Source: Syntrophales bacterium
Lineage (GTDB): Bacteria; Desulfobacterota; Syntrophia; Syntrophales; PHBD01
Length of the DNA stretch: 64,000 nt
Assembly (NCBI GenBank): GCA_963668175.1
Contig: OY764159.1
Location: 3,072,001-3,136,000, forward strand
Direction: 5' to 3'
The notes beneath the pieces are model-generated. The model saw only the letters and a program-made list of their open reading frames with translations. It ran no database searches and was not told the DNA's origin. This document shows positions 1-64,000 of the stretch, piece by piece. The stretch's first letter is position 1. Each line of letters opens with the position of its first letter. Both the position numbers and the translations under genes were made by a program.

Positions 1-70
1 CGGATGCCGGTTCCGGGCGGCTCTGGAAAATGCATTTTCACCTTTCCTTCGGCGGGCGATTACGTGTAGA

Positions 71-283
71 ATGAAGGACATGAACACAGAAGGCAATAAC
101 AGGTCCGCGATCAGGGCGGGTTTGCGCGTCCGGGTCGTCCGGAAAGAAGACCAGAAGACGGGCAGGCTGACGGAGGGCATCGTTGCGGATATTCTCACCC
201 GCTCCGCCACGCATCCACACGGCATCAAGGTGCGCCTCCAAAACGGCATCGTCGGCCGCGTCCGCGAAATACTTACGGGATAA
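71..283 (+). CDS. YwbE family small protein (DUF2196)
   Basis: Characteristic KEDQKTGRLTEGIVADILT...HPHGIKVRL..G.VGRV pattern. Confidence 0.85.
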   Translation: MKDMNTEGNNRSAIRAGLRVRVVRKEDQKTGRLTEGIVADILTRSATHPHGIKVRLQNGIVGRVREILTG

Positions 284-376
284 AAGACATCACGTTTCCG
301 CGCTTTGCGGCGAAGTCTCGGAGTTTCACGGAAACAACGGCCGGCATCCTTTATGCCCGGCTGTTTTTCGCCTGCG

Positions 377-862
377 CTACTTTTTCCAGTCGATCCGCCC
401 TTCCTTCCGGACGACGAATTCGTGGCTGCCGAAGAATGTCGAGATTGTGGCGCGGCCCTCGATGGTATAAGGCAGATCGCGGGCGGTGATCAGGGCGATC
501 AGGCTGCCCCCGGGATTCCTGAAAGTGGCTGCGACGGGCGCCTCCACCTGGGCAACCGATGAGGCCGGCAGGAGGATTTCCTTTTCCAGGCTGCCGGAGC
601 CCAGTTCCTCACCATTGACCGCGATCTTATAGGTAAAGGACTTGAGCGTAAGGTCGAAGCCGTTCGGATTGCGGACCTCCAGGCCGAAGGACATGGCCAT
701 TTCCGTAAGCGAACGGGGGTTGACGACAATCCTGTTGACGGCGATCTCGGGCTCCTTCAAGAACCAGCCAAGACAGGAAACGAGCAGCAAAGAAAGGACG
801 ATTACGGCGGCGGCCTTTACAGTGGCCGTCCTTCGTCGCGTTTTTCCCGATACCGTCGGCAT
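377..862 (-). CDS. LEA type 2 / WHy-domain protein, probable lipoprotein
   Basis: Hydrophobic N-terminus ending LVSC; LEVRNPNGFDL motif; beta-rich body. Confidence 0.8.
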   Translation of the reverse strand: MPTVSGKTRRRTATVKAAAVIVLSLLLVSCLGWFLKEPEIAVNRIVVNPRSLTEMAMSFGLEVRNPNGFDLTLKSFTYKIAVNGEELGSGSLEKEILLPASSVAQVEAPVAATFRNPGGSLIALITARDLPYTIEGRATISTFFGSHEFVVRKEGRIDWKK

Positions 863-1137
863 CCGTTATTTCCCCCCTTCTTTTGCGTGATAACGTCGGC
901 AAACCATAATGAGAACCCGCCGCCTTGTCAAGGGAGACGATGGTAAAGGGATCGTCCGTCGTCTTCCTGCCCGGGCAATTTTCCGAATACCGGTGAAAAT
1001 CACCGCCGGACGGGAAAATCGCCGCTTCCGGCATGTTGTCCGGGGGGTGTCGAGGATGTGCAAGGGGAACCCCTGATTGTCATATCCATTCATTATCACA
1101 GGCATTTATCGATTATTCCGCTTTCGCAGCACCGCTT

Positions 1138-1153
1138 TGGCACACGCCTTGCT
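1138..1153 (+). promoter_or_regulatory. sigma54 (-24/-12) promoter
   Basis: TGGCAC-ACGCC-TTGCT with canonical spacing, upstream of the gene at 1220. Confidence 0.7.
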
Positions 1154-1219
1154 CTGGCGTGAGGCGAGTCTGCCGGGAGGGGCGGAAAAACGAACAAGGA
1201 TTAAGGAAGGAGAGTACCG

Positions 1220-1540
1220 ATGAGATCTTTGAAGATACGCGAATTAATCAACGACCAGAAACGGAAGGCCGTCATCACGGCCGCCTCGGGCATGAGCCTC
1301 TTTACCGCCAGTCTGCTCTTCAGCAACTATTTTAAAGGCCTCTTTTCCGTGGCCGCCGTCGGCTTCGTCATTGCCGCAGCCGGGATTCTGTTCCTTCAAT
1401 TCGGCCTCAGCTGCCCCCGGTGCCGTGGGCGGATCGGCAACGTCATCAACAATTCCCTGGGGCCCTTTACGCTGTCGCCGAAAATCCGCTACTGCCCCTT
1501 TTGCGGCGTCGCCCTCGATTCCGACCTCAAACGTCGGTAA
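1220..1540 (+). CDS. Small membrane protein with two TM helices and a C-terminal zinc ribbon
   Basis: RBS AAGGAGGAG; two hydrophobic segments, then CPRC...CPFC. Confidence 0.7.
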   Translation: MRSLKIRELINDQKRKAVITAASGMSLFTASLLFSNYFKGLFSVAAVGFVIAAAGILFLQFGLSCPRCRGRIGNVINNSLGPFTLSPKIRYCPFCGVALDSDLKRR

Positions 1541-1774
1541 GGACGGAGATTTTCCCTCCGGCCCGGGAGGTATTATCGACCCTGCCGGACTTTCTACCTA
1601 CGGCGTCCATCTATAACCGGCCATATCTTGCCTCCATCTCCGCGGCGGCACGGCGCGGTCAACCGACAACCGCTTGCCGCCGCTTTTCGTTCCGCCGTCT
1701 TTCCGCAAGTCCCTGTGGAAGCGCAGCGGTATTTATACATATATAATTATTTCAGACTGTTAGACATTTATTCC

Positions 1775-1810
1775 AAAAAAAAAGAAGGCAGGGTGCTGGT
1801 GGCCCTGCCT
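1775..1810 (-). terminator. Rho-independent terminator (minus strand)
   Basis: Perfect 8-bp stem AGGCAGGG/CCCTGCCT (1786-1793/1803-1810), followed on the minus strand by TC and nine T. Confidence 0.8.
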
Positions 1811-1866
1811 GTTGAGGGGAGTTAGAAAGGAGATTTGGAGTGATGGGTGTTTGTGGTTACATCTTT
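1775..1866 (-). ncRNA. Candidate small regulatory RNA (~90 nt)
   Basis: Minus-strand TTGTCT-N17-TATTCT promoter (1901-1873), C/U-rich body, strong terminator, no credible ORF. Confidence 0.5.
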
Positions 1867-2103
1867 AACTGTAGAATATGAACTTAATATCTGAAAGACA
1901 ATACGGGATAAGTAGTGGTTTTACGGTAAGCAAAAACTACCATATAGAAAAGTGTGAGATATCATCCGGATAATCGGTGGGCTTTGCTGTTTCCGGACCC
2001 TGCGTTTCCCCGGCGGTCCGGCGGGATGCCTGAGGATAGCGACAGGTCCCGTCCGCCGCCACGGCATCCGGCGGACAGGATATACTACGGAGTCGGAAAG
2101 GAG

Positions 2104-2541
2104 TTAGGCCAGCGCCTGGAGACCGGCTTTCGCGATCTGCCCGTCTTCACCGGCGGTCCCGCCGGAAACGCCGATGGCGCCGACGATCTTGCCGTCCATA
2201 AGGATCGGCAGGCCGCCCTCGACGGTGCAGATGCCGTCCAGCGTGAAAATCGCCAGCCTGCCGTCGCTGATGGCATCTTCAAAGGCTTTGGTCGGTCTTT
2301 TGTAGGCTACGGAACATTTCGCTTTATGAATGGCCACATCGACGCTGCCGAACTGGACGGCATCGAAGCGCTCCAGGTAAAGGAGATTACCGCCCGCATC
2401 CACAATCGCGATGGCGACGTTGACTTTCATGAGCGTCGCCGCCGCCGCGGCTCCGGCGGCCACCTTTTTGGCTGCAGCGAGCGGAATGTTGGCCCCGTAA
2501 GGATTGACCATTTGCTGCGATACTATTTTTCTTTCGGCCAT
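2104..2541 (-). CDS. GlcG/HbpS family heme-binding protein (DUF336)
   Basis: VAIAIVDAGGNL...KA.....KRPT...EGGLPI..DGKIVGAIGVSGG....D motifs; start MAERK after an AGAGGAGG RBS. Confidence 0.88.
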   Translation of the reverse strand: MAERKIVSQQMVNPYGANIPLAAAKKVAAGAAAAATLMKVNVAIAIVDAGGNLLYLERFDAVQFGSVDVAIHKAKCSVAYKRPTKAFEDAISDGRLAIFTLDGICTVEGGLPILMDGKIVGAIGVSGGTAGEDGQIAKAGLQALA

Positions 2542-2808
2542 AAGACCCTCCTCTTTGCGGCAGTTCAAAACCTTTCTATATATAAACCGGAGACTTCCCC
2601 ATGTCAACGCCATTTCCGGACGGGAGGCGATTCCCCCGGCACCATTGCAATCCCCTCCCGTGAAGGGCGTTACGTCTTATTGACAGCCGCTGCTGAATGC
2701 TGATATGAACGTTTTTACACAGCATCGGCGTTAACGGCTGAACGTGGACGGCGCCGCCGCCGTCATGCCCGGACACAAGCCAGGTTCACCGCTCATTTTG
2801 GAGGCACC

Positions 2809-3591
2809 ATGAAACCAAGACGCCTTGTAGACCTCAGCATCGCCATCGAGCCGTCCCTGCCCTCGGACCCGCCCATGATGTACCCGAAGATCGATTACGC
2901 CGATCATGCCCGGGGAGCCGTCCAGATGCTCGATTTCTTCCCGGGGATAAGACAGGACCAGCTTCCCGGCGGTCTGGGCTGGGCGATGGAATTCATGACC
3001 CTGACGACCCACAGCGGCACCCACCTGGACGCCCCGTACCACTACCATCCCACCCAGGATGGGGGAAAACCCGCGCAGACGATCGACCAGATACCCCTTG
3101 AATGGTGCCTGAGCGACGGCGTCATCCTCGATTTCCGTCACAAGGCCGACGGCGAGCGCATCACCGCCGACGACTGCCGGAAGGAACTCGACCGGATTGC
3201 CTACCGTCTCAAACCCCTGGACATCGTCCTCGTCCGGACGGGGGCCGACGCGGTATGGGGAACGGCCGAATACCTCGTGAAGGGCCCCGGCATGACCCGG
3301 GAGAGCACCCTTTTCCTGACGGAGCAGGGGGTACGTGTCGTGGGCATCGACGCCTGGAGCTGGGACCGACCGCTGCCCTTCCTCGCCGCCGAATTCAAGG
3401 AGAAGGGCGACCCCAGGGTCGTGTGGGAGGCCCACTTTGCCGGCATCGAACGGGGATACTGCCACATGGAGAAAATGGCCAATCTGGCCGCCATCGGCCG
3501 TCCTCACGGATTTACCGTCTGCTGCTTCCCGGTGAAGATCAAGGGGGCTTCGGCCGGCTGGTGCAGGCCCGTGGCCATTATCGAGGACTGA
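2809..3591 (+). CDS. Cyclase family (kynurenine formamidase-like) metal-dependent hydrolase
   Basis: HSGTHLDAPYH motif, GIDAWSWD, C-terminal GASAGWCRPVAI. Confidence 0.88.
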   Translation: MKPRRLVDLSIAIEPSLPSDPPMMYPKIDYADHARGAVQMLDFFPGIRQDQLPGGLGWAMEFMTLTTHSGTHLDAPYHYHPTQDGGKPAQTIDQIPLEWCLSDGVILDFRHKADGERITADDCRKELDRIAYRLKPLDIVLVRTGADAVWGTAEYLVKGPGMTRESTLFLTEQGVRVVGIDAWSWDRPLPFLAAEFKEKGDPRVVWEAHFAGIERGYCHMEKMANLAAIGRPHGFTVCCFPVKIKGASAGWCRPVAIIED

Positions 3592-3670
3592 CGGGCGTCG
3601 GACCCGCCCGGCGGCGCAAGCTCTGCCGCAAGAGGATGCCGCCTGAGACAGGAGGCTGATTTTATCCGGA

Positions 3671-4444
3671 TTGCCCGATTTTAAGGAGGATGACCTGGAC
3701 GCAATATTTCTGGGCACAAACGGCTGGTTCGAGACGAATACGGGGGCCACTGTATCTGTTCTCGTGAGGACCGCCGACTTCCATATCATCTTCGATGCCG
3801 GCAGCGGCCTGGCGAAGGCCGACCGGTATATCGCCGAGGCGGACGAGAGGCCCGTCTACATCTTCCTCAGCCATTTCCACCTGGCCCATATCCTGGGCCT
3901 CAATACCCTCGTCAAGTTCCGCTTCGCCGGGGGCCTCCATATCGCCGGCCCCGCGGGGACCAGGGAAGCGCTCCGGATGATCGTCAACAGCCCCTATATG
4001 CTCCCCGTATCCCAGATGCCCTATCCCGTCAAGGTCGTCGAACTCCCGGAAGAGAAAAACCGCATCCCCTTCCGGATCGAGACGCGCGCCCTGCGTCACG
4101 GGGTGCTGACGATAGGCTTCCGGATCGAGATCGAAGGCAAGGCCATCGCCTACTGTCCCGACACGGTCTACTGTCCCGCCGCCGTTGACCTGGCGCGGTC
4201 CGCCGACCTGCTCATCGCCGAATGCTCCTACAAGAGAGGCCAGGCAAGCGACCGGCGCCCCCACCTGAACCCCGAGACCGCCGCCAGTATCGCCTATGAG
4301 GCCGACGCCAGGAAGCTGGCCCTAGTCCATTTCGACGCACAGGCACATCCCTTTCTGGCCGACCGGCAGGATTCGGAAAACGCGGCCCGCGACATTTTCA
4401 AGAATTCCTACGCCACCCGCGACGACTTGCGCATGGACATCTGA
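3671..4444 (+). CDS. MBL-fold metallo-hydrolase, RNase Z-like
   Basis: FLGTNGW, FDAGSG, SHFHLAH (variant of HxHxDH), DLLIAEC, HL, LALVHF; start uncertain. Confidence 0.8.
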   Translation: MPDFKEDDLDAIFLGTNGWFETNTGATVSVLVRTADFHIIFDAGSGLAKADRYIAEADERPVYIFLSHFHLAHILGLNTLVKFRFAGGLHIAGPAGTREALRMIVNSPYMLPVSQMPYPVKVVELPEEKNRIPFRIETRALRHGVLTIGFRIEIEGKAIAYCPDTVYCPAAVDLARSADLLIAECSYKRGQASDRRPHLNPETAASIAYEADARKLALVHFDAQAHPFLADRQDSENAARDIFKNSYATRDDLRMDI

Positions 4445-4483
4445 CGGAAATATCCCGAACGGGTTTCCTATGAAATCGCAACG

Positions 4484-6226
4484 CTATGCGGCGGAAGACT
4501 TTCCCGCCCCGGAGGTTTCGGCATCGAGGTCCATCTGGAAGCGTACCGGACCGCGGCAGCCTTTGCCGAAGACCTTGTGGACGGCGCACGCGGAGCCCGG
4601 ATCCGTCCAGGAGGTCGCGATGGCGCCGTGGCCTTTCGGAAAAGGCGTCACCTCGACGTCGATGAACCCGACCGGCGACAGGGCCGACTCACTGTCCACG
4701 AGATCGTCCCCTTCCGCGTAGCAGAGGAGCCATTTGATGCCCCGCTCCGGAATGCCCCGGTAATTCAAGGTCTTGCCGAACATCGTCACCGGGAGCGTCC
4801 CGTCTTCGGAAACGGGTATCGTATAAGAGTCGAAACTGAGCTTCGTGATCGCCTCCGGCAGGTCGGAACGGTCGTAGATCAGCCAGTTGTTCAGGGCGGC
4901 GGCCGTCTTGCTGATGTTGATCTTGTGCCCGTCGTGGCCGCTGAACAGCATCAGGTCCTTGTAAAGGGTCGCCACCGGGGCCTCCTTCTCCATGCTTTTC
5001 AGCTTGTAGACCCAGCTCATGACCTTGCCGTCGACGACGCTGTTGCCGTTCGGAAGCTGCTTCAGGGCGTAATCGAGATCGCGGAAGCGGGGCGGCAGAT
5101 GCTCCATGTATTCCTTGAGGGACTTGCTCCTCGTTCCGTCCATCGGCGCCACGCAGGTGATGAGCGCATCGACGAGGCCGTCGAGCTCGCCGGACAGGAT
5201 ATCGAGGAGCGCGATGAAACCGCCCTGGCAGAAGCCGTTCAGGGTGACCTTCCTTCCATGGATCGCTTTCAGTTTTTTGCAGATAACCCGCGTGTCGGCC
5301 GCGTCATCCTCGCCCGTCATCAGCTGCACCGCCGGGGTCATGTGAATGTCCTTCAGGATCCTGATATAGGTCGGGATGCCCTGGTCGGCGAAGGCGTGGA
5401 CATAGCTCTTTTTCTCTCCCGGCAGAAAGGCCAGGATGTTCGGGCCCAGGACGTACGGGTGCATGATGAGGACGGGCTTGCCGCCTTTCTTCGCCTTGAT
5501 GGACTTGTCCCGGGAAAAGACCTGGTAGACGATGAAACGTTCCGTTTCGACGATCTTTTTATAGCCGCCGTCGTCAAAGTGAAAGCCGAATTCGGGCTCG
5601 ATCGCCCGGATCGCCTCCGGATAATCGTAAATGACCGTCTCCAGGAGATGGTCCAGTTTCGCCGTGTAATCGCGTAGCACACCCGCATCCTGGGTCGAAA
5701 TGGCCTTTACGACGGCATCGAAGGCCTTTTGGCCTTCGGCCCTGTGAAACTGGAGCAGGTCCTTGGCCGTGCCGTTCACCGACTCCCCGGCGATCTGGAT
5801 GTTGAACTTGAGGAGTTCCAGGTAATCCATGGCGCTCTCCAGGGGTGTGCGGTTCACGAGCTTCTCTTTCTCAAGGTTCAGGAAGGCCTCAAGGGCCGTC
5901 CAGTAAGGATTCATGAACTCGCTTAAGTACTTGAGCAGCCCCAGGAAGTAATGCTGGCCCGCCTCCAGGGATTCGGTCGTCGTTTCGGCCGTCGATTCGA
6001 TCCCGCTCATCCGTTCTTCCATGTTCAGACGGATGAATGTTTTGAGGTTGTTCCAGAACGGCAGCGCCGCGTCTTCGGGGTAACTCATGAGACCCAGCCA
6101 GTACTTCTGGTTCTCAAGCCATGCCCGGCCTGCCGTTTCAATGGCCTTGTCCCGGTAATCCTCCAGCTTTCGCCTTTCGTCTGCGAATATCTCGTATGCC
6201 TTCGTCGGCCACAGCGTATGCTTCAT
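4484..6226 (-). CDS. Alpha/beta-hydrolase resembling PHA synthase (PhaC-like), with a long helical N-terminal domain
   Basis: Lipase-box variant GFCQGG, candidate Asp (EGDDLV) and His (KGHGAI); start MKHTLW after a GGAGG RBS. Confidence 0.65.
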   Translation of the reverse strand: MKHTLWPTKAYEIFADERRKLEDYRDKAIETAGRAWLENQKYWLGLMSYPEDAALPFWNNLKTFIRLNMEERMSGIESTAETTTESLEAGQHYFLGLLKYLSEFMNPYWTALEAFLNLEKEKLVNRTPLESAMDYLELLKFNIQIAGESVNGTAKDLLQFHRAEGQKAFDAVVKAISTQDAGVLRDYTAKLDHLLETVIYDYPEAIRAIEPEFGFHFDDGGYKKIVETERFIVYQVFSRDKSIKAKKGGKPVLIMHPYVLGPNILAFLPGEKKSYVHAFADQGIPTYIRILKDIHMTPAVQLMTGEDDAADTRVICKKLKAIHGRKVTLNGFCQGGFIALLDILSGELDGLVDALITCVAPMDGTRSKSLKEYMEHLPPRFRDLDYALKQLPNGNSVVDGKVMSWVYKLKSMEKEAPVATLYKDLMLFSGHDGHKINISKTAAALNNWLIYDRSDLPEAITKLSFDSYTIPVSEDGTLPVTMFGKTLNYRGIPERGIKWLLCYAEGDDLVDSESALSPVGFIDVEVTPFPKGHGAIATSWTDPGSACAVHKVFGKGCRGPVRFQMDLDAETSGAGKSSAA

Positions 6227-6900
6227 GATCCCTCCCCCTCTCCCTGAAAGCTCCCTCAAGCACGATGCCCCTTTTTCCTATGCCCGCATTTTACACGGAA
6301 GGTTTCCGAGTTGAGCGACTTTCTCCGGTCTGTCGCCCTGCCCGTAAGCCTGCCGGCCGTCATCATCGCCCCTCGACATGACGCAGGGGACCTCCGGAAA
6401 TATATGGAACACGTCCAACCGATGAATTGTCTTTTTAAAATAATGGCCGCAGCGCCGTTTGTCAAGACATAATGTTGCAATGCAATATATTTTCGCATCT
6501 ATCCCATAGGTCTGCATTTATTCATATCCATATTATATATTTATATCTTTATATACATCCTGAAACGATTTTCATCCGTGATTCCTGACAACATATTGCA
6601 CCGCAATGCCGCCGCCCCGCCGCCGGAAACGGCGCGCACCTTCATGGCGGCAGCCGTTGCCGCGGCCTATTTCAGACTTGACATCCGTATCCCGAAGGGC
6701 ATAAGAGGAGGACATGCTCCGCCGGTATTTCGGACGAATCGGGGGCTTGGCATAACCGAACATCTTGATTTATGCCTTCTTGCCTTGTCCGGCGGTGCGG
6801 GATACGTTATGGTCATTCCGGCGTCCCCGCGACGGGAGGCGTTCTCGAAGAACGGCCATGAAGCAACAGCGATACATTATAGAATGGAAAGGATGACAAC

Positions 6901-7632
6901 ATGTTAAAATTCGGTGGGATGGTGTTGGCGGCCATGGCATGTGGCGTTATTTTAATGACCGGCGGGCAGGCGTGGGCCGCGGACGAGGCCGCCAAGAAAG
7001 CGCAGGCGCCCCAAATGACCGACAAGGAAAAACTCAGCTATACCCTGGGCGTCAATACGGGAAAGAACATTCAGCAGCAGGCCATCGATATCGATCCCGA
7101 CCAGTTCTCGAAGGGCATGAAGGACGCCCTGTCGGGGGCGAAACCGGCCCTGACGGACGAAGAAATGCTCCAGTCCATCATGGCCCTGCAGAAGGACATG
7201 CAGGAAAAACAGGCGGCCAAAATGAAGGGCCTGGCAGAAGAGAACAAGAAGAAGGGCGAAGCCTTCCTGGCCGAAAACAAGAATAAGGAAGGGGTCAAAA
7301 CCCTGCCCAGCGGCCTTCAATACAAAATCATCAAGAACGGCAAAGGCAAGTCCCCGAAACTTACCGACACGGTAACGGCCAACTATAAAGGAACGTCGAT
7401 AGACGGTACGGAATTCGACAGTTCCTACAAGCGGGGCGAGCCCGCGAAGTTCCCCCTCAAAGGCGTCATCCCCGGCTGGATCGAGGCCCTTAAACTGATG
7501 AAGGTCGGATCGCAGTGGCAGATCTTCGTCCCGGCAAATCTCGGTTACGGCGAACGGGGTGCAAGTCCCGTCATCGGGCCTAACGAAACGCTGATTTTTG
7601 AAATCGAGCTTCTGAAGATCAGCTCGAAGTAG
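6901..7632 (+). CDS. FKBP-type peptidyl-prolyl cis-trans isomerase (FkpA/Mip-like), exported
   Basis: Signal peptide, KLSYTLG dimerisation domain, SGLQYK, EFDSSYKRGEP, VIPGWIEAL. Confidence 0.95.
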   Translation: MLKFGGMVLAAMACGVILMTGGQAWAADEAAKKAQAPQMTDKEKLSYTLGVNTGKNIQQQAIDIDPDQFSKGMKDALSGAKPALTDEEMLQSIMALQKDMQEKQAAKMKGLAEENKKKGEAFLAENKNKEGVKTLPSGLQYKIIKNGKGKSPKLTDTVTANYKGTSIDGTEFDSSYKRGEPAKFPLKGVIPGWIEALKLMKVGSQWQIFVPANLGYGERGASPVIGPNETLIFEIELLKISSK

Positions 7633-7764
7633 CCAAACGGCCGCTTATCCTATCCCTGAGAAATGACCTTCCCGGCGGCGGGCCGAAGCGGATTGGAGTG
7701 TTTTCCATATCCCCGGTTCGCCGCTGCAGACCGAAACCCCCAGCGTTCTTCAAGATCATATCCT

Positions 7765-7793
7765 TTGACATTGCCGGTGCATTCATTTATAAC
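7765..7793 (+). promoter_or_regulatory. sigma70 promoter of the modE-like gene
   Basis: TTGACA-N17-TATAAC. Confidence 0.6.
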
Positions 7794-7821
7794 GCAATCA
7801 AAGGATAGTGATTTCAAAGAT

Positions 7822-8169
7822 ATGAAGATCACACACAAAATCTGGCTCGAGAAAGACGGCCAAATCGTCTTTGGCGAAGGCCGGGAAGAAATCCTCACGG
7901 CCGTCGCCGAATGCGGCAGCCTGTACAGTGCGGCCCGGCGTCTCAAAATGTCGTACCGTTCCGCCTGGGGTAAGATCAGGAAAGTCGAGGAGCGCCTCGG
8001 CCTGAAACTCGTCGAAGCACCCCAAGGCGGCCGGGGGCTGCAACTGACCCCCGAAGGAAAAATGCTGCTCGACGAATTTCATCGCCTGGAGGCGGATGTC
8101 CGCTCTTTTATCGGGAGCCGGTCATACAACTTCGCCCTAATCGAAAAACCCCCCGAAAACAGCAAATAA
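7822..8169 (+). CDS. modE: Short ModE-family winged-helix regulator lacking the molybdate-binding TOBE/mop domains
   Basis: KIWLE...FGEGR..IL.AV...GSL..AA..L.MSYR.AWGKI...E..LG..LV...GG...LT; about 115 aa. Confidence 0.8.
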   Translation: MKITHKIWLEKDGQIVFGEGREEILTAVAECGSLYSAARRLKMSYRSAWGKIRKVEERLGLKLVEAPQGGRGLQLTPEGKMLLDEFHRLEADVRSFIGSRSYNFALIEKPPENSK

Positions 8170-8253
8170 TTTCTTCCCTCCCCGGCCCCTCGTCCCGTCA
8201 CGCCCTTGATGTCTCCGGCTACGCCGATCCACCCCATTATGCTCGGCCGCACA

Positions 8254-8271
8254 TATATCAAAAGTGACATA
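8254..8271. promoter_or_regulatory. Candidate ModE-family operator upstream of the molybdoenzyme operon
   Basis: TATATCA-AAAG-TGACATA (one mismatch from a perfect palindrome); same motif upstream of modA. Confidence 0.6.
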
Positions 8272-8294
8272 ACTATTTAATTTAATTATACTTC

Positions 8295-8323
8295 TTGACT
8301 TGCCGCCGATTCCTGTATACAAT
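8295..8323 (+). promoter_or_regulatory. sigma70 promoter of the molybdoenzyme operon
   Basis: TTGACT-N17-TACAAT. Confidence 0.6.
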
Positions 8324-8420
8324 ATTTTCCGCAATAGATATTCCGGGTCGGGGCGGTTTCGCCGTCTCCCGGCAGGCAATATCGACAAGCTTACACTTAT
8401 TTGGACAGGAGGTACGTTGT

Positions 8421-11000
8421 ATGGAGCATCGCCATGAAATGGACCGAAGAGGTTTCCTGAAGATCGCCGGCGCCGTGGGAATCGGCGCGGCGGCAACCGC
8501 TTTTCCCTTCAGGAATCTTCAGCAGGCCTGGGCTTTTGGAGAACATCCCCAGGAAAAACCGTCATATGTATACAAGAAGAAAGTGCCGCAGGTTTGCGCC
8601 CGTGCCTGCGAAGCGGATTGCGCCTATTATGTCGTCATGGGCGTAGACCCGGCAACGGGATTGGAAAGGGCCATCACCCTGGAAGGCCGTCCGGAGGACC
8701 CTGTCTCCCGCGGCAAGTTCTGCATCAAGGGCCTCGGTTTCGTCGACTCCGTCTACGATCCCGACCGCCTCATGGTCTCTCTCAAACGGACCAACCCGAA
8801 AAAGGGAACGGATGAGGACCCCGGCTGGGTGACGATGAAGACATCCGACGCCGTAAAGGAAGTCATTGAGGGTCTTAAGAAGGTGAAACGCGAAGAGATC
8901 CTTTTCGCCTCGCCCGGCGACCCCTATACGAACCGCCTCTGCCTGTCGCTCGGTTCCACGAGAAGCGACCAGCGGACGGAATGTTTCGGCACCCACTACT
9001 ACATCAACTGCCTGACGCTGACGAACCCGCCGAATAAATACTACATGAGCACGTACACGCCGAGCCATCACGTCTGCGGCTACGATTACGACAACGCCAA
9101 GTACCAGGTCTGGTTCGGCTTCGATTCGTTCTCCAAGTGCGGCAAGGCGGGCATGCTCAATCACTGGGCGACCGGCAAGAAGAACGGCGCCAAGATCGTC
9201 ATGTTCAACCCCGTCCGGACCCCGCTGTGCGACGGCTACGCCAGCGAATTTCATACCATCAAACCCGGCACGGATCTGGCGGTGGCCCTGGCCATGATCC
9301 AGATCATAACTTCCGGCAAGAAATACAACACCTCTTTCCTGAAGAAATATTCGGATGCCGCAGCCCTTGTCGACGTCAAGACCAAGATGACGATCAAGGG
9401 TGAAAACGACACCTTGCTCGCCTGGTGTGTCAAGCACAAGAAGGCCGAACCCATCGACGAATGTCACGAGCCGGCCCTGGGCGGCGGCCCCTTCAAAGTG
9501 ACGATCGGCGGAGAGACGGTGAATGCCAAACCCGTCATCGGGCTCCTTGCCGAATCGGTCAAGACCTGCACCCCCGACTGGGCGTCAAAAATCTCCGAAG
9601 TTCCGGCCAAGTCGATCCGCAAGATCGCCCTGGAGTTTGCCGCCGCGGCGCCGCGATCCTTCATTCCGACCTACAAGCGCGATGCCGCAGGCCCCAACTA
9701 CGCCAACAGCTGGCGGCTCCGCCATGCCATCAGCGTCCTGAACACGCTGAACGGCGCCATCGATCATGACGGCGGCGTGCTCCTGGTCCACGGAGTGAAA
9801 ATTCCCTGGCTGGAAGAAATGTACCCGCCGGCCGTACCGTTCCCCGAACAGCCCGCCGAACCGGTGGACTTCCGGAACGAGTTTCCCGTCACGGACAACA
9901 TATACCGTAAAAAGGACTTCTCCGCCCCCGGCCATTACGGCATGGTGGGTTGGGGTCTCTACAATACGAACCGGGCCAAGGTCATTTTCTTCCGCAATCC
10001 GCACCGGGGGCTTTTCGCCATGATCCAATCCCAGATGCTGGAGAAGGCTACGGATAAGATGCAGATGGTCGTCGACTGGAACCTCTACCTGGACGACCTG
10101 GGCTACTTCTGCGACTACGTCATCCCGGCGCCGCATCAATTCGAGGAAGCGAAACTCGACACCAGGCTCTACTATCCCAAAAATCCCTGTCTCGTCGGCG
10201 GTGCCCCCATCCAGAAATCGCCGGGCGACCAGATCGGCTGGGGCGGATTCGCCATGGCCATCGGCCTGGCCATGGCCCCCAAATACTGGACCACCGACGG
10301 CAGCGAAGATCCCGCGAAGAAGATCTCCACCAATATCGGCGATGTGGCCGTTAAGAACACCGGCGCCGGCGATAACACGGGCGACTTCATGAATAAGGGC
10401 GCGTTCTGGATCGACAAGAAGCCTTACGAGGATTACAAGCAGCTCGGCGAGATCGGGTACGGCAGGCCCAACGGACGCATCCGGATGTACATCGACGAAT
10501 TCGTTCCCGTCGGCCACGAGCCCCTTCCCAAATGGGCCGCACGCTGGCATACGTCCACCGGTCCCTATAAGTTCTCTTTGCTTATCACCCGCGCGCCCTG
10601 GTATATGCATGCCGATCCCAACTTCGTGAACAACGCCGTTCTCAGGGAAGCGACCGTGAGAAATCACATGGACTGCGTCTGGATGAACCCGGAGGCGGCC
10701 AAGAAGCTTGGTTTGCAGGAAGGCGACATGATCATTCTGGAGAACGACCCCGCCTTCATGAAGGTCCTCCCCAGGCCCCAGAAAGCCAAGCTTCACTTGA
10801 CGAAACGCATCACCCGGCAGGATTGCATCCTGACCTTCCACGGCATCGGTCACCGCGCCAAGAACCTGAAGGTTGCTAAGGATTTCGGTTACCGTGACGG
10901 CGATCTCATCCCCCAAAAGGATCCCAACATCGTGAAGAAGCACGATCCCACCGGGATGGGCTGGGTGGAAGACGTCTTCGTCAGTATCAAAAAAGCATAA
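8421..11000 (+). CDS. Tat-exported molybdopterin oxidoreductase catalytic subunit (DMSO reductase superfamily)
   Basis: RBS AGGAGG; Tat motif DRRGFLK; Fe-S motif CARACEADC...GKFCIKG; IKPGTDLAVALAM; C-terminal WMNPEAAKKLGLQEGD molydopterin-binding domain. Confidence 0.9.
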   Translation: MEHRHEMDRRGFLKIAGAVGIGAAATAFPFRNLQQAWAFGEHPQEKPSYVYKKKVPQVCARACEADCAYYVVMGVDPATGLERAITLEGRPEDPVSRGKFCIKGLGFVDSVYDPDRLMVSLKRTNPKKGTDEDPGWVTMKTSDAVKEVIEGLKKVKREEILFASPGDPYTNRLCLSLGSTRSDQRTECFGTHYYINCLTLTNPPNKYYMSTYTPSHHVCGYDYDNAKYQVWFGFDSFSKCGKAGMLNHWATGKKNGAKIVMFNPVRTPLCDGYASEFHTIKPGTDLAVALAMIQIITSGKKYNTSFLKKYSDAAALVDVKTKMTIKGENDTLLAWCVKHKKAEPIDECHEPALGGGPFKVTIGGETVNAKPVIGLLAESVKTCTPDWASKISEVPAKSIRKIALEFAAAAPRSFIPTYKRDAAGPNYANSWRLRHAISVLNTLNGAIDHDGGVLLVHGVKIPWLEEMYPPAVPFPEQPAEPVDFRNEFPVTDNIYRKKDFSAPGHYGMVGWGLYNTNRAKVIFFRNPHRGLFAMIQSQMLEKATDKMQMVVDWNLYLDDLGYFCDYVIPAPHQFEEAKLDTRLYYPKNPCLVGGAPIQKSPGDQIGWGGFAMAIGLAMAPKYWTTDGSEDPAKKISTNIGDVAVKNTGAGDNTGDFMNKGAFWIDKKPYEDYKQLGEIGYGRPNGRIRMYIDEFVPVGHEPLPKWAARWHTSTGPYKFSLLITRAPWYMHADPNFVNNAVLREATVRNHMDCVWMNPEAAKKLGLQEGDMIILENDPAFMKVLPRPQKAKLHLTKRITRQDCILTFHGIGHRAKNLKVAKDFGYRDGDLIPQKDPNIVKKHDPTGMGWVEDVFVSIKKA

Positions 11001-11015
11001 GCGAGGTGAACAACT

Positions 11016-11717
11016 ATGAAAGAATATGCCATTCTGCTCGACAATACCTTCTGCACCGGCTGCAACACCTGCAGTTACCGGTGTGTCCAGGAGTTCCGAT
11101 ATCACGATCAGGCGGCGAAAGGACTTTTCCGGACCTTCGTCACGATCAATGACGAAGGCCTCTATCATAAACGATGCATGCACTGCCTCGATCCGCAGTG
11201 TGTCAAGAACTGCCCCGTCAAGGCCCTGACGAAATCCGATTACGGCCCCGTTCTCTACAGCAGGGAGACCTGCATCGGCTGCCAGATGTGCACGAAGGTC
11301 TGTCCTTTCCACATCCCGCAGTTCGACGAAGCGACGAAGAAGATCGTCAAATGCAGCCTCTGCGCCCATCGTGTAGGCGACGGCAAACAGCCCGCCTGCG
11401 TCGAGGTCTGCCCGACCGGAGCGCTGCAATTCGGCGAATACCAAGCCATCAAGGATCAGGCACTGAAGCTGGCCAAGACGAAGAAGCTCAACCTGTATGG
11501 CTATGAGGAAAACGGCGGGACCCATCTCTTTGTCCTCGCCAAGGAGAATTTCGCAGCGGCCGGCTATCCGAAGGTCGCCAAACGCAAGATCAACGTGGGC
11601 GGCGTCAACCTCGGTGACGGCCTGACCGTTCCCGCCATGGCGGCGGCCATGGCCGCGACCGGTTTCAAGAAACTGGCCGACCGCAAAGACCGGATCGCCA
11701 AAGAAGAAAAGGAATAA
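11016..11717 (+). CDS. 4x[4Fe-4S] electron-transfer subunit (DmsB/FdnH/HybA-like)
   Basis: Four Cys groups: CTGCNTCSYRC, CMHC..C..CP, CIGCQMCTKVCP, CSLC...CVEVCP. Confidence 0.92.
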   Translation: MKEYAILLDNTFCTGCNTCSYRCVQEFRYHDQAAKGLFRTFVTINDEGLYHKRCMHCLDPQCVKNCPVKALTKSDYGPVLYSRETCIGCQMCTKVCPFHIPQFDEATKKIVKCSLCAHRVGDGKQPACVEVCPTGALQFGEYQAIKDQALKLAKTKKLNLYGYEENGGTHLFVLAKENFAAAGYPKVAKRKINVGGVNLGDGLTVPAMAAAMAATGFKKLADRKDRIAKEEKE

Positions 11718-11734
11718 GACGTTTAAGCTACGAT

Positions 11735-11769
11735 GACGGGCGGCATGATCGTGCCGCCCGTCTTTTATT
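11735..11769 (+). terminator. Rho-independent terminator
   Basis: 11-bp stem GACGGGCGGCA/TGCCGCCCGTC followed by TTTTATT. Confidence 0.8.
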
Positions 11770-11796
11770 CCCGCAATGAGAACCCTATTCGTCCGG

Positions 11797-11825
11797 TTGA
11801 CGCCGAACCGGAATCGAGGTAGAAT
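11797..11825 (+). promoter_or_regulatory. sigma70 promoter of the chaperone gene
   Basis: TTGACG-N17-TAGAAT, ending 6 nt before the ATG. Confidence 0.55.
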
Positions 11826-11831
11826 ACATCC

Positions 11832-12470
11832 ATGACTGCAATGAGCAACACCGATCGACTGCCCCATATCATGGCCCGGGCCGGGATCTTCCGCCATCTC
11901 GCCGACGGCTTCAATTACCCGGATGAGGTCCTTGTCCAGGCCCTTGCGGAAGGCGCTTACGCTGCAAACCTGGCCGACGCCCTGAAACGAACCGGTCTCG
12001 ATGCCGCCGCCGGCATTCTGGCCGATGCCGCCCCCGAGATGCCGGCAAGCCAGATCGATCTGGAGAAGGATTATACCTGGATGTGTTTCGCTTCGAAGCC
12101 GCGGCAGGTCTACCTTTTCGAATCGGTCTACCGCGAAGGCAAACTCCTTCAGGAATCCACCTTTCAGATCGCCAGACTCTATTACGAAGCGGGCCTGCAA
12201 TTGAGCGAGGCTTTCAAGCTGCCGCCGGACCATATCGCCGTGGAACTCGAATTCATGGCGTTCCTCTTCTTCAATGAAGCCGAGGCCGTCCGCGAAGGCC
12301 ATGCCGAGAAGGCGAACCTGGCGGTACGCCTGCAGGGCGAGGCCTTGCAGAAGCATCTCATGCCTTTCGGCCTGTCCGTCGCCGAAAGAATGGAAAAGCA
12401 CGCCAGGACCGTTTTCTATCGAACGTTGGCCCGGGTTCTCCGTGCCGTTCTGGAAGGCCCGGCCGTTTAA
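11832..12470 (+). CDS. TorD/DmsD family molybdoenzyme maturation chaperone
   Basis: YLFESVY and PPDHIAVELEFMAFL motifs; adjacent to the Tat molybdoenzyme. Confidence 0.9.
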   Translation: MTAMSNTDRLPHIMARAGIFRHLADGFNYPDEVLVQALAEGAYAANLADALKRTGLDAAAGILADAAPEMPASQIDLEKDYTWMCFASKPRQVYLFESVYREGKLLQESTFQIARLYYEAGLQLSEAFKLPPDHIAVELEFMAFLFFNEAEAVREGHAEKANLAVRLQGEALQKHLMPFGLSVAERMEKHARTVFYRTLARVLRAVLEGPAV

Positions 12471-12778
12471 CGCAGCCGCCGTCCGGATCCTCCTTGCCGT
12501 ATCCTGCGCCGGACCTTGTTCCGTCTTCCGCCGGGGAACGCCGCCGGACACATTGATCGTTATTCCAGCAAATATTCTTTGGGTTTCCGGAATATTAACG
12601 CCGCGATGCCCTGTACTCCGGTATCCGGCATACCCCTTACACGTTTCCCGCCCTATGGCTTTAACGATCTTTATTGCATCTGCCGTTATTCCTGCTATAT
12701 AATCTACATCAGTCGTCATGATCGGGATGTCCCGATCGTGTTTGACCCCATCGATCATCGAGAAGAGACAGCCAGGCC

Positions 12779-15700
12779 ATGCAGGAAACCGAACGACCAG
12801 CCAAGACGAAAGCCGTCTCCCGCCAGCGCCCGAAAGACGAATCCTCCCGGTCGGCGAAAGCCGTCACGGCACGGATGCCACGGCCGGGAGAGAAAGGCCT
12901 TCGCAAAGAGCCGCTGCTGGCGAAGACAAGGGATACAGGGTCCGGGGAGCCGAAACAGTCGGCGGCGGAACTGGAAGCGATCTTCGCCGCTCAGAGCGAC
13001 GCGGTGCTTCTGTACGACACCGGGATGAACGTCAGGAAGGCCAACCCGGTTTTCGCGTCCGTATACGGTTTCGATCCCGTCGGTCTTAACGTCCGCGAAA
13101 TCATCAAACGGGTTTCCTGCCGCTGGCTGGACGGACGGCCGTTCGACCTGGCGGATCAGCCCACGCCGCGGGCGTTGAAGGGCGAGAAAATCACCGGGGC
13201 CATATTCCAGGTGACACGCGGCGACGGGTCCGAGGCGGTCGTCGAAACATCTTCGGCGCCGGTCCTTGCGGGAGGCCGCATCGCCGGTTCCGTGACGGTC
13301 TGGCACGACATTTCGGCCATTAAACAGGCCGAAAACGGCCTGAAAGAGAGTGAAGAAAGACTGCGTCAGACGCAAATCTTCCTCGAAGAAGTGACCCGGG
13401 GAGCGAAGGTGCTGATCGCCACGGTGGACAGAGACTTTCGCTACACCTACTTCAACGAAGAACACCGACGGGAATTGAAACGCCTTACCGGCCTGGATAC
13501 AAGGATCGGCATGAGTCTGCATGAGGTTTTGGACGCTATGCCGGACCAGCGCCTGGCAGCATTTGACGTGTGGGGACGCGCTCTCAAGGGCGAGACGATT
13601 ATCCAGACGATGATGTTCGGCGACCCCGGACGCTATCGGAGATGGTACGAAACCCGCCACACGCCGATCCACGATGCCGACGGCGTCATCGTGGGCGCCG
13701 GGGAAGTCACTTCCGACATTACGGAATTGAAACAGGCGGAGGAGGTTTCCCGGACGGTCCTTCAGCGCTTCTTCACCATCCTTTCCAGCATCCACAGCGC
13801 CATACTCCTCGTCGATCAGGACGACCGCATCGAATACGCCAATCAGGCCTTCTGCGACTATTTCGCCCTGCCGGATAAGCCCGCCGAGCTGATCGGCCTG
13901 ACCGCAATGGAAACAACGTCGAGAATCAAGCAAGGCTACCTTCATCCCGACAGGGAAGTCGCCCGCATCCGCGAAATCGTCGAGAAGAGAGAACCGGTCC
14001 GCGACGAAGAAATTGCCATGCGGGACGGCCGGACGTGCCTGCGGGATTTCATCCCCGTCGAAATCGCCGGGGAAATGCACGGGCGGCTCTGGCATCACTA
14101 CGACATTACCGGGCGGAAGCAGGCCGAAGAGGCCCTCGCGGAGAGCGAAAAACGCTACCGGACGGTGGCGGATTTCACATACGACTGGGAATTCCTGCTT
14201 GGCCCCGACGGCAGGTTTTCATACGTCTCCCCGTCGGCCGAGCGGATCGTCGGCCGCCGGATCCCTATGGACATAACGGCCAAAGAATGGTTGAGGCTGA
14301 CCGTTCACCCGGAGGACCTGGATAAGCGCCTCCTGCATCTGAAGGAAGAATTGGAAGGCCGGGGCCCCAGCGAGCTTGAGTTCCGTATCGTCCGGCCGGA
14401 CGGCGACGTCCGCTGGCTGCACCACGTCTGCCAGCCCATTCACGACGATCGGGGCGTCTTTCTAGGCAGCCGGGGCTCGAACCGGGACATCACGGAACGC
14501 CGCCATACCGACGAGAACCTGCGCGAAACGCGCCAGCGCCTCGAAACCCTCGTGGACAGCATCTCCGACGGCTTCTACGCCCTGGATCGGGATTGGCGTT
14601 TCACCCATGTCAACGACGCGGCCCTCTCCCACATGGGCAGAACGAAGGAAAACGTTCTCGGTCTGACGCTTTTCGACGTCTTCCCCAAAACCCGGGGCAG
14701 CGCCGTCGAGGAAGAATACCGGCGCGCGATGGAAAGCCGGGAACCGCGCCACTTCGAAAACCCGTCGCTGATCTCAGGGCGCCTCCTCGAAATCCACGCC
14801 TACCCGGGCCGCGATATTCTCAGCGTCATCTTCAGGGACGTCACGGAGCAGGAACGCATGGCGGCGGCCCTCAGGGAAAGCGAAGCGCGTTACCGCCTCC
14901 TGGCCGACACGGCCGGACGCCTGCTGCGTTCGGAAGACCCCCAGGCGATTGTGGAAGGCCTGTGCCGGGGCGTCATGGCGCATCTCGACTGCCAGACGTT
15001 TTTCAATTTTCTTCTGGACGAGCGCCAAGGCAGGCTGCACCTGAACGCCTGCGCCGGAATCTCCCGCGAAGAGGCCCGTGCCATCGAGTGGCTGGATTTC
15101 GGCGTCGCCGTCTGCGGTTGCGTCGCCCGGGATGCGCAACGCATCATCGCCGAGGATATCCAGAACACACCCGACGAACGCACCGTCCTCGTCAAATCCT
15201 ACGGCATCCAGGCCTACTGCTGCCACCCCCTCATGGCGCAGGACCGCCTCATCGGCACCCTCTCCTTCGGCACGAAGACGCGGCCGCATTTTACCCCCGA
15301 GGAAGTGGAAGTGATGCGCACGGTCGCGGACCAGGTCGCCGTGGCCATGCAGCGCAAGCAGGCCGAACGCTACCTCCAGGAAGCAAACGACGAACTGGAG
15401 CGGCGCGTTACTGAAAGAACGCAAGAGCTGCAGGCCGCATCCGTCTATACGCGACGCCTTATCGAAACCAACCTCGATCCCCTGGTGACGATCAGCGCGG
15501 AAGGGAAGATTACGGACGTCAACGCCGCCACGGAGCTTGCCACGGGCCACTCTCGAAGCGAACTTCTCGGCTCTGACTTTTGCGATTATTTCACCGAGCC
15601 GGAAAAGGCAAGGATCGGATACACAAGAGTCTTCCTCGAAGGATTTGTCCGGGACTACTCCCTGGCCATCCGGCACCGGTCCGGGCGGATCACCGAGGTC

Positions 15701-16591
15701 ATCTATAACGCCTCGGTTTACAAAAACGAGAAGGGAGAGATCCTGGGGGTCTTCGCCGCGGCGCGCGACGTGACGGAATTGAGGCAGGCCCAGCTCGAGC
15801 TGCGCCAGTCCTACGAGGAATTGGAGCGACGTGTCGAAGAGCGGACCGCCGACCTGAAAGTGAGGACGGAACAGCTGGAGGCGGCCAACAAGGAACTGGA
15901 GAGCTTCAGCTATTCCATCTCCCACGACCTCCGCGCCCCCCTCCGGGCCATCGACGGTTACGCCCGCATGCTCCTCAAAAAACACGGGGATTCGTTCGAC
16001 GAGGAATCGTCCCGCCGCTTCAATACCATCCGCAGCAACGCCCAGATGATGGGTCAGCTCATCGACGATCTCCTCTCCTTCTCCCGCCTGAGCAGGGCGC
16101 GCCTCTCCCTGGCGGACCTGGACATGACGGGTCTGATCGCGGAGGTGTGGGGGGAATTGACGGAAAACAGCGAACGCCGTCCCGAATTTCTGTACGACGG
16201 CATTCCCCCGTGCATGGGCGACCGGGCGCTCATCAGACAGGTCCTTTCAAACCTTCTGTCCAATGCCGTCAAGTTCTCGTCCAAAAACGACCGGGCTTGC
16301 ATAGAGATGGGCGGCCGGCGGCAGGGTAGCGAAAACGTCTACTACGTCAGGGACAACGGCGTGGGTTTCGACATGCAGTATCACGACAAGCTCTTCGGCG
16401 TCTTCCAGCGCCTCCACGGGGCCGACGAATTCGAAGGCACGGGCGTGGGGCTCGCCATCGTCCAGCGGATCGTCCATAGGCACGGCGGCCGCGTCTGGGC
16501 CGAATCGAAGGAGAACGAAGGGGCGATTTTCTTCTTTTCCCTTCCCGTATCGGATACGAAGCAAGACCCGTCGTGGGATCGCGGCGTCTGA
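12779..16591 (+). CDS. Multi-PAS / GAF sensor histidine kinase
   Basis: Several PAS/PAC repeats, a GAF domain, H-box FSYSISHDLRAPLRAI, NLLSNAVKF, DNGVGFD, GTGVGLAIV. Confidence 0.93.
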   Translation: MQETERPAKTKAVSRQRPKDESSRSAKAVTARMPRPGEKGLRKEPLLAKTRDTGSGEPKQSAAELEAIFAAQSDAVLLYDTGMNVRKANPVFASVYGFDPVGLNVREIIKRVSCRWLDGRPFDLADQPTPRALKGEKITGAIFQVTRGDGSEAVVETSSAPVLAGGRIAGSVTVWHDISAIKQAENGLKESEERLRQTQIFLEEVTRGAKVLIATVDRDFRYTYFNEEHRRELKRLTGLDTRIGMSLHEVLDAMPDQRLAAFDVWGRALKGETIIQTMMFGDPGRYRRWYETRHTPIHDADGVIVGAGEVTSDITELKQAEEVSRTVLQRFFTILSSIHSAILLVDQDDRIEYANQAFCDYFALPDKPAELIGLTAMETTSRIKQGYLHPDREVARIREIVEKREPVRDEEIAMRDGRTCLRDFIPVEIAGEMHGRLWHHYDITGRKQAEEALAESEKRYRTVADFTYDWEFLLGPDGRFSYVSPSAERIVGRRIPMDITAKEWLRLTVHPEDLDKRLLHLKEELEGRGPSELEFRIVRPDGDVRWLHHVCQPIHDDRGVFLGSRGSNRDITERRHTDENLRETRQRLETLVDSISDGFYALDRDWRFTHVNDAALSHMGRTKENVLGLTLFDVFPKTRGSAVEEEYRRAMESREPRHFENPSLISGRLLEIHAYPGRDILSVIFRDVTEQERMAAALRESEARYRLLADTAGRLLRSEDPQAIVEGLCRGVMAHLDCQTFFNFLLDERQGRLHLNACAGISREEARAIEWLDFGVAVCGCVARDAQRIIAEDIQNTPDERTVLVKSYGIQAYCCHPLMAQDRLIGTLSFGTKTRPHFTPEEVEVMRTVADQVAVAMQRKQAERYLQEANDELERRVTERTQELQAASVYTRRLIETNLDPLVTISAEGKITDVNAATELATGHSRSELLGSDFCDYFTEPEKARIGYTRVFLEGFVRDYSLAIRHRSGRITEVIYNASVYKNEKGEILGVFAAARDVTELRQAQLELRQSYEELERRVEERTADLKVRTEQLEAANKELESFSYSISHDLRAPLRAIDGYARMLLKKHGDSFDEESSRRFNTIRSNAQMMGQLIDDLLSFSRLSRARLSLADLDMTGLIAEVWGELTENSERRPEFLYDGIPPCMGDRALIRQVLSNLLSNAVKFSSKNDRACIEMGGRRQGSENVYYVRDNGVGFDMQYHDKLFGVFQRLHGADEFEGTGVGLAIVQRIVHRHGGRVWAESKENEGAIFFFSLPVSDTKQDPSWDRGV

Positions 16592-16842
16592 GAAATCGTC
16601 CATCGCCGTCCGCGGACATTCCTCCATAAAACCGTACAGAACAGAACGGCACGAAGGCCTCTTCCGGCGGAGCATCGGCGAAACGCACCGCCGCCCCGGG
16701 TGGATACTTTGGACCCGGGCGGATACACCCGGCCGGATACATTCTATCCATCCATCTATCCATCCGTGCGCCAGGAATAATCAAGCCCCTTCGGAACGCC
16801 CGCAGAACGGGACTTGCCGCGCGACAAGATTTTTCTTTCCTT

Positions 16843-16858
16843 TGGCACCGAGATTGCT
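16843..16858 (+). promoter_or_regulatory. sigma54 (-24/-12) promoter
   Basis: TGGCAC-CGAGA-TTGCT upstream of the Spy/ZraP-like gene. Confidence 0.75.
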
Positions 16859-16897
16859 ATAGTGTTTTTAGCAACCCAGCGAGGACAGAGTATCGTC

Positions 16898-17443
16898 ATG
16901 AAAAGAACCGGCCTGATGGCAACCCTATTCCTGTTGTTCTTCCTCTGTTCCCATGCCGGCGCCGCCGAATGGGGAAGGGGACGGGGCGGTCCTCCCGGCC
17001 AGGGAGGGGATTTTACGGCCATTACGGGCCTCAATCTTACAGCCGAGCAGATTAACGCCATCAAAGCCCTCAGACAGGCCCATCTCACGGACATCAGGCC
17101 CCTTCAGGACAAGATGATGGCGAAACGCGAAGAACTGAAAGCGTTGTGGCTTGAAACCTCCCCGAATCGCGAAAAGATCGCGGTCGCCCAGGAGGAAACG
17201 GACAAGCTGCGGATGGAGATGCACGACAAGATAGCCGTCTACCGCCTGTCCGTCTACAGAATCCTGACGCCGGAACAGCAGGAGAAGGTCCGCTCCGCCG
17301 TCGAGGAAAGGACATTCCGCCGCGGCCCCCGATGGGGGCGGGAACGGCAGGACCGTCCGGGAATGGGGTGGGGCCAGGAACAAGCGGATCGCCCCAGTCC
17401 GCGGCCCGGGCAGGATCGTCCAGACAGGACAGGATACCGATAG
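16898..17443 (+). CDS. Spy/CpxP/ZraP family periplasmic protein
   Basis: Signal peptide; LNLTAEQ and ILTPEQ (LTxxQ) motifs; Gly/Arg-rich termini. Confidence 0.85.
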   Translation: MKRTGLMATLFLLFFLCSHAGAAEWGRGRGGPPGQGGDFTAITGLNLTAEQINAIKALRQAHLTDIRPLQDKMMAKREELKALWLETSPNREKIAVAQEETDKLRMEMHDKIAVYRLSVYRILTPEQQEKVRSAVEERTFRRGPRWGRERQDRPGMGWGQEQADRPSPRPGQDRPDRTGYR

Positions 17444-17514
17444 GGCATGATACCGCCGGATATCCCGTTAATGTCACGATACATCCGTGACAATAGTAAC
17501 CCCGCCGCAGCGCT

Positions 17515-20500
17515 TCAGAGCTTTTCAATCGTTGTTTCCGCGCCCGCCCGTTCCGGGACGCGTCCATTCCTGTACAATTCGTAATAAAGCAGCGGCACGG
17601 CGATGAGGGTCAGCACCGTCGAGGTCACGGCGCCGAACATCATGGCGATGGCGAGGCCCTGAAAAATCGGATCGAAGACCATGACGAAAGAGCCCACAAC
17701 GACCGCCGCCGCCGTGAGGACGATGGGCCGGAAGCGGACGGCCCCGGCCTTGAGAAGGGCGCTGCGAAGCTCCCCCGTATCCCGCCATTCCAGTTCGATG
17801 AAGTCCACAAGCAGGATCGAATTGCGGACGACGATTCCCGCAAGCGCAATGAATCCGATCATCGAGGTCGCCGTGAAGAAGGCCCCGAAAAGCCAGTGTC
17901 CCGGCAGAATCCCCACGAGGGTCAGGGGGATGGGGGCCATGATGACGAAGGGCGTGAGGAAGCTCCGGAACCAGGCCACGACCAGGATGTAGATGATGAC
18001 GAGGACCACGGCAAAGGCCGCGCCGAGGTCCCGGAATACCTCGTAGGTGATGTGCCATTCGCCGTCCCACTTCATGGCGTATCGGTCTTCCAGCCACGGG
18101 GCGGCGGAAAAGTACTGTTTCAGGCCGTAACCCTCGGCAAGCTTGAGCCCCGCAATCGCCTCCTTCATTTTAAGAATCGCATAAACGGGGCTCTCTTCCG
18201 TTCCGGCGACGTCGCCCGTCACATACGTGACCTTTTTCAGATTCTTGTGATAGATCGACTTCTCCTCCGTCCCCTGCCTGATGTCGACGAGTTCGCCCAG
18301 CGAGACGGCCTTTCCCGAAGGCGTCGGGACCGTAAGCGACTTGAGGGCGTTAATGTCCGCCCGCTTGTCCAGGGGCATCCGCAGGAATATCTCCACGGGC
18401 TCCTTCTCACGGTCGAAGTGTACCAGTCCGGCCGCCGCCCCCGAAAGGGCGGTCTGAAGCGTCCGGGCGATCGCCTCCGTCGTGATGCCGTTTCCAGCGG
18501 CCTTCTCCCTGTCCACCGCAAAGAAGAGCTTCCGCTGGTCCGCCTCAACCATCCAGTCCACGTCGACGACGCCGCCCGTCTTGGCGAAGATATCCCGCAC
18601 CTGACGTGCGATTTCGATCTGGCGGGACGTCTCGGGTCCGTAGATTTCCGCCACGAGCGTCGAGAGGACCGGGGGTCCCGGGGGGATTTCCGCCACCTTG
18701 AGGCGGGCGCCGTAACGGTCGCCGATATTCCTGAGTTCCGGCCGCAGGCGCTTGGCGATGTCGTGGCTCTGGGCCTTCCGGTCGCCCTTGGCCGCGAAGT
18801 TGACCTGGATATCGGCGACGCTGCCGCCCGAGCGGAGGAAGTAATGGCGCACCAGCCCGTTGAAGTTATAGGGGGAGGCCGTCCCGATATAGGCCTGGTA
18901 GTCCGTCACTTCCGGCACGGTCTTCAGGTACTCGGCCATCGCCCGTGTAACGGCCGCCGTCTCCTCCAGAGTCGAACCCTCGGGCATGTCGATAACCAAC
19001 TGGAGTTCGCTCTTGTTGTCGAAGGGCAGCATCTTCATCGTCACCGCCTTCAGGGGTACGAGAATCAGGGCTACAAGCAGAAGGCCGAGGATGACCGCAA
19101 GGGCCGTCAGGCGCTTCTTCCGGGCATCGATGAGGGGACCGAGCCATTTCTCGTAGAAGCGTGCCAGTCCCTGCCCTTCCCCGCCGTGGCCGCCGTGGCT
19201 CGCGCCCCGCAGCACGATGAAGGCCAGCCAGGGACTCACGATAAAGGCCACGAGAAGCGAGAAGAGCATGGCGGCCGACGCCCCGACGGGGATGGGCCGC
19301 ATGTACGGCCCCATGAGGCCGGAGACGAAGGCCATGGGGAGAAGCGCGGCGATGACGGTGAACGTCGCCAGGATCGTGGGGTTGCCGACCTCGTCCACGG
19401 CCCGGACCGCCGTTTCGGTATCGACCTTCCCCATGAGGAAATGGCGGTTGATGTTTTCCACGACGACGATGGCGTCGTCGACGAGGATGCCTATGGAAAA
19501 GATGAGGGCGAAAAGCGTCACGCGGTTCAGGGTGTAGCCGTAGAGGTAATTGATGAGGAGGGTGAGGGCCAGCGTGACGGGAACGGCGACGGCCACGACG
19601 ACCGACTCCCGGCGCCCCAGGGCCAGGGCGATGAGGACGATCACGGAGATCGTGGCGATGAGCATATGTTCCAGGAGCTCGTCCGATTTTTCCTTGGCCG
19701 TCTCCCCGTAGTTCCGGGTGACGGTGACCTCCACGTCTGCCGGGATGAGCCCGCCCTTGAGGGCTGCAACCTTCTTCAGGGCCTCCTCGGCCACGACGCT
19801 TGCATTCGCGCCCTTCTGTTTGGAGACGGCGATGGTCACCGCCTCGGCCTGACCGGCGGCGTCGCCCTTAAGGCCTTTCTTCGCCGCGGCGGGCCCCAGG
19901 CCCATGAAGACATAATTCGCCGCTTCCTCCGGGCCGTCGGCTACTTTTGCCACGTCCTTGAGATAGACGGGGCGTCCGCCCGAAACGGAGACGACGAGAT
20001 CCCCCACTTCCTTCGCGTCCTTGAAGAACCGGCCCGTCTCGACGATCGTCTCCCGGTTCCCCGCCGGGAAGGACCCTGAGGGCACGACAATGTTGGCCTC
20101 CCTGAGGCCGTTCATGATCTGGAAGGCCGAAAGCCCGTACGCCCGCAGGCGCTGGGGGTCCAGGACGACGCGCACCTGCCGCCGCTGGCCGCCGATGACG
20201 GAAAACTCCGAAACGTTGGCGTCCTTCTTGAGTTCGCCCGCAAGCGAAAGCGCTATCCGTCGCAGCTCGTAGCCCGTATACTGGGCCTGCCTGCTCCAGA
20301 GGGTGAGGGCCAGCACGGGGACATCGTCGATGGACTTGGGCTTCACGAAGGGCTGGGAGACGCCGGGGGGGATCAGGTCGTAATGGGACATGAGCTTGTT
20401 GTAGACCCTGACGAGGCTGTCCTCCATGTTTTCGCCCACGTAGAAACGGACGATAGTCAGGTTCCCGCCCGGCCTGGCGATGGAATAGACGTATTCTACG

Positions 20501-20745
20501 CCCTTGATTTCCCAGAGGAGCTGCTCCATGGGCACCGTCACGCGCTCCTCCACCTCCCGGGGCGTCGCCCCCGGATAGGCGACGAAGACGTCGATCATGG
20601 GGACGACGATCTGGGGTTCTTCTTCGCGGGGGGTGACGACAACGGCGAAGACGCCGAGAAGAACGGCGGCGATGACGAGAAGGGGCGTCAGCTTCGACCG
20701 GATGAAGGCGCCGGCTATTTTTCCCGAAATCCCGACTCCCTTCAT
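17515..20745 (-). CDS. RND efflux transporter permease (AcrB/CzcA family)
   Basis: 1076 aa; [35 protein letters not shown]. Confidence 0.95.
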
Positions 20746-21854
20746 CGGCCCTTCCCTCCGTCGCCGCTCCCGCCGACGATTCCGCCGTCCACGGCCTTTT
20801 CGACGCCGTCCGTCACGATCCGCTCGCCCGGATTGAGGCCGGATAAAATTTCCATGCCGCTCGGATAGACGGTACCGGTGCGGACAAGACGGTAGGTGAC
20901 GACGCCCTGGCCGTCGACGGCGTAGACGCCCGTCAACTGGCCCTTCGCGACGACCGCCTTCCCGGGTACGAGAAGGGCGTCTTTCGCGCCGAGCGTGATC
21001 CGGATGCGGGCGAAGAGACCGCTCCGCGCCTGGTCGTCCCTGATGCCGACCTTGACGATACGGGTCCGTGACAGGGGATCGACGGCGGGGAGAACTTCCC
21101 GCACCTTTCCCGAAATCCGCCGGTTGCCTTCGGCGAGCAGGATGTCGGCCGGCATGCCGGCTTTTACGCGGTTGGCGAGGCTTTCGTCCACGGCCGTCTC
21201 GACGTAGGAGGCGCCGCCGCTCTCGATGACGAAGAGGGGCATCCCGGGAGAGGCCATACTGCCCAGTTCGATGCGTTTTTCCGTGATCCTGCCGGAGACG
21301 GGGGCATGGATTTTCGTGAAGGAACGGCCCGTTTCGGCCTCCTCGGCCATGGCTCTTGCCCGCTCGTATTCCGCCTCGGCCACTTTCTTCTGCGTTTCGA
21401 CCTGGTCCATCTCCTGCTGCGACAGGGCCTTTTCGTTATAGAGGTTCCGGTAGCGCTGCCACGTGGTCTCCGCCATGGCCTTATTCTCCTTCGCTGCAGC
21501 CACGGCCATGGACGCGGCCCGGACCCTCTGTCCCGCGTCGCGGTCGTCGATAGTCAAAAGCAGCTGGCCCGCCCGGACGCTGTCACCTTCCCTCACCAGA
21601 AGGGATGTTACTGTCCCCATCGCCTTGCTCGCGACGAGGCTCGTCCGCTCGGACCGCACCGTTCCCGTGGTCTCGTAGATATCGTCCACCCGGGAGAGTT
21701 CGACGGCGGCGACGGTGACGCCCGTAATGGCGGGCCGCTTCACGTCACCCTTTTCTCCTGTCCCCTGGCAGCCCTGAGCCAGCAAGGCCAGCACAACTGC
21801 CGCAGGGAGAAAGCCGGACAACATGCTGCGAAAGCCGGTTTGTCCCTTAACCAT
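20742..21854 (-). CDS. RND periplasmic adaptor (membrane fusion protein)
   Basis: Lipoprotein-like N-terminus (AQGC), [33 protein letters not shown]. Confidence 0.92.
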
Positions 21855-21880
21855 CGGTCTTCATATCCTCCGTTTCGCAC

Positions 21881-23245
21881 TTATTTTTCTATCTTCAGAT
21901 CGGACAGGATCGTTCCGCTCTCGTAGCTCAACGCGGCCAGGGCGGTCCTGTAGGCGTTGTCCCGTTCGACGAGACCGGCCCTTGCCTGTTCCAGGCTGGC
22001 CTGGGCGCTCAGGAGATCCGCCAGGGGCGACAGGCCGTTTTCATAACGTATCTTGAGAAGCCGTCTGCCCTCTTCGGCGGTTTTCAAGGCTTCCCGCGAA
22101 AGCTCGATATTCTTCCGGGCCTCGTCGATGTTCAGGTGGGCTTCGTAGATCCGAAAAGAGATGCCCTTCCTCATGGCGGCAAGGAATTCGTCGGCCTGCG
22201 ACGCCAGGTGTTTCGCCTTCACCCGCTCGTACTCCCGCTTCGTCCCGTCGAAGAGGTCCCAGCGGAGGAAGGTCATGACCTGCCAGTTCCGTCCCTCGGA
22301 ACCGAAGGGCTGGTTGTGGTCGTTGAACTGGTAGCTCCCGCCGATGCCCAGGTAGGGGAAATAGCCCGCTTCGGCTAGCTGGATATTTTTCTTCGCGTTT
22401 TCACCCCGAAGCTCCGCGGCCTTGAGGTCTTGGCGCGATTCGGCCGCCTTGGCATAGTAGGACAGGTCCCTGAACGGCAATTCCAGAGTGCCGTCGACGA
22501 TATCGACGGGATCGTTCGTTGCGAGAATGAGCCCCAGGCCGCGCTTGGAGAGACTCACATTCTTGTCGGCCACGATCTTTCTCTGCCGGGTTTCCGTGAG
22601 GGCGGTGGAGGCGCGGAGCACATCGGCATACTGGCTGAGGCCGTTCTTATAGCGCACCTCCGTCACCCGCAGGTGCTCCCGGGCTTCCTCGACGCCTTCC
22701 TCCGCGGCCCGCGCATAGGCCTTCGCACTGACCACTGCCAGACTCGCCCTGACGACCTGGAAAGCCACCTCTTCCTTCTTGCGTTTCAGGTCCGCCTCGG
22801 AAGCCTCCGTCTCCGTCCGGGACATGTCGAGGCCGATAAAGGCCTTTCTGATGTAAAGGGGCTGCTCGACGACCAGGGAAGACTGGTAGTCGTTGATAGC
22901 ATCCGGCTGGTTCAGGAAGTCGGGATTGAAATCCTTCTGTTCGATCCTTGCCTGGTTGAGCCTGGCCATAAAGGCCCAGCCGGGGTTCGTCGTCCGCAGA
23001 TACCGTTCCTCGAAGGATACCTTGGGAAGGAGATAGCTCCGGGCAATGCCGATGTCCTTCTCTTTCGCCAGGGCGGCGTTTTTCTGGACGTTGATTTCAT
23101 GGCTGTCCTGCAGCGCCGCCCGGACGGCATCCGCCACCGTCATCCTTCGTTCGCCGTCGCCGGCGCAAACGGCCGCGGCCTGTAATAAAAGGAAGATAAG
23201 GACCGTTCCCGTTATTCTTCCATACCGGCACACGGATTTCCTCAT
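21881..23245 (-). CDS. TolC family outer-membrane channel
   Basis: Signal peptide, YLLPKVSF and YFPYLGI repeats, RYKNGL/RYENGL; start chosen at MRKSVC. Confidence 0.9.
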   Translation of the reverse strand: MRKSVCRYGRITGTVLIFLLLQAAAVCAGDGERRMTVADAVRAALQDSHEINVQKNAALAKEKDIGIARSYLLPKVSFEERYLRTTNPGWAFMARLNQARIEQKDFNPDFLNQPDAINDYQSSLVVEQPLYIRKAFIGLDMSRTETEASEADLKRKKEEVAFQVVRASLAVVSAKAYARAAEEGVEEAREHLRVTEVRYKNGLSQYADVLRASTALTETRQRKIVADKNVSLSKRGLGLILATNDPVDIVDGTLELPFRDLSYYAKAAESRQDLKAAELRGENAKKNIQLAEAGYFPYLGIGGSYQFNDHNQPFGSEGRNWQVMTFLRWDLFDGTKREYERVKAKHLASQADEFLAAMRKGISFRIYEAHLNIDEARKNIELSREALKTAEEGRRLLKIRYENGLSPLADLLSAQASLEQARAGLVERDNAYRTALAALSYESGTILSDLKIEK

Positions 23246-23268
23246 GAACGCACCCTCCATTCGTTTCG

Positions 23269-23463
23269 TCAGCATTTTCTCGCCACACCGAGTTTTTCCA
23301 GGATATTTTCCATCAGGCACCATTTCGTGAAAGCCGACTGAAGAAGATTGAGCCCGACAAAGGCCGTAAAAAAGAGCCAATACCGGTGATGGAAATAACT
23401 CAGTGCGAGGGAGACCAGGATAAATGTCCCGGCGATGGCCCGAATCATCTCTTCCATCTTCAT
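23269..23463 (-). CDS. DUF2892 (YgaP-like) small membrane protein
   Basis: IRAIAG...FVGLNLLQSAFTKWCLM pattern. Confidence 0.85.
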   Translation of the reverse strand: MKMEEMIRAIAGTFILVSLALSYFHHRYWLFFTAFVGLNLLQSAFTKWCLMENILEKLGVARKC

Positions 23464-23872
23464 AGGTCTTTCCTCCTTTGCAGATGAGTCCTTCTCTGTG
23501 ATTCGTCCCGCCTGCGACACCGAACCTCCGCTTCATGAGGGCCGCGGACGATGCCCGTTCCAGGCTGAACCCCGTTTCCGCCCGATATAACGCCGTCAGT
23601 TATTTGCTATTCTACCATAATCATTTTCCGTCGGCAGTCAATAATTGCGAAAATAGAATTTGTATGTAAAGGATTGCCTCTCCCGGACGGTGCGACACGC
23701 CGGCGTCGGACTGAGTATGGTACGATTGCAGTTATTTCCGGAAAACGAGGAGTCCAAGCCTGTCGCCCGAATTTTATGAGCACGAAGATTTACCGGCACG
23801 GGCAACGCGGCTGACCTTGTCTTCCTGGCTCTTTCCGTTTCTTCTTGCGATCATCGGGACTTTGTGCCATCA

Positions 23873-23894
23873 TATATGTTAATTGTGACATATA
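23873..23894. promoter_or_regulatory. Candidate ModE-family operator upstream of modA
   Basis: TATATGTTA-ATTG-TGACATATA, immediately upstream of the GGGAGG RBS. Confidence 0.65.
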
Positions 23895-23913
23895 ACATCT
23901 GGGAGGTTGTATC

Positions 23914-24660
23914 ATGCTGAAACGATTCCTTGTCCTGGCCGTTCTTCTTTCTCTTGTTTTCGGCGTTCAGACGACGCCGGCCCAGGAAAAAATCCGTTGC
24001 GCCGTGGCCGCGAACTACATCCAGGCCTTCCAGGAAATTTCCGCCGCCTTCGAGGCGAAGACCGGCGTCAAGGTGGAGGGAACATTCTCGTCTTCAGGAA
24101 ATCTTTACAGCCAGATCGTGAACGGCGCCCCGTACGACCTCTTCCTGTCGGCCGACGAGGAGCGCCCCGCCCGCTTGCTGAAAGAAGGTTTTGCGGAGAG
24201 GCCCTTTGTCTACGCCCGGGGCCGCGTCGTCCTCTGGTCGGCAAAGAAGGTTTTTTGCACGAAATCCGGGTGGCAGGAAGCTCTCAGGGGAGCGGATGTC
24301 AAGAAGATCGCCCTGGCCAACCCGGTGACGGCTCCCTATGGCACCGCCGCCCAGGCGGCCATGCAGAAGACCGGCCTCTGGTCCTCTTTGAAGGATAAAT
24401 GCGTCCAGTCCCAGGATATCGCCCAGGCCTTCCAGTATGCCGCGACCCAGTCCGTGGACGCAGGCTTTTGCGCCCTCTCCTCCGCCGTCTCGCCGGAGGG
24501 ACGCAAAGGCTGTTACTACGCCGTGCCGGAGGCACCGGATATCGTCCAGTCCGCCTGCATCGTCTCCCGGACGAAGAACCGCGCCGCCGCCGAGCGCTTC
24601 GCCGCCTTCCTCCAATCCTCCGAGGCAGCCGCCGTCAAGGAAAAGCTGGGTTACAAGTGA
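23914..24660 (+). CDS. modA: Molybdate ABC transporter substrate-binding protein
   Basis: Signal peptide; AVAAN, FSSSGNLYSQIVNGAPYDLFLSAD, IALANPVTAPYG. Confidence 0.92.
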   Translation: MLKRFLVLAVLLSLVFGVQTTPAQEKIRCAVAANYIQAFQEISAAFEAKTGVKVEGTFSSSGNLYSQIVNGAPYDLFLSADEERPARLLKEGFAERPFVYARGRVVLWSAKKVFCTKSGWQEALRGADVKKIALANPVTAPYGTAAQAAMQKTGLWSSLKDKCVQSQDIAQAFQYAATQSVDAGFCALSSAVSPEGRKGCYYAVPEAPDIVQSACIVSRTKNRAAAERFAAFLQSSEAAAVKEKLGYK

Positions 24661-24700
24661 TACGCAGATTTCAGCTTTGCAGGAAATATTTTCGTTGCAT

Positions 24701-24730
24701 AAAAAAGCCAGGGCCGGAAACGGCCCTGGC
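24701..24730 (-). terminator. Rho-independent terminator of the PEP-CTERM gene
   Basis: Stem GCCAGGGCCG/CGGCCCTGGC with six T following on the minus strand. Confidence 0.75.
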
Positions 24731-24757
24731 CCATATCGGAATTCTGATTGGAAGGAT

Positions 24758-25408
24758 TCACTTCTTCAAACGTTTGCGCGACACCGCCGCACCCAGGAGA
24801 CCAGCCCCGAGAAGCAGCATCGTCGCCGGTTCGGGAACGGCCGTCGGCGGTCCCTGCAGCGTAATATTCTCGGACAGGAGCGCACCGGCTTTCCTGCCGT
24901 CCGCATTGACATAGCGTGCCTTGATGCTCGCCTGGTCCGCACCGATCAGAAGCGCACCGTTGTCCACGGTAATATCGAAGACGAATTCATAGTCGGTCCC
25001 GACACCGTTGCCCGTGGTCACGGCAACGCCTTTGCCGCCGTTGGCCAGACCGTAAGCACAGTCGAAGCCGCTGCCGCTTCCCGAACAGCCGCCGGCGTTC
25101 AGGCCGCCCGCCTCGACTCCCCAGTTGGCGACGCCGCCCGGAGCACTTACGACAACGAAGTTCTCCACCTGAGAGGCGACCTTGACCGCGATGTCGGCAA
25201 GGTACAGTCCGCCGCCGTTATACGCATTCGTATCGATATCGAGCGTAATCCGGTAAGTTTCGTGCAGAGGATCGGAATCCGCAAGGGCATATCCGTTGTA
25301 AGAGAGCGTATAAGCCGCCCCCTGGAAAGTAATCGTCTCGGCACAAGCCACGCCCGATAAAAGCAGGAATGCCAGTCCTGCCAGAAGCGTCCACCTCTTT
25401 TTCAACAT
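24758..25408 (-). CDS. PEP-CTERM sorting-domain protein
   Basis: Signal peptide; C-terminal VPEPATMLLLGAGLLGAAVSRKRLKK. Confidence 0.92.
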   Translation of the reverse strand: MLKKRWTLLAGLAFLLLSGVACAETITFQGAAYTLSYNGYALADSDPLHETYRITLDIDTNAYNGGGLYLADIAVKVASQVENFVVVSAPGGVANWGVEAGGLNAGGCSGSGSGFDCAYGLANGGKGVAVTTGNGVGTDYEFVFDITVDNGALLIGADQASIKARYVNADGRKAGALLSENITLQGPPTAVPEPATMLLLGAGLLGAAVSRKRLKK

Positions 25409-25471
25409 AATGCATCTCCTCATGGTTATATTCGGTCCGTCCACCCCGCAAACCAGACAGGCTAAAAACCA

Positions 25472-25487
25472 AGCAATTCATAGGCCA
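25472..25487 (-). promoter_or_regulatory. sigma54 promoter of the PEP-CTERM gene
   Basis: Minus strand TGGCCT-ATGAA-TTGCT, GG-N10-GC spacing; PEP-CTERM genes are typically sigma54-driven. Confidence 0.65.
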
Positions 25488-25859
25488 TAATTTCAATATC
25501 CCGATATTCCGTACTATTTTATAAAACGGATTTTTTCCTGTGTAACATATTTGTATAATTCACCAGCACAGTCAAGCAACTCAAGAGACAATATAAGCAT
25601 TATACTCATATATCGTCCTGCTGCGAGTATGACGTCAAAAATAATATATGTAGCTTCTTCGCCTCGCCTGATGCGGTTTTGCGATACTCGTCTATGCGTA
25701 TAACAAATTACCTGACATGCCGCCGGAAACCGCAGGCAAAATTTTCCGTGTCTCCTCGGTCCTTGAAAGAAACCCGCCGAAACCCGGCACCATCGACGGA
25801 CGCCGCATCTTCGGCACGATGTCGGCGCAACGCTTCCTTCTTCCCTGACACGTTGCCGC

Positions 25860-25905
25860 TTGACAGGCCTTCCCATAGGTGCTATTATTTTTTAATTAGT
25901 AACAC
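25860..25905 (+). promoter_or_regulatory. sigma70 promoter overlapped by a NikR-like operator
   Basis: TTGACA(25860)-N17-TATTAT; GTGCTA-N15-TAACAC inverted repeat at 25879-25905 covers the -10. Confidence 0.55.
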
Positions 25906-26080
25906 GACAACGCTATCTGCTTAAGCTTATGTCAAATCTAGTGCATTATTATTTCTATTGTTATTAATGTGTTATTAATATTTATCATATACGCATCGTA
26001 GCACGATTGCAATTTTAATATCTAGGAAAGGCATCGAATCGCCTGCCGTAGCCTGTGGCCGGCAGCGTTCTCTTCGATCC

Positions 26081-26758
26081 ATGAGCCCACAGCGCCTCCA
26101 TATCGCCGCTTCGTTAACCCTTCACGCCGTCTTCTTTTCCCTGATTATTCTCCTGCCGGAGACGCGCCATCAGACTATGCCCGGCATGATCCATATCCAT
26201 CTGATCGAAGCCTCTTCTTCCGCCGGTGTCAAGGATACGGCGCCTCGTCAGGCCACGCGGGCCGTGCCGCCGGTTCCCGCAAAACAGGAAGCCGCCGTTG
26301 CGCCGCCCTTGCCTGAAAATGAAATAACAGCCGCCATAAAGTCAGGGGAAACGGCAGACGCCGGCAACGCACAAAATCGACTTCCCGCGGGCAATTCCAT
26401 GGTCATCGCCGCAAAGCATACCGGCTGGGGAGATCAGGCAGGCACGGCTCCGGCGGCAAGGCATGCCGTTATCGAAACATCCTTCGGCGCAACGGGTGCA
26501 CCGGCGTTCATGCACCGGGAGTCGCCGGTTTATCCTCCGGCTGCGAGAAGGCTGGGAAAGGAAGGGAGGGTCGTCTTAAGGCTCACGATCGACAGCGAAG
26601 GCCGCCTGCAGGCCGTCGAGATCGTCGAAGACGCCGGTTACGGTTTTTCCGAGGCCGCCGTGGAGGCCGTCCGGAAATCGACGTTTGCCCCGGCCCTTCA
26701 GAACGGACAGCGGATAGCGGCCCGGGCGGTTCTGCCCGTTCGTTTCCGTCTTCAGTGA
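26081..26758 (+). CDS. tonB: Energy transducer TonB
   Basis: N-terminal TM with SLTLH; C-terminal PVYPPAARRLGKEGRVVL...VRFRLQ. Confidence 0.9.
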   Translation: MSPQRLHIAASLTLHAVFFSLIILLPETRHQTMPGMIHIHLIEASSSAGVKDTAPRQATRAVPPVPAKQEAAVAPPLPENEITAAIKSGETADAGNAQNRLPAGNSMVIAAKHTGWGDQAGTAPAARHAVIETSFGATGAPAFMHRESPVYPPAARRLGKEGRVVLRLTIDSEGRLQAVEIVEDAGYGFSEAAVEAVRKSTFAPALQNGQRIAARAVLPVRFRLQ

Positions 26759-26950
26759 AGCGGAGGATGACAAACCGCAAGGAAGGGGGGTAACACGGGC
26801 AGCAGGCAGGAAAAGGATAAGGTCGGAACAGGGAATCCTCGGCAAAGGCGTTTCCCTGCTCCGGAAGGGCAATGTTGTCAACAACATCACCTCTTGAAAG
26901 ACATCGTATCAGAAAAGGAGGTGAAAGGCAAAAAGGAAAGGAGAAAGCCG

Positions 26951-29167
26951 ATGTTCGCACGATGGGGTTGGATATTGATGCTGTTTATGATGGCTTCCCC
27001 GGCATTCGGGGTTGAGAGGGCGGCGGCCAAGACGGAGGGGAAGGACGGAACCAGGATGGAAGAAATCGTCGTCACGGCGACCAGGACGGAAAAGGAACTG
27101 GACACCGCTCCCGGCAGCGTGAACGTCGTGACGAAAAAGGACATTGAAAAGAGGGGAATGCAGACGCCGGACAGCGCCCTGAATACGGTCCCCGGCGTCT
27201 TCAATAGGCGGCAGTCGCTCGCGGATACGCTGTCGAGCATCTCGCTCCACGGCATCCCCGAGCAGAAACGGACCCTGATCATGAAGGACGGCATTGGGAT
27301 CAACAACGCCTACGACGGCGGCGTGGTCTATACGGGCCTGCCCCTGGAAGACGTGGAACGGATCGAGGTCGTGCAGGGCCCGTTTTCCAGCTTGTACGGC
27401 GGTTACGCCATGGGAGGCGTCGTGAATATCGTCACCCGCATGCCGGAAAAGCGGGAAATCGTCGCCAAGGCCGGTTACGGTTCAAGCTGGCACCGGGGGG
27501 AAGCGCCGGACGATCTCCAGAGATACTATGTCTCCTACGGCGACAGGTTCATGGACAAGTGGAGCATCCTGGCAAGCTACGGCTACCGCGGCACCAACGG
27601 CTATTCGAAGGATATCAACGTCCAGTCGTCGAAGCCCACTGCCGGCATCGCCGGCTGGTCTTACACCGGCACGACCGCCGGCGACACCCGTTACGCCATC
27701 GGCGACAAGGGAGACAACGCCTTCTGGGACGACAACCTGAACCTCAAGACACGCTTCGACTTCTCGAAGGCGACGAAGCTGGACCTCTCCTTCATGCGGA
27801 CCCGCTACAAATACAGCTACGACGAACCCCATACGAACCTCAGGAACGCCGCCGGCAATCCCGTCTACGCCTACGGCACGGTTCGGGAGAACAGTTTTCT
27901 CAGCGGCTTCGGCGGCAAGGAGATCAACCGCTACAACGTCGGCTACGAAACGGAATTCGGCCCGGTGAAGACAAAGTTCACCGCCGGTCTGAACGACGAG
28001 GAGAAATCGTGGTACACGACGCCCAACAGCAGCGCCCCCTACGCCACGATCAACGACGGCCCCGGCAAGGTCTCCACAAGCCCCAACCAGAATTACAATG
28101 CCGACCTCCAGTTTACCTTCCCCGTCTTCGGCCGGCAGGTCGTCACGGTGGGAGGGTCCGTGAAGACAAACACCGTCAAGGTCGAGGAGTTCAGCATCAA
28201 CAACTGGAAGAACGAGGACTCCCGGACCGCCCTCACCTACAATGCCGGAGGCAAGGACCGGACCTACGCGGTCTTCCTCCAGGACGAGATCATGATCCTC
28301 CAGAACCTCACCGCCTATGCCGGGTTCCGGGAGGATTTCTGGGAGACCTACGACGGCTACGCCAACCAGTCGGACTCGCCCGGCTACCCGAAGGCGTACG
28401 ATTCGAGAAGCGCGTCGTCGTTCAGTCCGAAGCTGTCCCTCGTCTACAAGCCCCTGGAGAAGACGACCCTTCGAGCATCGGCGGGCCAGGCCTTCCGGGC
28501 GCCGTCCGTCTACGAGCTTTACCGGACTTGGACCTCGACCACAGGCGTCACCTACAACGGCAACCCGGACCTGCAGCCGGAAACGGTGCGGTCGTGGGAC
28601 GCCGCCGTGTCGCAGGGCCTCTGGAAAGGGGCGAAGGTCGGCGCCACTTACTTCGAAAACTATCTCTATGACCTGATTTACCGGAAGACGACATCGGCCA
28701 CGCAATCGGACTACATCAACGCCGGCCGGGCCAAGAGCAAGGGCGTCGTCCTGGAAGCCGAACAACGCTTCGACAAATGGCTCAAGCTTTTTGCCAACTA
28801 CACCTATACGGACGCACGGATCAACGAGAATACGGCGAGCCCCGCCTCGGAGGGAAAAAGGATGACCTTCATGCCCGACCATCTGCTGAACGTCGGAGCG
28901 GAATTCGAAGCGGGCCCCGTATCGGCGTCCGTCACGGGCCGGTACGTCGGCAAGCGTTACGGCAACGACACGAACAGCGACCAGGTGAATGGCGTCTACA
29001 CATCCTACGACCCCTTCTTCACCGCCGATGCCAAGGTGTCCTGCAAGATCATGAAGTTCGCCACGGTATCCGTCTCCATGGAAAACATCCTGGGCGAATC
29101 CCATTTCGAATATTACCAGGCCCCCGGCAGGTCGGTCTTCGCCGAAGTGGAATGGAGGTATTTTTGA
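26951..29167 (+). CDS. TonB-dependent outer-membrane receptor
   Basis: Signal peptide, TonB box EEIVVTATR, ERIEVVQGPFSSLYG plug motif, GNPDLQPE, C-terminal Phe. Confidence 0.93.
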   Translation: MFARWGWILMLFMMASPAFGVERAAAKTEGKDGTRMEEIVVTATRTEKELDTAPGSVNVVTKKDIEKRGMQTPDSALNTVPGVFNRRQSLADTLSSISLHGIPEQKRTLIMKDGIGINNAYDGGVVYTGLPLEDVERIEVVQGPFSSLYGGYAMGGVVNIVTRMPEKREIVAKAGYGSSWHRGEAPDDLQRYYVSYGDRFMDKWSILASYGYRGTNGYSKDINVQSSKPTAGIAGWSYTGTTAGDTRYAIGDKGDNAFWDDNLNLKTRFDFSKATKLDLSFMRTRYKYSYDEPHTNLRNAAGNPVYAYGTVRENSFLSGFGGKEINRYNVGYETEFGPVKTKFTAGLNDEEKSWYTTPNSSAPYATINDGPGKVSTSPNQNYNADLQFTFPVFGRQVVTVGGSVKTNTVKVEEFSINNWKNEDSRTALTYNAGGKDRTYAVFLQDEIMILQNLTAYAGFREDFWETYDGYANQSDSPGYPKAYDSRSASSFSPKLSLVYKPLEKTTLRASAGQAFRAPSVYELYRTWTSTTGVTYNGNPDLQPETVRSWDAAVSQGLWKGAKVGATYFENYLYDLIYRKTTSATQSDYINAGRAKSKGVVLEAEQRFDKWLKLFANYTYTDARINENTASPASEGKRMTFMPDHLLNVGAEFEAGPVSASVTGRYVGKRYGNDTNSDQVNGVYTSYDPFFTADAKVSCKIMKFATVSVSMENILGESHFEYYQAPGRSVFAEVEWRYF

Positions 29168-29214
29168 AGCCCGGAGATGTTTGGAATGATCCATTCAGCA
29201 GGAAGGTGCTTGAC

Positions 29215-30579
29215 ATGATTATCTTCGATTCCTTCAGCTTTACCTATCCCGGCATGGACACGCCTGCCTTGCGGGACATCAGTCTCCGGATTGAAGAAGG
29301 TGAGATGGTGTTGTTGCGCGGCCCTTCGGGATCGGGAAAATCGACCCTGCTTTACGCTTTAAACGGCTTGATTCCCCATGTGTTTGCCGGAAAGACCCAC
29401 GGAGACGTCCTGGTGAACGGGCTGAACCCGTCCGGCGTACCTGTACGGGAGATGGCGCGCGTTGTGGGAACGGTCTTCCAGAATCCGGAAAGCCAGATAT
29501 TTATGATGCGCGTGGCAGACGACGTCGCCTTCGGCTGCGAAAACCTGCTTATGCCTCGTGAAGAGATTATCAGCCGCCGCGACATGGCCCTCCGCGCCAT
29601 GGACCTGTGGCATCTGCGGCATCGGGAAACAGCCAGGCTTTCCGGAGGACAGAAACAGCGCCTGGCTGTCAGTTCGATTTATGCCATGGGGCCGGGCGTT
29701 TTCCTGTTCGACGAACCCTCCACAGACCTGGACGACGCGGGAAGGCTGGACTTTAAAAGGATTATCGCAAGACTGAAGGAAGAAAAGAAGACCGTCATCC
29801 TGGCGGAGCATCAGTACGAAGATTTCCTGCCACTCATGGACCGCGTGATAACCTTCGCCGGAGGCGCTATCGCCGGTGAAAGTGACCTCAACGGCGCCTC
29901 CGCCGACGCATCGGGAAGAACCGCAACTTACAGTGGCCTTGCGATATCCTTGCAGGGTATCCATTGCGGCTATGAGCCGGGCAAATCCGTACTCTGCGAC
30001 ATCCATTTGACCGTCGGGCGGGGCGAATTCGTGGCGCTCTGCGGCGCCAACGGGTCCGGCAAGACGACGATCCTGAAAGTCATGGGGGGACTGCTCAGGC
30101 CCAACAAGGGGACAATGACGATTCTTGATGTCCGCCGACCAACCGTCGATGCCCTGGTGGGACGCGTGGGCTTTCTCTTCCAGAATCCCGACGAGCAACT
30201 CTTCTCCCGCACGGTCGCGGAAGAAATTGCCTTCGGACCTTCCCAACTGGGAAAGAGGGCTGACGTGGAGCGCTATCTGGAAATCGGCGGACTGAAACAT
30301 CTCAGACACCGCCATCCGCAAACGTTGTCGCGCGGACAGAGGCAAATCCTGGCGGCGTTATCCGTCATGGCGATGGAGCCGGACCTGTTGCTCCTCGACG
30401 AGCCGACCACGGGCCTCGACGGCGAAAGCTGGAAACGTCTTTTATCGCTTCTCCGCAATTACGCCGACACCGGGAAAACGGTCGTCTTCTCGACGCATAA
30501 CAAAACAGCGGCAGCAGCAGCGCTGCGCAGGATAACGATGCACGAAGGGAGAATCATAGGCGATGAAGTATCTCGATAA
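29215..30579 (+). CDS. ECF transporter ATPase with duplicated ABC domains
   Basis: Two Walker A motifs (GPSGSGKST, GANGSGKTT), two FQNP Q-loops, LSGGQKQR / LSRGQRQ. Confidence 0.9.
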   Translation: MIIFDSFSFTYPGMDTPALRDISLRIEEGEMVLLRGPSGSGKSTLLYALNGLIPHVFAGKTHGDVLVNGLNPSGVPVREMARVVGTVFQNPESQIFMMRVADDVAFGCENLLMPREEIISRRDMALRAMDLWHLRHRETARLSGGQKQRLAVSSIYAMGPGVFLFDEPSTDLDDAGRLDFKRIIARLKEEKKTVILAEHQYEDFLPLMDRVITFAGGAIAGESDLNGASADASGRTATYSGLAISLQGIHCGYEPGKSVLCDIHLTVGRGEFVALCGANGSGKTTILKVMGGLLRPNKGTMTILDVRRPTVDALVGRVGFLFQNPDEQLFSRTVAEEIAFGPSQLGKRADVERYLEIGGLKHLRHRHPQTLSRGQRQILAALSVMAMEPDLLLLDEPTTGLDGESWKRLLSLLRNYADTGKTVVFSTHNKTAAAAALRRITMHEGRIIGDEVSR

Positions 30580-31354
30580 CGACACCTTCATTCACCGACT
30601 GGACCCGAGGACCAAGATCGTCCTGGGCCTTCTGGGGGCCGTGTCTCTCGTCACGCTGAAGACGCCGCTGAGCCTTGCGCTCCTTTTCCTGTGCGTTTTG
30701 GTCTTTTTCGCCGTTGTCCGCCCGCCCCGCAAAACGATATGGACCACAGCTATGATTATGGCCACGGCACTCTGTTTCACCATGATATCTCAAGGATTCT
30801 TTTACGGGCTCCATCCCCGGACCGCAATCCTGACGCTGGTGCCGCCGGACGCAGGGATCGCCGGCCGCATTACGGGAGGCATCGTTCTGTATCGGGAAGG
30901 CCTGGTCTACGGGGCGCTTCAGAGTCTCAGGCTCTTTTCCGCCATGCTTTTGAGCTCCATTATCGTCATGTCCACCTACCCTTCCGATCTTCTGCTCGGG
31001 ATGGAAGAACTCGGCGTTCCGGAAAAAATCGGATTTGTCGTCGCCGTCAGCATCCGCTTTCTCCCGACCCTCATCGAGGAGGCGGGACGCATCCTTCTGG
31101 CTCAGAAACTCAGGGGTGTTCATGCAAAAGGTGTCCGGGGCGGCTTCAGGGCCTTCCGCCATTTATTGCCGCCGCTTGTCATCGACAGCCTGAGGAATGC
31201 CCGCCGAACTGCCATCGCCGCTGAAATCCGCGCTTTTACGGGCAAGAGGACCAAGGTCACGGCGTTGAAGTTCACGCGAAACGACTGGCTGTTTCTCGCT
31301 TTTTCCATCGCCGGCATATTGATATTGATCTTCGGTCAGGAATTACAGTCATGA
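30563..31354 (+). CDS. ECF transporter transmembrane T component (CbiQ/EcfT)
   Basis: HRLDPRTK, SIRFLPTL..E...I..AQKLRG, second conserved Arg in EIRAF. Confidence 0.9.
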   Translation: MKYLDNDTFIHRLDPRTKIVLGLLGAVSLVTLKTPLSLALLFLCVLVFFAVVRPPRKTIWTTAMIMATALCFTMISQGFFYGLHPRTAILTLVPPDAGIAGRITGGIVLYREGLVYGALQSLRLFSAMLLSSIIVMSTYPSDLLLGMEELGVPEKIGFVVAVSIRFLPTLIEEAGRILLAQKLRGVHAKGVRGGFRAFRHLLPPLVIDSLRNARRTAIAAEIRAFTGKRTKVTALKFTRNDWLFLAFSIAGILILIFGQELQS

Positions 31355-31971
31355 ATCTCTACATCGGCTCCGTCATCTTCATCGCCCTTCTGGGGGCCGC
31401 CGCGTTCCATCTCATGAAGACGCGCAAGGCGATTCCTGCCTTCAGCATCCAGGACCTGGTCATTGCTGCGCTTTTTTGCAGCCTCCTTTATATAGCCATT
31501 CTGCCGTTCAAATTCGGCCTGAGCCGCATACCCTTCGTCCAGTCCTTTTTCTTTTCCATACCGTACACGGCCGTCCTGTTCATAGGCATCCGTCTCATTC
31601 CCCGGCCGGGAACCGCCACGCTCATCATCTGCGGCCATACCCTCCTGTCCCAGACGATTTCCAGCGGCATCAATCCGCTCTGGTGGCCCTACGCTCTCCT
31701 GCCGAGCTGCATCCTGGAACTCTATTTCCTCGCGACGGGGAATTATCTGGAAACTGTGGGCAATGCCCTGGGGGCCGGCTTCCTGCGCGGCTTGACCGTT
31801 TACATCTATTTCTATTGCTTTTCCGCCCCCTTCATCTGGCACCAGTTTTATGCGCCCTGGTACATCGCCGTCCAGACGGTGCAGGGTACAGCAGGTTCCA
31901 TGATAGGGGCCCTGCTCGGCGTGTATCTGGGCAAACCGATCATCAGCGCCTCCCGTTACGGGGGAATCTAA
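31351..31971 (+). CDS. Probable ECF S component (MptD-like) membrane protein
   Basis: Highly hydrophobic ~200 aa, IPRPGTATL loop, directly after ECF A and T genes. Confidence 0.7.
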   Translation: MNLYIGSVIFIALLGAAAFHLMKTRKAIPAFSIQDLVIAALFCSLLYIAILPFKFGLSRIPFVQSFFFSIPYTAVLFIGIRLIPRPGTATLIICGHTLLSQTISSGINPLWWPYALLPSCILELYFLATGNYLETVGNALGAGFLRGLTVYIYFYCFSAPFIWHQFYAPWYIAVQTVQGTAGSMIGALLGVYLGKPIISASRYGGI

Positions 31972-31984
31972 GGAAGGATACGTC

Positions 31985-32722
31985 ATGGCATTCTACAAAG
32001 TCACGTACAACGAGCATCACGGTTTTGCCACTGTTCACAATTACGGCTGCACGTTCCGCTGTCCCACTTGCAGCTATAAGCTTCGCAGCGGCCCCGACGG
32101 AAAGCCCGGCCGGGCTCATCCCAGACCCGGCCTGTTTCTGCGGACAGCGGAAATCAAAGAAACCCTTCGTGCCCTGCCCATCAGGAACCTCTATTTCATG
32201 GGCGGAGAACCCACGGTCGCGAAGGATTTGCCCGAACTGCTGCGCTTCGCCAAGGAAGACCTCGGAATCAGGACGAAACTTGGCCATACCAACGGCAACG
32301 GCATCCCCCTCGCCCATCTGGACGGGGCTAACGTCGGTCTCAAGGCGTGGGACGAGGAACTTCACAAGACCCTGACCGGCCGGGCGAAGGACTTTATCTT
32401 TGATAACGTGGCCGCTGCATACGAAACGGGAATCGAACTCAAGATCAACATCGTTTATATTCCGGGGCTTGTGGATATCGAAGAGATCGAGGGCGTCGCC
32501 TCCTGGATAGCCTCCCTTGACCGCGACATACCCTTTCATATCATGGGTTATATCCCCGTTCCCGGACAGCCCTACGAGCAGCCGACAGCGGAACAGATGG
32601 CGAAGGCCGAACTTCGCTCCGGTCTGTATCTCCGGGATGTCGGGAGTTCCAGGCTTTCGCCGGGACAGGCCCTCGACTTGCCGGACAGGGACAGCCGTTT
32701 TGCCGTTACCCGGGTCTTATAA
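31985..32722 (+). CDS. Radical SAM protein (short, activating-enzyme-like fold)
   Basis: GCTFRCPTC (CxxxCxxC), FMGGEPT, HTNG, VGLKA. Confidence 0.88.
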   Translation: MAFYKVTYNEHHGFATVHNYGCTFRCPTCSYKLRSGPDGKPGRAHPRPGLFLRTAEIKETLRALPIRNLYFMGGEPTVAKDLPELLRFAKEDLGIRTKLGHTNGNGIPLAHLDGANVGLKAWDEELHKTLTGRAKDFIFDNVAAAYETGIELKINIVYIPGLVDIEEIEGVASWIASLDRDIPFHIMGYIPVPGQPYEQPTAEQMAKAELRSGLYLRDVGSSRLSPGQALDLPDRDSRFAVTRVL

Positions 32723-32727
32723 CCCAT

Positions 32728-32808
32728 GCCGAATATCTCGCCACACTCGGGGCGGACTATTACGGCATCGACGACCTGAAAGCCGATCATCTGACGGACA
32801 TCGTCCGG
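32728..32808 (+). pseudogene. Remnant resembling the C-terminus of a ChlD/BchD-type chelatase VWA subunit
   Basis: Translates as AEYLATLGADYYGIDDLKADHLTDIVR with no start codon or RBS of its own. Confidence 0.5.
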
Positions 32809-32891
32809 GCCAGGATAACGGACGCCGACGCCATGCTGGTCTGGAGCGGAAGCGGCTCCGTTTGGTCTCTGTCGATAGAAGGAACGATGCC

Positions 32892-33731
32892 TCACCGGGA
32901 GTAAACGTGCCCCGCCAGTTCCTCCATGCCGGCAACGACCCGGGGACCGACACGGTACAGGGACTCGCTGACCGGGTAGACCCTTCCCTTCTTGACGGCG
33001 TCCAGCATGGACAGCTTTTTCAGCATGCCCTGCGCGGAGCCGCTCGTCATATAGCCTGTCCCGATGAAGATGACGTCGGGGTCGAGGCGAATGACCTCCT
33101 CGATGGAGAATTTAGGATACTGGACGGATGACCTGCCCGCAACATTCCGCAGGCCGAGGAGGCCGAACGCCTCGTCGATCAACGTTCCCGGCCCGGCCAC
33201 GACCAGGGGCTCGGGGTGAATGACGAACAGGACTCTGGTCTTGCCTGTCCTTTTGGCCGCCCGGTTTTTGGATGTCTGCGCGAATTGTGCGACACCTTTC
33301 TCTATCGCCCCGGCCCGCCTTTCGGCGGTCTCGGCCACATCCAGCGCTCTCCCGAGGTCCCGCACGGCGGAAGGCAGCTCCGAGAGCCGCCGCGCCCCGA
33401 AGACATACGTCCTGATGCCGAGCTTGTTCAGTCTCTCCCGGATATGGCCGGGATTCTTCTCCTTCGTCATGATCACCAGGTCGGGATGGACGGCGACGAT
33501 GGCTTCAAGAGACGGGCTGTCGTAGCCGCCGATCCTGGGCTTGGTTCTGGCACGGGGCGGCTCGTCGCAGTATTCCGTCACACCGACGATACGACTTTCC
33601 ATTCCCAAATCGTAAAGGATTTCCGTAACGCTGGGCGCAAGGGAGACAATCCTCTCCGGCGGCGCGGCCGGGGAGGGAGAAGCAAGAAAAAGACCGATAA
33701 CGGCAAGGATAAGACCCTGGATGAATTTCAT
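32892..33731 (-). CDS. btuF: Cobalamin ABC transporter substrate-binding protein
   Basis: Signal peptide; RIVSLAPSVTEILYDLG, VGVTEYCD, YPKFSIEEVIRLDPDVI; context. Confidence 0.85.
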   Translation of the reverse strand: MKFIQGLILAVIGLFLASPSPAAPPERIVSLAPSVTEILYDLGMESRIVGVTEYCDEPPRARTKPRIGGYDSPSLEAIVAVHPDLVIMTKEKNPGHIRERLNKLGIRTYVFGARRLSELPSAVRDLGRALDVAETAERRAGAIEKGVAQFAQTSKNRAAKRTGKTRVLFVIHPEPLVVAGPGTLIDEAFGLLGLRNVAGRSSVQYPKFSIEEVIRLDPDVIFIGTGYMTSGSAQGMLKKLSMLDAVKKGRVYPVSESLYRVGPRVVAGMEELAGHVYSR

Positions 33732-33841
33732 ATCGATTATGCCATGTTCTGCCTTGAGCTAGACGTTCGGGACGTCCCTGTCAAGCAAAAAGAATGAAAA
33801 AACGATTGACAGGCCGTCGAAATGCACATATGAAAGCGTCA

Positions 33842-33986
33842 GGATGGATGTGTGGAAGTAGGGTGAAACGCCCTCGCTGCCCCGCAGCCGTAACGGGAAC
33901 GAAAGCCCATGATGTCACTGCCGCGAGCCAATCGCGGTGGGAAGGCGGGCAAGTAGGCCGCCCGGAGCCGGAAGACCTGTCCATCT
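33842..33986 (+). ncRNA. Cobalamin riboswitch
   Basis: GGAA..GGGTGAAA..CCC...CTGCCCCGCAGCCGTAA...CACTG...GGGAAGG...GAGCCGGAAGACCTG; closing helix GATGGA/TCCATC; upstream of btuC. Confidence 0.9.
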
Positions 33987-34010
33987 ATAAGTCCTCGAGG
34001 GAGGAAAAAG

Positions 34011-35063
34011 ATGGCACGTTTCATTTCTGGGAACTCATTTTTCCATTCAAGTGTCACCCCGAAGAAGGTATTCGGCCTAAGCGCCCTTTTCCTTCTGATC
34101 TTCATTATCGTGGCGTGCGTATCGCTCTTCGTCGGATCGAGCGGCGCCGGGATTTCCCTGCTCATCGACGCCTTCTCCGGCCGCTGGACGCACGCCTGCG
34201 AGAGCCTTGCCGATTCCGAAAAGACCATTCTGCTATCCATACGGCTGCCGCGCATCCTGTTTGCAGGGATCGTCGGCGGAGCCCTTTCCGTCGCCGGCGT
34301 CGTCTTTCAGGCCCTCCTGAGGAACCCCCTCGCCGATCCTTACATCCTCGGCGTCTACGGCGGCGCCGCAGCCGGGGCCGTCACGGGAATCATGCTGGGC
34401 GCCGGCCTGTGGCCCTTCGGCGTTCCGGGCCTGGCCTTTCTCGGGGCCGTCCTGACCATCGTCTTCCTCTTCGCCTTCGCGAACCGCGGCACGGCGATGC
34501 CTTCCCATACGCTTCTTCTGACCGGCGTCGTCACGAACGCCTTCTTTTCCGCCGTCGTCATGTTCCTCATTACAATCAGCAAAAGCACGGAAATACACGG
34601 CATCATGTTCTGGCTCATGGGAGACCTGAGCATCGCCGACACCGGGGACATCCTCTTCGCAGGGGCGCTTCTCGCCGCAGGCTTCGTTATCATCTATTGC
34701 TTCGCCCGCCCCCTCAACCTGATCGTCACGGGCGAAGAGACCGCCATGCAGCTTGGCGTCCCCGTGGAACGGACCAAAGCGGCCCTTCTCATCGTTTCGT
34801 CCCTCATGACGGCCGCCGCCGTCTCCGTGAGCGGCATCATCGGCTTCGTCGGCCTGATCATCCCGCACCTGATGCGGATGATCGTCGGTCCGGACCACCG
34901 GTTGTTGCTGCCGGCAGCGGTTCTCTTCGGCGCCGCTTTTCTCGTGGCCGCCGATACGATCGCCAGGACGGCGATGGCCCCGGCCGAACTGCCGGTGGGC
35001 GTCGTCACGGCGCTGTGCGGAGCGCCATACTTCATCTATCTCTTACGGAAAAAGGGGTTCTGA
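34011..35063 (+). CDS. btuC: Cobalamin/iron-chelate ABC permease (FecCD family)
   Basis: IRLPRIL, QALLRNPLADPYILG, GEETAMQLGV, GFVGLIIPH, ELPVGVVTAL.GAPYF. Confidence 0.9.
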   Translation: MARFISGNSFFHSSVTPKKVFGLSALFLLIFIIVACVSLFVGSSGAGISLLIDAFSGRWTHACESLADSEKTILLSIRLPRILFAGIVGGALSVAGVVFQALLRNPLADPYILGVYGGAAAGAVTGIMLGAGLWPFGVPGLAFLGAVLTIVFLFAFANRGTAMPSHTLLLTGVVTNAFFSAVVMFLITISKSTEIHGIMFWLMGDLSIADTGDILFAGALLAAGFVIIYCFARPLNLIVTGEETAMQLGVPVERTKAALLIVSSLMTAAAVSVSGIIGFVGLIIPHLMRMIVGPDHRLLLPAAVLFGAAFLVAADTIARTAMAPAELPVGVVTALCGAPYFIYLLRKKGF

Positions 35064-35065
35064 CG

Positions 35066-35896
35066 ATGGCCGTGCTCACCGTGGAAAACGTCTCTTTCCG
35101 ATACCGAAACGACTGGGTCCTCCATGACGTCTCTTTTACCGTCAATCCCGGGGAATTCATCGGCGTCCTGGGTCCCAACGGATCGGGCAAGACCACGCTG
35201 CTCAAGGTCATGGACGGCCTCCTCGAACCGCAGGAAGGTACGGTCATGATCGACGGGCGGCCGATCCGCAAAATGAGCCGGAACGAAGCGGCCCGAATCA
35301 TCGCCGTGGTGCCCCAGGACGCTGAGACGGTTTTTTCCTTCACGGTGGAGGAATTGGTTCTCATGGGCCGGTCGCCCCACCTGGGCATGATGAGCTTCGA
35401 GGGCAGCCGGGATTACCGCGTTGTCGCGCAGGCCCTGGAACTGACGGGTCTTTCCGGACTCGCCGGCCGCCGCCTCAATGCCCTGAGCGGCGGAGAACGC
35501 CAGCGGGTTCTGATCGCCAGAGCCCTGGCGCAGGAGCCCAAGATCCTTCTCCTCGACGAACCGACGGCCTTCCTGGACATCCGCCATCAGGTCGAGATCC
35601 TCGACCTGGCCGGAAACCTGAATAGGACGTCCGGCGTGTCCGTCGTCGCCATTACACACGACATCAATCTGGCGGCCTCCTACTGCAGCCGGATCGCCAT
35701 GCTGAAAGAGGGTTCCGTCCATTGCCTGGGGGCCCCCGAGGTCGTCATCACCGAGGAGCATATCCGCAGCGTTTACGGCATAGACGTTATCGTCGACAAA
35801 CACCCGGTGGCCGCGAGTCCGCGGGTCACCACGATTCGCTCATATCCTTCGGAGCAAGGAAGCCGGTTTGAGTCCGGCGCTGCCCCGCAACTGTAA
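35066..35896 (+). CDS. btuD: Cobalamin/iron-chelate ABC ATPase
   Basis: GPNGSGKTT, LSGGERQRVLIARALAQEP, LLDEPT, THDINLA. Confidence 0.9.
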   Translation: MAVLTVENVSFRYRNDWVLHDVSFTVNPGEFIGVLGPNGSGKTTLLKVMDGLLEPQEGTVMIDGRPIRKMSRNEAARIIAVVPQDAETVFSFTVEELVLMGRSPHLGMMSFEGSRDYRVVAQALELTGLSGLAGRRLNALSGGERQRVLIARALAQEPKILLLDEPTAFLDIRHQVEILDLAGNLNRTSGVSVVAITHDINLAASYCSRIAMLKEGSVHCLGAPEVVITEEHIRSVYGIDVIVDKHPVAASPRVTTIRSYPSEQGSRFESGAAPQL

Positions 35897-35996
35897 GCGG
35901 AACGAAATCCGCAACGGCCACTGGCCGCCGCCAAGGCGGCCGGGAAGGCGCGGAGAGTAGGCGAAAAGCCGCGAGCCAGGAAACTTGTCCGGAGGA
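35845..35996 (+). ncRNA. Cobalamin riboswitch overlapping the btuD 3' end
   Basis: GGAAGCCGGTTTGAGTCCGGC.CTGCCCCGCAACTGTAA...GCCACTGG...CCGGGAAGG...GAGCCAGGAAACTTG; closing helix TCCTTCGGA/TCCGGAGGA. Confidence 0.9.
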
Positions 35997-36036
35997 AAAA
36001 ATAACTTATTTCCCGCGGGGGAAAGGAGAAAAACCT

Positions 36037-38130
36037 ATGAAGAAGAAAGCAGTAAGTTGTCTGGCCGTCGTCGTTGTATTCATGACGGCCGCCACCGGAA
36101 AAGGACTGGCCGCCGCCAACGACAAACAGGAAGAACCTGTGAGACTCGAGGAGATCGTCGTCACGGCGACCAAAACGGCGGAAAAGCGCAGCGATGTACC
36201 CAACGCCGTCGTCATCAAGGACAGGGAAGACATCCGCACTTCGGGGGCGAAATCCATCGGGGAATTGCTGGCCAATGAACCAGGCATCGACTGGCAGTCC
36301 TACGGCAATTACGGGGGAGCGCCGCAGGAAATCCATATCCGCGGCATGCAGGGCAAGGCGACGCAGGTCTTCGTGAACGGCGTCAACGTCAATTCGCCGT
36401 CTTTAGGTACGGCGGACGTGGGCAAATTCTCCATGGACAACATCGAGCGGATCGAGGTCGTGAAGGGATCGGGTTCCCTCCTTTACGGCTCCGGCGCCAT
36501 GGGCGGCACCGTCAACATCATGACCAGGCGGCCCAGCAGGGACAAGATGGACTTACGGGTGGAAACGGGCTACGGCTCGCAGAATACTTACCGCGTATCG
36601 GCCGAGCAGGGCATGTTCGTCGTGGGCGATCTCGGCTACTACATTACCGGCGGCCGCCGGGAAACGGACGGTTACCGAGATAACAGCTTTCTGCGGCAGA
36701 ACGACGCCTCGCTCAGGGTGGTCCTCGAGAAAGGAGAAAAACTGGACGTCAGCCTCTACGGCAGCCTGATCGACCGCTCCTACGGGATGCCCGGCGTCAA
36801 GCCGCCCGCCGGCACGCGGGACTATTATCGCGGAGCCGTCAGGTTCTATGACAGCGACTCGGCAACGCTCCTGAACCACAGCGAAGACAAGGACGGACAG
36901 GCCGTCGCCGAGATCAAGGGCAGGCCGGTGTCATGGCTCGGCTACGATCTCAAGGGCTACAACACCAAAATGACCAACTACAACTACGAACGCTATGCCT
37001 CCGACGGGACGGGGGCCGAGAACTGGGTGACCAACCGGGTCCTGGGAACGGACGGCCATCTGGAGATCCGTCCCTTCGAGGGCGCCGGTCTCCTTCTCGG
37101 CGGGGAATATAAGGATTTCTCCTGGAAAAACGAAGCTATCAGCCTGAACAGCAGCGGCGAACCCAAAACCGGCATCAAGACCGAAACCGAGGCCCATCTG
37201 TTCAGCAGCGGGACATTCGGAGAAATTCAGTACAGGCCGTTTAAATATGTCAAGGGGCTCGTCGGCCTGCGCCACGAAGACCATTCGGCCTTCGGCTCGG
37301 AGAACCTGCCGCTCTTCGGCCTCGTCGTCAACCCGCTTCCCACGACGGCCCTGAAGTTCAATCACGGCAAGCATTTCGAGGCTCCCACGCCGAACGACCT
37401 CTACTGGCCGGCCGACCCCTATACCAAGGGCAACGCCAACCTGAAACCGGAGATCGGGTGGCACACGGATGTCACGGCGGAGCAATCGTTCATGGACAAC
37501 AAGGTGTTCCTGACGGCGTCGTACTTCCACTGGAACGTGGACAATAAAATCCAGTGGGAACCGGATTCCAACGCAGTCTGGAGCCCGATCAACCTGGCCG
37601 GCTACAAGGCGGACGGGATCGAGGCGGGGATGAAGACCGGGCCTTTCTACAATCTGACGCTCTCCCTGGCCTTCACGTACCTGAAAGCGGAAGAGGAGAA
37701 CCGTCAATATACCCGTCAGGATTACGGCCCGCCGGCGGATTTCCGGTACACCATGGTCACGCGGAAGGCGACCATGACGCCCGAACGCCTGTTCAAGGGG
37801 GACCTGACCTACAAGAGCGACTTCGGGCTGACCGCGTCGGCGACGGTAAGGTTCACCGGCGACCGCGTCATGTATAATACGGTTAGCACGGCCTACCCCG
37901 ACACGAGGACCGTCCTGTATACCCTCGATTCTTACTGGACGGTGGATATGAAGGTCCAGCAGCGCCTTTACAAGCACTGGATTCTCTCGCTCTCCGGAAG
38001 CAACCTCCTGGACGCGGCCTACGACACGCACCTGACGACCTTCACCGACCAGATCACCTCCAGGTCGACCATGAGCGGATATCCGGGCGCGGGGAGAACC
38101 GTTTTTTGCAGCATCGCCTATGAATATTAG
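36037..38130 (+). CDS. btuB: TonB-dependent cobalamin receptor
   Basis: TonB box EEIVVTATK, IERIEVVKGSGSLLYGSGAMGG, APTPNDLYWP, GNANLKPE; preceded by a cobalamin riboswitch. Confidence 0.85.
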   Translation: MKKKAVSCLAVVVVFMTAATGKGLAAANDKQEEPVRLEEIVVTATKTAEKRSDVPNAVVIKDREDIRTSGAKSIGELLANEPGIDWQSYGNYGGAPQEIHIRGMQGKATQVFVNGVNVNSPSLGTADVGKFSMDNIERIEVVKGSGSLLYGSGAMGGTVNIMTRRPSRDKMDLRVETGYGSQNTYRVSAEQGMFVVGDLGYYITGGRRETDGYRDNSFLRQNDASLRVVLEKGEKLDVSLYGSLIDRSYGMPGVKPPAGTRDYYRGAVRFYDSDSATLLNHSEDKDGQAVAEIKGRPVSWLGYDLKGYNTKMTNYNYERYASDGTGAENWVTNRVLGTDGHLEIRPFEGAGLLLGGEYKDFSWKNEAISLNSSGEPKTGIKTETEAHLFSSGTFGEIQYRPFKYVKGLVGLRHEDHSAFGSENLPLFGLVVNPLPTTALKFNHGKHFEAPTPNDLYWPADPYTKGNANLKPEIGWHTDVTAEQSFMDNKVFLTASYFHWNVDNKIQWEPDSNAVWSPINLAGYKADGIEAGMKTGPFYNLTLSLAFTYLKAEEENRQYTRQDYGPPADFRYTMVTRKATMTPERLFKGDLTYKSDFGLTASATVRFTGDRVMYNTVSTAYPDTRTVLYTLDSYWTVDMKVQQRLYKHWILSLSGSNLLDAAYDTHLTTFTDQITSRSTMSGYPGAGRTVFCSIAYEY

Positions 38131-38180
38131 ACAACGCTTCATGATAAGCGGGCATGAGTCAATGTTTTAAGGAACTGTTC

Positions 38181-39029
38181 ATGACGAAACGATTTATCGC
38201 CTCCGTACTGATTTTCATAATGTCCCTTCCGGTTTTCGGCCGGGCGGAAAATATCCCCCTGGCCGAGAACCTCGGAGCGGAGGCCTTTATCGTCCGCGGC
38301 GTCAAAGACGGCTTATGGGAAAAGACCCTCTTCGTCCGCTTCGGCGAAGCGCGAAGGACCCTGTCGACTTACAGCGGTTTCATCGATGCGGCGGCGGTGA
38401 TCAACCACGCCGCCCATCCTTCCATATGGATCAAGGTGGGCACGGAGATGAAATCCGGCGGGGAAGACGGCGGCAAGGTCTATTTACGGACCGTCAAAAA
38501 GGCCGCCGCCGCGAGATTGGGAACGTCCGCCGACAGGATTGCGGAGATAGGTACCGCCGCCGACATGGACAATCTCGCTGTCGCCGTCAGGACGTTCGGC
38601 CCCATCACGGTCGGCGTCCTGGCGACGGCGGGGGCGAAAACCAATGCCCTCCGTGCCGGCGTCGACGAGGGGACCTTCGTGGAAGGGACCGAACCGGAAG
38701 GCACCGTCAATATCATCGTCCTCACGAACGCCAGGCTTACCGACGGCGCGATGGCGAGGGCCATCGTGACCGTCACCGAAGCCAAGACCGCCGCCTTCGA
38801 GGACCTGCGCGTCCCCAGCAGTTACACGAAAGGCGTACAGGCCACGGGAACGGGCACGGACAGCGTGATCGTCGTATCAGGAAAAACGGGGCCGGCGGTA
38901 ACGTATACGGGGGGACACAGCCGCATCGGCGAATGGATGGCCAAGGCGGTTTACGCGGCCGTAGTCGAGGCCCTGGAGAAGCAGAACGGATTCAGGAGGA
39001 GGCCGGCGCAAACCGCCGGGCAGCCGTGA
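38181..39029 (+). CDS. cbiZ: Adenosylcobinamide amidohydrolase with an N-terminal signal peptide
   Basis: TAADMDN, ATAG...NA.RAG, GTVNII, TEAKTAA, ATGTGTD, GGHSRIGE motifs. Confidence 0.88.
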   Translation: MTKRFIASVLIFIMSLPVFGRAENIPLAENLGAEAFIVRGVKDGLWEKTLFVRFGEARRTLSTYSGFIDAAAVINHAAHPSIWIKVGTEMKSGGEDGGKVYLRTVKKAAAARLGTSADRIAEIGTAADMDNLAVAVRTFGPITVGVLATAGAKTNALRAGVDEGTFVEGTEPEGTVNIIVLTNARLTDGAMARAIVTVTEAKTAAFEDLRVPSSYTKGVQATGTGTDSVIVVSGKTGPAVTYTGGHSRIGEWMAKAVYAAVVEALEKQNGFRRRPAQTAGQP

Positions 39030-39093
39030 TCCGTGCGGCCCGGCAACGCCATGCCGTTAAACGGCATTCCGGCGGGTCGGCCCGCCGCAGGGG

Positions 39094-39858
39094 GTGAAGA
39101 CCATGTATCTATGGCACAAAGAGGGATCGGGTATTCGTCGTGAAGTGACCGCGGCGGCAGCGCTCTCCGTCCTGGCCCATCTCGGGGCGGCCGTCCTGCT
39201 TTACGCCGCCGGGCCCCTATCCGGTTTATCCCTGATCGACAGCGACCCCAGGGTCATTCATGTGACCTGGGTGCATCCAGCCGATACGCCCATCCGCGAA
39301 GCCTCCCCTGTCCGGATCACGGAAAGACGCAGCGATCCACAGACGGCCCGCCTCCATCATCCCCCGAAGATACGGAAGATACAGGAACCGCAGCCCCAAT
39401 CCCCGGTCCGCCAAGAGACGGCGGAGGAGCCGCCTCGGCGTGCCGACACGGGGGTTACGGCCCACTTTACCGCGCCGGCTCCGCCGGCCGGGATACCGGG
39501 GCAGGCGAACAAGCAGGTTGCGGCGCTGTCGCACGGACCGAAGACGGACGGATCGTCCACCCCGGACCAAGCGGCCGTCGCCGCGAAACCGCGCTACGGC
39601 GAAAACGCCCGTCCGTACTATCCGTTGAGCGCCCGCTTGAGGGGGCACGAGGGCGTGGTCGTCATCTCGGCGGAAGTTCTCGCCGAGGGACGGGTGGGCG
39701 CCATGAAGATCAAGGCAAGCTCGGGTCATGACAGCCTCGATCAATCGGCGCTGGAGGCCGTGAAGCAATGGAAATTTGAACCTGGCAAGAGAATGGGGCG
39801 CCCTGTCGCCATGTGGGTGGACATACCCGTCCGATACGTCCTTGCCGGCAGGGATTAA
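39094..39858 (+). CDS. tonB: Energy transducer TonB (second copy)
   Basis: TM with SVLAH, Pro-rich linker, PYYPLSARLRGHEGVV...SSGHDSLDQSALEAVKQWKFEP; start may be 39103. Confidence 0.88.
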   Translation: MKTMYLWHKEGSGIRREVTAAAALSVLAHLGAAVLLYAAGPLSGLSLIDSDPRVIHVTWVHPADTPIREASPVRITERRSDPQTARLHHPPKIRKIQEPQPQSPVRQETAEEPPRRADTGVTAHFTAPAPPAGIPGQANKQVAALSHGPKTDGSSTPDQAAVAAKPRYGENARPYYPLSARLRGHEGVVVISAEVLAEGRVGAMKIKASSGHDSLDQSALEAVKQWKFEPGKRMGRPVAMWVDIPVRYVLAGRD

Positions 39859-39967
39859 CCTTCCGGCGATATATCTGCGGAACATCGGACCGCTTTCAAT
39901 CCCCGCTCTGCGAACCCGCCGGGAAGGATGCACCGGCCCCTGCCGCAGATCATGTGATACCCCCTTA

Positions 39968-40067
39968 CCCTCCTGATATGCTCAATCCTTGAAATACCTA
40001 CCCTTGAATGTGTCCAAGGCCCAAACCTTGATATGCCTAAACTTTAATATGCCTAAACCTTGATATG
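39968..40067. repeat. Degenerate 16-bp tandem repeat (AAACCTTGATATGCCT)
   Basis: Units at 40023, 40039 and 40055 (partial); decayed units at 39984 (13/16) and 39968 (9/16). Confidence 0.7.
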
Positions 40068-41360
40068 AAGGATCGGGAGCCCCAGGTGCCGTCTTTTGGT
40101 CTCGCCCGGCAGCAGCGTCTTTTCCCGCGCCGTGGGCTCGCCCCGCCTCCCCTTTCCCCGGACCTCGATGAGGTGCGAGGCGCCGAGATGGACGACGTGC
40201 TTGCCGAATTTCCGGCTCAGGGTATCCATGGCCGCGTAGGCGTCCTGGACCTTTTCGGCATGGAGGGGGTCCTCGAAGAGGGAATACTGGACGGTCGCGT
40301 CGGGGCAGAGGCCGAACAGAACGACGCCCGTCGACCGGTAGAGCTGGTCCGGCCGGAAGAGGTCCCGAAACAGTTCCCGAAGCAGCTCGGCCATCTCCAG
40401 GGGGCAGTTGGACGGGCGGTTGAGGCGCATCTCTGCGGCGGCCCCGCTGAAATTCTGCAGCCGCAGATAGGCCACGACCCCCTTCGCCGCAAGTTTGTAG
40501 CGCCTGGCCTTGATGCACGCCGATTCCAGATTCCTGAGAAGGTGGGCATAGAGATAGGCCTCGTCGGACGTCGGCGGGGCAAAGGTCTTCGTCTTGCTGA
40601 TGGTGGCGTAGGTCGTCTTCTCCTCCGGCGAGACGCGAAGGACCGACTCCCCCCGGAGCTCCCGCCAGATTTCCCGCCCCGGTTTCGTGAGGCGCTTATT
40701 GACCCGCTCTTCCGGCCACCGGGCGAAATCGAGGGCCGTCCGCACGCCCAGCTTGTTGAGGTAGCTCGTCGTCGCCGGGCCGATCCCCCAGACTTTGCCG
40801 ACGGGGATGTCGTTGAGATAGCGGGCGATCTCCCGACCACGGATGACGGTGAAACCCGCCGGCTTCCGCCACTTGGAGGCGAGCTTCGCCAGGACCTTGG
40901 TTAAGCTCAGGCCCACCGAGACGGTGATGCCCAACTCCCGCTCCACCGCCGCCTGCATCCGGCGGGCGATGGTCTCGTAGGAGGCGCGGAGGGCCCGGCG
41001 CATCCCCGTCAGGTTGCAAAAGGCCTCGTCGACGGAATACTCCTCCACGTCGGGCGTGAAGCGCCGCAGGATGGCGAAGAGACGCCGGGAAAAGAGGCTG
41101 TAGGTCTCGTAATCGGAGGGCAGGATGACAAGCTCCGGGCAGAGGCGCTTCGCCTCCCGCAGGGTGATGCCCCGCTTCACTCCCATCGCCTTCGCCGGGT
41201 AGCTGGCGCAGGCGATGATGCCTCGCTCGGCCCCGGTGACGATGGGCTTCCCCCGCAGATCCGGATGGATCACCTCCTCGCAGGACGTGAAGAAGGCGTC
41301 GGCGTCGATGTGGACGACGGCCGTCTGCAGGGAGGAGATGGTGAAAAACAGCTCGTTCAT
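40053..41360 (-). CDS. dinB: DNA polymerase IV (Y-family)
   Basis: HIDADAFFTSCE, ASYPAKAMGV, YSVDEAF, KVLAKLAS...KPAG, VWGIG, clamp-binding QYSLF. Confidence 0.93.
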   Translation of the reverse strand: MNELFFTISSLQTAVVHIDADAFFTSCEEVIHPDLRGKPIVTGAERGIIACASYPAKAMGVKRGITLREAKRLCPELVILPSDYETYSLFSRRLFAILRRFTPDVEEYSVDEAFCNLTGMRRALRASYETIARRMQAAVERELGITVSVGLSLTKVLAKLASKWRKPAGFTVIRGREIARYLNDIPVGKVWGIGPATTSYLNKLGVRTALDFARWPEERVNKRLTKPGREIWRELRGESVLRVSPEEKTTYATISKTKTFAPPTSDEAYLYAHLLRNLESACIKARRYKLAAKGVVAYLRLQNFSGAAAEMRLNRPSNCPLEMAELLRELFRDLFRPDQLYRSTGVVLFGLCPDATVQYSLFEDPLHAEKVQDAYAAMDTLSRKFGKHVVHLGASHLIEVRGKGRRGEPTAREKTLLPGETKRRHLGLPILHIKV

Positions 41361-41371
41361 GGCTCCTTTTA

Positions 41372-41387
41372 TAGTACGATCGTACTA
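41372..41387. promoter_or_regulatory. Perfect 16-bp palindrome upstream of dinB (candidate SOS/LexA-type operator)
   Basis: TAGTACGATCGTACTA, lying between minus-strand TTGACA (41395-41390) and TATAAA (41373-41368). Confidence 0.6.
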
Positions 41388-41795
41388 CATGTCAAGGGCC
41401 ATTTTCCTGTTCCCGCCGGACTGCATAAGACGGGATCAACGCCAGTCGCTTACGAAACGAAGCAACCACCGGCAATATTGAGATTCGATCAGGACATGCA
41501 AGTCTGTCTCGACAGCGAGGGTGACGACGATCATCCGTCGATACTGCTTCCTGTTAATAAAAACGGTTTAACCACTGACGTACAACCTTTCAAGCGGTAT
41601 TCCTTAATAACGCCAGCTCGTCTGTTGCCAATTCAGTCCATTTCAAGCCCCACCCTGATATTCTTGGTAATATTCTTAATAGTTGAAATACGCACTCATT
41701 ATGAGTAAGACTTATACACATTATAACTGACAAAGAGTCTCCACCTTGTTCGTCATGAAGGAACTTGATTCTATTGGTTGGGAGGATCATTATTT

Positions 41796-42467
41796 ATGTT
41801 CCAAGACAAACTGCTGAAACGGGCATTAGAGGCATATAATGGGAAACATGTGCTTAACATGGTACTTACGCAAGGCGAAAAGGCGTTAAAGCTCGGCGGC
41901 GAAATCAAGGATATGACCGTTTATTTCCAAGATATTGCCGGCTTCACCGAAATTTCCCAAGGCCTGTCTCCAGAGGATCTTGTCCATCTCATAATTGAGT
42001 ATCTCACCGTTATGACAAACACTGTCGAAAGTCATGAAGGCATCATTGATAAATACATGGGAGTCGCAATCATGGCCTTTTTCGGCGCCAATGATGAAAA
42101 GGATCATGCCGATAAAGCATGTGATTGTGCTTTAGCGGCTATTGAGCAAGCGAATTTATTGTCAAAACGCTGGAGTCAGAAGGGAATTCCTGATCTTAGA
42201 ATCACCGTAGGTGTTAATAGCGGAAAAGTAATTCTAGGTAACTTCGGCACATCTTTCAGATTTCAGTACACAATTCTCGGAGACCATGTGAACTTTGCTT
42301 CACGACTTGAAAAGGCGAATTTACATTACGGAACCGCTGCTTTGATTTCGGAATACACGACAGAAAAACTTTCTGATCAAACGCGCCTGAAGGAAGTAGA
42401 TTTGATTCGCGTAAAAGGGAAAACAGATCCCGTGAAGCTCTTTACTTTTAATAACATAAATCCATAG
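41796..42467 (+). CDS. Class III adenylate/guanylate cyclase domain protein, AT-rich, possibly inactive
   Basis: FQDIAGFT, DKYMGVAIMAFFG, GVNSG, YTILGDHVNFASRLE, VKGK. Confidence 0.85.
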   Translation: MFQDKLLKRALEAYNGKHVLNMVLTQGEKALKLGGEIKDMTVYFQDIAGFTEISQGLSPEDLVHLIIEYLTVMTNTVESHEGIIDKYMGVAIMAFFGANDEKDHADKACDCALAAIEQANLLSKRWSQKGIPDLRITVGVNSGKVILGNFGTSFRFQYTILGDHVNFASRLEKANLHYGTAALISEYTTEKLSDQTRLKEVDLIRVKGKTDPVKLFTFNNINP

Positions 42468-42665
42468 AATCGGCACAGCATTGCAAAGCTACGCTCCGGT
42501 CTCTATATCCCTTACTCTATTTCAAGTGGTAATCTTCATCTCTTACGCAATGGCAAAACTGATGACTCGTAGGCGAAACCTTCAAACCTCAAGTCCATTT
42601 GCCAGTATCTGTAAAATCAAGTATATATCGGACAGATTATTATCACTCATCCGGCTGGTGAAACG

Positions 42666-43304
42666 ATGTGCGGGCGATATGTCTTGGTTTCCGATTTATC
42701 CGTGATTGCGGAGGAGTTCGAGGTCGATATGGCCGCGGCGGCGCGCTGCGCTTATACGCCCTCCTGGGGCGTCTTCCCCGGCCAGGACGCGACCGCCGTC
42801 GTCCGGCGGGACGGCCGCAACGAACTCGTCTCGCTCCACTGGGGCCTCATCCCCGGTTGGGCCAGGGACCCGGCCATCGGCGGCAGGATGTTCAACGCCC
42901 GGGCGGAGACCGTGGAGACGAAGCCGAGCTTCCGCAGCGCCTTCAGGAAACGCCGGTGCCTGATCGCGGCCGACGGCTTCTACGAGTGGAAAACGGAAGG
43001 CCGGAAGAAGGTCCCGGCCTATTTCCACCTGAGATCGGGGCGGCCCTTCGGCTTTGCCGGCCTCTACGAGACCTGGCGGGGGCCGGATCAGACTGAAATC
43101 CATTCCTGTACGATCATAACGACGGAACCCAACGCCCTGATCCGGCCCATCCACGACCGGATGCCCGCGATCGTCCCCGGGGACCGGCAGCACGTATGGC
43201 TCGACGGCAGGATCGAAGACCCGAAAACACTGCTCCCGATCCTTGCGCCCTACCCTGCCGAAGCCATGGACTTCAAGTGGGGGCTGGGGCCTGCTTTCGC
43301 ATAA
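42666..43304 (+). CDS. SOS response-associated peptidase (SRAP/YedK/HMCES)
   Basis: N-terminal MCGRY, WGLIP, FNARAET, RRCLIAADGFYEW, IHDRMP. Confidence 0.95.
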   Translation: MCGRYVLVSDLSVIAEEFEVDMAAAARCAYTPSWGVFPGQDATAVVRRDGRNELVSLHWGLIPGWARDPAIGGRMFNARAETVETKPSFRSAFRKRRCLIAADGFYEWKTEGRKKVPAYFHLRSGRPFGFAGLYETWRGPDQTEIHSCTIITTEPNALIRPIHDRMPAIVPGDRQHVWLDGRIEDPKTLLPILAPYPAEAMDFKWGLGPAFA

Positions 43305-43424
43305 AGACCGCAGCGGCGTATTTCTCCTCGACAAACGAAGGACACGGCATTAAAATCCTATAGAATCTGCCCTCCGGGGCCGTTCTGTTTGCAAGCACAA
43401 GACCATCTCAAGGAGCCGTTTGCC

Positions 43425-44423
43425 GTGCCCGTTGTCGTCATCTTCATGACCCGTTCCCGGCTGGAGAATGCCGGCGTCGTCCTGCCGCCGGACTGGCAGG
43501 TCCGCTATCTGACGGCCGCAGGGGAAGCGGAGATCGTAGACGCCTTCCGGGATGCCGACTGCATCCTTTCCCTGGGCTCCGAGGGGGAAATCGGCGGCGG
43601 TCTCATGGACGTCTGCCGGAACCTGAAATTCATCCAGTGTTTCGGCTCCGGCTTCAACCAGGTGGACGCGGCGGCGGCCGAACGAAGGGGAATCGCCGTC
43701 GCCAATGCGCCCGGTCGGAATGCCGGGACGGTTGCCGAATTCACGATCGGCTGCATCATCGCCCTCCAGAGGCGCCTCGTCGAATCCGACGCCGCGGTCA
43801 AGGCGGGCCGCTACGCCGACTTCCGGCCGCAGGTCCTCAAGACGGGCCTGCAGGAGATCGGCGGCAGCCGGATCGGCCTTGTCGGTTTCGGTTACATCGG
43901 CCGGGAGGTGGCAAGGATAGCCTCCGTCCTCGGGGCGTCCGTTGTGTACCATACGAAGCGGCGTCAGCCTGCCGCCGTCGAGAAGGAATACAAGGTATCC
44001 CACCGGCACCTCGACGATCTCCTTGCCGAGAGCGACATCGTCAGCCTCCACGTACCCCTCAACGAGTCGACCCGGGGGATGATCGGCGCCCGGGAACTGG
44101 CCTTGATGAAGGCAGGAAGCCTTCTTGTGAACACGGCCCGCGGCCTCGTCGTCGATCAGACGGCTCTCGCGGCGGCCCTGGAATCCGGCCACCTCGGCGG
44201 GGCGGCCGTCGATACCTTCGACCCGGAGCCGCCCCCGGCGGACCATCCGCTGCTCTCGCTTTCCGCCGAGGCACAGCGCCGCCTTATCCTTTCAGCGCAT
44301 ACCGCCGGGCTCACCGTTCCGTCCTTCCGGCGTCTCCTCGACGCCTGCATCGACAACATCAAACGCGTGCTCGCCGGCGAGCCGCCGTTGAACCAGGTCA
44401 ACCGGACCGCGAACCGGCTCTGA
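43425..44423 (+). CDS. D-2-hydroxyacid dehydrogenase family protein
   Basis: GLVGFGYIG, SDIVSLHVPL, LVNTARG, AAVDTFDPEP, SAHTAG; GTG start after AAGGAG. Confidence 0.9.
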   Translation: MPVVVIFMTRSRLENAGVVLPPDWQVRYLTAAGEAEIVDAFRDADCILSLGSEGEIGGGLMDVCRNLKFIQCFGSGFNQVDAAAAERRGIAVANAPGRNAGTVAEFTIGCIIALQRRLVESDAAVKAGRYADFRPQVLKTGLQEIGGSRIGLVGFGYIGREVARIASVLGASVVYHTKRRQPAAVEKEYKVSHRHLDDLLAESDIVSLHVPLNESTRGMIGARELALMKAGSLLVNTARGLVVDQTALAAALESGHLGGAAVDTFDPEPPPADHPLLSLSAEAQRRLILSAHTAGLTVPSFRRLLDACIDNIKRVLAGEPPLNQVNRTANRL

Positions 44424-44460
44424 AAGCGACAAATTCCATATCATGACACAGGGGGATACG

Positions 44461-44823
44461 ATGACAAAGGCGATGATGTTTATACTGCTCGGTCTGGTGA
44501 CAGGTACGCTGAGCGGCCTGATCGGCATCGGCGGCGGAGTAATCCTGGTGCCCGCCCTGATTTTTATTTTCGGCTTCACGATCCACCAGGCCCAGGGAAC
44601 CACCCTGGCCCTCCTGGTCCCGCCCATCGGCATCCTGGCCGCCTGGACCTATTACCGCCAGGGTTATGTCGATCTGCCCGTCGCCGCCTACATCTGCCTT
44701 GGTTTTTTGGCGGGCGGCCTTCTCGGCGCCAAGATCGCCACGAGCATCCCCGGTCACCTGCTGGAAAGGATATTCGGCGTCGCGCTGCTCCTCATTTCGC
44801 TCCGGATGATCTTTTCCCGCTAG
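44461..44823 (+). CDS. Sulfite exporter TauE/SafE family protein (half-size)
   Basis: SGLIGIGGGVILVPAL...HQAQGTTL. Confidence 0.85.
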   Translation: MTKAMMFILLGLVTGTLSGLIGIGGGVILVPALIFIFGFTIHQAQGTTLALLVPPIGILAAWTYYRQGYVDLPVAAYICLGFLAGGLLGAKIATSIPGHLLERIFGVALLLISLRMIFSR

Positions 44824-45050
44824 CGGAGCGGCCGGAGGCGGAGGGATTTTCCATTGACAGGTCCATGCCTTGGGCGTACTATTCCGGGACATGCGAGGCA
44901 TCGCACCAGGTTTTCGAACCATCGGCATCCTCCCTGGCGCCGGAAGCGGACGCAAACCCTCCGGAAAGAAATCCGTAATGAATCAGCCATCGCGGGATGC
45001 ATATTGCATGGAAATTATAGAGAGAAACAGATTCAGGAAGGAGGCAGTAA

Positions 45051-46676
45051 ATGTCTGAAGAAGCATCAGGAAAAGGGATCAGCAGGCGCGGCTTCATCAA
45101 GGCGACGGCGGCCGGCGCAGGTGCCGTGGCGGCCATGGGCCTGGGAGCGACACATGCGGAAGCGAAAATCAACGTCCCGAAGAAATGGGACCGGGAAGCG
45201 GACGTCGTCATTGTAGGATACGGCGGAGCCGGGGCCTGCGCCGCCATCGAGGCCCATGACGCAGGAGCCAAAGTGCTCATCCTGGAAAAATTGAAGGAAA
45301 GCGGAGGCAATACGGGTGTATCCGGCGGCGGCATCCTTTCGCCGGACAACGCGGAAGACGCTTACACCTATATCAGCGGCCTTTACGAATTCTCCCATTC
45401 GGACATGGACAAAGACCTGGTCAGGCTTTACGCCGACGAGTCCGTCAAAAATATCGAATGGGTCAAGTCCCTCAAACCGGGAACAGAATCCCTCATCTAC
45501 GGCGGCGCGGGATATCCCAAGGTGCCCGGCGCCAAATCGATGAAAAAGCACCAGATCGCCGGCGAAGGAAAAGGTTTGCAGGGCAGCTCGAAAAACCTCT
45601 GGAACCTCTTCGTCTATGCCGTCGAGGAAAAACGTAAGATCACCGTGCTTATGGAAACTCCCGCCCAGGAACTCGTCATGAACGCGAACGGCGAAATCGT
45701 CGGCGTCATCGCCAGCGAGAAAGGCAAGAAGATCGCCGTCCGGGCGAAGCGGGCCGTCATCATGACGCTGGGCGGCTACGAGTTTAACACGCAGGACCTC
45801 CAGAACTCCGTCAAGGGCTATCCCATTTATGCCCTGGGCAGCCCCGGCAACACGGGCGACGGCATCCGAATGGCCCAGAAGGTCGGCGCCGGCCTCTGGC
45901 ACATGAACGGTACGTCCTGCCCCCTGGGCATCAAGACGAAAGAGTTCGAGGCGGCCTTCCCCGCCGTGATCGGCACGCCGCGCCACATCATGGTGGACAA
46001 GCACGGCAGCCGTTTCGTCAACGAAAAGGCCGTGGAACTGCATGCGGGGCTCCTCGCGGTGGACCATTTCGACACCCACGCGCTGGAATATCCGCGGATA
46101 CCCTCCTACATCATCTTCGACGAAGTCGCCCGCAAGTCCGGCCCCATCACGGTCCTCGCCGGTATGGGCCATGCGGGCCGGCGGTACAAATGGAGCGGCG
46201 ACAACAGCAGGGAAATCGAAAAGGGCTGGATCCTGAAAGGAGACACGCTGGCGGAACTTGCCGGAAAAATCAAGACGATGAACAAGGAAACGCTGGAGAA
46301 GACGGTAGCCAAATGGAACGAGGACATCGCCAAGGGCGGCGATACGCTCTTCCACCGGCCGATCCGTTCGGGCGACCCGTCGAGTCCCGCCTATAAGGAA
46401 CTGGCCACGGCCCTCTGGTCGGCGCCGATCGACACGCCGCCGTTTTATGCCGTCGAACTTCATCCCGCGCTGCTCAACACCCAGGGCGGACCGAAACGCA
46501 ACACGCGGTCTCAGATGCTCGACGCCTTCGGAAAGCCGATTCCGCGGCTGTACTGCGCCGGAGAGTTCGGCTCCATGTGGGGCATTATTTATCAAGGTGC
46601 GGGTAACATCGGCGAATGCGTCGTTTTCGGCCGGATTGCCGGAAAGAACGCCGCCGCCGAGAAGCCCTGGAAATGA
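45051..46676 (+). CDS. Tat-exported FAD-dependent oxidoreductase (flavocytochrome c / fumarate reductase flavoprotein family)
   Basis: SRRGFIK Tat motif, DVVIVGYGGAG, GGNTGVSGG, GNTGDGIRMA, RFVNE, IPRLYCAGE, FGRIAG. Confidence 0.9.
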   Translation: MSEEASGKGISRRGFIKATAAGAGAVAAMGLGATHAEAKINVPKKWDREADVVIVGYGGAGACAAIEAHDAGAKVLILEKLKESGGNTGVSGGGILSPDNAEDAYTYISGLYEFSHSDMDKDLVRLYADESVKNIEWVKSLKPGTESLIYGGAGYPKVPGAKSMKKHQIAGEGKGLQGSSKNLWNLFVYAVEEKRKITVLMETPAQELVMNANGEIVGVIASEKGKKIAVRAKRAVIMTLGGYEFNTQDLQNSVKGYPIYALGSPGNTGDGIRMAQKVGAGLWHMNGTSCPLGIKTKEFEAAFPAVIGTPRHIMVDKHGSRFVNEKAVELHAGLLAVDHFDTHALEYPRIPSYIIFDEVARKSGPITVLAGMGHAGRRYKWSGDNSREIEKGWILKGDTLAELAGKIKTMNKETLEKTVAKWNEDIAKGGDTLFHRPIRSGDPSSPAYKELATALWSAPIDTPPFYAVELHPALLNTQGGPKRNTRSQMLDAFGKPIPRLYCAGEFGSMWGIIYQGAGNIGECVVFGRIAGKNAAAEKPWK

Positions 46677-46700
46677 AAGTGACCCGTTTATGACTGAAAA

Positions 46701-46744
46701 CGGGGGACCGGTCCCATTGCGGGCCCGGTCCCCCGCCTGTTTTT
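46701..46744 (+). terminator. Strong intergenic hairpin (terminator or stability element)
   Basis: 11-bp stem CGGGGGACCGG/CCGGTCCCCCG followed by CCTGTTTTT. Confidence 0.6.
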
Positions 46745-46763
46745 CCTTAAGGAGTATTTGGAT

Positions 46764-47144
46764 ATGAAAATGGAACATCCCCGATTCCGGAAGGCCGGCA
46801 TGGTCCTGGCAGCCGCTTGTGTTCTCCTGTTGACTGTCTTCTGGCAGGGTTCGTCTTACGGCGGTCCCGAAGAGAAAAAATTTCTCGCCGACCGGCACCA
46901 GGCCAAGGGCATTGCCTGCGCCTCCTGCCACAAGGAAAACCCGCCCAAGGCGGCGGTGCCCATGGCGGTCTGCCTCGGCTGCCACGGCTCGTACGAAAAA
47001 GTGGCCTCCAGAACGCTCAAGGCCTCGCCCAATCCCCACGCGTCCCATATGGGCGAACTGGCGTGCGAGAACTGCCACCACGCCCACAAGGCGTCGGCAA
47101 GCCAGTGCAATACGTGTCACGAGTTCAACATGAAGATGCGTTGA
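46764..47144 (+). CDS. Small periplasmic tetraheme cytochrome c
   Basis: Signal peptide; CASCH, CLGCH, CENCH, CNTCH; NPHASH. Confidence 0.92.
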   Translation: MKMEHPRFRKAGMVLAAACVLLLTVFWQGSSYGGPEEKKFLADRHQAKGIACASCHKENPPKAAVPMAVCLGCHGSYEKVASRTLKASPNPHASHMGELACENCHHAHKASASQCNTCHEFNMKMR

Positions 47145-47192
47145 TGCATGCCCCGCGTTTTTTGAACATAAAATCCTTTCGGGAAGGGAAGG

Positions 47193-47642
47193 ATGGATAA
47201 GATCGATTACCGGCGACTGACCTCGCCCTGCGGCCTGGACTGCTTCAATTGCCGGGCGTATCTCGCCTGCGGGGACCCGGACCTCCGGGCGGATATATCC
47301 TCCCGGCTCGGTTTGCCCGCCGATAAGGCCAAATGCGAAGGATGCCGGAATGCCGGCGGGGTCATCGCATTCCAGGGTGACTGCGAACCCTGCGCCGTTT
47401 TTCGCTGCACGGCGGACAAGAGGATTTCCTTCTGCTTCGAATGCGGCGACTTTCCCTGCGACCTGCTGCATCCTTACGCCGACCAGGCGTCCGTCCGCCC
47501 CCACAACACCAAACTCTTCAACCTCTGTCTGATCAGGAAGATGGGAATCGACCGGTGGGCGGCGGAAAAGGCGCGGGCGGTAAGGGAAACCTATTTCCTG
47601 GGCAGGCTCCGCGTCCACGCCGCCGACAAGGAGAAGCCTTAG
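47193..47642 (+). CDS. DUF3795 Cys-rich protein
   Basis: SPCGLDCFNC...CEGCR...C.VF.C...FCFECGDFPC. Confidence 0.8.
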   Translation: MDKIDYRRLTSPCGLDCFNCRAYLACGDPDLRADISSRLGLPADKAKCEGCRNAGGVIAFQGDCEPCAVFRCTADKRISFCFECGDFPCDLLHPYADQASVRPHNTKLFNLCLIRKMGIDRWAAEKARAVRETYFLGRLRVHAADKEKP

Positions 47643-47871
47643 GGAAACGCCCCGGCACCCGAGCTTGCGCGTGAATTCACGTCCCGCCTGGAAAGAATCT
47701 CTTACAATTTGAATATGTATGCATAACAGATAGATATATTTCACATAAATGCCGACATCCCGCCCGGAGGCATGCAAGACGGCCCAGGAAGGGGGGTAGG
47801 CTGCCGCCGGAAAAGTTCATCTGAAAAACCCCGGATGCAATAATTTAAAAAGAGGCGTATACTCGGTACCA

Positions 47872-49344
47872 ATGAGCAATCGGCAGGCGGACATGAGGGA
47901 CGAAGACAAGACCAGAGAAGAGCTCGTCCGGGAAATGGCGGAAATGCGCCGTTACATCGCCGGACTGGAAAAGACGGATGCCGATCACAGAAAAGCGGCT
48001 GAGGCGCTGATTGAATCGGAATGGAAATTCTCGGCCGCCTTCCGGTACAGCCCTGTCTCCATCGCCATGACGGCACCCTTCTCGGGCCGAATCATCGATG
48101 TCAACGACACTTTCCTCCAAGATATGGAATATACGAGGGAAGAGGTCATCGGTCGCACAACGATCGAACTGGGCATTTTCGCAGACATCGAAGACCGCTC
48201 CCGCCTCATCGACGAACTGAAGGCACAGAAATTCGTCTTCGGCTATGAGTGCCGCTTCCGGACGAAATCGGGCCGTATCCGCACAAGCATCTTGTCCATT
48301 ACGTTTTTACCGGTCAAAGGCGAAATCGTCCAGCTTTCCATCGGCATCGATATCACCGAACGCAAGCTGATGGAGGAGGCCCTCCGGGAGAGCGAAGAGA
48401 AATACCGGACGGTCGTGGAAAAAGCCAACGAGGCCATCGTCATCGCCCAGGACGGGAAACTGGCCTATGTGAACCCCAAGCTCGCCGCCGTTATGGGAGT
48501 CACCATTGAAGAACTCACCGGCATGCCCTTTGTGGAACTCATCCACCCGGACGACCGGGCCATGGTGATGGACTGCTACCGGCGGAGGCTCGACGGCGAG
48601 GATGTTCCCGATTGTTACGAATTCAGGGTAATGGGCAGGGAACACGAGCTCATCTGGTTTTATATTTCCGCCCAGAAAATCCTGTGGAACGGCAGGCCGG
48701 CGACGCTCAACCTGCTCACGGACATCACGGAACGGAAACGGGCGGAAGAGGCGCTCCGGGAGAGCGAAACGATGTTCCGAAACCTCTTCGAACAGCATGC
48801 CGCCATCAAGTTCATCATCGACCCGGACGACGGTTCCATCGTCGATGCCAACGCCCGGGCAGCGGAATTCTACGGCTGGACGCGGGACCAGTTCCGCCGG
48901 ATGAAGATTCAGGACATCAATATCCTGTCGCCCGAAGAAGTAAAACGGGAAATGGAAAACGCCAGGTCCAACAAACGCATTCATTTCGATTTCCGTCACA
49001 GGCTTGCGGATGGTTCCATCCGGGACGTGGAAGTCTACAGCAGCATGATCGATGCCAAGGGGAAAGCGCTCCTGCACTCCATCATTCACGACGTCACCGA
49101 GCGCAAGCGCCTGGAGAAAGAGCGGGAGGGGCTCATTGAGAGCCTCCGGAAGGCCCTTTCGGAAATCAAGCAATTGAGCGGGCTCCTGCCGATCTGCTCC
49201 TCCTGCAAGAAGATCCGCAACGACGAAGGGTATTGGGAACAACTGGAAATATACATCAAGAACCACTCGGACGCGGACTTCAGTCACGGCATATGCCCGG
49301 AATGCGTGGCCAGACTGTATCCCGACCTGAAAAAAGATCCGTGA
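47872..49344 (+). CDS. Multi-PAS sensor protein with C-terminal Cys/His zinc-finger-like domain and no kinase domain
   Basis: Three PAS/PAC units; LLPICSSCKKIRNDEGYW...FSHGICPEC. Confidence 0.85.
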   Translation: MSNRQADMRDEDKTREELVREMAEMRRYIAGLEKTDADHRKAAEALIESEWKFSAAFRYSPVSIAMTAPFSGRIIDVNDTFLQDMEYTREEVIGRTTIELGIFADIEDRSRLIDELKAQKFVFGYECRFRTKSGRIRTSILSITFLPVKGEIVQLSIGIDITERKLMEEALRESEEKYRTVVEKANEAIVIAQDGKLAYVNPKLAAVMGVTIEELTGMPFVELIHPDDRAMVMDCYRRRLDGEDVPDCYEFRVMGREHELIWFYISAQKILWNGRPATLNLLTDITERKRAEEALRESETMFRNLFEQHAAIKFIIDPDDGSIVDANARAAEFYGWTRDQFRRMKIQDINILSPEEVKREMENARSNKRIHFDFRHRLADGSIRDVEVYSSMIDAKGKALLHSIIHDVTERKRLEKEREGLIESLRKALSEIKQLSGLLPICSSCKKIRNDEGYWEQLEIYIKNHSDADFSHGICPECVARLYPDLKKDP

Positions 49345-50606
49345 AGAAAACGTCTTCGGTACGGCCTATGATGACCCGGCGCACATTTTTACGGACATTG
49401 GCAAGGGTCGCCCCGGTTCTCGGCGGCGCGGGATTGATTCTTTCCGGTCCCTTCCGGAATTATCCCTGGCCTGTCGGACCCGAAGTCGCCTGGGGGGGCA
49501 CCGCCGCGGCCGACCTGCTCCGTTCGGCCCCGATGGCGCGATACTGGACATCCGCCGACTCGCCCGATGCCGATTGCCGTGCCTGCCATACCGATGCCGG
49601 CCGGATCAGAGGCCGGAAATACGTCCATAAGGACAGGATTGTCAAATGCCTCCTCTGCGCGCAGGCCTGTGTGATCGCCGAAGGCCGGCGGGGGAAGTGC
49701 CGCGTGCGGGTGAATGTCGGCGGCGAACTTAAAACGCTTTCTTACGGCCGCCCCGTCTCCATCCATACCGACCCGATCGAGAAGAAGCCCCTCTTCCATT
49801 ACCTGCCGGGATCGGAAGCCTTTTCACTCGCCACGGCAGGATGCCCCCTGCGCTGCAAATTCTGCCAGAACTGGCAGATATCCCAGGCCTCCCCCGAAGA
49901 CTTCGATACGCCCCTCACGCCGCCGTCCGGCATCGTCGGCTCCGCCCGGTCCGAAAAGGCGCCCGTCATCGCCTTTACATACAACGAGCCCACGGTCTTT
50001 ACCGAATACCTGACGGATATCGCCCGGGATGCCGGAAAACACGCCATCCGTTCCGTCCTGATCAGCTGCGGCTTCATGAACGAGGCGCCCCTTGCGGAAA
50101 TGTGCCGGGTGCTCGACGCCATCAAGATCGATCTCAAGGGCTTCAGCGAGGATTTTTACCGCAATGCCTGCGGGGCCGAACTCAAGCCCGTCCTCCGCAG
50201 CATCAAGCAGATCGCCAAAAGCCGCGTCCACCTGGAAATCGTCAACCTCGTCGTCCCGACGCTGAACGATTCGGACCGGATGATTTCCGGGCTCGTCGAT
50301 TGGGTCCTGGGCGAAGTCGGGCCCGACATCCCCGTTCATTTCACCCGCTTCCATCCGGACTATCAGCTCCTGAATCTCCCGCCCACGCCCGTCGCAACAC
50401 TTTCGAACGCCCGCGACCTGGCCCTCGCCAGGGGCATGCACTATCCCTACGTGGGGAACGTGCCGGGTCATCCCGGGAACCACACTTACTGCCCGAGCTG
50501 TAAAAAGATCGTGATCGAGCGCCAGGGGTTCTTCGTCACGGCGATGAACGTCAAGGACGGGCGCTGTAAATTCTGCCGGCGTAAAATCGCCGGCGTCTGG
50601 GCTTAG
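49341..50606 (+). CDS. amrS: AmmeMemoRadiSam system radical SAM enzyme with Tat-like signal peptide
   Basis: DPIEKKPLFHYLPG, GCPLRCKFCQNWQISQ, AFTYNEP, HFTRFHPDY, YVGNVPG, TYCPSC; TRRTFL; start 49341 (GTG) or 49368. Confidence 0.92.
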   Translation: MKKTSSVRPMMTRRTFLRTLARVAPVLGGAGLILSGPFRNYPWPVGPEVAWGGTAAADLLRSAPMARYWTSADSPDADCRACHTDAGRIRGRKYVHKDRIVKCLLCAQACVIAEGRRGKCRVRVNVGGELKTLSYGRPVSIHTDPIEKKPLFHYLPGSEAFSLATAGCPLRCKFCQNWQISQASPEDFDTPLTPPSGIVGSARSEKAPVIAFTYNEPTVFTEYLTDIARDAGKHAIRSVLISCGFMNEAPLAEMCRVLDAIKIDLKGFSEDFYRNACGAELKPVLRSIKQIAKSRVHLEIVNLVVPTLNDSDRMISGLVDWVLGEVGPDIPVHFTRFHPDYQLLNLPPTPVATLSNARDLALARGMHYPYVGNVPGHPGNHTYCPSCKKIVIERQGFFVTAMNVKDGRCKFCRRKIAGVWA

Positions 50607-50618
50607 AAGGAGGATGCC

Positions 50619-52157
50619 ATGAAGACCATGCAATGGAGTCTGACGCTTTTGGCTGTCAGCCTTTGTTTCGCCGTGGCCTGCCGGGCCGACAAAACGAAGG
50701 ACGCATCCATCCGTGATCCGGTGGTCGCCGGCAAGTTCTATTCCGCCACCGCCGCCAAGCTTAGACTGGGCATCGAGAAATTCATGCAGGACGCCCTGCC
50801 CGCTAGGGTTGGAAATCCCGTCGCCATCGTTGTGCCCCACGCAGGCTATATCTATTCCGGCCAGATCTGCGCCGACGGGTTCCGCCAGGCGGCGAACGGC
50901 AAATACGATACCGTCGTCATCCTCGGAACGAATCATACGAACGGCTCATTCCGGAAGGTCTCCCTCTATCCGGGCGGCGGTTTCCGCACCCCCCTGGGGG
51001 ACGTGCCGGTGGACAGGGACATTGTTGCCGCCCTGATCGCGGCGGCTCCCGAGGATTGCGTTTCCGACAAATCGCTCCATGCATCGGAGCATTCCGTCGA
51101 GGTCATGGTGCCCTTTATCCAGGTCGTTTTTCCCAAGGCGAAGATCGTGCCCGCCGTTGTCGGGTCGTCCGATCCGGAAATCACGGCCCGCTTCGGCCGG
51201 GCCCTGGCCAAAGTTTTAAAGAACAAACGGGCTCTGATCGTTGCCAGTTCCGATCTTTCCCACTATCCGGCGGCGGACGCCGCCGCCGTTGTCGACCGCG
51301 AGACGCTGGCGGCCATAGCCGGATTCGACCCCGCCGCCTTCCGGAAGGTCGCCGGGGCACGACCGGCCAAGGCCGTTTCCGAACTCCACACGCGGGCCTG
51401 CGGCGAAGCCCCGATCCTCGCCGCCATGGAAGCCGCACGCGCCCTGGGCGCCGTTCGCGGCGAGGTGATCAGTTATGCCCATTCGGGAGATGTATCCGTC
51501 GGCGACCGCTCGCGGGTGGTCGGTTACGGCGCCGTCGCTTTTACAGCAGAAGCGAAAGGCAAAGACGGCGCAACGGCAGCAGTACCCGCGCCAGTCGCCT
51601 CATCCTCCCCTCTCCGGCCTGAGGACAAGAAAGCACTTCTGGCTTTTTCCCGGGAAACCCTGTCCCGCATCTTCCTTACGGACACGGTGCCCCTGGCGAG
51701 GGGCTTTACTCCTAACTTACGGGAAACGCGGGGCGTTTTCGTGACCCTCAAGAAGAAGGGAGAACTGCGGGGCTGTATCGGCCGCATCGTCGGCGACGGC
51801 CCCCTGGACGAACTGGTCGGCACCATGACGCTCCAGTCGGCCTTCAGCGACAGTCGCTTCGATCCGCTTGCCCCGGCGGAACTTAAGGAAATCGAGATCG
51901 AAATCTCCGTTCTGACGCCCCTCATGGAAGTGTCTTCTCCCGCCGCCATCGTCGCCGGCCGTGACGGCGTTCTGCTCATCAAAGGGCGCCATTCCGCGGT
52001 CTTCCTGCCGCAGGTGGCAACGGAACAGGGATGGAACAGGGAAGTAATGCTCGACCACCTCTGCCGCAAGGCCGGGCTTCCGCCGGGAAGCTGGAAGGAG
52101 GGGGCGCGCTTGCAGGTTTTTCAGGCGGATGTGTTCGGCGAATCGGATTTCAGATAA
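50619..52157 (+). CDS. amrB: Fused AmmeMemoRadiSam protein B (MEMO) - protein A (AMMECR1) with signal peptide
   Basis: R.PVVAGKFY, VPHAGYIYSG, EHSVEV, ASSDLSHY, VVGYGA; then GVFVTL....LRGCIG, DSRF, EISVL, FLPQVA, KAGL. Confidence 0.92.
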   Translation: MKTMQWSLTLLAVSLCFAVACRADKTKDASIRDPVVAGKFYSATAAKLRLGIEKFMQDALPARVGNPVAIVVPHAGYIYSGQICADGFRQAANGKYDTVVILGTNHTNGSFRKVSLYPGGGFRTPLGDVPVDRDIVAALIAAAPEDCVSDKSLHASEHSVEVMVPFIQVVFPKAKIVPAVVGSSDPEITARFGRALAKVLKNKRALIVASSDLSHYPAADAAAVVDRETLAAIAGFDPAAFRKVAGARPAKAVSELHTRACGEAPILAAMEAARALGAVRGEVISYAHSGDVSVGDRSRVVGYGAVAFTAEAKGKDGATAAVPAPVASSSPLRPEDKKALLAFSRETLSRIFLTDTVPLARGFTPNLRETRGVFVTLKKKGELRGCIGRIVGDGPLDELVGTMTLQSAFSDSRFDPLAPAELKEIEIEISVLTPLMEVSSPAAIVAGRDGVLLIKGRHSAVFLPQVATEQGWNREVMLDHLCRKAGLPPGSWKEGARLQVFQADVFGESDFR

Positions 52158-52300
52158 CCGGGACGAAGAAAAGGCCTTCGGGCTTGAGTTGTGCGGCAGG
52201 CCCGGTGCCTGACCGTTCGCCGCCATCCGCCTCCTTATACTATCCCTGCGGAAGCCGTCACCGGTTCCCGGGGTGTCCTCATGAAAATATGCGATAGACC

Positions 52301-54487
52301 ATGACGGTACCTCTTCTCTCCATCGGACTGATTTCGATCCTGGCCCAGGTCGTCATACTCCGGGAATTGAACGTCGCCCTCTACGGGATTGAGCTCGTCT
52401 ACCTTTTCGCGCTGGGCCTCTGGCTGCTCTGGACGGCGGCGGGGGCCGTGGCCGGCGGCTTTGTCCGCTCCCCGTCCCGACGGGATATGGCGGCCTTCTT
52501 CATCCTCTTCGGACTGATTCTTCCCGGCGATATCGTCTTCATCCGGGGCAGCCGTCTTCTTTTCGGCGGTATGTCCGGAACCTACCTGTCCTTTTTCCAG
52601 CAGCTCACCGTGGCCGCTCTCTCGCTTCTGCCGGCGGGCTTCCTGTCCGGCGTGCTTTTCCAATGGACGGCCAGGGCCTATATCGAACCTAACCGGACGC
52701 TGGCCGCCGCCTATGCCGTCGAGAGCGCCGGTGGACTCATCGGCGGCCTTTTGTCGACCCTCTTTCTATACGTCGGTCTCGCGAACCTCGGCATCGCCCT
52801 GGTTTGCTCACTCGTTGCCGCTCTCACACCCCTGGCGTTGACAGCCAGACAGCCGTCCGTTCTCGGCAAGGCCAGGAAACCGGTATTCCTGAAGCTGGCG
52901 GCCATTCTCCTGGCCTGCGCCAGCCTTGCCCTCCTTTGGCAATCGCCCAACCTGGACCGCAGGCTGAACCGCTGGAACCACCCGGACCTCCTGGAAAGCA
53001 ACGATTCCCCCTACGGCCGGATCACCATGACCCGCCTCCAGGACCAGGTCTCGGTCTTCGAAAACGACGCCCTCGCCTTCGAAACGGAAGGGACCGAGGC
53101 CGAAGCCTTCTGCCATTTGGCGGCCCTCCAGCATCGGAACCCGCGGGAAATCCTCATCCTGGGGGGCGGCATCGAAGGGCTCGTCCGGGAGGCGCTGAAA
53201 CACCGGCCGCAACGGATCGACTATGTCGAACTGAATCCCGTACTCCTCGATCTCGTAACCCGCCACCTCCCCCAGGACATCGGAGCGTCCCTGAAGGCGC
53301 CCAACGTCAGGACCACGGTCGCCGATCCCCGGCGATACCTCCGGACAAGCGGCACCTACGACCTTATCCTCGTCGGCATGCCGGAGCCGGCGTCGGGCCA
53401 GGCCAACCGCTTTTACACGCGGGAGTTCTTCGTCCAATGCGCGGCAAAGCTGAAGCCGGGCGGCATCCTGGCCTTCCGTCTCCGCACGGCGGAGAACCTC
53501 TGGCCCCTGCCCCTCGTTCGCCGGAATGCAAGCATCTACCGCGCACTCCAGGCCGTCTTTCCCCATGTCCTCTTCCTGCCGGGAACGACGAACATCGTAA
53601 CCGCCTCGCGCGCGGCCCTGCCGGATGCGCCGGAGGTCATGTCCGGCCGCCTGCAGGAACGGAGAATCGCGACGCGGCTCGTATCGGCAAACTATATCCG
53701 GTATCTCTTCACCAACGACCGATTCGCCGCCATCCGGGACCTGCTTCAAAAGGGAACGGCGCCGCCCAACACGGACATAAGGCCCGTCTGCTACCAGTAC
53801 GCCTTCGTAATCTGGCTTTCCAAATTCTTCCCCGGCCTCACCCAGGCGGACCCGACCGCCATTATCGACAAGGGACTTTTTCATTCGCCCTTCGTGTGGT
53901 TTGCGGGATTGGCCCTTCCCGTTCTCTTTCTTCTCAGCCGCCTGCGGCCCGGCTTCCGCCGCCTCCTCCTTGTCGCGGTATCCGGTTTTCTCGGTATGGT
54001 CGCAGAGACGGTCCTCATTCTCTACTACCAGGTCAAATACGGGGTCCTCTACCGGGACATCGGCCTTCTCCTCATGAGCTTCATGGCGGGACTGGCCCTC
54101 GGGGCCCTGGCGATGAACCGCCTGATGGACCGGCCGTTCGGCGGACTCAAGAAGCCGCGCAGGTACGGCGCAGCGACGCTCGCCGGCTTCGCCCTCCTCT
54201 GCGCGTATCTGGCCTGGACCGTCTCCGGCAGTGCCGCCGCGGGACTGGTGCATACATCCATCTTGCTCTTTTCGGCAGGACTTTTCGTCGCGGCGATCTT
54301 CTCCTACGCGGCCCTCCATGAAATCGAAGACCAGACCCGGATCATCGGCCCGTTCTATGCCGCAGACCTCGCAGGCGGATGCATGGGCTCGCTCATGGCC
54401 AGCCTGGTCTTTATTCCATTGACCGGCATGGATACGTCGGCAATGGGAATGCTCTTTCTTGCCGTTCTTTCGGTATTGCTGATCTAG
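52301..54487 (+). CDS. Membrane protein with spermidine-synthase-like SAM-binding domain (fused MFS-like/SpeE family)
   Basis: N- and C-terminal TM bundles; DSPYG, ILILGGG, YVELNP, NRFYTREFF, LKPGG, YAADLAGG. Confidence 0.85.
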   Translation: MTVPLLSIGLISILAQVVILRELNVALYGIELVYLFALGLWLLWTAAGAVAGGFVRSPSRRDMAAFFILFGLILPGDIVFIRGSRLLFGGMSGTYLSFFQQLTVAALSLLPAGFLSGVLFQWTARAYIEPNRTLAAAYAVESAGGLIGGLLSTLFLYVGLANLGIALVCSLVAALTPLALTARQPSVLGKARKPVFLKLAAILLACASLALLWQSPNLDRRLNRWNHPDLLESNDSPYGRITMTRLQDQVSVFENDALAFETEGTEAEAFCHLAALQHRNPREILILGGGIEGLVREALKHRPQRIDYVELNPVLLDLVTRHLPQDIGASLKAPNVRTTVADPRRYLRTSGTYDLILVGMPEPASGQANRFYTREFFVQCAAKLKPGGILAFRLRTAENLWPLPLVRRNASIYRALQAVFPHVLFLPGTTNIVTASRAALPDAPEVMSGRLQERRIATRLVSANYIRYLFTNDRFAAIRDLLQKGTAPPNTDIRPVCYQYAFVIWLSKFFPGLTQADPTAIIDKGLFHSPFVWFAGLALPVLFLLSRLRPGFRRLLLVAVSGFLGMVAETVLILYYQVKYGVLYRDIGLLLMSFMAGLALGALAMNRLMDRPFGGLKKPRRYGAATLAGFALLCAYLAWTVSGSAAAGLVHTSILLFSAGLFVAAIFSYAALHEIEDQTRIIGPFYAADLAGGCMGSLMASLVFIPLTGMDTSAMGMLFLAVLSVLLI

Positions 54488-54638
54488 AGAGGCGCCGGGT
54501 CGAACCGCGCCCCTGACGCCGCCTTTAACCGGGTTTGATAATCGTTTGGCTTTCTTTCTTCCTCTTATCTGGTATGATGATTACAAGTACATTTACAATC
54601 CGGACGGGGACTTTTCTTTTGGCGGAGAACGGAAGACC

Positions 54639-55421
54639 ATGGACCGATTCCCGGAAAAGCAGGTGACGATAGACTTCTTTAAGGCCGTATGGCCTGCATT
54701 TGCCGCTCAGGCCGTCATTCTGCTCGTCCCATTGTTTTTCCAGGAGTTCTCTCTTCAATCCGGAACCAGGTCGGTCTGGATGGTCATCTTTCGCTTCCTG
54801 CGTCTTTCGGTCTTCCTGCTCGTGCCGATCCTGTTCCTACGCAGGATTCTCGCTCTCGCCGGTTCCCTGTTTCAGATCGGCGCACGGGAGCTGGTCCAGA
54901 TTCGGCAGGAAAGCATGGAGAAGATATCGCCTCTCAAAAACTGGCTGCTCAGGCCGCTCCAGGGAATCGGCGTTTCCATGCTCGTCGCGACAAAATTGAT
55001 CGTGCTTCTGGAGATATACAGCGGCGAAGGTATTGCGGCATCCGTCTTCCTGCCCCCGCCGATGTTCAGCCTGCAGAGATTTTTCGTGACGGCCGCCATG
55101 GCCTTCGCCGTTTCCTTGGTGCTGTCCTCTCTGTGGACCCTGGAGGACCTCGGCATTCGCTTGTATAACCGGAAAACCCGTGAAATCCGGAAGATCGGCA
55201 AATACTTCGGCCTGATCCTTCCTCTTGTTCTCGGGTTCTACGGACTGATGAGTCTTTCCCATACCCACGCCACGGCCATGGCCATACGATACTTCATAAT
55301 GATGGCCATGATCCTTTATCCGCCGTTTCTGATCCTCAACGTTTTTCATGCCTTTTATATCAACAGAAACGAAAACCGTCTGCTTACAGTCCTGCGTGTG
55401 AAAGCGAAAATGGCCCTCTAA
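54639..55421 (+). CDS. Hypothetical multi-pass membrane protein
   Basis: Open frame with about six hydrophobic segments. Confidence 0.65.
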   Translation: MDRFPEKQVTIDFFKAVWPAFAAQAVILLVPLFFQEFSLQSGTRSVWMVIFRFLRLSVFLLVPILFLRRILALAGSLFQIGARELVQIRQESMEKISPLKNWLLRPLQGIGVSMLVATKLIVLLEIYSGEGIAASVFLPPPMFSLQRFFVTAAMAFAVSLVLSSLWTLEDLGIRLYNRKTREIRKIGKYFGLILPLVLGFYGLMSLSHTHATAMAIRYFIMMAMILYPPFLILNVFHAFYINRNENRLLTVLRVKAKMAL

Positions 55422-55695
55422 TTGTCAGCGAGGAAATACTCCGCCCGCCTGCCAAACGGCTTTCTTTAAAAAAGCCTCCCGGTTCGTGCCGGAAGACGGT
55501 CGAGCGGTCAACGTTCTGCACATTGACGCCGAACTGCAGCCGGAAGTCCGTCGCTGCCGCCTTCCTGAAGGCGTTACACGGTTATTCGCCGTTCTTGAAT
55601 TAAAGTCAGAAATTCATACCTCCCGGATCAAAATGTGTTAGTATCGAATCGGAAGGACCCCATAAGGCGGCCAAGACAAAGGGGATAAGAACTCT

Positions 55696-56379
55696 GTGAA
55701 AACAACCGTTTTTCTAATGTCGTTGATTCTTCTCACCCTGTTGGGATGCGCGGGAAACATCCGGAACATATCGGCCGCCTACGATCCGGCCGAATCGGTC
55801 ATTGTAGGCCATATCCAGACTGTCCCCATCCTATGGGACTTTATCCTCTACGACGAGAAGAACCATCGGGAGAACTCCGTCGAAATCGCCGGACCCGGTT
55901 ACGGCCTGACCAAGGCCGGCCAACTCCAGAACCGGGGCTATATCTTCAAGATGATCCGCGCCGGCTCGTACATGCTCCGTCTTCGGAAAGTGAGCGGCGG
56001 CGATTACGCATACGACGATATCCTGCGCTTCGATATTCCGCCGGGGACATTGATCTATTTCGGCACAATCAAAGTTGTGGTCGACCAGGTCATGATGGAT
56101 CCATCCGGATCGCGCCCAGGCGGCCGCAGCCAGGCGCCCCTGATGTTCAGGTACCGCTTCGTCGGCGCCGATGAGGACGATACGCTGCAGCAGTTTGCGA
56201 AGCAGTACCCCGGGATTTACGAGGCCTACAAGTCGCGCATCGTCCGCATCCAGTCCCACTCCCCTTCGCGCCGCCCCAAGGAGTATATTTATCTTCCCGC
56301 CGCGCCGTCCCTGGCCTCTCTGACCTTGAGACCTCGGGGATCGGGCGCGCCGCATATCGCCAAGGAGGTTTCACCATGA
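55696..56379 (+). CDS. Hypothetical lipoprotein
   Basis: Lipobox LLGC after a hydrophobic stretch; GGGGA RBS. Confidence 0.7.
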   Translation: MKTTVFLMSLILLTLLGCAGNIRNISAAYDPAESVIVGHIQTVPILWDFILYDEKNHRENSVEIAGPGYGLTKAGQLQNRGYIFKMIRAGSYMLRLRKVSGGDYAYDDILRFDIPPGTLIYFGTIKVVVDQVMMDPSGSRPGGRSQAPLMFRYRFVGADEDDTLQQFAKQYPGIYEAYKSRIVRIQSHSPSRRPKEYIYLPAAPSLASLTLRPRGSGAPHIAKEVSP

Positions 56380-56687
56380 TCTGCATGCTCGTTGAAGTCC
56401 ATATCAAACCCACGGCCATCGACGAATTCCTCGAACTGATGACGTACGATGCGACCGTCTCCGTGCGCGACGAACCCGGCTGCCTGCGTTTCGATATCAT
56501 GAGGGACAACGACGATCCCTGTAATTTCTTCTTCTCCGAGGTTTACCGGGACGAGGCCGCACGGCTGGCCCACCGTGAGACGCCGCATTTCGCCATGTGG
56601 ATGAAATTCGCCGCCGGAGGCCTGGACCGCGAGCCCGTCCGGCATGCCACGACGGTCGTCCATCCGCCGGATGAAGCGTGGCGGTGA
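56376..56687 (+). CDS. ABM / putative quinol monooxygenase (LsrG-like)
   Basis: EPGCLRFDI...F.EVYRD..A..AH.ETPHF; AAGGAGG RBS. Confidence 0.88.
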   Translation: MICMLVEVHIKPTAIDEFLELMTYDATVSVRDEPGCLRFDIMRDNDDPCNFFFSEVYRDEAARLAHRETPHFAMWMKFAAGGLDREPVRHATTVVHPPDEAWR

Positions 56688-56795
56688 TGCAACAGCCTGT
56701 CATCGTCTATCCAGGCGATAACTGTCCAGTCGCAACGTGAGTTTTGAAGCAGGTTGAGACATTTTTTTACCCAAGCGAAGAAAGGGGGATTGCAG

Positions 56796-58082
56796 ATGGC
56801 TGACCGTATCGTACACACCGCAAAAATGGCCTGGGTGCTGGACCCGAACGAACCCATGCAAGGTCCCGTTGCCGACGGAGGCACGATTGTGGCCCGCGTA
56901 TCGCCCGGCTGCTGGGGAGCGATGATTACACCCGATTATGCCAGCGGCCACGAAGTAACCCATCCCATCGCCGTTGCCGGAGCGGAGATCGGCGACAGCG
57001 TCGCGCTCAAGATCCGGAAGATCAATATCCTGTCTCTGGCCACGACGTCGGGGACCGACAGCTTCATCGAAGGGCACTTCGTCGGCGACCCGTTCGTCGC
57101 CAAACAGTGTCCCGGCTGCGGACTGATCAACCCGAAGACGTACCTGGAAGGCGTCGGCGAAGACGCCGTCCGCTGCGCGGCCTGCAAGACCGCCGTCAAG
57201 CCGTTTCACCTGGACAACGGCTATACCATGCTCTTCAATGCCGACAGGACCGTCGGCGTCACCGTCCCGCCGGAGATGTCCAATGAGATTGCCCGCCAGT
57301 CCCAGTATTTCAGCGCCCTGCCGCCCGGATCGTGCCAGTATTCCTCCAATCTCCTGGCGAAAGGCGACCTTCCCGGTGTCCTCGCACGGGTCCGCCCCAT
57401 GGTGGGCAACATCGGGTCCTGTCCGTCGGTGGCCCTCCCGTCTTCGCATAATGCCGGCGATTTCGGCTCCTTCTTGATCAACGCCCCCCATAAATACGCC
57501 CTGACGCCGGACCAGCTCCTCAAGCGCACGGACGGCCACATGGACATCAACGAGGTGGGCGAAGGGGCGGCGGTCATCGTCCCGGTGAAAGTCGCCCGGG
57601 CGGGGATATACGTGGGCGACGTCCACGCCATGATGGGCGACGGCGAGGTGGCGGGCCATACTACGGACGTCTCCGCCGAAGTCATTATCACCGTCGGCGT
57701 GATCAAGGGACTCGCCATAGACGGCCCCGTCGTTTTGCCTCGTCCCGAAGACCTGCCGTACCTGGCGCGGCCCTATACTGCGGCGGAAAGGGACGAAGCA
57801 GGCCGGTTCACCCGGAGTTACGGATTCCCCGTCGAGACCGACGCCTATCCGCTGCAGGTGGTGGGGTCCGGTTCTGACCTGAACGCGGCAACGGCCAACG
57901 GACTCACACGAATGGCGAACCTCACGGGTCTTTCGCTTGCGGAAGTGAAGAACCGGGCCACGATCACGGGGGACATCCAGATCGGGCGGCTGCCGGGGAT
58001 CGTGCAGGTGACGATGCTTGCCCCCGCTGCGGTTCTTAAAAAGTTAAATCTCCTGGACCTTTACCGGGAACAGTATTCCTGA
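56796..58082 (+). CDS. Acetamidase/formamidase family protein
   Basis: VTHPIAVAGAEIGD, RPMVGNIG, DGHMDINEV, VGDVHAMMGDGEVAG. Confidence 0.85.
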   Translation: MADRIVHTAKMAWVLDPNEPMQGPVADGGTIVARVSPGCWGAMITPDYASGHEVTHPIAVAGAEIGDSVALKIRKINILSLATTSGTDSFIEGHFVGDPFVAKQCPGCGLINPKTYLEGVGEDAVRCAACKTAVKPFHLDNGYTMLFNADRTVGVTVPPEMSNEIARQSQYFSALPPGSCQYSSNLLAKGDLPGVLARVRPMVGNIGSCPSVALPSSHNAGDFGSFLINAPHKYALTPDQLLKRTDGHMDINEVGEGAAVIVPVKVARAGIYVGDVHAMMGDGEVAGHTTDVSAEVIITVGVIKGLAIDGPVVLPRPEDLPYLARPYTAAERDEAGRFTRSYGFPVETDAYPLQVVGSGSDLNAATANGLTRMANLTGLSLAEVKNRATITGDIQIGRLPGIVQVTMLAPAAVLKKLNLLDLYREQYS

Positions 58083-58210
58083 CGGAAACGATCATGGGGC
58101 GCTCCCGGCGTCCGATTCGCCGGGACCGCCCCCTTTCCTTCCACCGAATGATGCTCCGGTTATGGTTCCTCGGAACGTGTCCGCTAATCGCCGACCACTA
58201 TAAATATCCT

Positions 58211-58239
58211 TTGACATTCTAGAATATATATTCTAGTAT
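58211..58239 (+). promoter_or_regulatory. sigma70 promoter containing a perfect 18-bp palindrome (likely TetR autoregulatory operator)
   Basis: TTGACA-N17-TAGTAT; CTAGAATATATATTCTAG at 58219-58236. Confidence 0.75.
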
Positions 58240-58249
58240 ATATTCATCT

Positions 58250-58831
58250 ATGGGACGACTTGCCCGTTTCACAAACGATCAATTCATCGATGCGGCCATG
58301 AAAATCGCGGCCGAGGAGGGACCGGCGGCGGTAACGGTTGCCGCCGTGGCCCGCGAGATCGGCGCGCCCGTCGGGTCCGTCTATCACCGGTTTCTCTCAC
58401 GCGACGTTCTGCTCGCCGAGGTGTGGATCAAGATCGTCGCCGCTTTTCAGGAGGCCTTTCTCATACTCCTGGAAAACGGCAAGGGGCTTGAGGCGGCCCT
58501 GCACACACCGCGCTGGGTGCGGCAGCATCCCGCCGAGGCCCGGATCATCCTCCTCTACCGGCGGGAAGAACTGGTAGCCGGAGACTGGCCTGCGGACCTG
58601 AAATCGAGGGCGCTGGACCTCAAGCGCCGTCTCGACGACGGCATCGTCGCCTTCGCCGCAGCGGCCTTCGGCCGCGCCGGCCGCGAAGAGATTGAAAGGA
58701 CGGTCTTCGCCCTCGTCGACGTACCGTACGGCGCCGTCATCCGCTACATCAGGCAGGGCAGGAAACCGCCCCGCGAGATCGACGGATTCATCAGGCAGAC
58801 CTATACAGCCATCATGCGTGCGGAAGAATAG
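58250..58831 (+). CDS. TetR/AcrR family transcriptional regulator
   Basis: N-terminal HTH VTVAAVAREIGAPVGSVYHRF.SRD.LL. Confidence 0.92.
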   Translation: MGRLARFTNDQFIDAAMKIAAEEGPAAVTVAAVAREIGAPVGSVYHRFLSRDVLLAEVWIKIVAAFQEAFLILLENGKGLEAALHTPRWVRQHPAEARIILLYRREELVAGDWPADLKSRALDLKRRLDDGIVAFAAAAFGRAGREEIERTVFALVDVPYGAVIRYIRQGRKPPREIDGFIRQTYTAIMRAEE

Positions 58832-58928
58832 AGGCCGAAAGCGCGGCGAAGATCGACAATACATACGGCCTCCGCCGGGGGACGACTCCGGCCCGCATAT
58901 TTCACTGCCGCCGAAAGGGGAACGAAAC

Positions 58929-59768
58929 ATGGGACTGCTTCTCGGCGATCGCCTGCCGGACAAAATCTTCCGTTACTTTCAGACAGAGTCGATGACCGGC
59001 GTGGCCTCGACAGTCGATCGGGACGGTTTTCCCCGCGGCGCGCCCATGGGCCTGTTCCATGCCCTCGATGAAAAGCACATATTGATGGCGGCGCAAAAGG
59101 ATTCGGCCACCTTCAAAAACGCCGTCCGCAACGGCACGGTGGCGCTCAGCTTCATTGTCGGCGGCGGTACGTCCTTCTCCATCCAGGGGCATGCGCAGCT
59201 GTTCAAGAAAGCGATGGTTTCAAACGACTTGTTCGGATCTCTCTTCATCGAGATCGAATCGTTCAAGAGCGACATGGACATGGCGATTGAAGTCATCGTC
59301 AACCCGATTGTCGTAAAATCCGCCCTGCCCGGCTGGCCGGAGATGATCGCCGGTCTTCTTTCCGAACTTCGCAGCCATACGCTGAAGGAAGCGCTCAAAT
59401 CCCTCGATGTCATCCCCAACCCGCTTTTCATCGTCAGGCGCAAGCAGATCGAGACGCGGCGCCGGATACTGGACAGCATCCAGGGGCGGAGGATCGATGT
59501 GTCGTATCAGTGGCTCCTGTGGGATTACAACGGCATCGGAGGTGCGGAAGACTGGAAGGACTGCGTCGCCCTGCTCGGCGCGGGCAACACCCTGTTCATT
59601 TACGACGGCAACGGCGACCTCAAGTTCAGCCGCCCGTTGGACCGGTTCATGTTCAAGGCCTTCGAGGAGCTCATCATGATCTCCTGGTTCGACGACGAGA
59701 TGGACAAGATCTACTACAGCCTGGAAATCCCGGTGAAGCTCGACTTCACGAAACTGGCCGGATTGTGA
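58929..59768 (+). CDS. Pyridoxamine 5'-phosphate oxidase-like split-barrel domain fused to an unknown C-terminal domain
   Basis: VASTVDRDGFP, S.TFKN..RNG.VAL; extra C-terminal region of roughly 100 aa. Confidence 0.7.
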   Translation: MGLLLGDRLPDKIFRYFQTESMTGVASTVDRDGFPRGAPMGLFHALDEKHILMAAQKDSATFKNAVRNGTVALSFIVGGGTSFSIQGHAQLFKKAMVSNDLFGSLFIEIESFKSDMDMAIEVIVNPIVVKSALPGWPEMIAGLLSELRSHTLKEALKSLDVIPNPLFIVRRKQIETRRRILDSIQGRRIDVSYQWLLWDYNGIGGAEDWKDCVALLGAGNTLFIYDGNGDLKFSRPLDRFMFKAFEELIMISWFDDEMDKIYYSLEIPVKLDFTKLAGL

Positions 59769-59856
59769 TCTCCCGACCGGCCCGTCATGACAACGGCCGA
59801 GGTCCGTCGCACGCCGGCAAGTCCTCCCCGCATCCCTTCAATTGACGAGAGAAGAA

Positions 59857-60921
59857 TTACGTCCCCGCAATCTCTCTGATGACTTCCACGAAACAGTCCA
59901 TCTCCGCATCGGTGCCGATGGAGACGCGGATGTAGTTCTCGGTTTTCGGATTCGTGAAGTGGCGGACGAGGATGCCCTTTTCCCTGAGCCCGAGAAACAG
60001 ATCGTTGCCGGGAATGCGGGCAGCGGCGACAAAGACGAAATTGGCCCGGGAGGGAATCACCGTGAAGCCCATCGCGGCAAGCTCCGCCGACACGCGTTCG
60101 CGGGTCATCACGATCTTTTCCGTCGTCTCGCGGAAACAGGCGTCGTCCCGTATCGCCTCGACGGCCCCGGCCTGGGCCAGGCGGTCGACGGTGTATGAGT
60201 TGATCGAATCCCGGACCCGTGCGAGCCCCTCGATCAGTTCCGAGCCGCCCAGGGCGTACCCCAGCCGCAGGCCCGCGAGGGACCGCGACTTGGACATCGT
60301 CTTGACTACGAGGAGATTCGGGTGGGAGGCGATCAGCCGCACGGAGGATTCGCCGCCGAAGTCCACATACGCTTCGTCGACGACGACCACGCGGTTTTCG
60401 TTCTCTTTGAGGATCGCTTCTATCTCTTCCCGCGGTATCCCCCTGCCGCTCGGGGCGTTCGGATTGGCGATCAGGATGCCGCCGTTGTCCTGTTTGTAGT
60501 CTTTCGCATCAATATTAAAAGTCTCATCTACGGGAACCGGACGGTACGGTATACCGAAGAAATCGGCATAGACGGGGTAGAAGCTGTAGGTGACTTCGGC
60601 GAAGAGGATCGGCTTGCCCGCCGGCTCGAAGAAGGCGGGAAAGGCAAAGGCCAAAATCTCGTCGGAGCCGTTGCCGACGAAGACCTGCTCCTTCGCAAGG
60701 CCGTAATAATCGGCGATCGTCTCCCTTAACTCGGAGGCCTGCGGGTCCGGGTAGAGGCGCAGGCTTTCGCCTGCCGCGTTCCTGATCGCGGCGACCACGC
60801 GGGGCGACGGCGGATAGGGATTCTCGTTCGTGTTCAGCTTGATGTACTGCCGGTCCCGGGGCTGTTCGCCGGGAACGTAAGGCTTGATGTTCCTGACCTT
60901 GCTGCTCCAGTATCTGCTCAT
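59857..60921 (-). CDS. hisC: Histidinol-phosphate aminotransferase
   Basis: PYVPGEQ, KLNTNENPYPPS, GNGSDE, ANPNAPSG, DEAYVDF, TMSKSRSLAGLRLG. Confidence 0.95.
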   Translation of the reverse strand: MSRYWSSKVRNIKPYVPGEQPRDRQYIKLNTNENPYPPSPRVVAAIRNAAGESLRLYPDPQASELRETIADYYGLAKEQVFVGNGSDEILAFAFPAFFEPAGKPILFAEVTYSFYPVYADFFGIPYRPVPVDETFNIDAKDYKQDNGGILIANPNAPSGRGIPREEIEAILKENENRVVVVDEAYVDFGGESSVRLIASHPNLLVVKTMSKSRSLAGLRLGYALGGSELIEGLARVRDSINSYTVDRLAQAGAVEAIRDDACFRETTEKIVMTRERVSAELAAMGFTVIPSRANFVFVAAARIPGNDLFLGLREKGILVRHFTNPKTENYIRVSIGTDAEMDCFVEVIREIAGT

Positions 60922-61230
60922 GGCATGCCCTTTTTCGATCGATTCGTCACGCAACATACAGGATATCATCCGGAGTTTCCAGCACAATTGCTCGAAAAAG
61001 ACAAATTGGCTGGATATCGGGCACGCCCGAAAGCCTTCGATAGAAAGCATTTGCCGAGCAAGGGGCGGAAACATCCCCATCCTTTTCTTGACAACACTGT
61101 ATACATGATTACTCTAATGGCAATATCCGGCGTGTGAAATCCATGCGCGACCCTCTCTCCCGCTGTAGATGTATAAGCCGGAAAGAATAAGATCTCGACT
61201 TTGGCCATATAACGAATTTCAGGAGATGCA

Positions 61231-61674
61231 ATGGAGGAACGTATACTCGAAGAGATGAAGGCCCTTCTCAGGGGGAAGGATTTTTGCGTCCTCGCGACCG
61301 TTTCGGAGGACGGCCCCCATTGCTCGCTCATGTCCTACGCAACCGACGACGATGCCAGAGAATTGTACATGATTACTCACCGACAAACGAAGAAATACAG
61401 GAACCTCACGAAAAACGGAAGAGTGAGCCTCCTGATCGATTCAAGAGGCGAGGATGAGGGTGCGATCAAAGCGATGACCATAAGCGGCGACTACAGGAAG
61501 TTTGAAAGCGAAAGCCTCAGGAAACGTGCCGTGGAAAGGCTCCTGACCAGGCATCCCGGACTCAAACCGTTCACCGGTGACGCCGATGCCGAGGTCTTCG
61601 CAGTGAGGGTCCGTTCGTTTCAACTGCTGGAAGGCATATCTGACGCCCATTATGCCGTCGTCGATCCGGATTAA
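61231..61674 (+). CDS. Pyridoxamine 5'-phosphate oxidase family flavin-binding protein
   Basis: VLATV....PHCSLM, T.KYRNL..N.RVSLLIDSR. Confidence 0.85.
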   Translation: MEERILEEMKALLRGKDFCVLATVSEDGPHCSLMSYATDDDARELYMITHRQTKKYRNLTKNGRVSLLIDSRGEDEGAIKAMTISGDYRKFESESLRKRAVERLLTRHPGLKPFTGDADAEVFAVRVRSFQLLEGISDAHYAVVDPD

Positions 61675-61779
61675 GTTTCACCTGTGACGGGACAGGGCCG
61701 CGCAAAAGACTAGTTTTCCCTGTTATCCGATAGTATAATACCGTCGACTTCAGATTCTCCTGAGCAAAAGGTTAAAACA

Positions 61780-62391
61780 ATGTCTACACAACTCACCGTC
61801 TTCACGGACTACATCTGACCCTGGTGCTATTTCATTACCGGGCGTATTGAAAAATTGCGTGAACATTTCGAAATCGATATCCGCTGGACGGCCTTTCCCC
61901 TCAACTCCGATATCCCCGATGAAGGCCTCCCCCTGGCGGAACTCTATGCGAGAAAAGGCATCGATATCGTCGAGGCGACAGCCCGCCAGCGGCGAGCGGC
62001 GGCCGAACTGGGCCTGCCTTTCGGGGAACGGAAATACTCCTACAACAGCAGGAAAGCCGCCGAGCTCGGCAAATGGGCGGAAGAGAAGGGACAGGGGGAT
62101 GTTTTCGTCAACGCCCTCTTCCGCGCCTATTTCGCCGACGACAGGAACATCGGCCTCGTTGAAGTCCTTGCCGACATTGCGAACGCTCTGGGACTTCCCG
62201 CCGCGGAGGCGGAAACAGTCCTGAACAAAGGAACATACAAGAAAGCCGTCGACGACGACTGGGCGCTCTCGCGGAGGCTCGGTGTCACGGCCGTCCCGAC
62301 CTTCGTTTTCGGCGGGCGGGCCGTCGTCGGGGCACAGCCCTACGAGACGCTGGAAAAATTTCTCCTCGCCGGCGGGGTCAAGAAAAGATAA
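61780..62391 (+). CDS. DsbA/FrnE family thiol oxidoreductase, selenoprotein (UPWC)
   Basis: ATG 61780 gives MSTQLTVFTDYI-TGA-PWCYF, in frame with the 61855..62391 ORF (GVTAVPTF, GAQPYE); TGA sits at the first Cys of CPWC; downstream SECIS-like hairpin. Confidence 0.9.
61830..61852 (+). other. Candidate bacterial SECIS hairpin
   Basis: TTTCA-T-TAC-[CGGGC]-GTA-T-TGAAA; apical loop starts about 20 nt after the UGA, with G at its second position. Confidence 0.6.
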
Positions 62392-62922
62392 GGGATGTCT
62401 TGCGATATATTTGCCCATTCAGGGTCGAAATCATGAGGCACGCCGGGACAGCTTTTAAACATAGATAGTCGTCACGACTTGTTCAACGGCTTTCCGCATT
62501 GCTTCACCCTTATTCCAATGCCATGCAGGCCGGAGGCCTCCGCACGCCCCGCCCTGCCTGCCATCCTGTCGGTGGTCGCGGGCAGATCGTGTCCATCCCG
62601 AACGGACATGTCCGTCATCGCCAGACACTTTTCCGACCCGCCGCCAACCTCATGGGAATATCCTGCCGTCTGCAAACATTTCACTTCCCACGCATATTAT
62701 CCGGGATGACCCTTCTCCGATCCATGGCACAAAACTTGATTTGTTCCTTTTGGTATGGCACCCGGGAGTCGAGGGATACGTCCGGCGGCACCGGCCAGAT
62801 CCGCTGAATACTAGTCATTTCTTGAGGTTACAGGAAAAAGCTCCTCGCAACATGCCGTCATTCTTCAGGATCCGTCGTTCAGAGGGAGGATAACCGACAA
62901 GGATTTCGGGAGGAGAACGAAG

Positions 62923-63291
62923 ATGTCGTCAACATCGAGGATGGCGAAGCGTATGTTCGCTTCGCTTATTTCCGTCCTGCTCTCTATTTTGCCGGGCTGT
63001 TCGTCCGGCTCCAGGACCATCGTTCTGACACCGCCCGCCAAGTACGTTATGCTGGGAGCGGCGAAAGGCAAAGGCAGCGGCGCCATAGGCATCCTCAACC
63101 CGGTCTATCATTTCATTCCCGTCGGCATCAATTCCCGGGTTGAAACCGCGTATGAAAACGCCTTAAAAAGCGTACCCGGGGCCACGTCCCTTATTGACGT
63201 CACCTACCAGGAAAACTGGTTCTGGATTGTCGTTGGAACGACACGCACGGTCACCATCACCGGGCAGGCGATCAAGGAGATCAAGGAGTGA
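62923..63291 (+). CDS. Small hypothetical lipoprotein
   Basis: GGAGG RBS; lipobox LPGC; similar to the downstream gene. Confidence 0.75.
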   Translation: MSSTSRMAKRMFASLISVLLSILPGCSSGSRTIVLTPPAKYVMLGAAKGKGSGAIGILNPVYHFIPVGINSRVETAYENALKSVPGATSLIDVTYQENWFWIVVGTTRTVTITGQAIKEIKE

Positions 63292-63644
63292 CGCCGTCGA
63301 AGCATCTTTCCCTATTGCCGGTGATGGCCGCCCTGCTTCTTGTCCTGGCCTGCACCGGAACGCCGATCCGGTTCGGCGGCCGTCTGCCCAATTTCGACCC
63401 CGATCGCGTCGATTTCAGCCGCGGCCGGGAGATTTCGGCCTCCGCCAGCGGCTTCCAACTCCTCTGCATCATCCCCATCGCCGTCAACAGCCGCCATGAA
63501 ACGGCCTACCGCGAACTGCTGAAAAAGGCCGGCGGCGATTACCTCACGAACATCCGCATCGAGGAAGCCTGGACCTACGGCCTCGTCGGCACGATTTTCA
63601 CGACGACTATCACGTCGACGGCCTTCCCGCACAGAACAGATTGA
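63288..63644 (+). CDS. Small hypothetical lipoprotein, paralog of the upstream gene
   Basis: GTGA overlap; lipobox VLAC; IIPIAVNSRHETAY vs FIPVGINSRVETAY. Confidence 0.75.
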   Translation: MTPSKHLSLLPVMAALLLVLACTGTPIRFGGRLPNFDPDRVDFSRGREISASASGFQLLCIIPIAVNSRHETAYRELLKKAGGDYLTNIRIEEAWTYGLVGTIFTTTITSTAFPHRTD

Positions 63645-63904
63645 CCGTGTTTCTCTTTCCGCATACGACAAGCCCCCTGCGCACGGCCGGGACGATTTGG
63701 GTACGCTGAACGGCGGCCGGGCGTTCAAACACACCTTTCCAACCCCTTTCCCTTGACGGCGGGACTGTTATTCATATATACATTTTAGCGATTTGGGTAA
63801 TGCCGATTACGGAGGACATTGCAGCGAAAGGAAGACTGCGGATGTCGTCTCCGCCCTTGACAGTTCCCGGTCCGATAAGTCCCTGAAACAATCATAGGAA
63901 CACA

Positions 63905-64000
63905 TTGAAAGATTTCACGGAAGGCCGCATCTCGCGGCACCTTATAAGCTTCACGGCGCCCCTGATGCTCGGCAATGTGCTGCTGTCCGTCTACGGCATC
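63905..64000 (+). CDS. MATE family efflux transporter, N-terminus (runs off the window)
   Basis: MKDFTEGRISRHLISFTAPLMLGNVLLSVYGI, a typical MATE start (D.T.G.I...L..F..P...GN). Confidence 0.75.
   Translation, partial: MKDFTEGRISRHLISFTAPLMLGNVLLSVYGI

Follow-up and report, generated by a model that had tools for sequence, protein, structure and literature searches.

A radical SAM gene clustered with TonB-dependent receptor and ECF transporter genes in Syntrophales: a candidate NikR-linked system for uptake of organically bound nickel

The operon at positions 26081-32722 of the window, the 64,000-nucleotide stretch of Syntrophales DNA analyzed here, codes for TonB, a TonB-dependent outer-membrane receptor (TBDR), an ECF transporter and a radical SAM (rSAM) enzyme, and on balance we regard it as a probably NikR-repressed system for high-affinity uptake of organically bound nickel. 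The genes are identified, their linkage is conserved, and operons of this type are associated with a nikR gene and a NikR-type operator. The TonB-energized receptor would take a nickel chelate through the outer membrane, and a dedicated ECF transporter of the group I type, formed by a fused double ATPase (A-A'), a T subunit and a previously undescribed S component resembling YkoE in fold, would pass it through the inner membrane. The cytoplasmic rSAM enzyme would then act on the imported ligand, most likely by an irreversible cleavage or rearrangement that releases the nickel.

Nickel is required by hydrogenases, CO dehydrogenase/acetyl-CoA synthase and methyl-coenzyme M reductase, and is barely available in sulfidic anoxic habitats. 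Full-text searches of the literature gave no earlier description of the system, and none of the nickel importers named in the accessible text of a 2009 survey (NikABCDE, Nik/CbiMNQO, NiCoT, UreH and HupE) includes a radical SAM step (PMC2667541). If our proposal is correct, chelate importers tied to NikR, for which an rSAM partner is obligatory, are present across Syntrophales, Planctomycetota, Verrucomicrobiota, Lentisphaerota, Chloroflexota and several archaeal groups, and a nickel-carrying molecule not yet described circulates in anaerobic communities. Anaerobes would thus have an undescribed nickel route, including a new radical SAM reaction acting on the nickel carrier; an unannotated rSAM family and a new ECF S-component family would each gain a function. 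The system also offers a clear example of ECF and type II ABC importers standing in for each other in one and the same task.

Pfam and NCBIfam domain matches and the gene coordinates bear out the initial annotation, which had described a packed, co-oriented run of tonB, TBDR, ECF A, T, S-like and rSAM genes. All lie on the plus strand: tonB (26081-26758; TonB_C, 75 bits; TIGR01352, 60 bits with a cutoff of 27.1), the TBDR gene (26951-29167; Plug, 82.2 bits, TonB_dep_Rec_b-barrel, 179.3 bits), the gene of the fused double ECF ATPase (29215-30579), that of the T subunit, the transmembrane scaffold (30563-31354; CbiQ PF02361, 113 bits, cutoff 25), and those coding for a 206-residue membrane protein (31351-31971) and the 245-residue rSAM enzyme (31985-32722; Radical_SAM PF04055, 60 bits). 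Consecutive genes are spaced by +192, +47, -17, -4 and +13 nt, the negative values being overlaps of 17 nt between the ATPase and T genes and of 4 nt between the T and S genes. The dual-ATPase ECF A of the same annotation is confirmed as well, with two ABC_tran stretches in a single polypeptide that exceeds the cutoff of TIGR04520 (ECF_ATPase_1; 336.5 bits, cutoff 315). The start codon of the TBDR gene, an ATG at 26951 in a frame open from 26894, is preceded by GGAG, and the protein carries the domains of TonB-dependent receptors, an N-terminal plug and a barrel of the 22-strand kind (Pfam). Among NCBIfam models, the receptor families for heme (199.5 bits) and B12 (173.1 bits) match it best, and neither score reaches the cutoff. 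In phmmer comparisons it scored 786-1027 bits with full-length receptors that occupy the corresponding position in 12 Syntrophales-type loci; for two receptors cut by contig ends, the scores were 219-282 bits.

Judging from its modeled fold, the product of 31351-31971 is the S component of an undescribed family. It matched no Pfam or NCBIfam family, and its profile found no match among PDB sequences at E ≤ 10. The model (pLDDT 83.6) comprises seven helices, and its top structural match in the PDB is an ECF S component, 5edl (TM 0.63, E 8e-4), which we take to be YkoE of the Bacillus subtilis thiamine/HMP system, followed by chains of RibU, ThiT and FolT. The 63 homologs of the protein come, where named, from Syntrophales and other 'Deltaproteobacteria'; some sources label them 'thiamin/hydroxymethylpyrimidine transport system permease'. 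The 44 invariant residues include 13 aromatic residues, one His and no Cys, a composition more in keeping with an organic ligand than with a bare metal ion. Docking of S to T was weakly supported by a prediction with an ipSAE of 0.57, against 0.00 for the best of three controls, the runs sharing at least 92% of contacts with partner pLDDT values of at least 71. Among solved complexes, 116 of 157 pass the docking mark, as do 2 of 215 mismatched pairs; scores up to 0.60 are rare among true complexes (18 of the 157) and include both passing mismatched pairs. As solved ECF complexes exist, the S-T likeness may stem from the memory of the predictor.

Three features of a dedicated group I ECF transporter are present, namely, an ECF-A-type double ATPase, a CbiQ-family T subunit and an S-fold protein co-encoded with A and T. 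Like the YkoEDC-type vitamin transporters, to which the modeled S protein is nearest, the module has its own A-A'/T pair; unlike them, its S component matches no sequence family, it is associated with NikR, TBDR and rSAM instead of thiamine genes, and an RNA-family scan found no TPP riboswitch. It shares with NikMNQO and CbiMNQO the ECF architecture, the CbiQ-type T subunit and CbiO-type ATPases, but differs from them by the YkoE-like S component, the fused ATPase, the added receptor and rSAM enzyme, and the absence of CbiM/NikM and N. An ORF and Pfam scan of 26081-32722 detected no CbiM-like ORF that could represent the CbiM/NikM substrate-capture subunit, and the substrate of the operon would be a chelate rather than the free ion. 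NikR-dependent regulation has been predicted for NikMNQO, according to the accessible text of the survey (PMC2667541).

The genomic context of the rSAM gene was surveyed in 80 loci retained from 148 relatives. The gene lies beside an ECF module in 17 loci and within a binding-protein/FecCD/ATPase importer in 53, where it is mostly wedged between the binding-protein and permease genes; the 10 loci without transporter are 8 from Methanomassiliicoccales and 2 cut-off contigs. Linkage to an importer of one of two types, ECF or type II ABC, in 70 of the 80 loci and in at least six phyla supports a tie between the rSAM enzyme and the import of large chelates. The initial annotation had proposed this tie, and its reverse, rSAM homologs unlinked to ECF/TBDR genes, is not the pattern found. 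The order TBDR-AA-T-S-rSAM is repeated in related Syntrophales loci and so is not due to chance. A TBDR homolog lies upstream in 13 of the 17 ECF loci; in the remaining 4, the sequence available upstream is shorter than 3.1 kb. Where named, the source organisms belong to anaerobic lineages, and several records, by their titles, derive from bog or animal-gut material. One carrier of a homologous operon, Victivallis vadensis DSM 14823 (L070), is in culture.

The ECF-linked rSAM enzymes, 19 rows that comprise the window, the cut-off locus L003 and all 17 loci of the ECF type, form one supported clade in a quick tree (SH-aLRT 98), nested among the ABC-linked ones. As the same enzyme is paired with an ABC importer in most other lineages, the ECF module would represent a lineage-specific replacement of the binding-protein/FecCD/ATPase importer at the inner membrane. 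In a Verrucomicrobiota locus (L074), the ABC version is combined with a receptor homologous to the TBDR of the window (402 bits), and the two archaeal loci from outside Methanomassiliicoccales (L050 and L057) have the importer. In Helicobacter, nickel is taken up under NikR control by the TonB-dependent receptors FrpB4 and FecA3 and the FecCD-type importer NiuBDE. The 53 ABC-type loci share with that system the layout of a TBDR with a type II importer (FecCD/Peripla_BP_2). Whereas no rSAM enzyme is known to take part in the Helicobacter system, the window has one, and it uses an ECF module where Helicobacter has an ABC importer.

The evidence for nickel lies in regulation. A nikR gene was detected by tblastn in 28 of the 80 loci, and NikR_C scored above its cutoff in all 11 candidates submitted to Pfam and in the L001 gene. 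Three loci (L001, L005 and L008) are arranged as His-rich protein, nikR, tonB, exbB, exbD, TBDR, AA, T, S and rSAM, and in three others (L009, L011 and L013) nikR is immediately 3' of the rSAM gene. The 52 loci lacking nikR include many short contigs and others with full flanks; in the 64-kb window, tblastn gave no nikR match at E < 1e-4. Independently of the NikR consensus used for the window, pairs of GTRNYAC half-sites were counted by start-to-start spacing: 16 were found at spacing 20 and 5 at 21, in 18 of the 80 loci, compared with 0-4 at every other spacing from 8 to 40 and a block-shuffle mean of 2.0 (maximum 5). A stricter palindrome, T[AG][TC]TAC-N13/14-GTA[AG][TC]A, yielded 30 sites, distributed over 27 loci, where shuffled sequence gave 1.6 on average (maximum 5), and 29 of the 30 are upstream of the rSAM gene. 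Operator-like half-sites are also present 50-90 nt 5' of stand-alone rSAM genes in two Methanomassiliicoccaceae loci (L066 and L072). The nikR genes and the NikR-type palindrome before the operons thus support the nickel link made in the initial annotation.

The window itself was scanned for the NikR consensus GTGTTAC-N13-GTAACAC, with up to three mismatches over 64 kb. The only match, the palindrome GTGCTAT-N13-GTAACAC at 25879-25905 (no strand; two mismatches), is 176 nt 5' of the tonB ATG and overlaps the -10 box of a sigma-70-like promoter predicted by consensus match only (25860-25888, plus strand; TTGACA-17-TATTAT with TG before the -10 box, 11 of 12 positions), the best of five such matches in 25400-34100 (shuffle mean 3.1). 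The claim of a NikR-like site upstream therefore stands in part, as to the presence and placement of one match; by count alone, that match is not significant (1 versus a shuffle mean of 0.41, with at least one in 36 of 100 shuffles). By analogy with the related loci, nickel would repress the operon in this genome.

The same nikR and operator evidence would apply if the rSAM enzyme were a synthase, building a small nickelophore from a common metabolite as the sole biosynthetic enzyme, with export by an unlinked system and recovery of the nickel-loaded form by the TBDR and the ECF or ABC importer. The stand-alone rSAM genes of Methanomassiliicoccales that follow operator-like half-sites would fit a synthase whose importer is encoded elsewhere, and the next genes of L072 in the same direction code for a methyltransferase and a CobW-type GTPase. 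Against such a synthase, neighbor clustering revealed no exporter or second biosynthetic gene recurring in at least five loci, and the position of the rSAM gene between binding-protein and permease genes in most ABC-type loci is more typical of an import-coupled step. We know of no precedent for a one-enzyme metallophore pathway, and we consider this explanation unlikely. Among known metallophores, those of the opine-type (Cnt) systems, staphylopine and pseudopaline, which chelate Ni, Zn and Co, are made by nicotianamine-synthase-like and opine dehydrogenase enzymes, and no rSAM enzyme is known to take part. Like Cnt, the operon is probably under metal control, has its own importer and, as in Gram-negative Cnt, includes a TBDR, but neither of the Cnt enzymes is among the recurrent neighbors, and an rSAM enzyme is present.

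Somewhat less likely still, the substrate might not be nickel at all: a corrinoid, heme or another iron or cobalt chelate would be imported, the rSAM enzyme would remodel the cofactor, and the nearby nikR would regulate something else. In the window, the operon borders a btuF-btuCD-btuB-cbiZ-tonB locus under riboswitch control, and corrinoid salvage loci similarly adjoin it in L001, L006, L008 and L074, an adjacency that could point to a corrinoid-related role. In the window, a Peripla_BP_2/BtuF-like binding-protein gene (32892-33731, minus strand; Pfam/NCBIfam) lies 170 bases past the rSAM gene, and beyond it are btuC, btuD, a second receptor, cbiZ, a second tonB and two cobalamin riboswitches, one of the btuCD unit (33829-33998) and one of the receptor-cbiZ unit (35833-36007). 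The BtuF-like gene is a member of this corrinoid salvage locus; the statement that there was no periplasmic binding protein is thus true of the operon and misleading for its surroundings. The receptor, binding proteins, permeases and ATPases of the surveyed loci score best with heme, B12 and siderophore families (the TBDR with heme and B12 receptors, the ABC-type permease with BtuC, its ATPase with a heme ATPase), and by these matches the transporter proteins themselves carry no pointer to nickel; every one of these scores, however, is below cutoff. The riboswitches precede the neighboring btu operons, whereas in front of tonB no cobalamin riboswitch was found, either at the gathering threshold or in a relaxed search (E ≤ 10), nor before the rSAM operon in 19 further loci scanned. 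No match to a Fur box (Escherichia coli consensus, up to three mismatches) occurs anywhere in the window, and the adjacency of nikR and the operator right before the operons would be hard to account for otherwise.

A chelatase connection drawn in the initial annotation was not borne out. The frame at 32725-32901, read there as the scar of a chelatase subunit, is open but has no Pfam match at E ≤ 1, and outside the window no tblastx hit falls below E 0.005. CobN/ChlID chelatases had been expected near the related genes. The 80 loci contain 16 ORFs of 900 residues or more; Pfam identified no CobN-type chelatase in the 15 submitted, and the other one runs antisense to a histidine kinase gene.

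If the operon imports a nickel chelate, as we favor, the ligand could in principle be coenzyme F430 or another nickel tetrapyrrole from methanogens, although we consider this quite improbable. The compound would be pirated by anaerobes of methanogenic habitats via the TBDR or pseudopilin-type surface proteins and the ECF or BtuCD-like importer, and the rSAM enzyme would break the macrocycle and free the nickel. Methanomassiliicoccales, which synthesize their own F430, would have retained just the rSAM gene with its preceding operator and would use it to recycle the cofactor when nickel is short. Such a pathway would be the nickel counterpart of ChuW-type anaerobic heme degradation. Importers of the heme and B12 kinds, an aromatic-rich S core and anaerobic sources are compatible with it, as is the origin of all 8 full-length importer-less loci from one methanogen order, the other archaeal loci (L050 and L057) having the importer.

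Anaerobic heme degradation by ChuW/HutW may be the closest analogy to how the system works: there, an rSAM enzyme that is encoded alongside TonB-dependent chelate uptake releases the metal of an imported macrocycle under anoxic conditions. ChuW and HutW are HemN-like class C enzymes of about 450 residues, with a C-terminal HemN domain. The enzyme of the operon, about half that length, consists of a bare core domain and belongs to an uncharacterized, highly conserved family, and its regulation points to nickel, not iron. Its CX3CX2C (C22/C26/C29) and GGEP motifs are invariant in the 14 sequences aligned, and no specific NCBIfam family was assigned, none of its 14 NCBIfam matches being a HemN/ChuW model. 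The enzyme of the operon is therefore not ChuW/HutW-like. HutW is described as a radical SAM methyltransferase in the accessible text of one report (PMC10035031).

It is very improbable that the rSAM enzyme is a glycyl-radical-enzyme activase or housekeeping enzyme placed beside transport genes by chance: the top structural match of its model (pLDDT 87) is indeed a pyruvate formate-lyase activase of equal length (3c8f, TM 0.68), but it scores far below the cutoffs of PFLA (24.5 bits, cutoff 231.75), YjjW (44.6, 250.2) and PFLE_PFLC (26.1, 174.35), neighbor clustering in the 80 loci showed no recurrent glycyl radical enzyme gene, and chance fits poorly with the importer linkage described above. 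The next structural matches are viperin, MoaA and NifB, all of these nearest structures being generic cores. Some sources name the homologs 'pyruvate formate lyase activating enzyme', and besides PF04055 the enzyme has a weak Pfam match to PF19238.

Six genes on the plus strand (26081-32722) form a compact operon, and the initial annotation of a co-oriented, tightly packed run of tonB, a TonB-dependent receptor (TBDR), ECF transporter genes and a radical SAM gene was borne out, with gaps ranging from -17 to +192 nt (in order, +192, +47, -17, -4 and +13 nt). The tonB gene (26081-26758; TonB_C, 75 bits) is followed by the receptor gene, whose probable start is the ATG at 26951 with GGAG ahead of it (Plug, 82 bits; barrel, 179 bits), and by the gene for a fused double ECF ATPase (AA, 29215-30579) with two ABC_tran stretches and a TIGR04520 score of 336.5 bits against a cutoff of 315. 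The next genes code for a CbiQ-type T subunit (30563-31354; 113 bits), a 206-aa membrane protein (S, 31351-31971) with no Pfam or NCBIfam match, and a 245-aa radical SAM protein (rSAM, 31985-32722; Radical_SAM, 60 bits, no specific family). The names of homologs place the source organism in the Syntrophales, close to Smithella.

The model of the S protein, built from a 14-sequence alignment, has seven helices (mean pLDDT, 83.6), and the PDB structure nearest to it is 5edl, described as "an S-component of ECF transporter" (TM, 0.63; E, 8e-4), followed by RibU, ThiT and folate S chains; its sequence profile matched no PDB entry at E ≤ 10. Docking of T with S was predicted with a score of 0.57, versus 0.00 for the best of three controls, which the predictor grades as "weak support". 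Of 157 solved complexes, 116 reach its mark, against 2 of 215 mismatched pairs, but scores up to 0.60 comprise only 18 of those 157 complexes plus both mismatched pairs that passed, and the likeness may come from predictor memory, as solved ECF complexes exist. The docking runs share at least 92% of contacts, with a partner pLDDT of at least 71. We accept the 206-aa protein as a putative ECF S component of a new sequence family. Of its 44 invariant residues in the same alignment, 13 are aromatic, one is His and none is Cys, a pattern that suits an organic molecule as its ligand better than a bare ion.

The rSAM carries a CX3CX2C motif (C22/C26/C29) and GGEP, and 13 other aligned sequences, from several phyla and archaea, are 58 to 69% identical to it. 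Its model (pLDDT, 87.2) is closest to minimal radical SAM cores, with pyruvate formate-lyase (PFL) activase 3c8f first (TM, 0.68) and viperin, MoaA and NifB next; MoaA is also the best PDB sequence match of its profile (E, 2e-10). No curated family fits it (PFLA, 24.5 bits against a cutoff of 231.75), HemN/ChuW models are absent from its NCBIfam matches, and the ESM Atlas returned only the generic cluster names "radical SAM" and "PFL activase family". In an exhaustive profile search, only 47 cluster representatives passed E ≤ 1e-30, and 175 passed E ≤ 1e-10. When 15 hand-picked representatives of the 150 listed were tested against curated families, only the most distant, P0317, reached a named one, the AmmeMemoRadiSam radical SAM family, whose function is itself not known. 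The window holds a pair of that type, a radical SAM ORF (49233-50606) and, after it, the gene for a fused Memo-AMMECR1 protein (50619-52157). No fused rSAM forms of 430 to 2000 aa were found at E ≤ 1e-20, which is weak evidence according to the search tool. On a Verrucomicrobiae contig (L056, 209-1798), the frames of the binding protein and of rSAM make one 530-aa ORF, which may be a genuine fusion or may reflect a stop codon that is missing.

Relatives of rSAM were sought in one genome per species; 148 were found, the best 80 loci were kept, and their ORFs were labelled using proteins of the window and of the loci themselves. Linkage of rSAM to importer genes held in 70 of the 80 loci. In 17 of them, from Syntrophales and other "Deltaproteobacteria," S, T and AA genes lie directly upstream of rSAM (ECF type). 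In 53, rSAM sits within an operon for a Peripla_BP_2 protein, FecCD permease and ATPase (ABC type), usually in the order binding protein-rSAM-permease-ATPase; the carriers are Planctomycetota, Verrucomicrobiota and Lentisphaerota, including Victivallis vadensis DSM 14823, as well as one bin each of Anaerolineaceae, Solirubrobacteraceae and Thermoplasmata and one Bathyarchaeota genome. The remaining 10 have neither importer; two are cut off just upstream (L003 and L044) and eight belong to Methanomassiliicoccales. A homolog of the window-type TBDR precedes the ECF module in 13 of the 17 ECF loci, the other four having less than 3.1 kb of upstream sequence, and in one Verrucomicrobiota locus (L074) such a homolog (402 bits) is joined to the ABC version. 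In the ABC loci, a prepilin-type N_methyl/DUF1559 protein (45/53) and also a DUF3344/PEP-CTERM protein (16/53) are encoded ahead of the binding protein, the latter in Planctomycetota and Verrucomicrobiota versions of the system. A PEP-CTERM protein gene is likewise found in the window, on the minus strand and divergent from the operon (24758-25444); its product has no similarity beyond the sorting motif to the DUF3344/PEP-CTERM proteins of the Planctomycetota loci.

In a quick IQ-TREE phylogeny with an arbitrary root, the ECF-linked rSAMs form one clade of 19 rows (the window, the 17 ECF-type loci and the cut-off L003; SH-aLRT, 98) nested among ABC-linked rSAMs, with archaeal rows interleaved. 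The simplest reading of this topology would be that an ECF module took the place of a type II ABC importer a single time. What stays constant in the system is the rSAM; the inner-membrane importer and the outer-layer component vary, each with two alternatives. The best matches of the TBDR and of the type II ABC parts are heme, siderophore and corrinoid carriers, none above a family cutoff. No prior description of the system was apparent in the open full-text literature, including passages of a 2024 metal-homeostasis review (PMC11672702) and of PMC3087415. A 2009 survey of Ni, Co and B12 utilisation lists NikABCDE, Nik/CbiMNQO, NiCoT, UreH and HupE, and TonB and FecCD do not occur in its text (PMC2667541).

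An operator-like signature recurs in these loci. Pairs of GTRNYAC half-sites occurred 16 times at a start-to-start spacing of 20 and five times at 21 (18/80 loci), compared with 0 to 4 times at every other spacing from 8 to 40 and a mean of 2.0 (maximum, 5) in fifty block shuffles. For the stricter palindrome T[AG][TC]TAC-N13/14-GTA[AG][TC]A, 27 loci together hold 30 sites, where shuffles average 1.6 and never exceed 5; 29 of these sites are upstream of rSAM, most just ahead of the first operon gene. This shared palindrome matches the NikR box of comparative work, GTGTTAC-N13/14-GTAACAC; the spacing test is independent of that consensus. Loose half-site clusters were no more frequent than in shuffles (26 versus 15-38; 1 versus 0-2), and only the spacing-specific tests were informative.

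The NikR-like site annotated upstream of the window operon corresponds to GTGCTAT-N13-GTAACAC (25879-25905), the sole match to the palindrome with up to three mismatches in 64 kb, but its count is not above shuffles (mean, 0.41; at least one match in 36 of 100) and by itself proves nothing. It overlaps the -10 hexamer of TTGACA-17-TATTAT (25860-25888; 11/12 match), the best promoter-like match of the region, 176 nt before tonB; a repressor would occupy just such a place as this candidate operator. In the 635-nt AT-rich intergenic region before tonB (25445-26080) there are also a tandem GTTATTAAT repeat, additional NikR-like half-sites (GTGTTAT near 25971, and GTAGCAC near 26001) and, right ahead of the tonB ATG, what may be a hairpin; one more half-site, GTAACAC (26789-26795), falls in the gap from tonB to the receptor gene. 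The window had no match to the Fur box with up to three mismatches, a weak test using the E. coli consensus.

Genes for NikR itself accompany the system in some of these loci. In L001, an ECF-type locus, a His-rich 95-aa protein, NikR (RHH_1, 35 bits; NikR_C, 111 bits; HVHLDHHNCLE stretch), tonB, exbB and exbD genes are ordered ahead of the receptor gene. A tblastn search with this NikR gave homologs in 28 of the 80 loci and none in the window; of 11 candidates sent to Pfam, all scored above the NikR_C cutoff and nine also matched RHH_1. The nikR gene lies ahead of tonB in L001, L005, L008, L002, L004 and L010, directly after rSAM in L009, L011 and L013, and before the first gene of ABC operons, for example in L053 and L079. 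Two L001 products, accessory to the Syntrophales version of the system, lack a Pfam match and are missing from the window: the 95-aa protein encoded before nikR (2356-2643), mostly His, Glu and Lys, and a 179-aa secreted protein with His-rich stretches encoded after rSAM (10911-11450). In the Smithella-like L002 (2307-2912), group II intron RNA domains (RF01999, 110.6 bits; RF00029, 52.5 bits) immediately precede the nikR-tonB region.

The regulation points to nickel. Taken with the heme-, siderophore- and corrinoid-type transporter parts, it suggests that the operon is a nickel-starvation system that imports Ni carried by an organic ligand of a size that porins would exclude, with rSAM as the probable cytoplasmic step handling the imported ligand. 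Our most economical guess, drawn by analogy with the radical SAM heme degradation of heme uptake operons (PMC10035031) and purely inferential, is that rSAM would destroy the ligand and release the metal; a rival proposal is that it makes a nickelophore. On the boldest reading, a much less likely one, F430 or other nickel tetrapyrroles would be pirated and recycled. All eight full-length loci without importer are from one methanogen order, and the two other archaeal loci keep the importer, in what is a small sample; F430 biosynthesis genes were absent among the neighbours sent to Pfam in five of those eight Methanomassiliicoccales loci. Half-site arrays lie 50 to 90 nt ahead of the stand-alone rSAM genes of two of these loci (L066 and L072). 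In L072 (5692-7946; Methanomassiliicoccaceae), and also in L066, the operator-preceded rSAM gene is followed in the same direction by genes for a class I methyltransferase and a CobW/HypB-type GTPase, which may make up a small nickel-regulated operon without importer.

The best argument for a system really meant for corrinoids or heme is that btu loci lie next to it in two phyla. In the window, the operon is adjoined by a complete corrinoid salvage locus (32892-39858): rSAM is followed by a Peripla_BP_2/BtuF-like gene (32892-33731, minus strand), a cobalamin riboswitch (33829-33998; 68.5 bits), btuC (34011-35063) and btuD, a second riboswitch overlapping the btuD 3' end (35833-36007; 94.4 bits), a second, BtuB-like receptor gene (36037-38130), cbiZ (38154-39029) and a second tonB (39094-39858). 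In L001, L006 and L008, too, this locus comes after the rSAM operon, and the ABC-type system of the Verrucomicrobiota locus L074 is divergent from a riboswitch-controlled btu operon. Against this rival stand the NikR evidence and the absence of a cobalamin riboswitch, even at E ≤ 10, before the window operon, and before the rSAM operons of 19 further loci scanned. The chance neighbourhood of an activase is rejected on the importer linkage and on the family scores.

Other parts of the initial annotation fared less well. The lack of a periplasmic binding protein describes the six-gene run, but the BtuF-like gene lies only 170 nt past the rSAM stop. For the supposed chelatase scar downstream of rSAM (32725-32901), Pfam returned no family at E ≤ 1, and tblastx and blastn gave nothing informative. 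CobN-type chelatases had been expected near rSAM homologs; of 16 ORFs of 900 aa or longer, 15 were submitted to Pfam and none proved to be one.

Elsewhere in the window, a heavy-metal-type efflux set (16814-23536) comprises, on the minus strand, genes for an AcrB-family pump (17515-20745), an HlyD-type adaptor (20742-21854) and a TolC-like channel (21881-23536), beside a Metal_resist/LTXXQ periplasmic protein gene on the plus strand (16814-17443). Also upstream of the operon, the segments 7663-12470 and 23914-24660 hold genes for a TAT-signal molybdopterin oxidoreductase, a 4Fe-4S subunit and a NarJ-like chaperone, together with a LysR-type regulator gene and the molybdate-binding gene modA.

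Follow-up and report, generated by a model that had tools for sequence, protein, structure and literature searches.

Genes and features of the amrS locus

The window, by which we mean the whole 64-kb stretch of DNA that was analyzed, contains three adjacent genes on one strand, separated by gaps of 12 and 143 bases, which encode AmrS, a Memo-AMMECR1 fusion, and a membrane protein for which we coin the name SpeM. No convincing terminator was seen between them. The first gene, amrS (49368..50606, + strand), encodes an AmmeMemoRadiSam radical SAM enzyme (TIGR04337, PF04055) of 412 amino acids, of which about 87 form an N-terminal extension. The protein scored 360.3 bits against TIGR04337 (cutoff, 220 bits), and the match began only at residue 87 of the 412-amino-acid form. 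The radical SAM motif CX3CX2C (C159/C163/C166) was invariant in 31 sequences, and further cysteines were conserved in the alignment (C94/C97/C111 and C375/C378/C400 invariant, C403 in at least 90%). The closest solved fold to the AF2 model (pLDDT, 88.9) was that of PflA (3CB8; TM, 0.79; E, 1.9e-15), with the next family at 3e-8. The second-tier NCBIfam matches were all glycyl-radical activases, and all scored far under their cutoffs.

The amrS open reading frame spans positions 49233 to 50606, and the extension reads MMTRRTFLRTLARVAPVLGGAGLILSG. The initial annotation had placed the start at a GTG that overlaps the upstream gene (49341), and the ATG at 49368, 27 bases downstream, is the better candidate. 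Twin-arginine translocation (Tat) signals carry the motif [ST]-R-R-x-F-L-K near the N terminus, followed by a weakly hydrophobic core. In the putative Tat signal of AmrS (about residues 1 to 44; 49368..49499, + strand), TRRTFLR precedes a Gly-rich core of weak hydrophobicity, then a basic residue and VAWG. Residues 3 to 9 (T-R-R-T-F-L-R) fit the consensus, no 19-residue window of the leader reaches a Kyte-Doolittle value of 1.5, and the model has a helix at residues 4 to 25 and then disorder at residues 28 to 43. The twin-arginine leader recognized in the initial annotation is kept among homologs, with M-x-[ST]-R-R found within a few residues of the annotated start in 117 of the best 120; of the other three, one has a long 5' extension and two have truncated starts. 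R4 and R5 were invariant in alignment A1, the rows of which had been picked for having the motif. AmrS is thus a predicted Tat substrate with a canonical twin-arginine leader.

The extension also contains a CxxCH motif (C70-R-A-C-H74) which, with a conserved H87, forms a candidate covalent heme c site (49575..49628, + strand). The motif occurred in 81 of 120 homologs, including all 78 with a long insert, none of the 37 with a short insert, and 3 of 5 that were unclassified. It stays constant while its flanks vary, and the commonest spacing places a His at +13 after it. Residues 75 to 84 have low pLDDT in the model, as is expected of a cofactor-dependent loop. Heme maturation at CxxCH occurs only outside the cytoplasm, and the candidate site would address the reductant problem of an exported AmrS. 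It may instead be a Cys2-His metal site, and the missing insert in 37 of 120 close homologs means that the heme is not essential to the system. The accessible text of PMC4429474 provides a precedent for a Tat leader and heme c in one protein, the Split-Soret cytochrome c. The initial annotation mentioned neither the heme c motif nor how widely the leader-bearing clade extends.

The second gene, an amrB-amrA fusion (50619..52157, + strand), encodes 512 amino acids with a Memo domain at residues 34 to 305 (PF01875, 210 bits; TIGR04336, 251.6 bits against a cutoff of 26) and an AMMECR1 domain at residues 343 to 506 (PF01871, 167 bits; TIGR04335, 162.2 bits against a cutoff of 99). The signal peptides of bacterial lipoproteins terminate in a lipobox, the Cys of which is invariant. 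The N terminus of the fusion (MKTMQWSLTLLAVSLCFAVAC) has its hydropathy maximum at residues 3 to 21, and the leader ends in ...LCFAVA-C21, with Ala rather than Leu at position -3. The Sec/lipoprotein leader proposed earlier for this protein corresponds to this putative lipoprotein-type signal ending at Cys21.

The third gene, speM (52301..54487, + strand), encodes 728 amino acids arranged as seven helices, a SpeE-fold domain at about residues 226 to 524, and seven more helices. The AF2 model (pLDDT, 88.7; pTM, 0.89) contains 14 long helices, and residues 266 to 391 match PF01564 above the cutoff (65.9 bits), in agreement with the earlier description of a multispan protein with a spermidine synthase-like domain reading ILVGMPEP. 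SpeM exceeded the cutoff for fused MFS/spermidine synthases (NF037959; 46.2 bits versus 40) and fell under those of the SpeE equivalogs (TIGR00417, 79.1 versus 249.6; NF002010, 87.6 versus 260; NF002956, 105.9 versus 472). TM1-6 are homologous to TM9-14 (hhalign probability, 98.7%; E, 1.5e-15), which suggests that the membrane part is a permease-like 6+6 internal repeat. The Pfam MFS models gave no match, and a PDB fold search returned SpeE-type structures only among the matches listed (ranks up to 50), with no match to the membrane domain. Loops assigned to the cytoplasm had a Lys-plus-Arg count of 18.4, as against 2.4 for those across the membrane, with the same bias in 46 of 46 sequences. 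By this positive-inside count, which bears on the question that had been raised about the topology of the SAM domain, the soluble domain is predicted to lie outside.

That domain (52976..53872, + strand), predicted to face the periplasm, lacks the catalytic Asp. Its best PDB match was a Thermus aminopropyltransferase (1UIR; sequence E, 2.5e-19; fold TM, 0.76), and the match at that TM covers the whole SpeE fold, with its N-terminal beta domain. The nucleotide-binding residues are kept (G288 in 44, E310 in 39, and D342 in 44 of 46 sequences). ILVGMPEP aligns where the Thermus SpeE has IIDLTDP; the first Asp of the SpeE D-[ST]-x-D-P loop, which we take to be the catalytic base, corresponds to position 359 of SpeM. 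This residue is G359 in SpeM, and the six commonest residues in 46 rows were G (18), N (12), S (6), A (3), H (2), and R (2), none of them Asp or Glu. The second acidic residue of the loop, position 362, was E or D in 32 of 46. The suggestion that SpeM methylates is unlikely, since it has a SpeE-type fold, no methyltransferase family match, and no catalytic Asp.

Leaders and gene neighborhoods in related loci

Related loci were taken as the best 80 of at least 600 pattern matches. They span many phyla and lie mostly on the window's side of the family, and so only three truly leaderless AmrS loci were available as a control. Leaders were called with our own scripts on motif and hydropathy. A Tat-like or hydrophobic leader was present on 72 of the 80 AmrS genes. 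The scripts assigned these best 80 to 47 TatRR, 20 hydrophobic, 12 without leader, and 1 at a contig edge; by eye, there were 48 RR, 3 KR, 21 hydrophobic, 4 split, 3 without leader, and 1 at an edge. Memo-AMMECR1 had a hydrophobic leader, often ending in Cys, in 36 of the 38 copies that could be evaluated in the same best 80, and one of the two leaderless exceptions is a fused AmrS-Memo-AMMECR1 (L078).

SpeM lay near AmrS in 45 of these best 80 loci and near none of the three leaderless ones. Among those flanked by 4 kb or more on each side, it was present in 27 of 43 and not found in 16 of 43. The cooccurrence of leader-bearing AmrS with leader-bearing Memo-AMMECR1 and with SpeM, the examination of which had been proposed with the initial annotation, was thus observed. 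Within the 16 closest loci among the matches listed, the order AmrS, Memo-AMMECR1, SpeM held in 11 of 11 with at least 4 kb downstream; the genomes were of Syntrophales type or from Latescibacterota, Acidobacteriota, Ignavibacteriaceae, Melioribacteraceae, and Aminicenantes. In Omnitrophota, Planctomycetota, Elusimicrobia, Lentisphaerae, and other groups, SpeM adjoins AmrS as well, at 25 to 31% identity and in both orientations. The scripts found 18 of the best 80 loci with SpeM beside AmrS and no Memo-AMMECR1 nearby, two of which (L057 and L061) have an AMMECR1 fragment at the contig end. Because the leaders and gene order are conserved in other phyla, chance can be ruled out.

Some loci deviate from this pattern. 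In L022, L039, and L070, the leader module has an open reading frame of its own, which shares an ATGA overlap with a leaderless AmrS core; the junction is the same in all three, and L019 has a stop there. The leaderless core of such split loci should stay cytoplasmic unless it is carried out bound to a partner. About 21 of the best 80 loci have Sec-like or anchor-like AmrS leaders; Sec-like leaders are at odds with current knowledge of how Fe-S clusters are inserted and count against an exported enzyme. In L068, L071, L053, and L028, Arg clusters follow the hydrophobic leader.

Other relatives are fused to further domains. P0248 and P0256 consist of one N-terminal helix, an FMN_bind domain with the flavinylation motif D-x-x-SGAT, and the AmrS core, with no helix between; in P0253 and P0254, a leader is followed by CBM_11 or a beta-propeller and then AmrS; and in P0251, P0257, and P0270, AmrS lies behind NosR-like modules. 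FMN_bind, Fer4_5, and DsbD_2 modules were found fused to or beside AmrS relatives. Flavinylated proteins work in extracytosolic redox systems (Meheust et al. 2021, PMC8238504), and the term "radical SAM" does not occur in the accessible text of that paper. In a FastTree phylogeny of AmrS (131 rows; midpoint rooted only; deep split support of 83, without a star), all 32 Tat rows and 15 membrane or hydrophobic rows sit in one 61-row half, and 65 rows, canonical forms of AmrS, have no extension and start directly at the core.

A possible exported AmmeMemoRadiSam cassette

We consider it somewhat better than an even chance that amrS, amrBA, and speM form one cassette, a version of AmmeMemoRadiSam that works outside the cytoplasmic membrane in a diderm anaerobe, with periplasmic electron donors and SpeM as a dedicated partner. 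Several independent sequence-level lines support an outside location of AmrS and Memo-AMMECR1 and agree with the periplasmic variant first suggested for this locus: the Tat consensus, the CxxCH motif, the partner leaders, the outward SpeE-like domain, and the relatives' fusions to extracytosolic-type domains. Such a location would be undescribed for radical SAM chemistry. The four split loci, the Sec-like leaders of some relatives, and the lack of SpeM in 16 of 43 loci (among the best 80) weigh against this reading. A literature search, beyond the reach of which lay one key 2019 paper, returned no published description of an exported AmmeMemoRadiSam variant and no match to "periplasmic radical SAM" and like phrases. 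The window contains no Tat or Ccm genes, which for a stretch of only 64 kb is uninformative.

It is conceivable, if rather unlikely, that AmrS is a single-turnover activase which is exported by Tat with SAM bound and reduced once through its heme, and that it leaves a periplasmic protein, for example the Memo-AMMECR1 lipoprotein, with a stable radical or a single modification. No outside supply of SAM would then be needed, and SpeM would have some other task, for example the transport or presentation of a cationic or lipid substrate. The AmrS fold, closest by far to PflA, which was solved with a peptide substrate (1.9e-15 versus 3e-8), and the second-tier matches to glycyl-radical activases fit this scheme, as does the fact that the Tat pathway exports folded proteins with their cofactors loaded. 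That 16 of 43 well-covered loci (among the best 80 of at least 600) lack SpeM likewise fits a nonobligatory role. However, the scheme leaves unexplained both a periplasm-facing SpeE-fold domain with kept nucleotide-binding residues and the adjacency of SpeM to AmrS where Memo-AMMECR1 is not nearby (18 script loci of the best 80), and it fails for relatives with Sec-like leaders.

A smaller chance is given to membrane-tethered proteins with cytoplasmic catalytic domains, whose N-terminal segments would serve as anchors and which would draw both SAM and reductant from the cytoplasm, as all known radical SAM enzymes do. The four loci (among the best 80) with a leaderless core beside a separate leader module are in its favor, and the Arg clusters after the leaders of four others favor a C terminus inside. 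NosR-type proteins have their Fe-S domain on the cytoplasmic side, and three relatives carry AmrS behind such modules. Against tethering, [ST]-RR-x-F-L before a core of weak hydrophobicity directs export by Tat and is not a retaining anchor, and it is widespread (48 RR and 3 KR of the best 80 loci; RR in 117 of 120 homologs); CxxCH matures only outside the cytoplasm; Memo-AMMECR1 has lipoprotein-type leaders; the SpeM domain lies outside by the positive-inside count in 46 of 46 sequences; and two relatives join AmrS straight to a flavinylation-type domain. It is very improbable that SpeM is no more than an atypical polyamine aminopropyltransferase or exporter, placed next to amrS only through shared SAM-related metabolism or inherited order. 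Although PF01564 is matched above its cutoff, position 362 is acidic in 32 of 46 sequences, and the full SpeE fold with its N-terminal beta domain is present (TM, 0.76), the SpeE equivalog models all score far under their cutoffs (79/250, 88/260, and 106/472), the first loop Asp is mainly G, N, or S with no acidic residue among the six commonest in 46 rows, and the domain lies across the membrane from the dcSAM pool of the cytoplasm. Inherited order alone is also insufficient to explain adjacency at 25 to 31% identity across phyla and in both orientations.

For the preferred reading, an exported cassette, the sequences suggest the following scheme. AmrS would fold and be loaded with Fe-S clusters in the cytoplasm, be exported by Tat, and receive a covalent heme at CxxCH in the periplasm, where the heme would be the point of electron entry from the periplasmic cytochrome pool, replacing flavodoxin or ferredoxin. 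The Memo-AMMECR1 fusion would be exported by Sec and anchored by a lipid. SpeM would be the dedicated partner, with its periplasm-facing SpeE-fold domain held between permease-like halves; this domain keeps the residues for the adenosyl part of SAM-type ligands and lacks the base for aminopropyl transfer. We know of no SAM outside the cytoplasm. Only tentatively, SpeM might transfer SAM to the periplasm and keep it bound for AmrS, or it might retrieve 5'-deoxyadenosine or methionine. The substrate of the AmrS system is most likely an envelope component (a lipid or isoprenoid, the wall, or a periplasmic protein). A broader proposal, which we regard as possible though doubtful, is that an AmrS clade of more than 10 phyla leaves the cytoplasm, through Tat and in certain lineages apparently through Sec, and is fed by heme c, flavinylated FMN, NosR/NapH-like, or DsbD_2 modules, with the SpeM domain supplying SAM. 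If true, SAM export would have to be regulated, and Sec-type members would have to acquire their Fe-S clusters in the periplasm.

Comparison with known systems

To our knowledge, all characterized radical SAM enzymes work in the cytoplasm, with ready access to SAM, low-potential reductants, and Fe-S assembly, and none of the Tat-exported Fe-S and heme redox proteins, such as the Split-Soret cytochrome c, is a radical SAM enzyme. A conserved multiphylum clade of exported AmrS would break this rule and would raise the question of how SAM, electrons, and clusters get to the periplasm. It would also offer a handle on the function of the AmmeMemoRadiSam trio, pointing to an envelope substrate rather than nucleic acid; human homologs of the Memo and AMMECR1 domains are linked to disease. 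The canonical system (TIGR04337 AmrS, TIGR04336 AmrB, and TIGR04335 AmrA) has the same three domains that are adjacent and above curated cutoffs here. The locus in the window differs in the 87-residue extension of AmrS with its Tat signal and CxxCH, in the fusion of AmrB to AmrA behind a lipoprotein-type leader, and in the attachment of a fourth conserved gene product, SpeM.

PflA (3CB8 and 8FO0) is the closest solved fold to AmrS (TM, 0.79 to 0.82) and the closest solved sequence (E, 1.4e-06), and both have a partial TIM-barrel radical SAM core. Unlike AmrS, PflA is cytoplasmic, has 245 amino acids, and lacks a leader, a heme motif, and the N-terminal C-x2-C-x13-C and C-terminal Cys4 motifs. 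The NF037959 fusions and PRK03612, a membrane-anchored aminopropyltransferase against which SpeM scored 106 bits (cutoff, 472), also join a SpeE-fold domain to a multihelix membrane domain. SpeM differs from both in lacking the catalytic Asp and in having an outward domain between homologous six-helix halves, with two extra helices flanking it. By title or abstract start, the literature search yielded nothing on how MFS/spermidine synthase fusions are oriented in the membrane or on what they do, and the cassette gives context to such uncharacterized membrane proteins. The Split-Soret cytochrome c resembles AmrS in having a Tat leader and CxxCH on a cofactor-loaded protein (accessible text of PMC4429474). 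Finally, the extracytosolic flavinylated modules (FMN_bind, NosR/NapH-like, and DsbD-like; accessible text of PMC8238504) are those fused to or beside AmrS relatives, whereas the AmrS of the window has a heme c motif instead.

Organization of the amrS cassette and its leaders

Three closely spaced genes on the plus strand make up the AmmeMemoRadiSam cassette of the window: amrS (49368-50606), encoding the radical SAM enzyme of the trio; a fused amrB-amrA gene encoding Memo-AMMECR1 (50619-52157); and a gene for a 728-aa membrane protein with a SpeE-fold domain, here called SpeM (52301-54487). All three family models of the system exceeded their curated cutoffs (TIGR04337, 360 versus 220, for AmrS; TIGR04336, 252 versus 26, and TIGR04335, 162 versus 99, for the fusion). 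SpeM matched the spermine/spermidine synthase domain PF01564 with 65.9 bits over residues 266-391 and the subfamily "fused MFS/spermidine synthase" with a score of 46.2 versus a cutoff of 40; against the SpeE equivalog models, it fell far below the cutoff in every case. No convincing terminator was detected in the intergenic gaps of 12 and 143 bases. The nearest named relatives were in Syntrophaceae and Smithella-type genomes.

The TIGR04337 match on AmrS opens at residue 87 and is preceded by an extension that begins MMTRRTFLR. An M-x-[ST]-R-R-x-[FLI] start was found in 117 of the 120 best AmrS homologs (65 to 92% identity); of the other three, one carries a long 5' extension and two are truncated. 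Because of this conservation, the start of amrS was placed at ATG 49368 and that proposed in the initial annotation, 49341, was rejected; the twin-arginine leader proposed there was borne out by the same consensus. The core of this leader is weakly hydrophobic, with no 19-residue window reaching a hydropathy of 1.5, and a basic residue comes after it; these are both classical traits of the twin-arginine (Tat) export pathway. The leader predicted for Memo-AMMECR1 likewise held up, being strongly hydrophobic and ending in Cys21. Leaders, often Cys terminated, were present in 36 of 38 Memo copies from the best 80 of at least 600 related loci (39 matches were examined, and one cut by a contig end, in L060, was dropped). 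The two exceptions were a second Memo copy in L037 (9461-10282), which lies next to a leader-bearing one, and, in L078, the Memo portion of an AmrS-Memo-AMMECR1 fusion protein that is leaderless throughout.

Co-occurrence and leader classes in related loci

Related loci were obtained by scanning species-representative genomes with an AmrS alignment and keeping, by similarity, the best 80 of at least 600 matches, a sample that is incomplete and biased to the window's side of the AmrS family. Gene presence near AmrS was scored by tblastn and open reading frame (ORF) clustering, and the names DsbD_2 and DUF362 were taken from Pfam. The co-occurrence of leader-bearing AmrS, Memo-AMMECR1, and SpeM that the initial annotation proposed to check was found in this sample, with SpeM near AmrS in 45 of 80 loci (27 of 43 when both flanks had to reach 4 kb or more) and Memo-AMMECR1 in 38; a DsbD_2 membrane protein was nearby in 17 loci and a Tat-leader DUF362 protein in 11. 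Among the 16 closest loci, 11 extend 4 kb or more downstream, and every one of them has the three genes in the window's order; by record title, these 11 belong to at least six phyla. In the remaining 5, the sequence ends within 1.8 kb downstream. At 25 to 31% identity, SpeM adjoins AmrS, in one orientation or the other, in Omnitrophota, Planctomycetota, Elusimicrobia, Lentisphaerae, and Zixibacteria. By script, 18 of the 80 loci had SpeM without a nearby Memo-AMMECR1, and two of these (L057 and L061) carry an AMMECR1 fragment at the contig end. Only three of the 80 loci were truly leaderless, and none had SpeM, a control too small to weigh. Tandem copies of AmrS were seen in L064 (7562-9966) and L073 (8872-11157).

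In the same 80 loci, AmrS leaders were assigned by script and by eye, respectively, to a Tat RR class (47 and 48), a hydrophobic non-RR class (20 and 21), no leader (12 and 3), and a contig edge (1 and 1); a KR variant (3) and a split leader (4) were scored by eye only. DsbD_2, which has Cys motifs in two helices (e.g., L054, 11700-12353, and L042, 2890-3558), tracked the hydrophobic class (16 of 20 versus 1 of 47 RR loci by script; 17 of 21 versus 0 of 48 after L037 and L033 were reclassed). This tight linkage of a thiol-reductant conduit to hydrophobic AmrS leaders is suggestive. The Tat-leader DUF362 gene lies upstream of AmrS and was confined to the RR class. Many leaders of the hydrophobic class resemble cleavable Sec signals; a Sec-type leader on AmrS would require Fe-S insertion after export, which is not known to occur.

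Four loci initially read as leaderless were dropped from that class, since other frames encode a separate leader module. In L022 (5221-5433), L039 (2205-2441), and L070 (428-2029), the module is its own ORF and shares an ATGA stop-start overlap with the leaderless AmrS core that follows; in L019 (about 8917-9030), it ends in a TAA stop at the same junction. The split point is constant, lying a few residues ahead of the first Cys motif of AmrS. The L070 ORF encodes a complete NosR-like protein (leader, FMN_bind, CX3CP helices, and two ferredoxin motifs, followed by RR, a last helix, and a tail). The Tat pathway can co-export a bound partner in a "hitchhiker" mode, and it is conceivable that the AmrS core of L070 is exported in this way, bound to the NosR-like tail; the same is not conceivable for L022, because its module has a Sec-type leader.

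Leaders recur in the wider AmrS family. A pattern search flagged an RR leader in 32 of the 150 best 50%-identity representatives, a count inflated by a few false calls and blind to RK variants. Among the 43 longest representatives, Pfam identified N-terminal fusions to DsbD_2 (P0242, P0252, and P0270), to FMN_bind with or without a NapH/NosR-type Fer4_5 domain (P0248, P0251, P0257, and P0270), to CBM_11 (P0253), and to a beta-propeller (P0254), along with many leaderless C-terminal Memo/AMMECR1 fusions. In P0248 and P0256, one N-terminal helix is followed by FMN_bind with a D-x-x-SGAT flavinylation motif and then by the AmrS core, with no helix between. Flavinylated proteins serve extracytosolic redox systems, according to excerpts of PMC8238504, and these two fusions therefore place the AmrS core outside. 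In a FastTree phylogeny of 131 AmrS cores, all 32 Tat rows and all 15 membrane or hydrophobic rows fell in one half of 61 rows and none in the other 70, a split with a support of 83 (unstarred) under midpoint rooting only. P0377, a relative without a leader, is joined to a flavodoxin-FAD-NAD reductase and looks like a self-sufficient cytoplasmic form; in P0304, P0332, and P0372, an intein interrupts the radical SAM core, in two cases together with a LAGLIDADG homing-endonuclease domain.

Across the window as a whole, gene content is that of an ordinary diderm chromosome and includes an RND efflux system with its outer-membrane factor, genes for TonB-dependent receptors, and genes for cobinamide salvage. 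Positions 26081-39858, with two sets of a TonB-like protein and a TonB-dependent receptor, ABC transporter genes, CbiQ, a periplasmic binding protein, and CbiZ, look like a corrinoid uptake and salvage region. A 126-aa ORF (44443-44823) aligns with no more than the opening half of the TauE/SafE sulfite-exporter profile (positions 2-110 of 237); the gene is either half-size or truncated. Upstream of amrS, a flavocytochrome-c/FAD reductase-like protein with its own Tat leader (SRRGFIKATAAGAGAVAAMGLGATHAEA), a tetrahaem cytochrome c3-type protein, and a DUF3795 protein (45051-47642) look like a periplasmic reductase module. They are followed by a three-PAS-domain protein without a kinase domain (47872-49344), which has a Cys-rich tail (LPICSSCKKIRND...HGICPECV), stops 23 bases ahead of amrS, and is not conserved beside AmrS elsewhere. 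As parts of the system, the PAS protein and the reductase-module genes were rejected: in the best 80 of at least 600 loci, the PAS protein gave only weak PAS-to-PAS matches (L014 and L034), and the three reductase-module genes gave none. Also rejected, with no match in these 80 loci, were a 291-aa multi-helix membrane protein (54546-55421) and a 227-aa lipoprotein-like protein with a leader ending in LLGC (55696-56379), neither of which matched a Pfam or NCBIfam family.

A candidate haem-c motif in AmrS and the predicted topology of SpeM

Between its leader and its catalytic core, AmrS carries a CxxCH motif (C70-R-A-C-H74), with a further His 13 residues on (H87), that the initial annotation missed. 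Covalent attachment of haem is known to take place only outside the cytoplasm, which makes the motif an independent line of evidence that AmrS is exported. CxxCH was present in 81 of the 120 best homologs, comprising 78 of 78 with a long insert, 0 of 37 with a short one, and 3 of 5 unclassed by pattern, and the residues flanking it vary freely. In the AlphaFold2 (AF2) model of AmrS, confidence is high for the core (pLDDT, 88.9) and drops at residues 75-84, which are poorly modeled. The motif is a plausible entry point for electrons; it may instead be a plain metal site. A precedent for a predicted Tat leader on a haem-c protein is the Split-Soret cytochrome c, as described in part of PMC4429474.

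In the confident AF2 model of SpeM (46 sequences; pLDDT, 88.7; pTM, 0.89), a soluble domain at about residues 226-524 is flanked on each side by seven long helices. Lys and Arg in the short loops average 18.4 on one side of the membrane versus 2.4 on the other, in the same direction in all 46 aligned sequences, and the soluble domain is assigned to the outside because it sits on the K/R-poor side; this gives a predicted orientation for the domain whose topology the initial annotation had left for checking. By hhalign, helices 1-6 align with helices 9-14 as homologs (probability, 98.7%; E, 1.5e-15), which makes the membrane part a probable 6+6 parallel repeat, a layout like that of MFS permeases. 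Helix 7, the outward domain, and helix 8 form a hairpin inserted in its central loop. A PDB fold search matched the soluble domain alone among the matches listed (ranks up to 50), and an ESM Atlas search returned same-family clusters only.

The domain is a complete SpeE fold (1UIR; TM, 0.76 by structure; E, 2.5e-19 by sequence). It keeps the glycine motif (G288 in 44 of 46 sequences), the acidic residue ending strand 2 (E310, 39 of 46), and D342 (44 of 46), the latter two at positions that we take to hold ribose and adenine. At the first Asp position of the D-x-x-D-P loop, G, N, and S predominate, and the six commonest residues in the 46 rows include no acidic one; the second position carries E or D in 32 of 46. 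The kept nucleotide positions and the lost loop Asp make it probable that the domain binds an adenosyl ligand without being a standard aminopropyltransferase.

Alternative readings and relation to known systems

We favor, with moderate confidence, an exported variant of AmmeMemoRadiSam in which electrons would enter through a haem c on AmrS and SpeM would be a dedicated partner. Several observations fit it poorly: four loci encode the leader module apart from a leaderless AmrS core, many leaders of the hydrophobic class look Sec-like, the haem motif is missing from 37 of 120 close AmrS homologs, and SpeM is not nearby in every locus. Taken alone, the proposal of the initial annotation that SpeM supplies SAM is tentative. 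A clearly less probable reading shares the export and makes AmrS a single-turnover activase that carries its own SAM out; its PflA-like fold (3CB8, E of 1.9e-15 versus 3e-8 for the next family) speaks for this. That the system is instead tethered to the membrane and faces the cytoplasm seems improbable: both the CxxCH motif and the fusions with a flavinylation motif point outward. Least probable is that SpeM is an unrelated polyamine enzyme, with its SpeE fold in favor and its altered loop and its recurrence beside AmrS against.

Literature on periplasmic or twin-arginine radical SAM proteins yielded PMC10924467, in excerpts of which a radical SAM gene is merely a neighbor; an excerpt of the MEMO1 review PMC7694686 does not mention bacterial systems, and titles and opening lines of abstracts on membrane-bound spermidine synthases offered nothing relevant. 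The papers retrieved for the name AmmeMemoRadiSam use it once each, never in the title or abstract, and no published description was found of the exported variant, the haem motif, the electron-supply fusions, or the SpeM partner in a search that lay outside Burroughs et al. 2019 (J Biol Chem). That study reportedly covers Memo-AMMECR1 gene contexts and links the system to nucleotide-base and isoprenoid modification, and it may be the likeliest prior mention of leaders or membrane partners. The AmmeMemoRadiSam family itself is already known.
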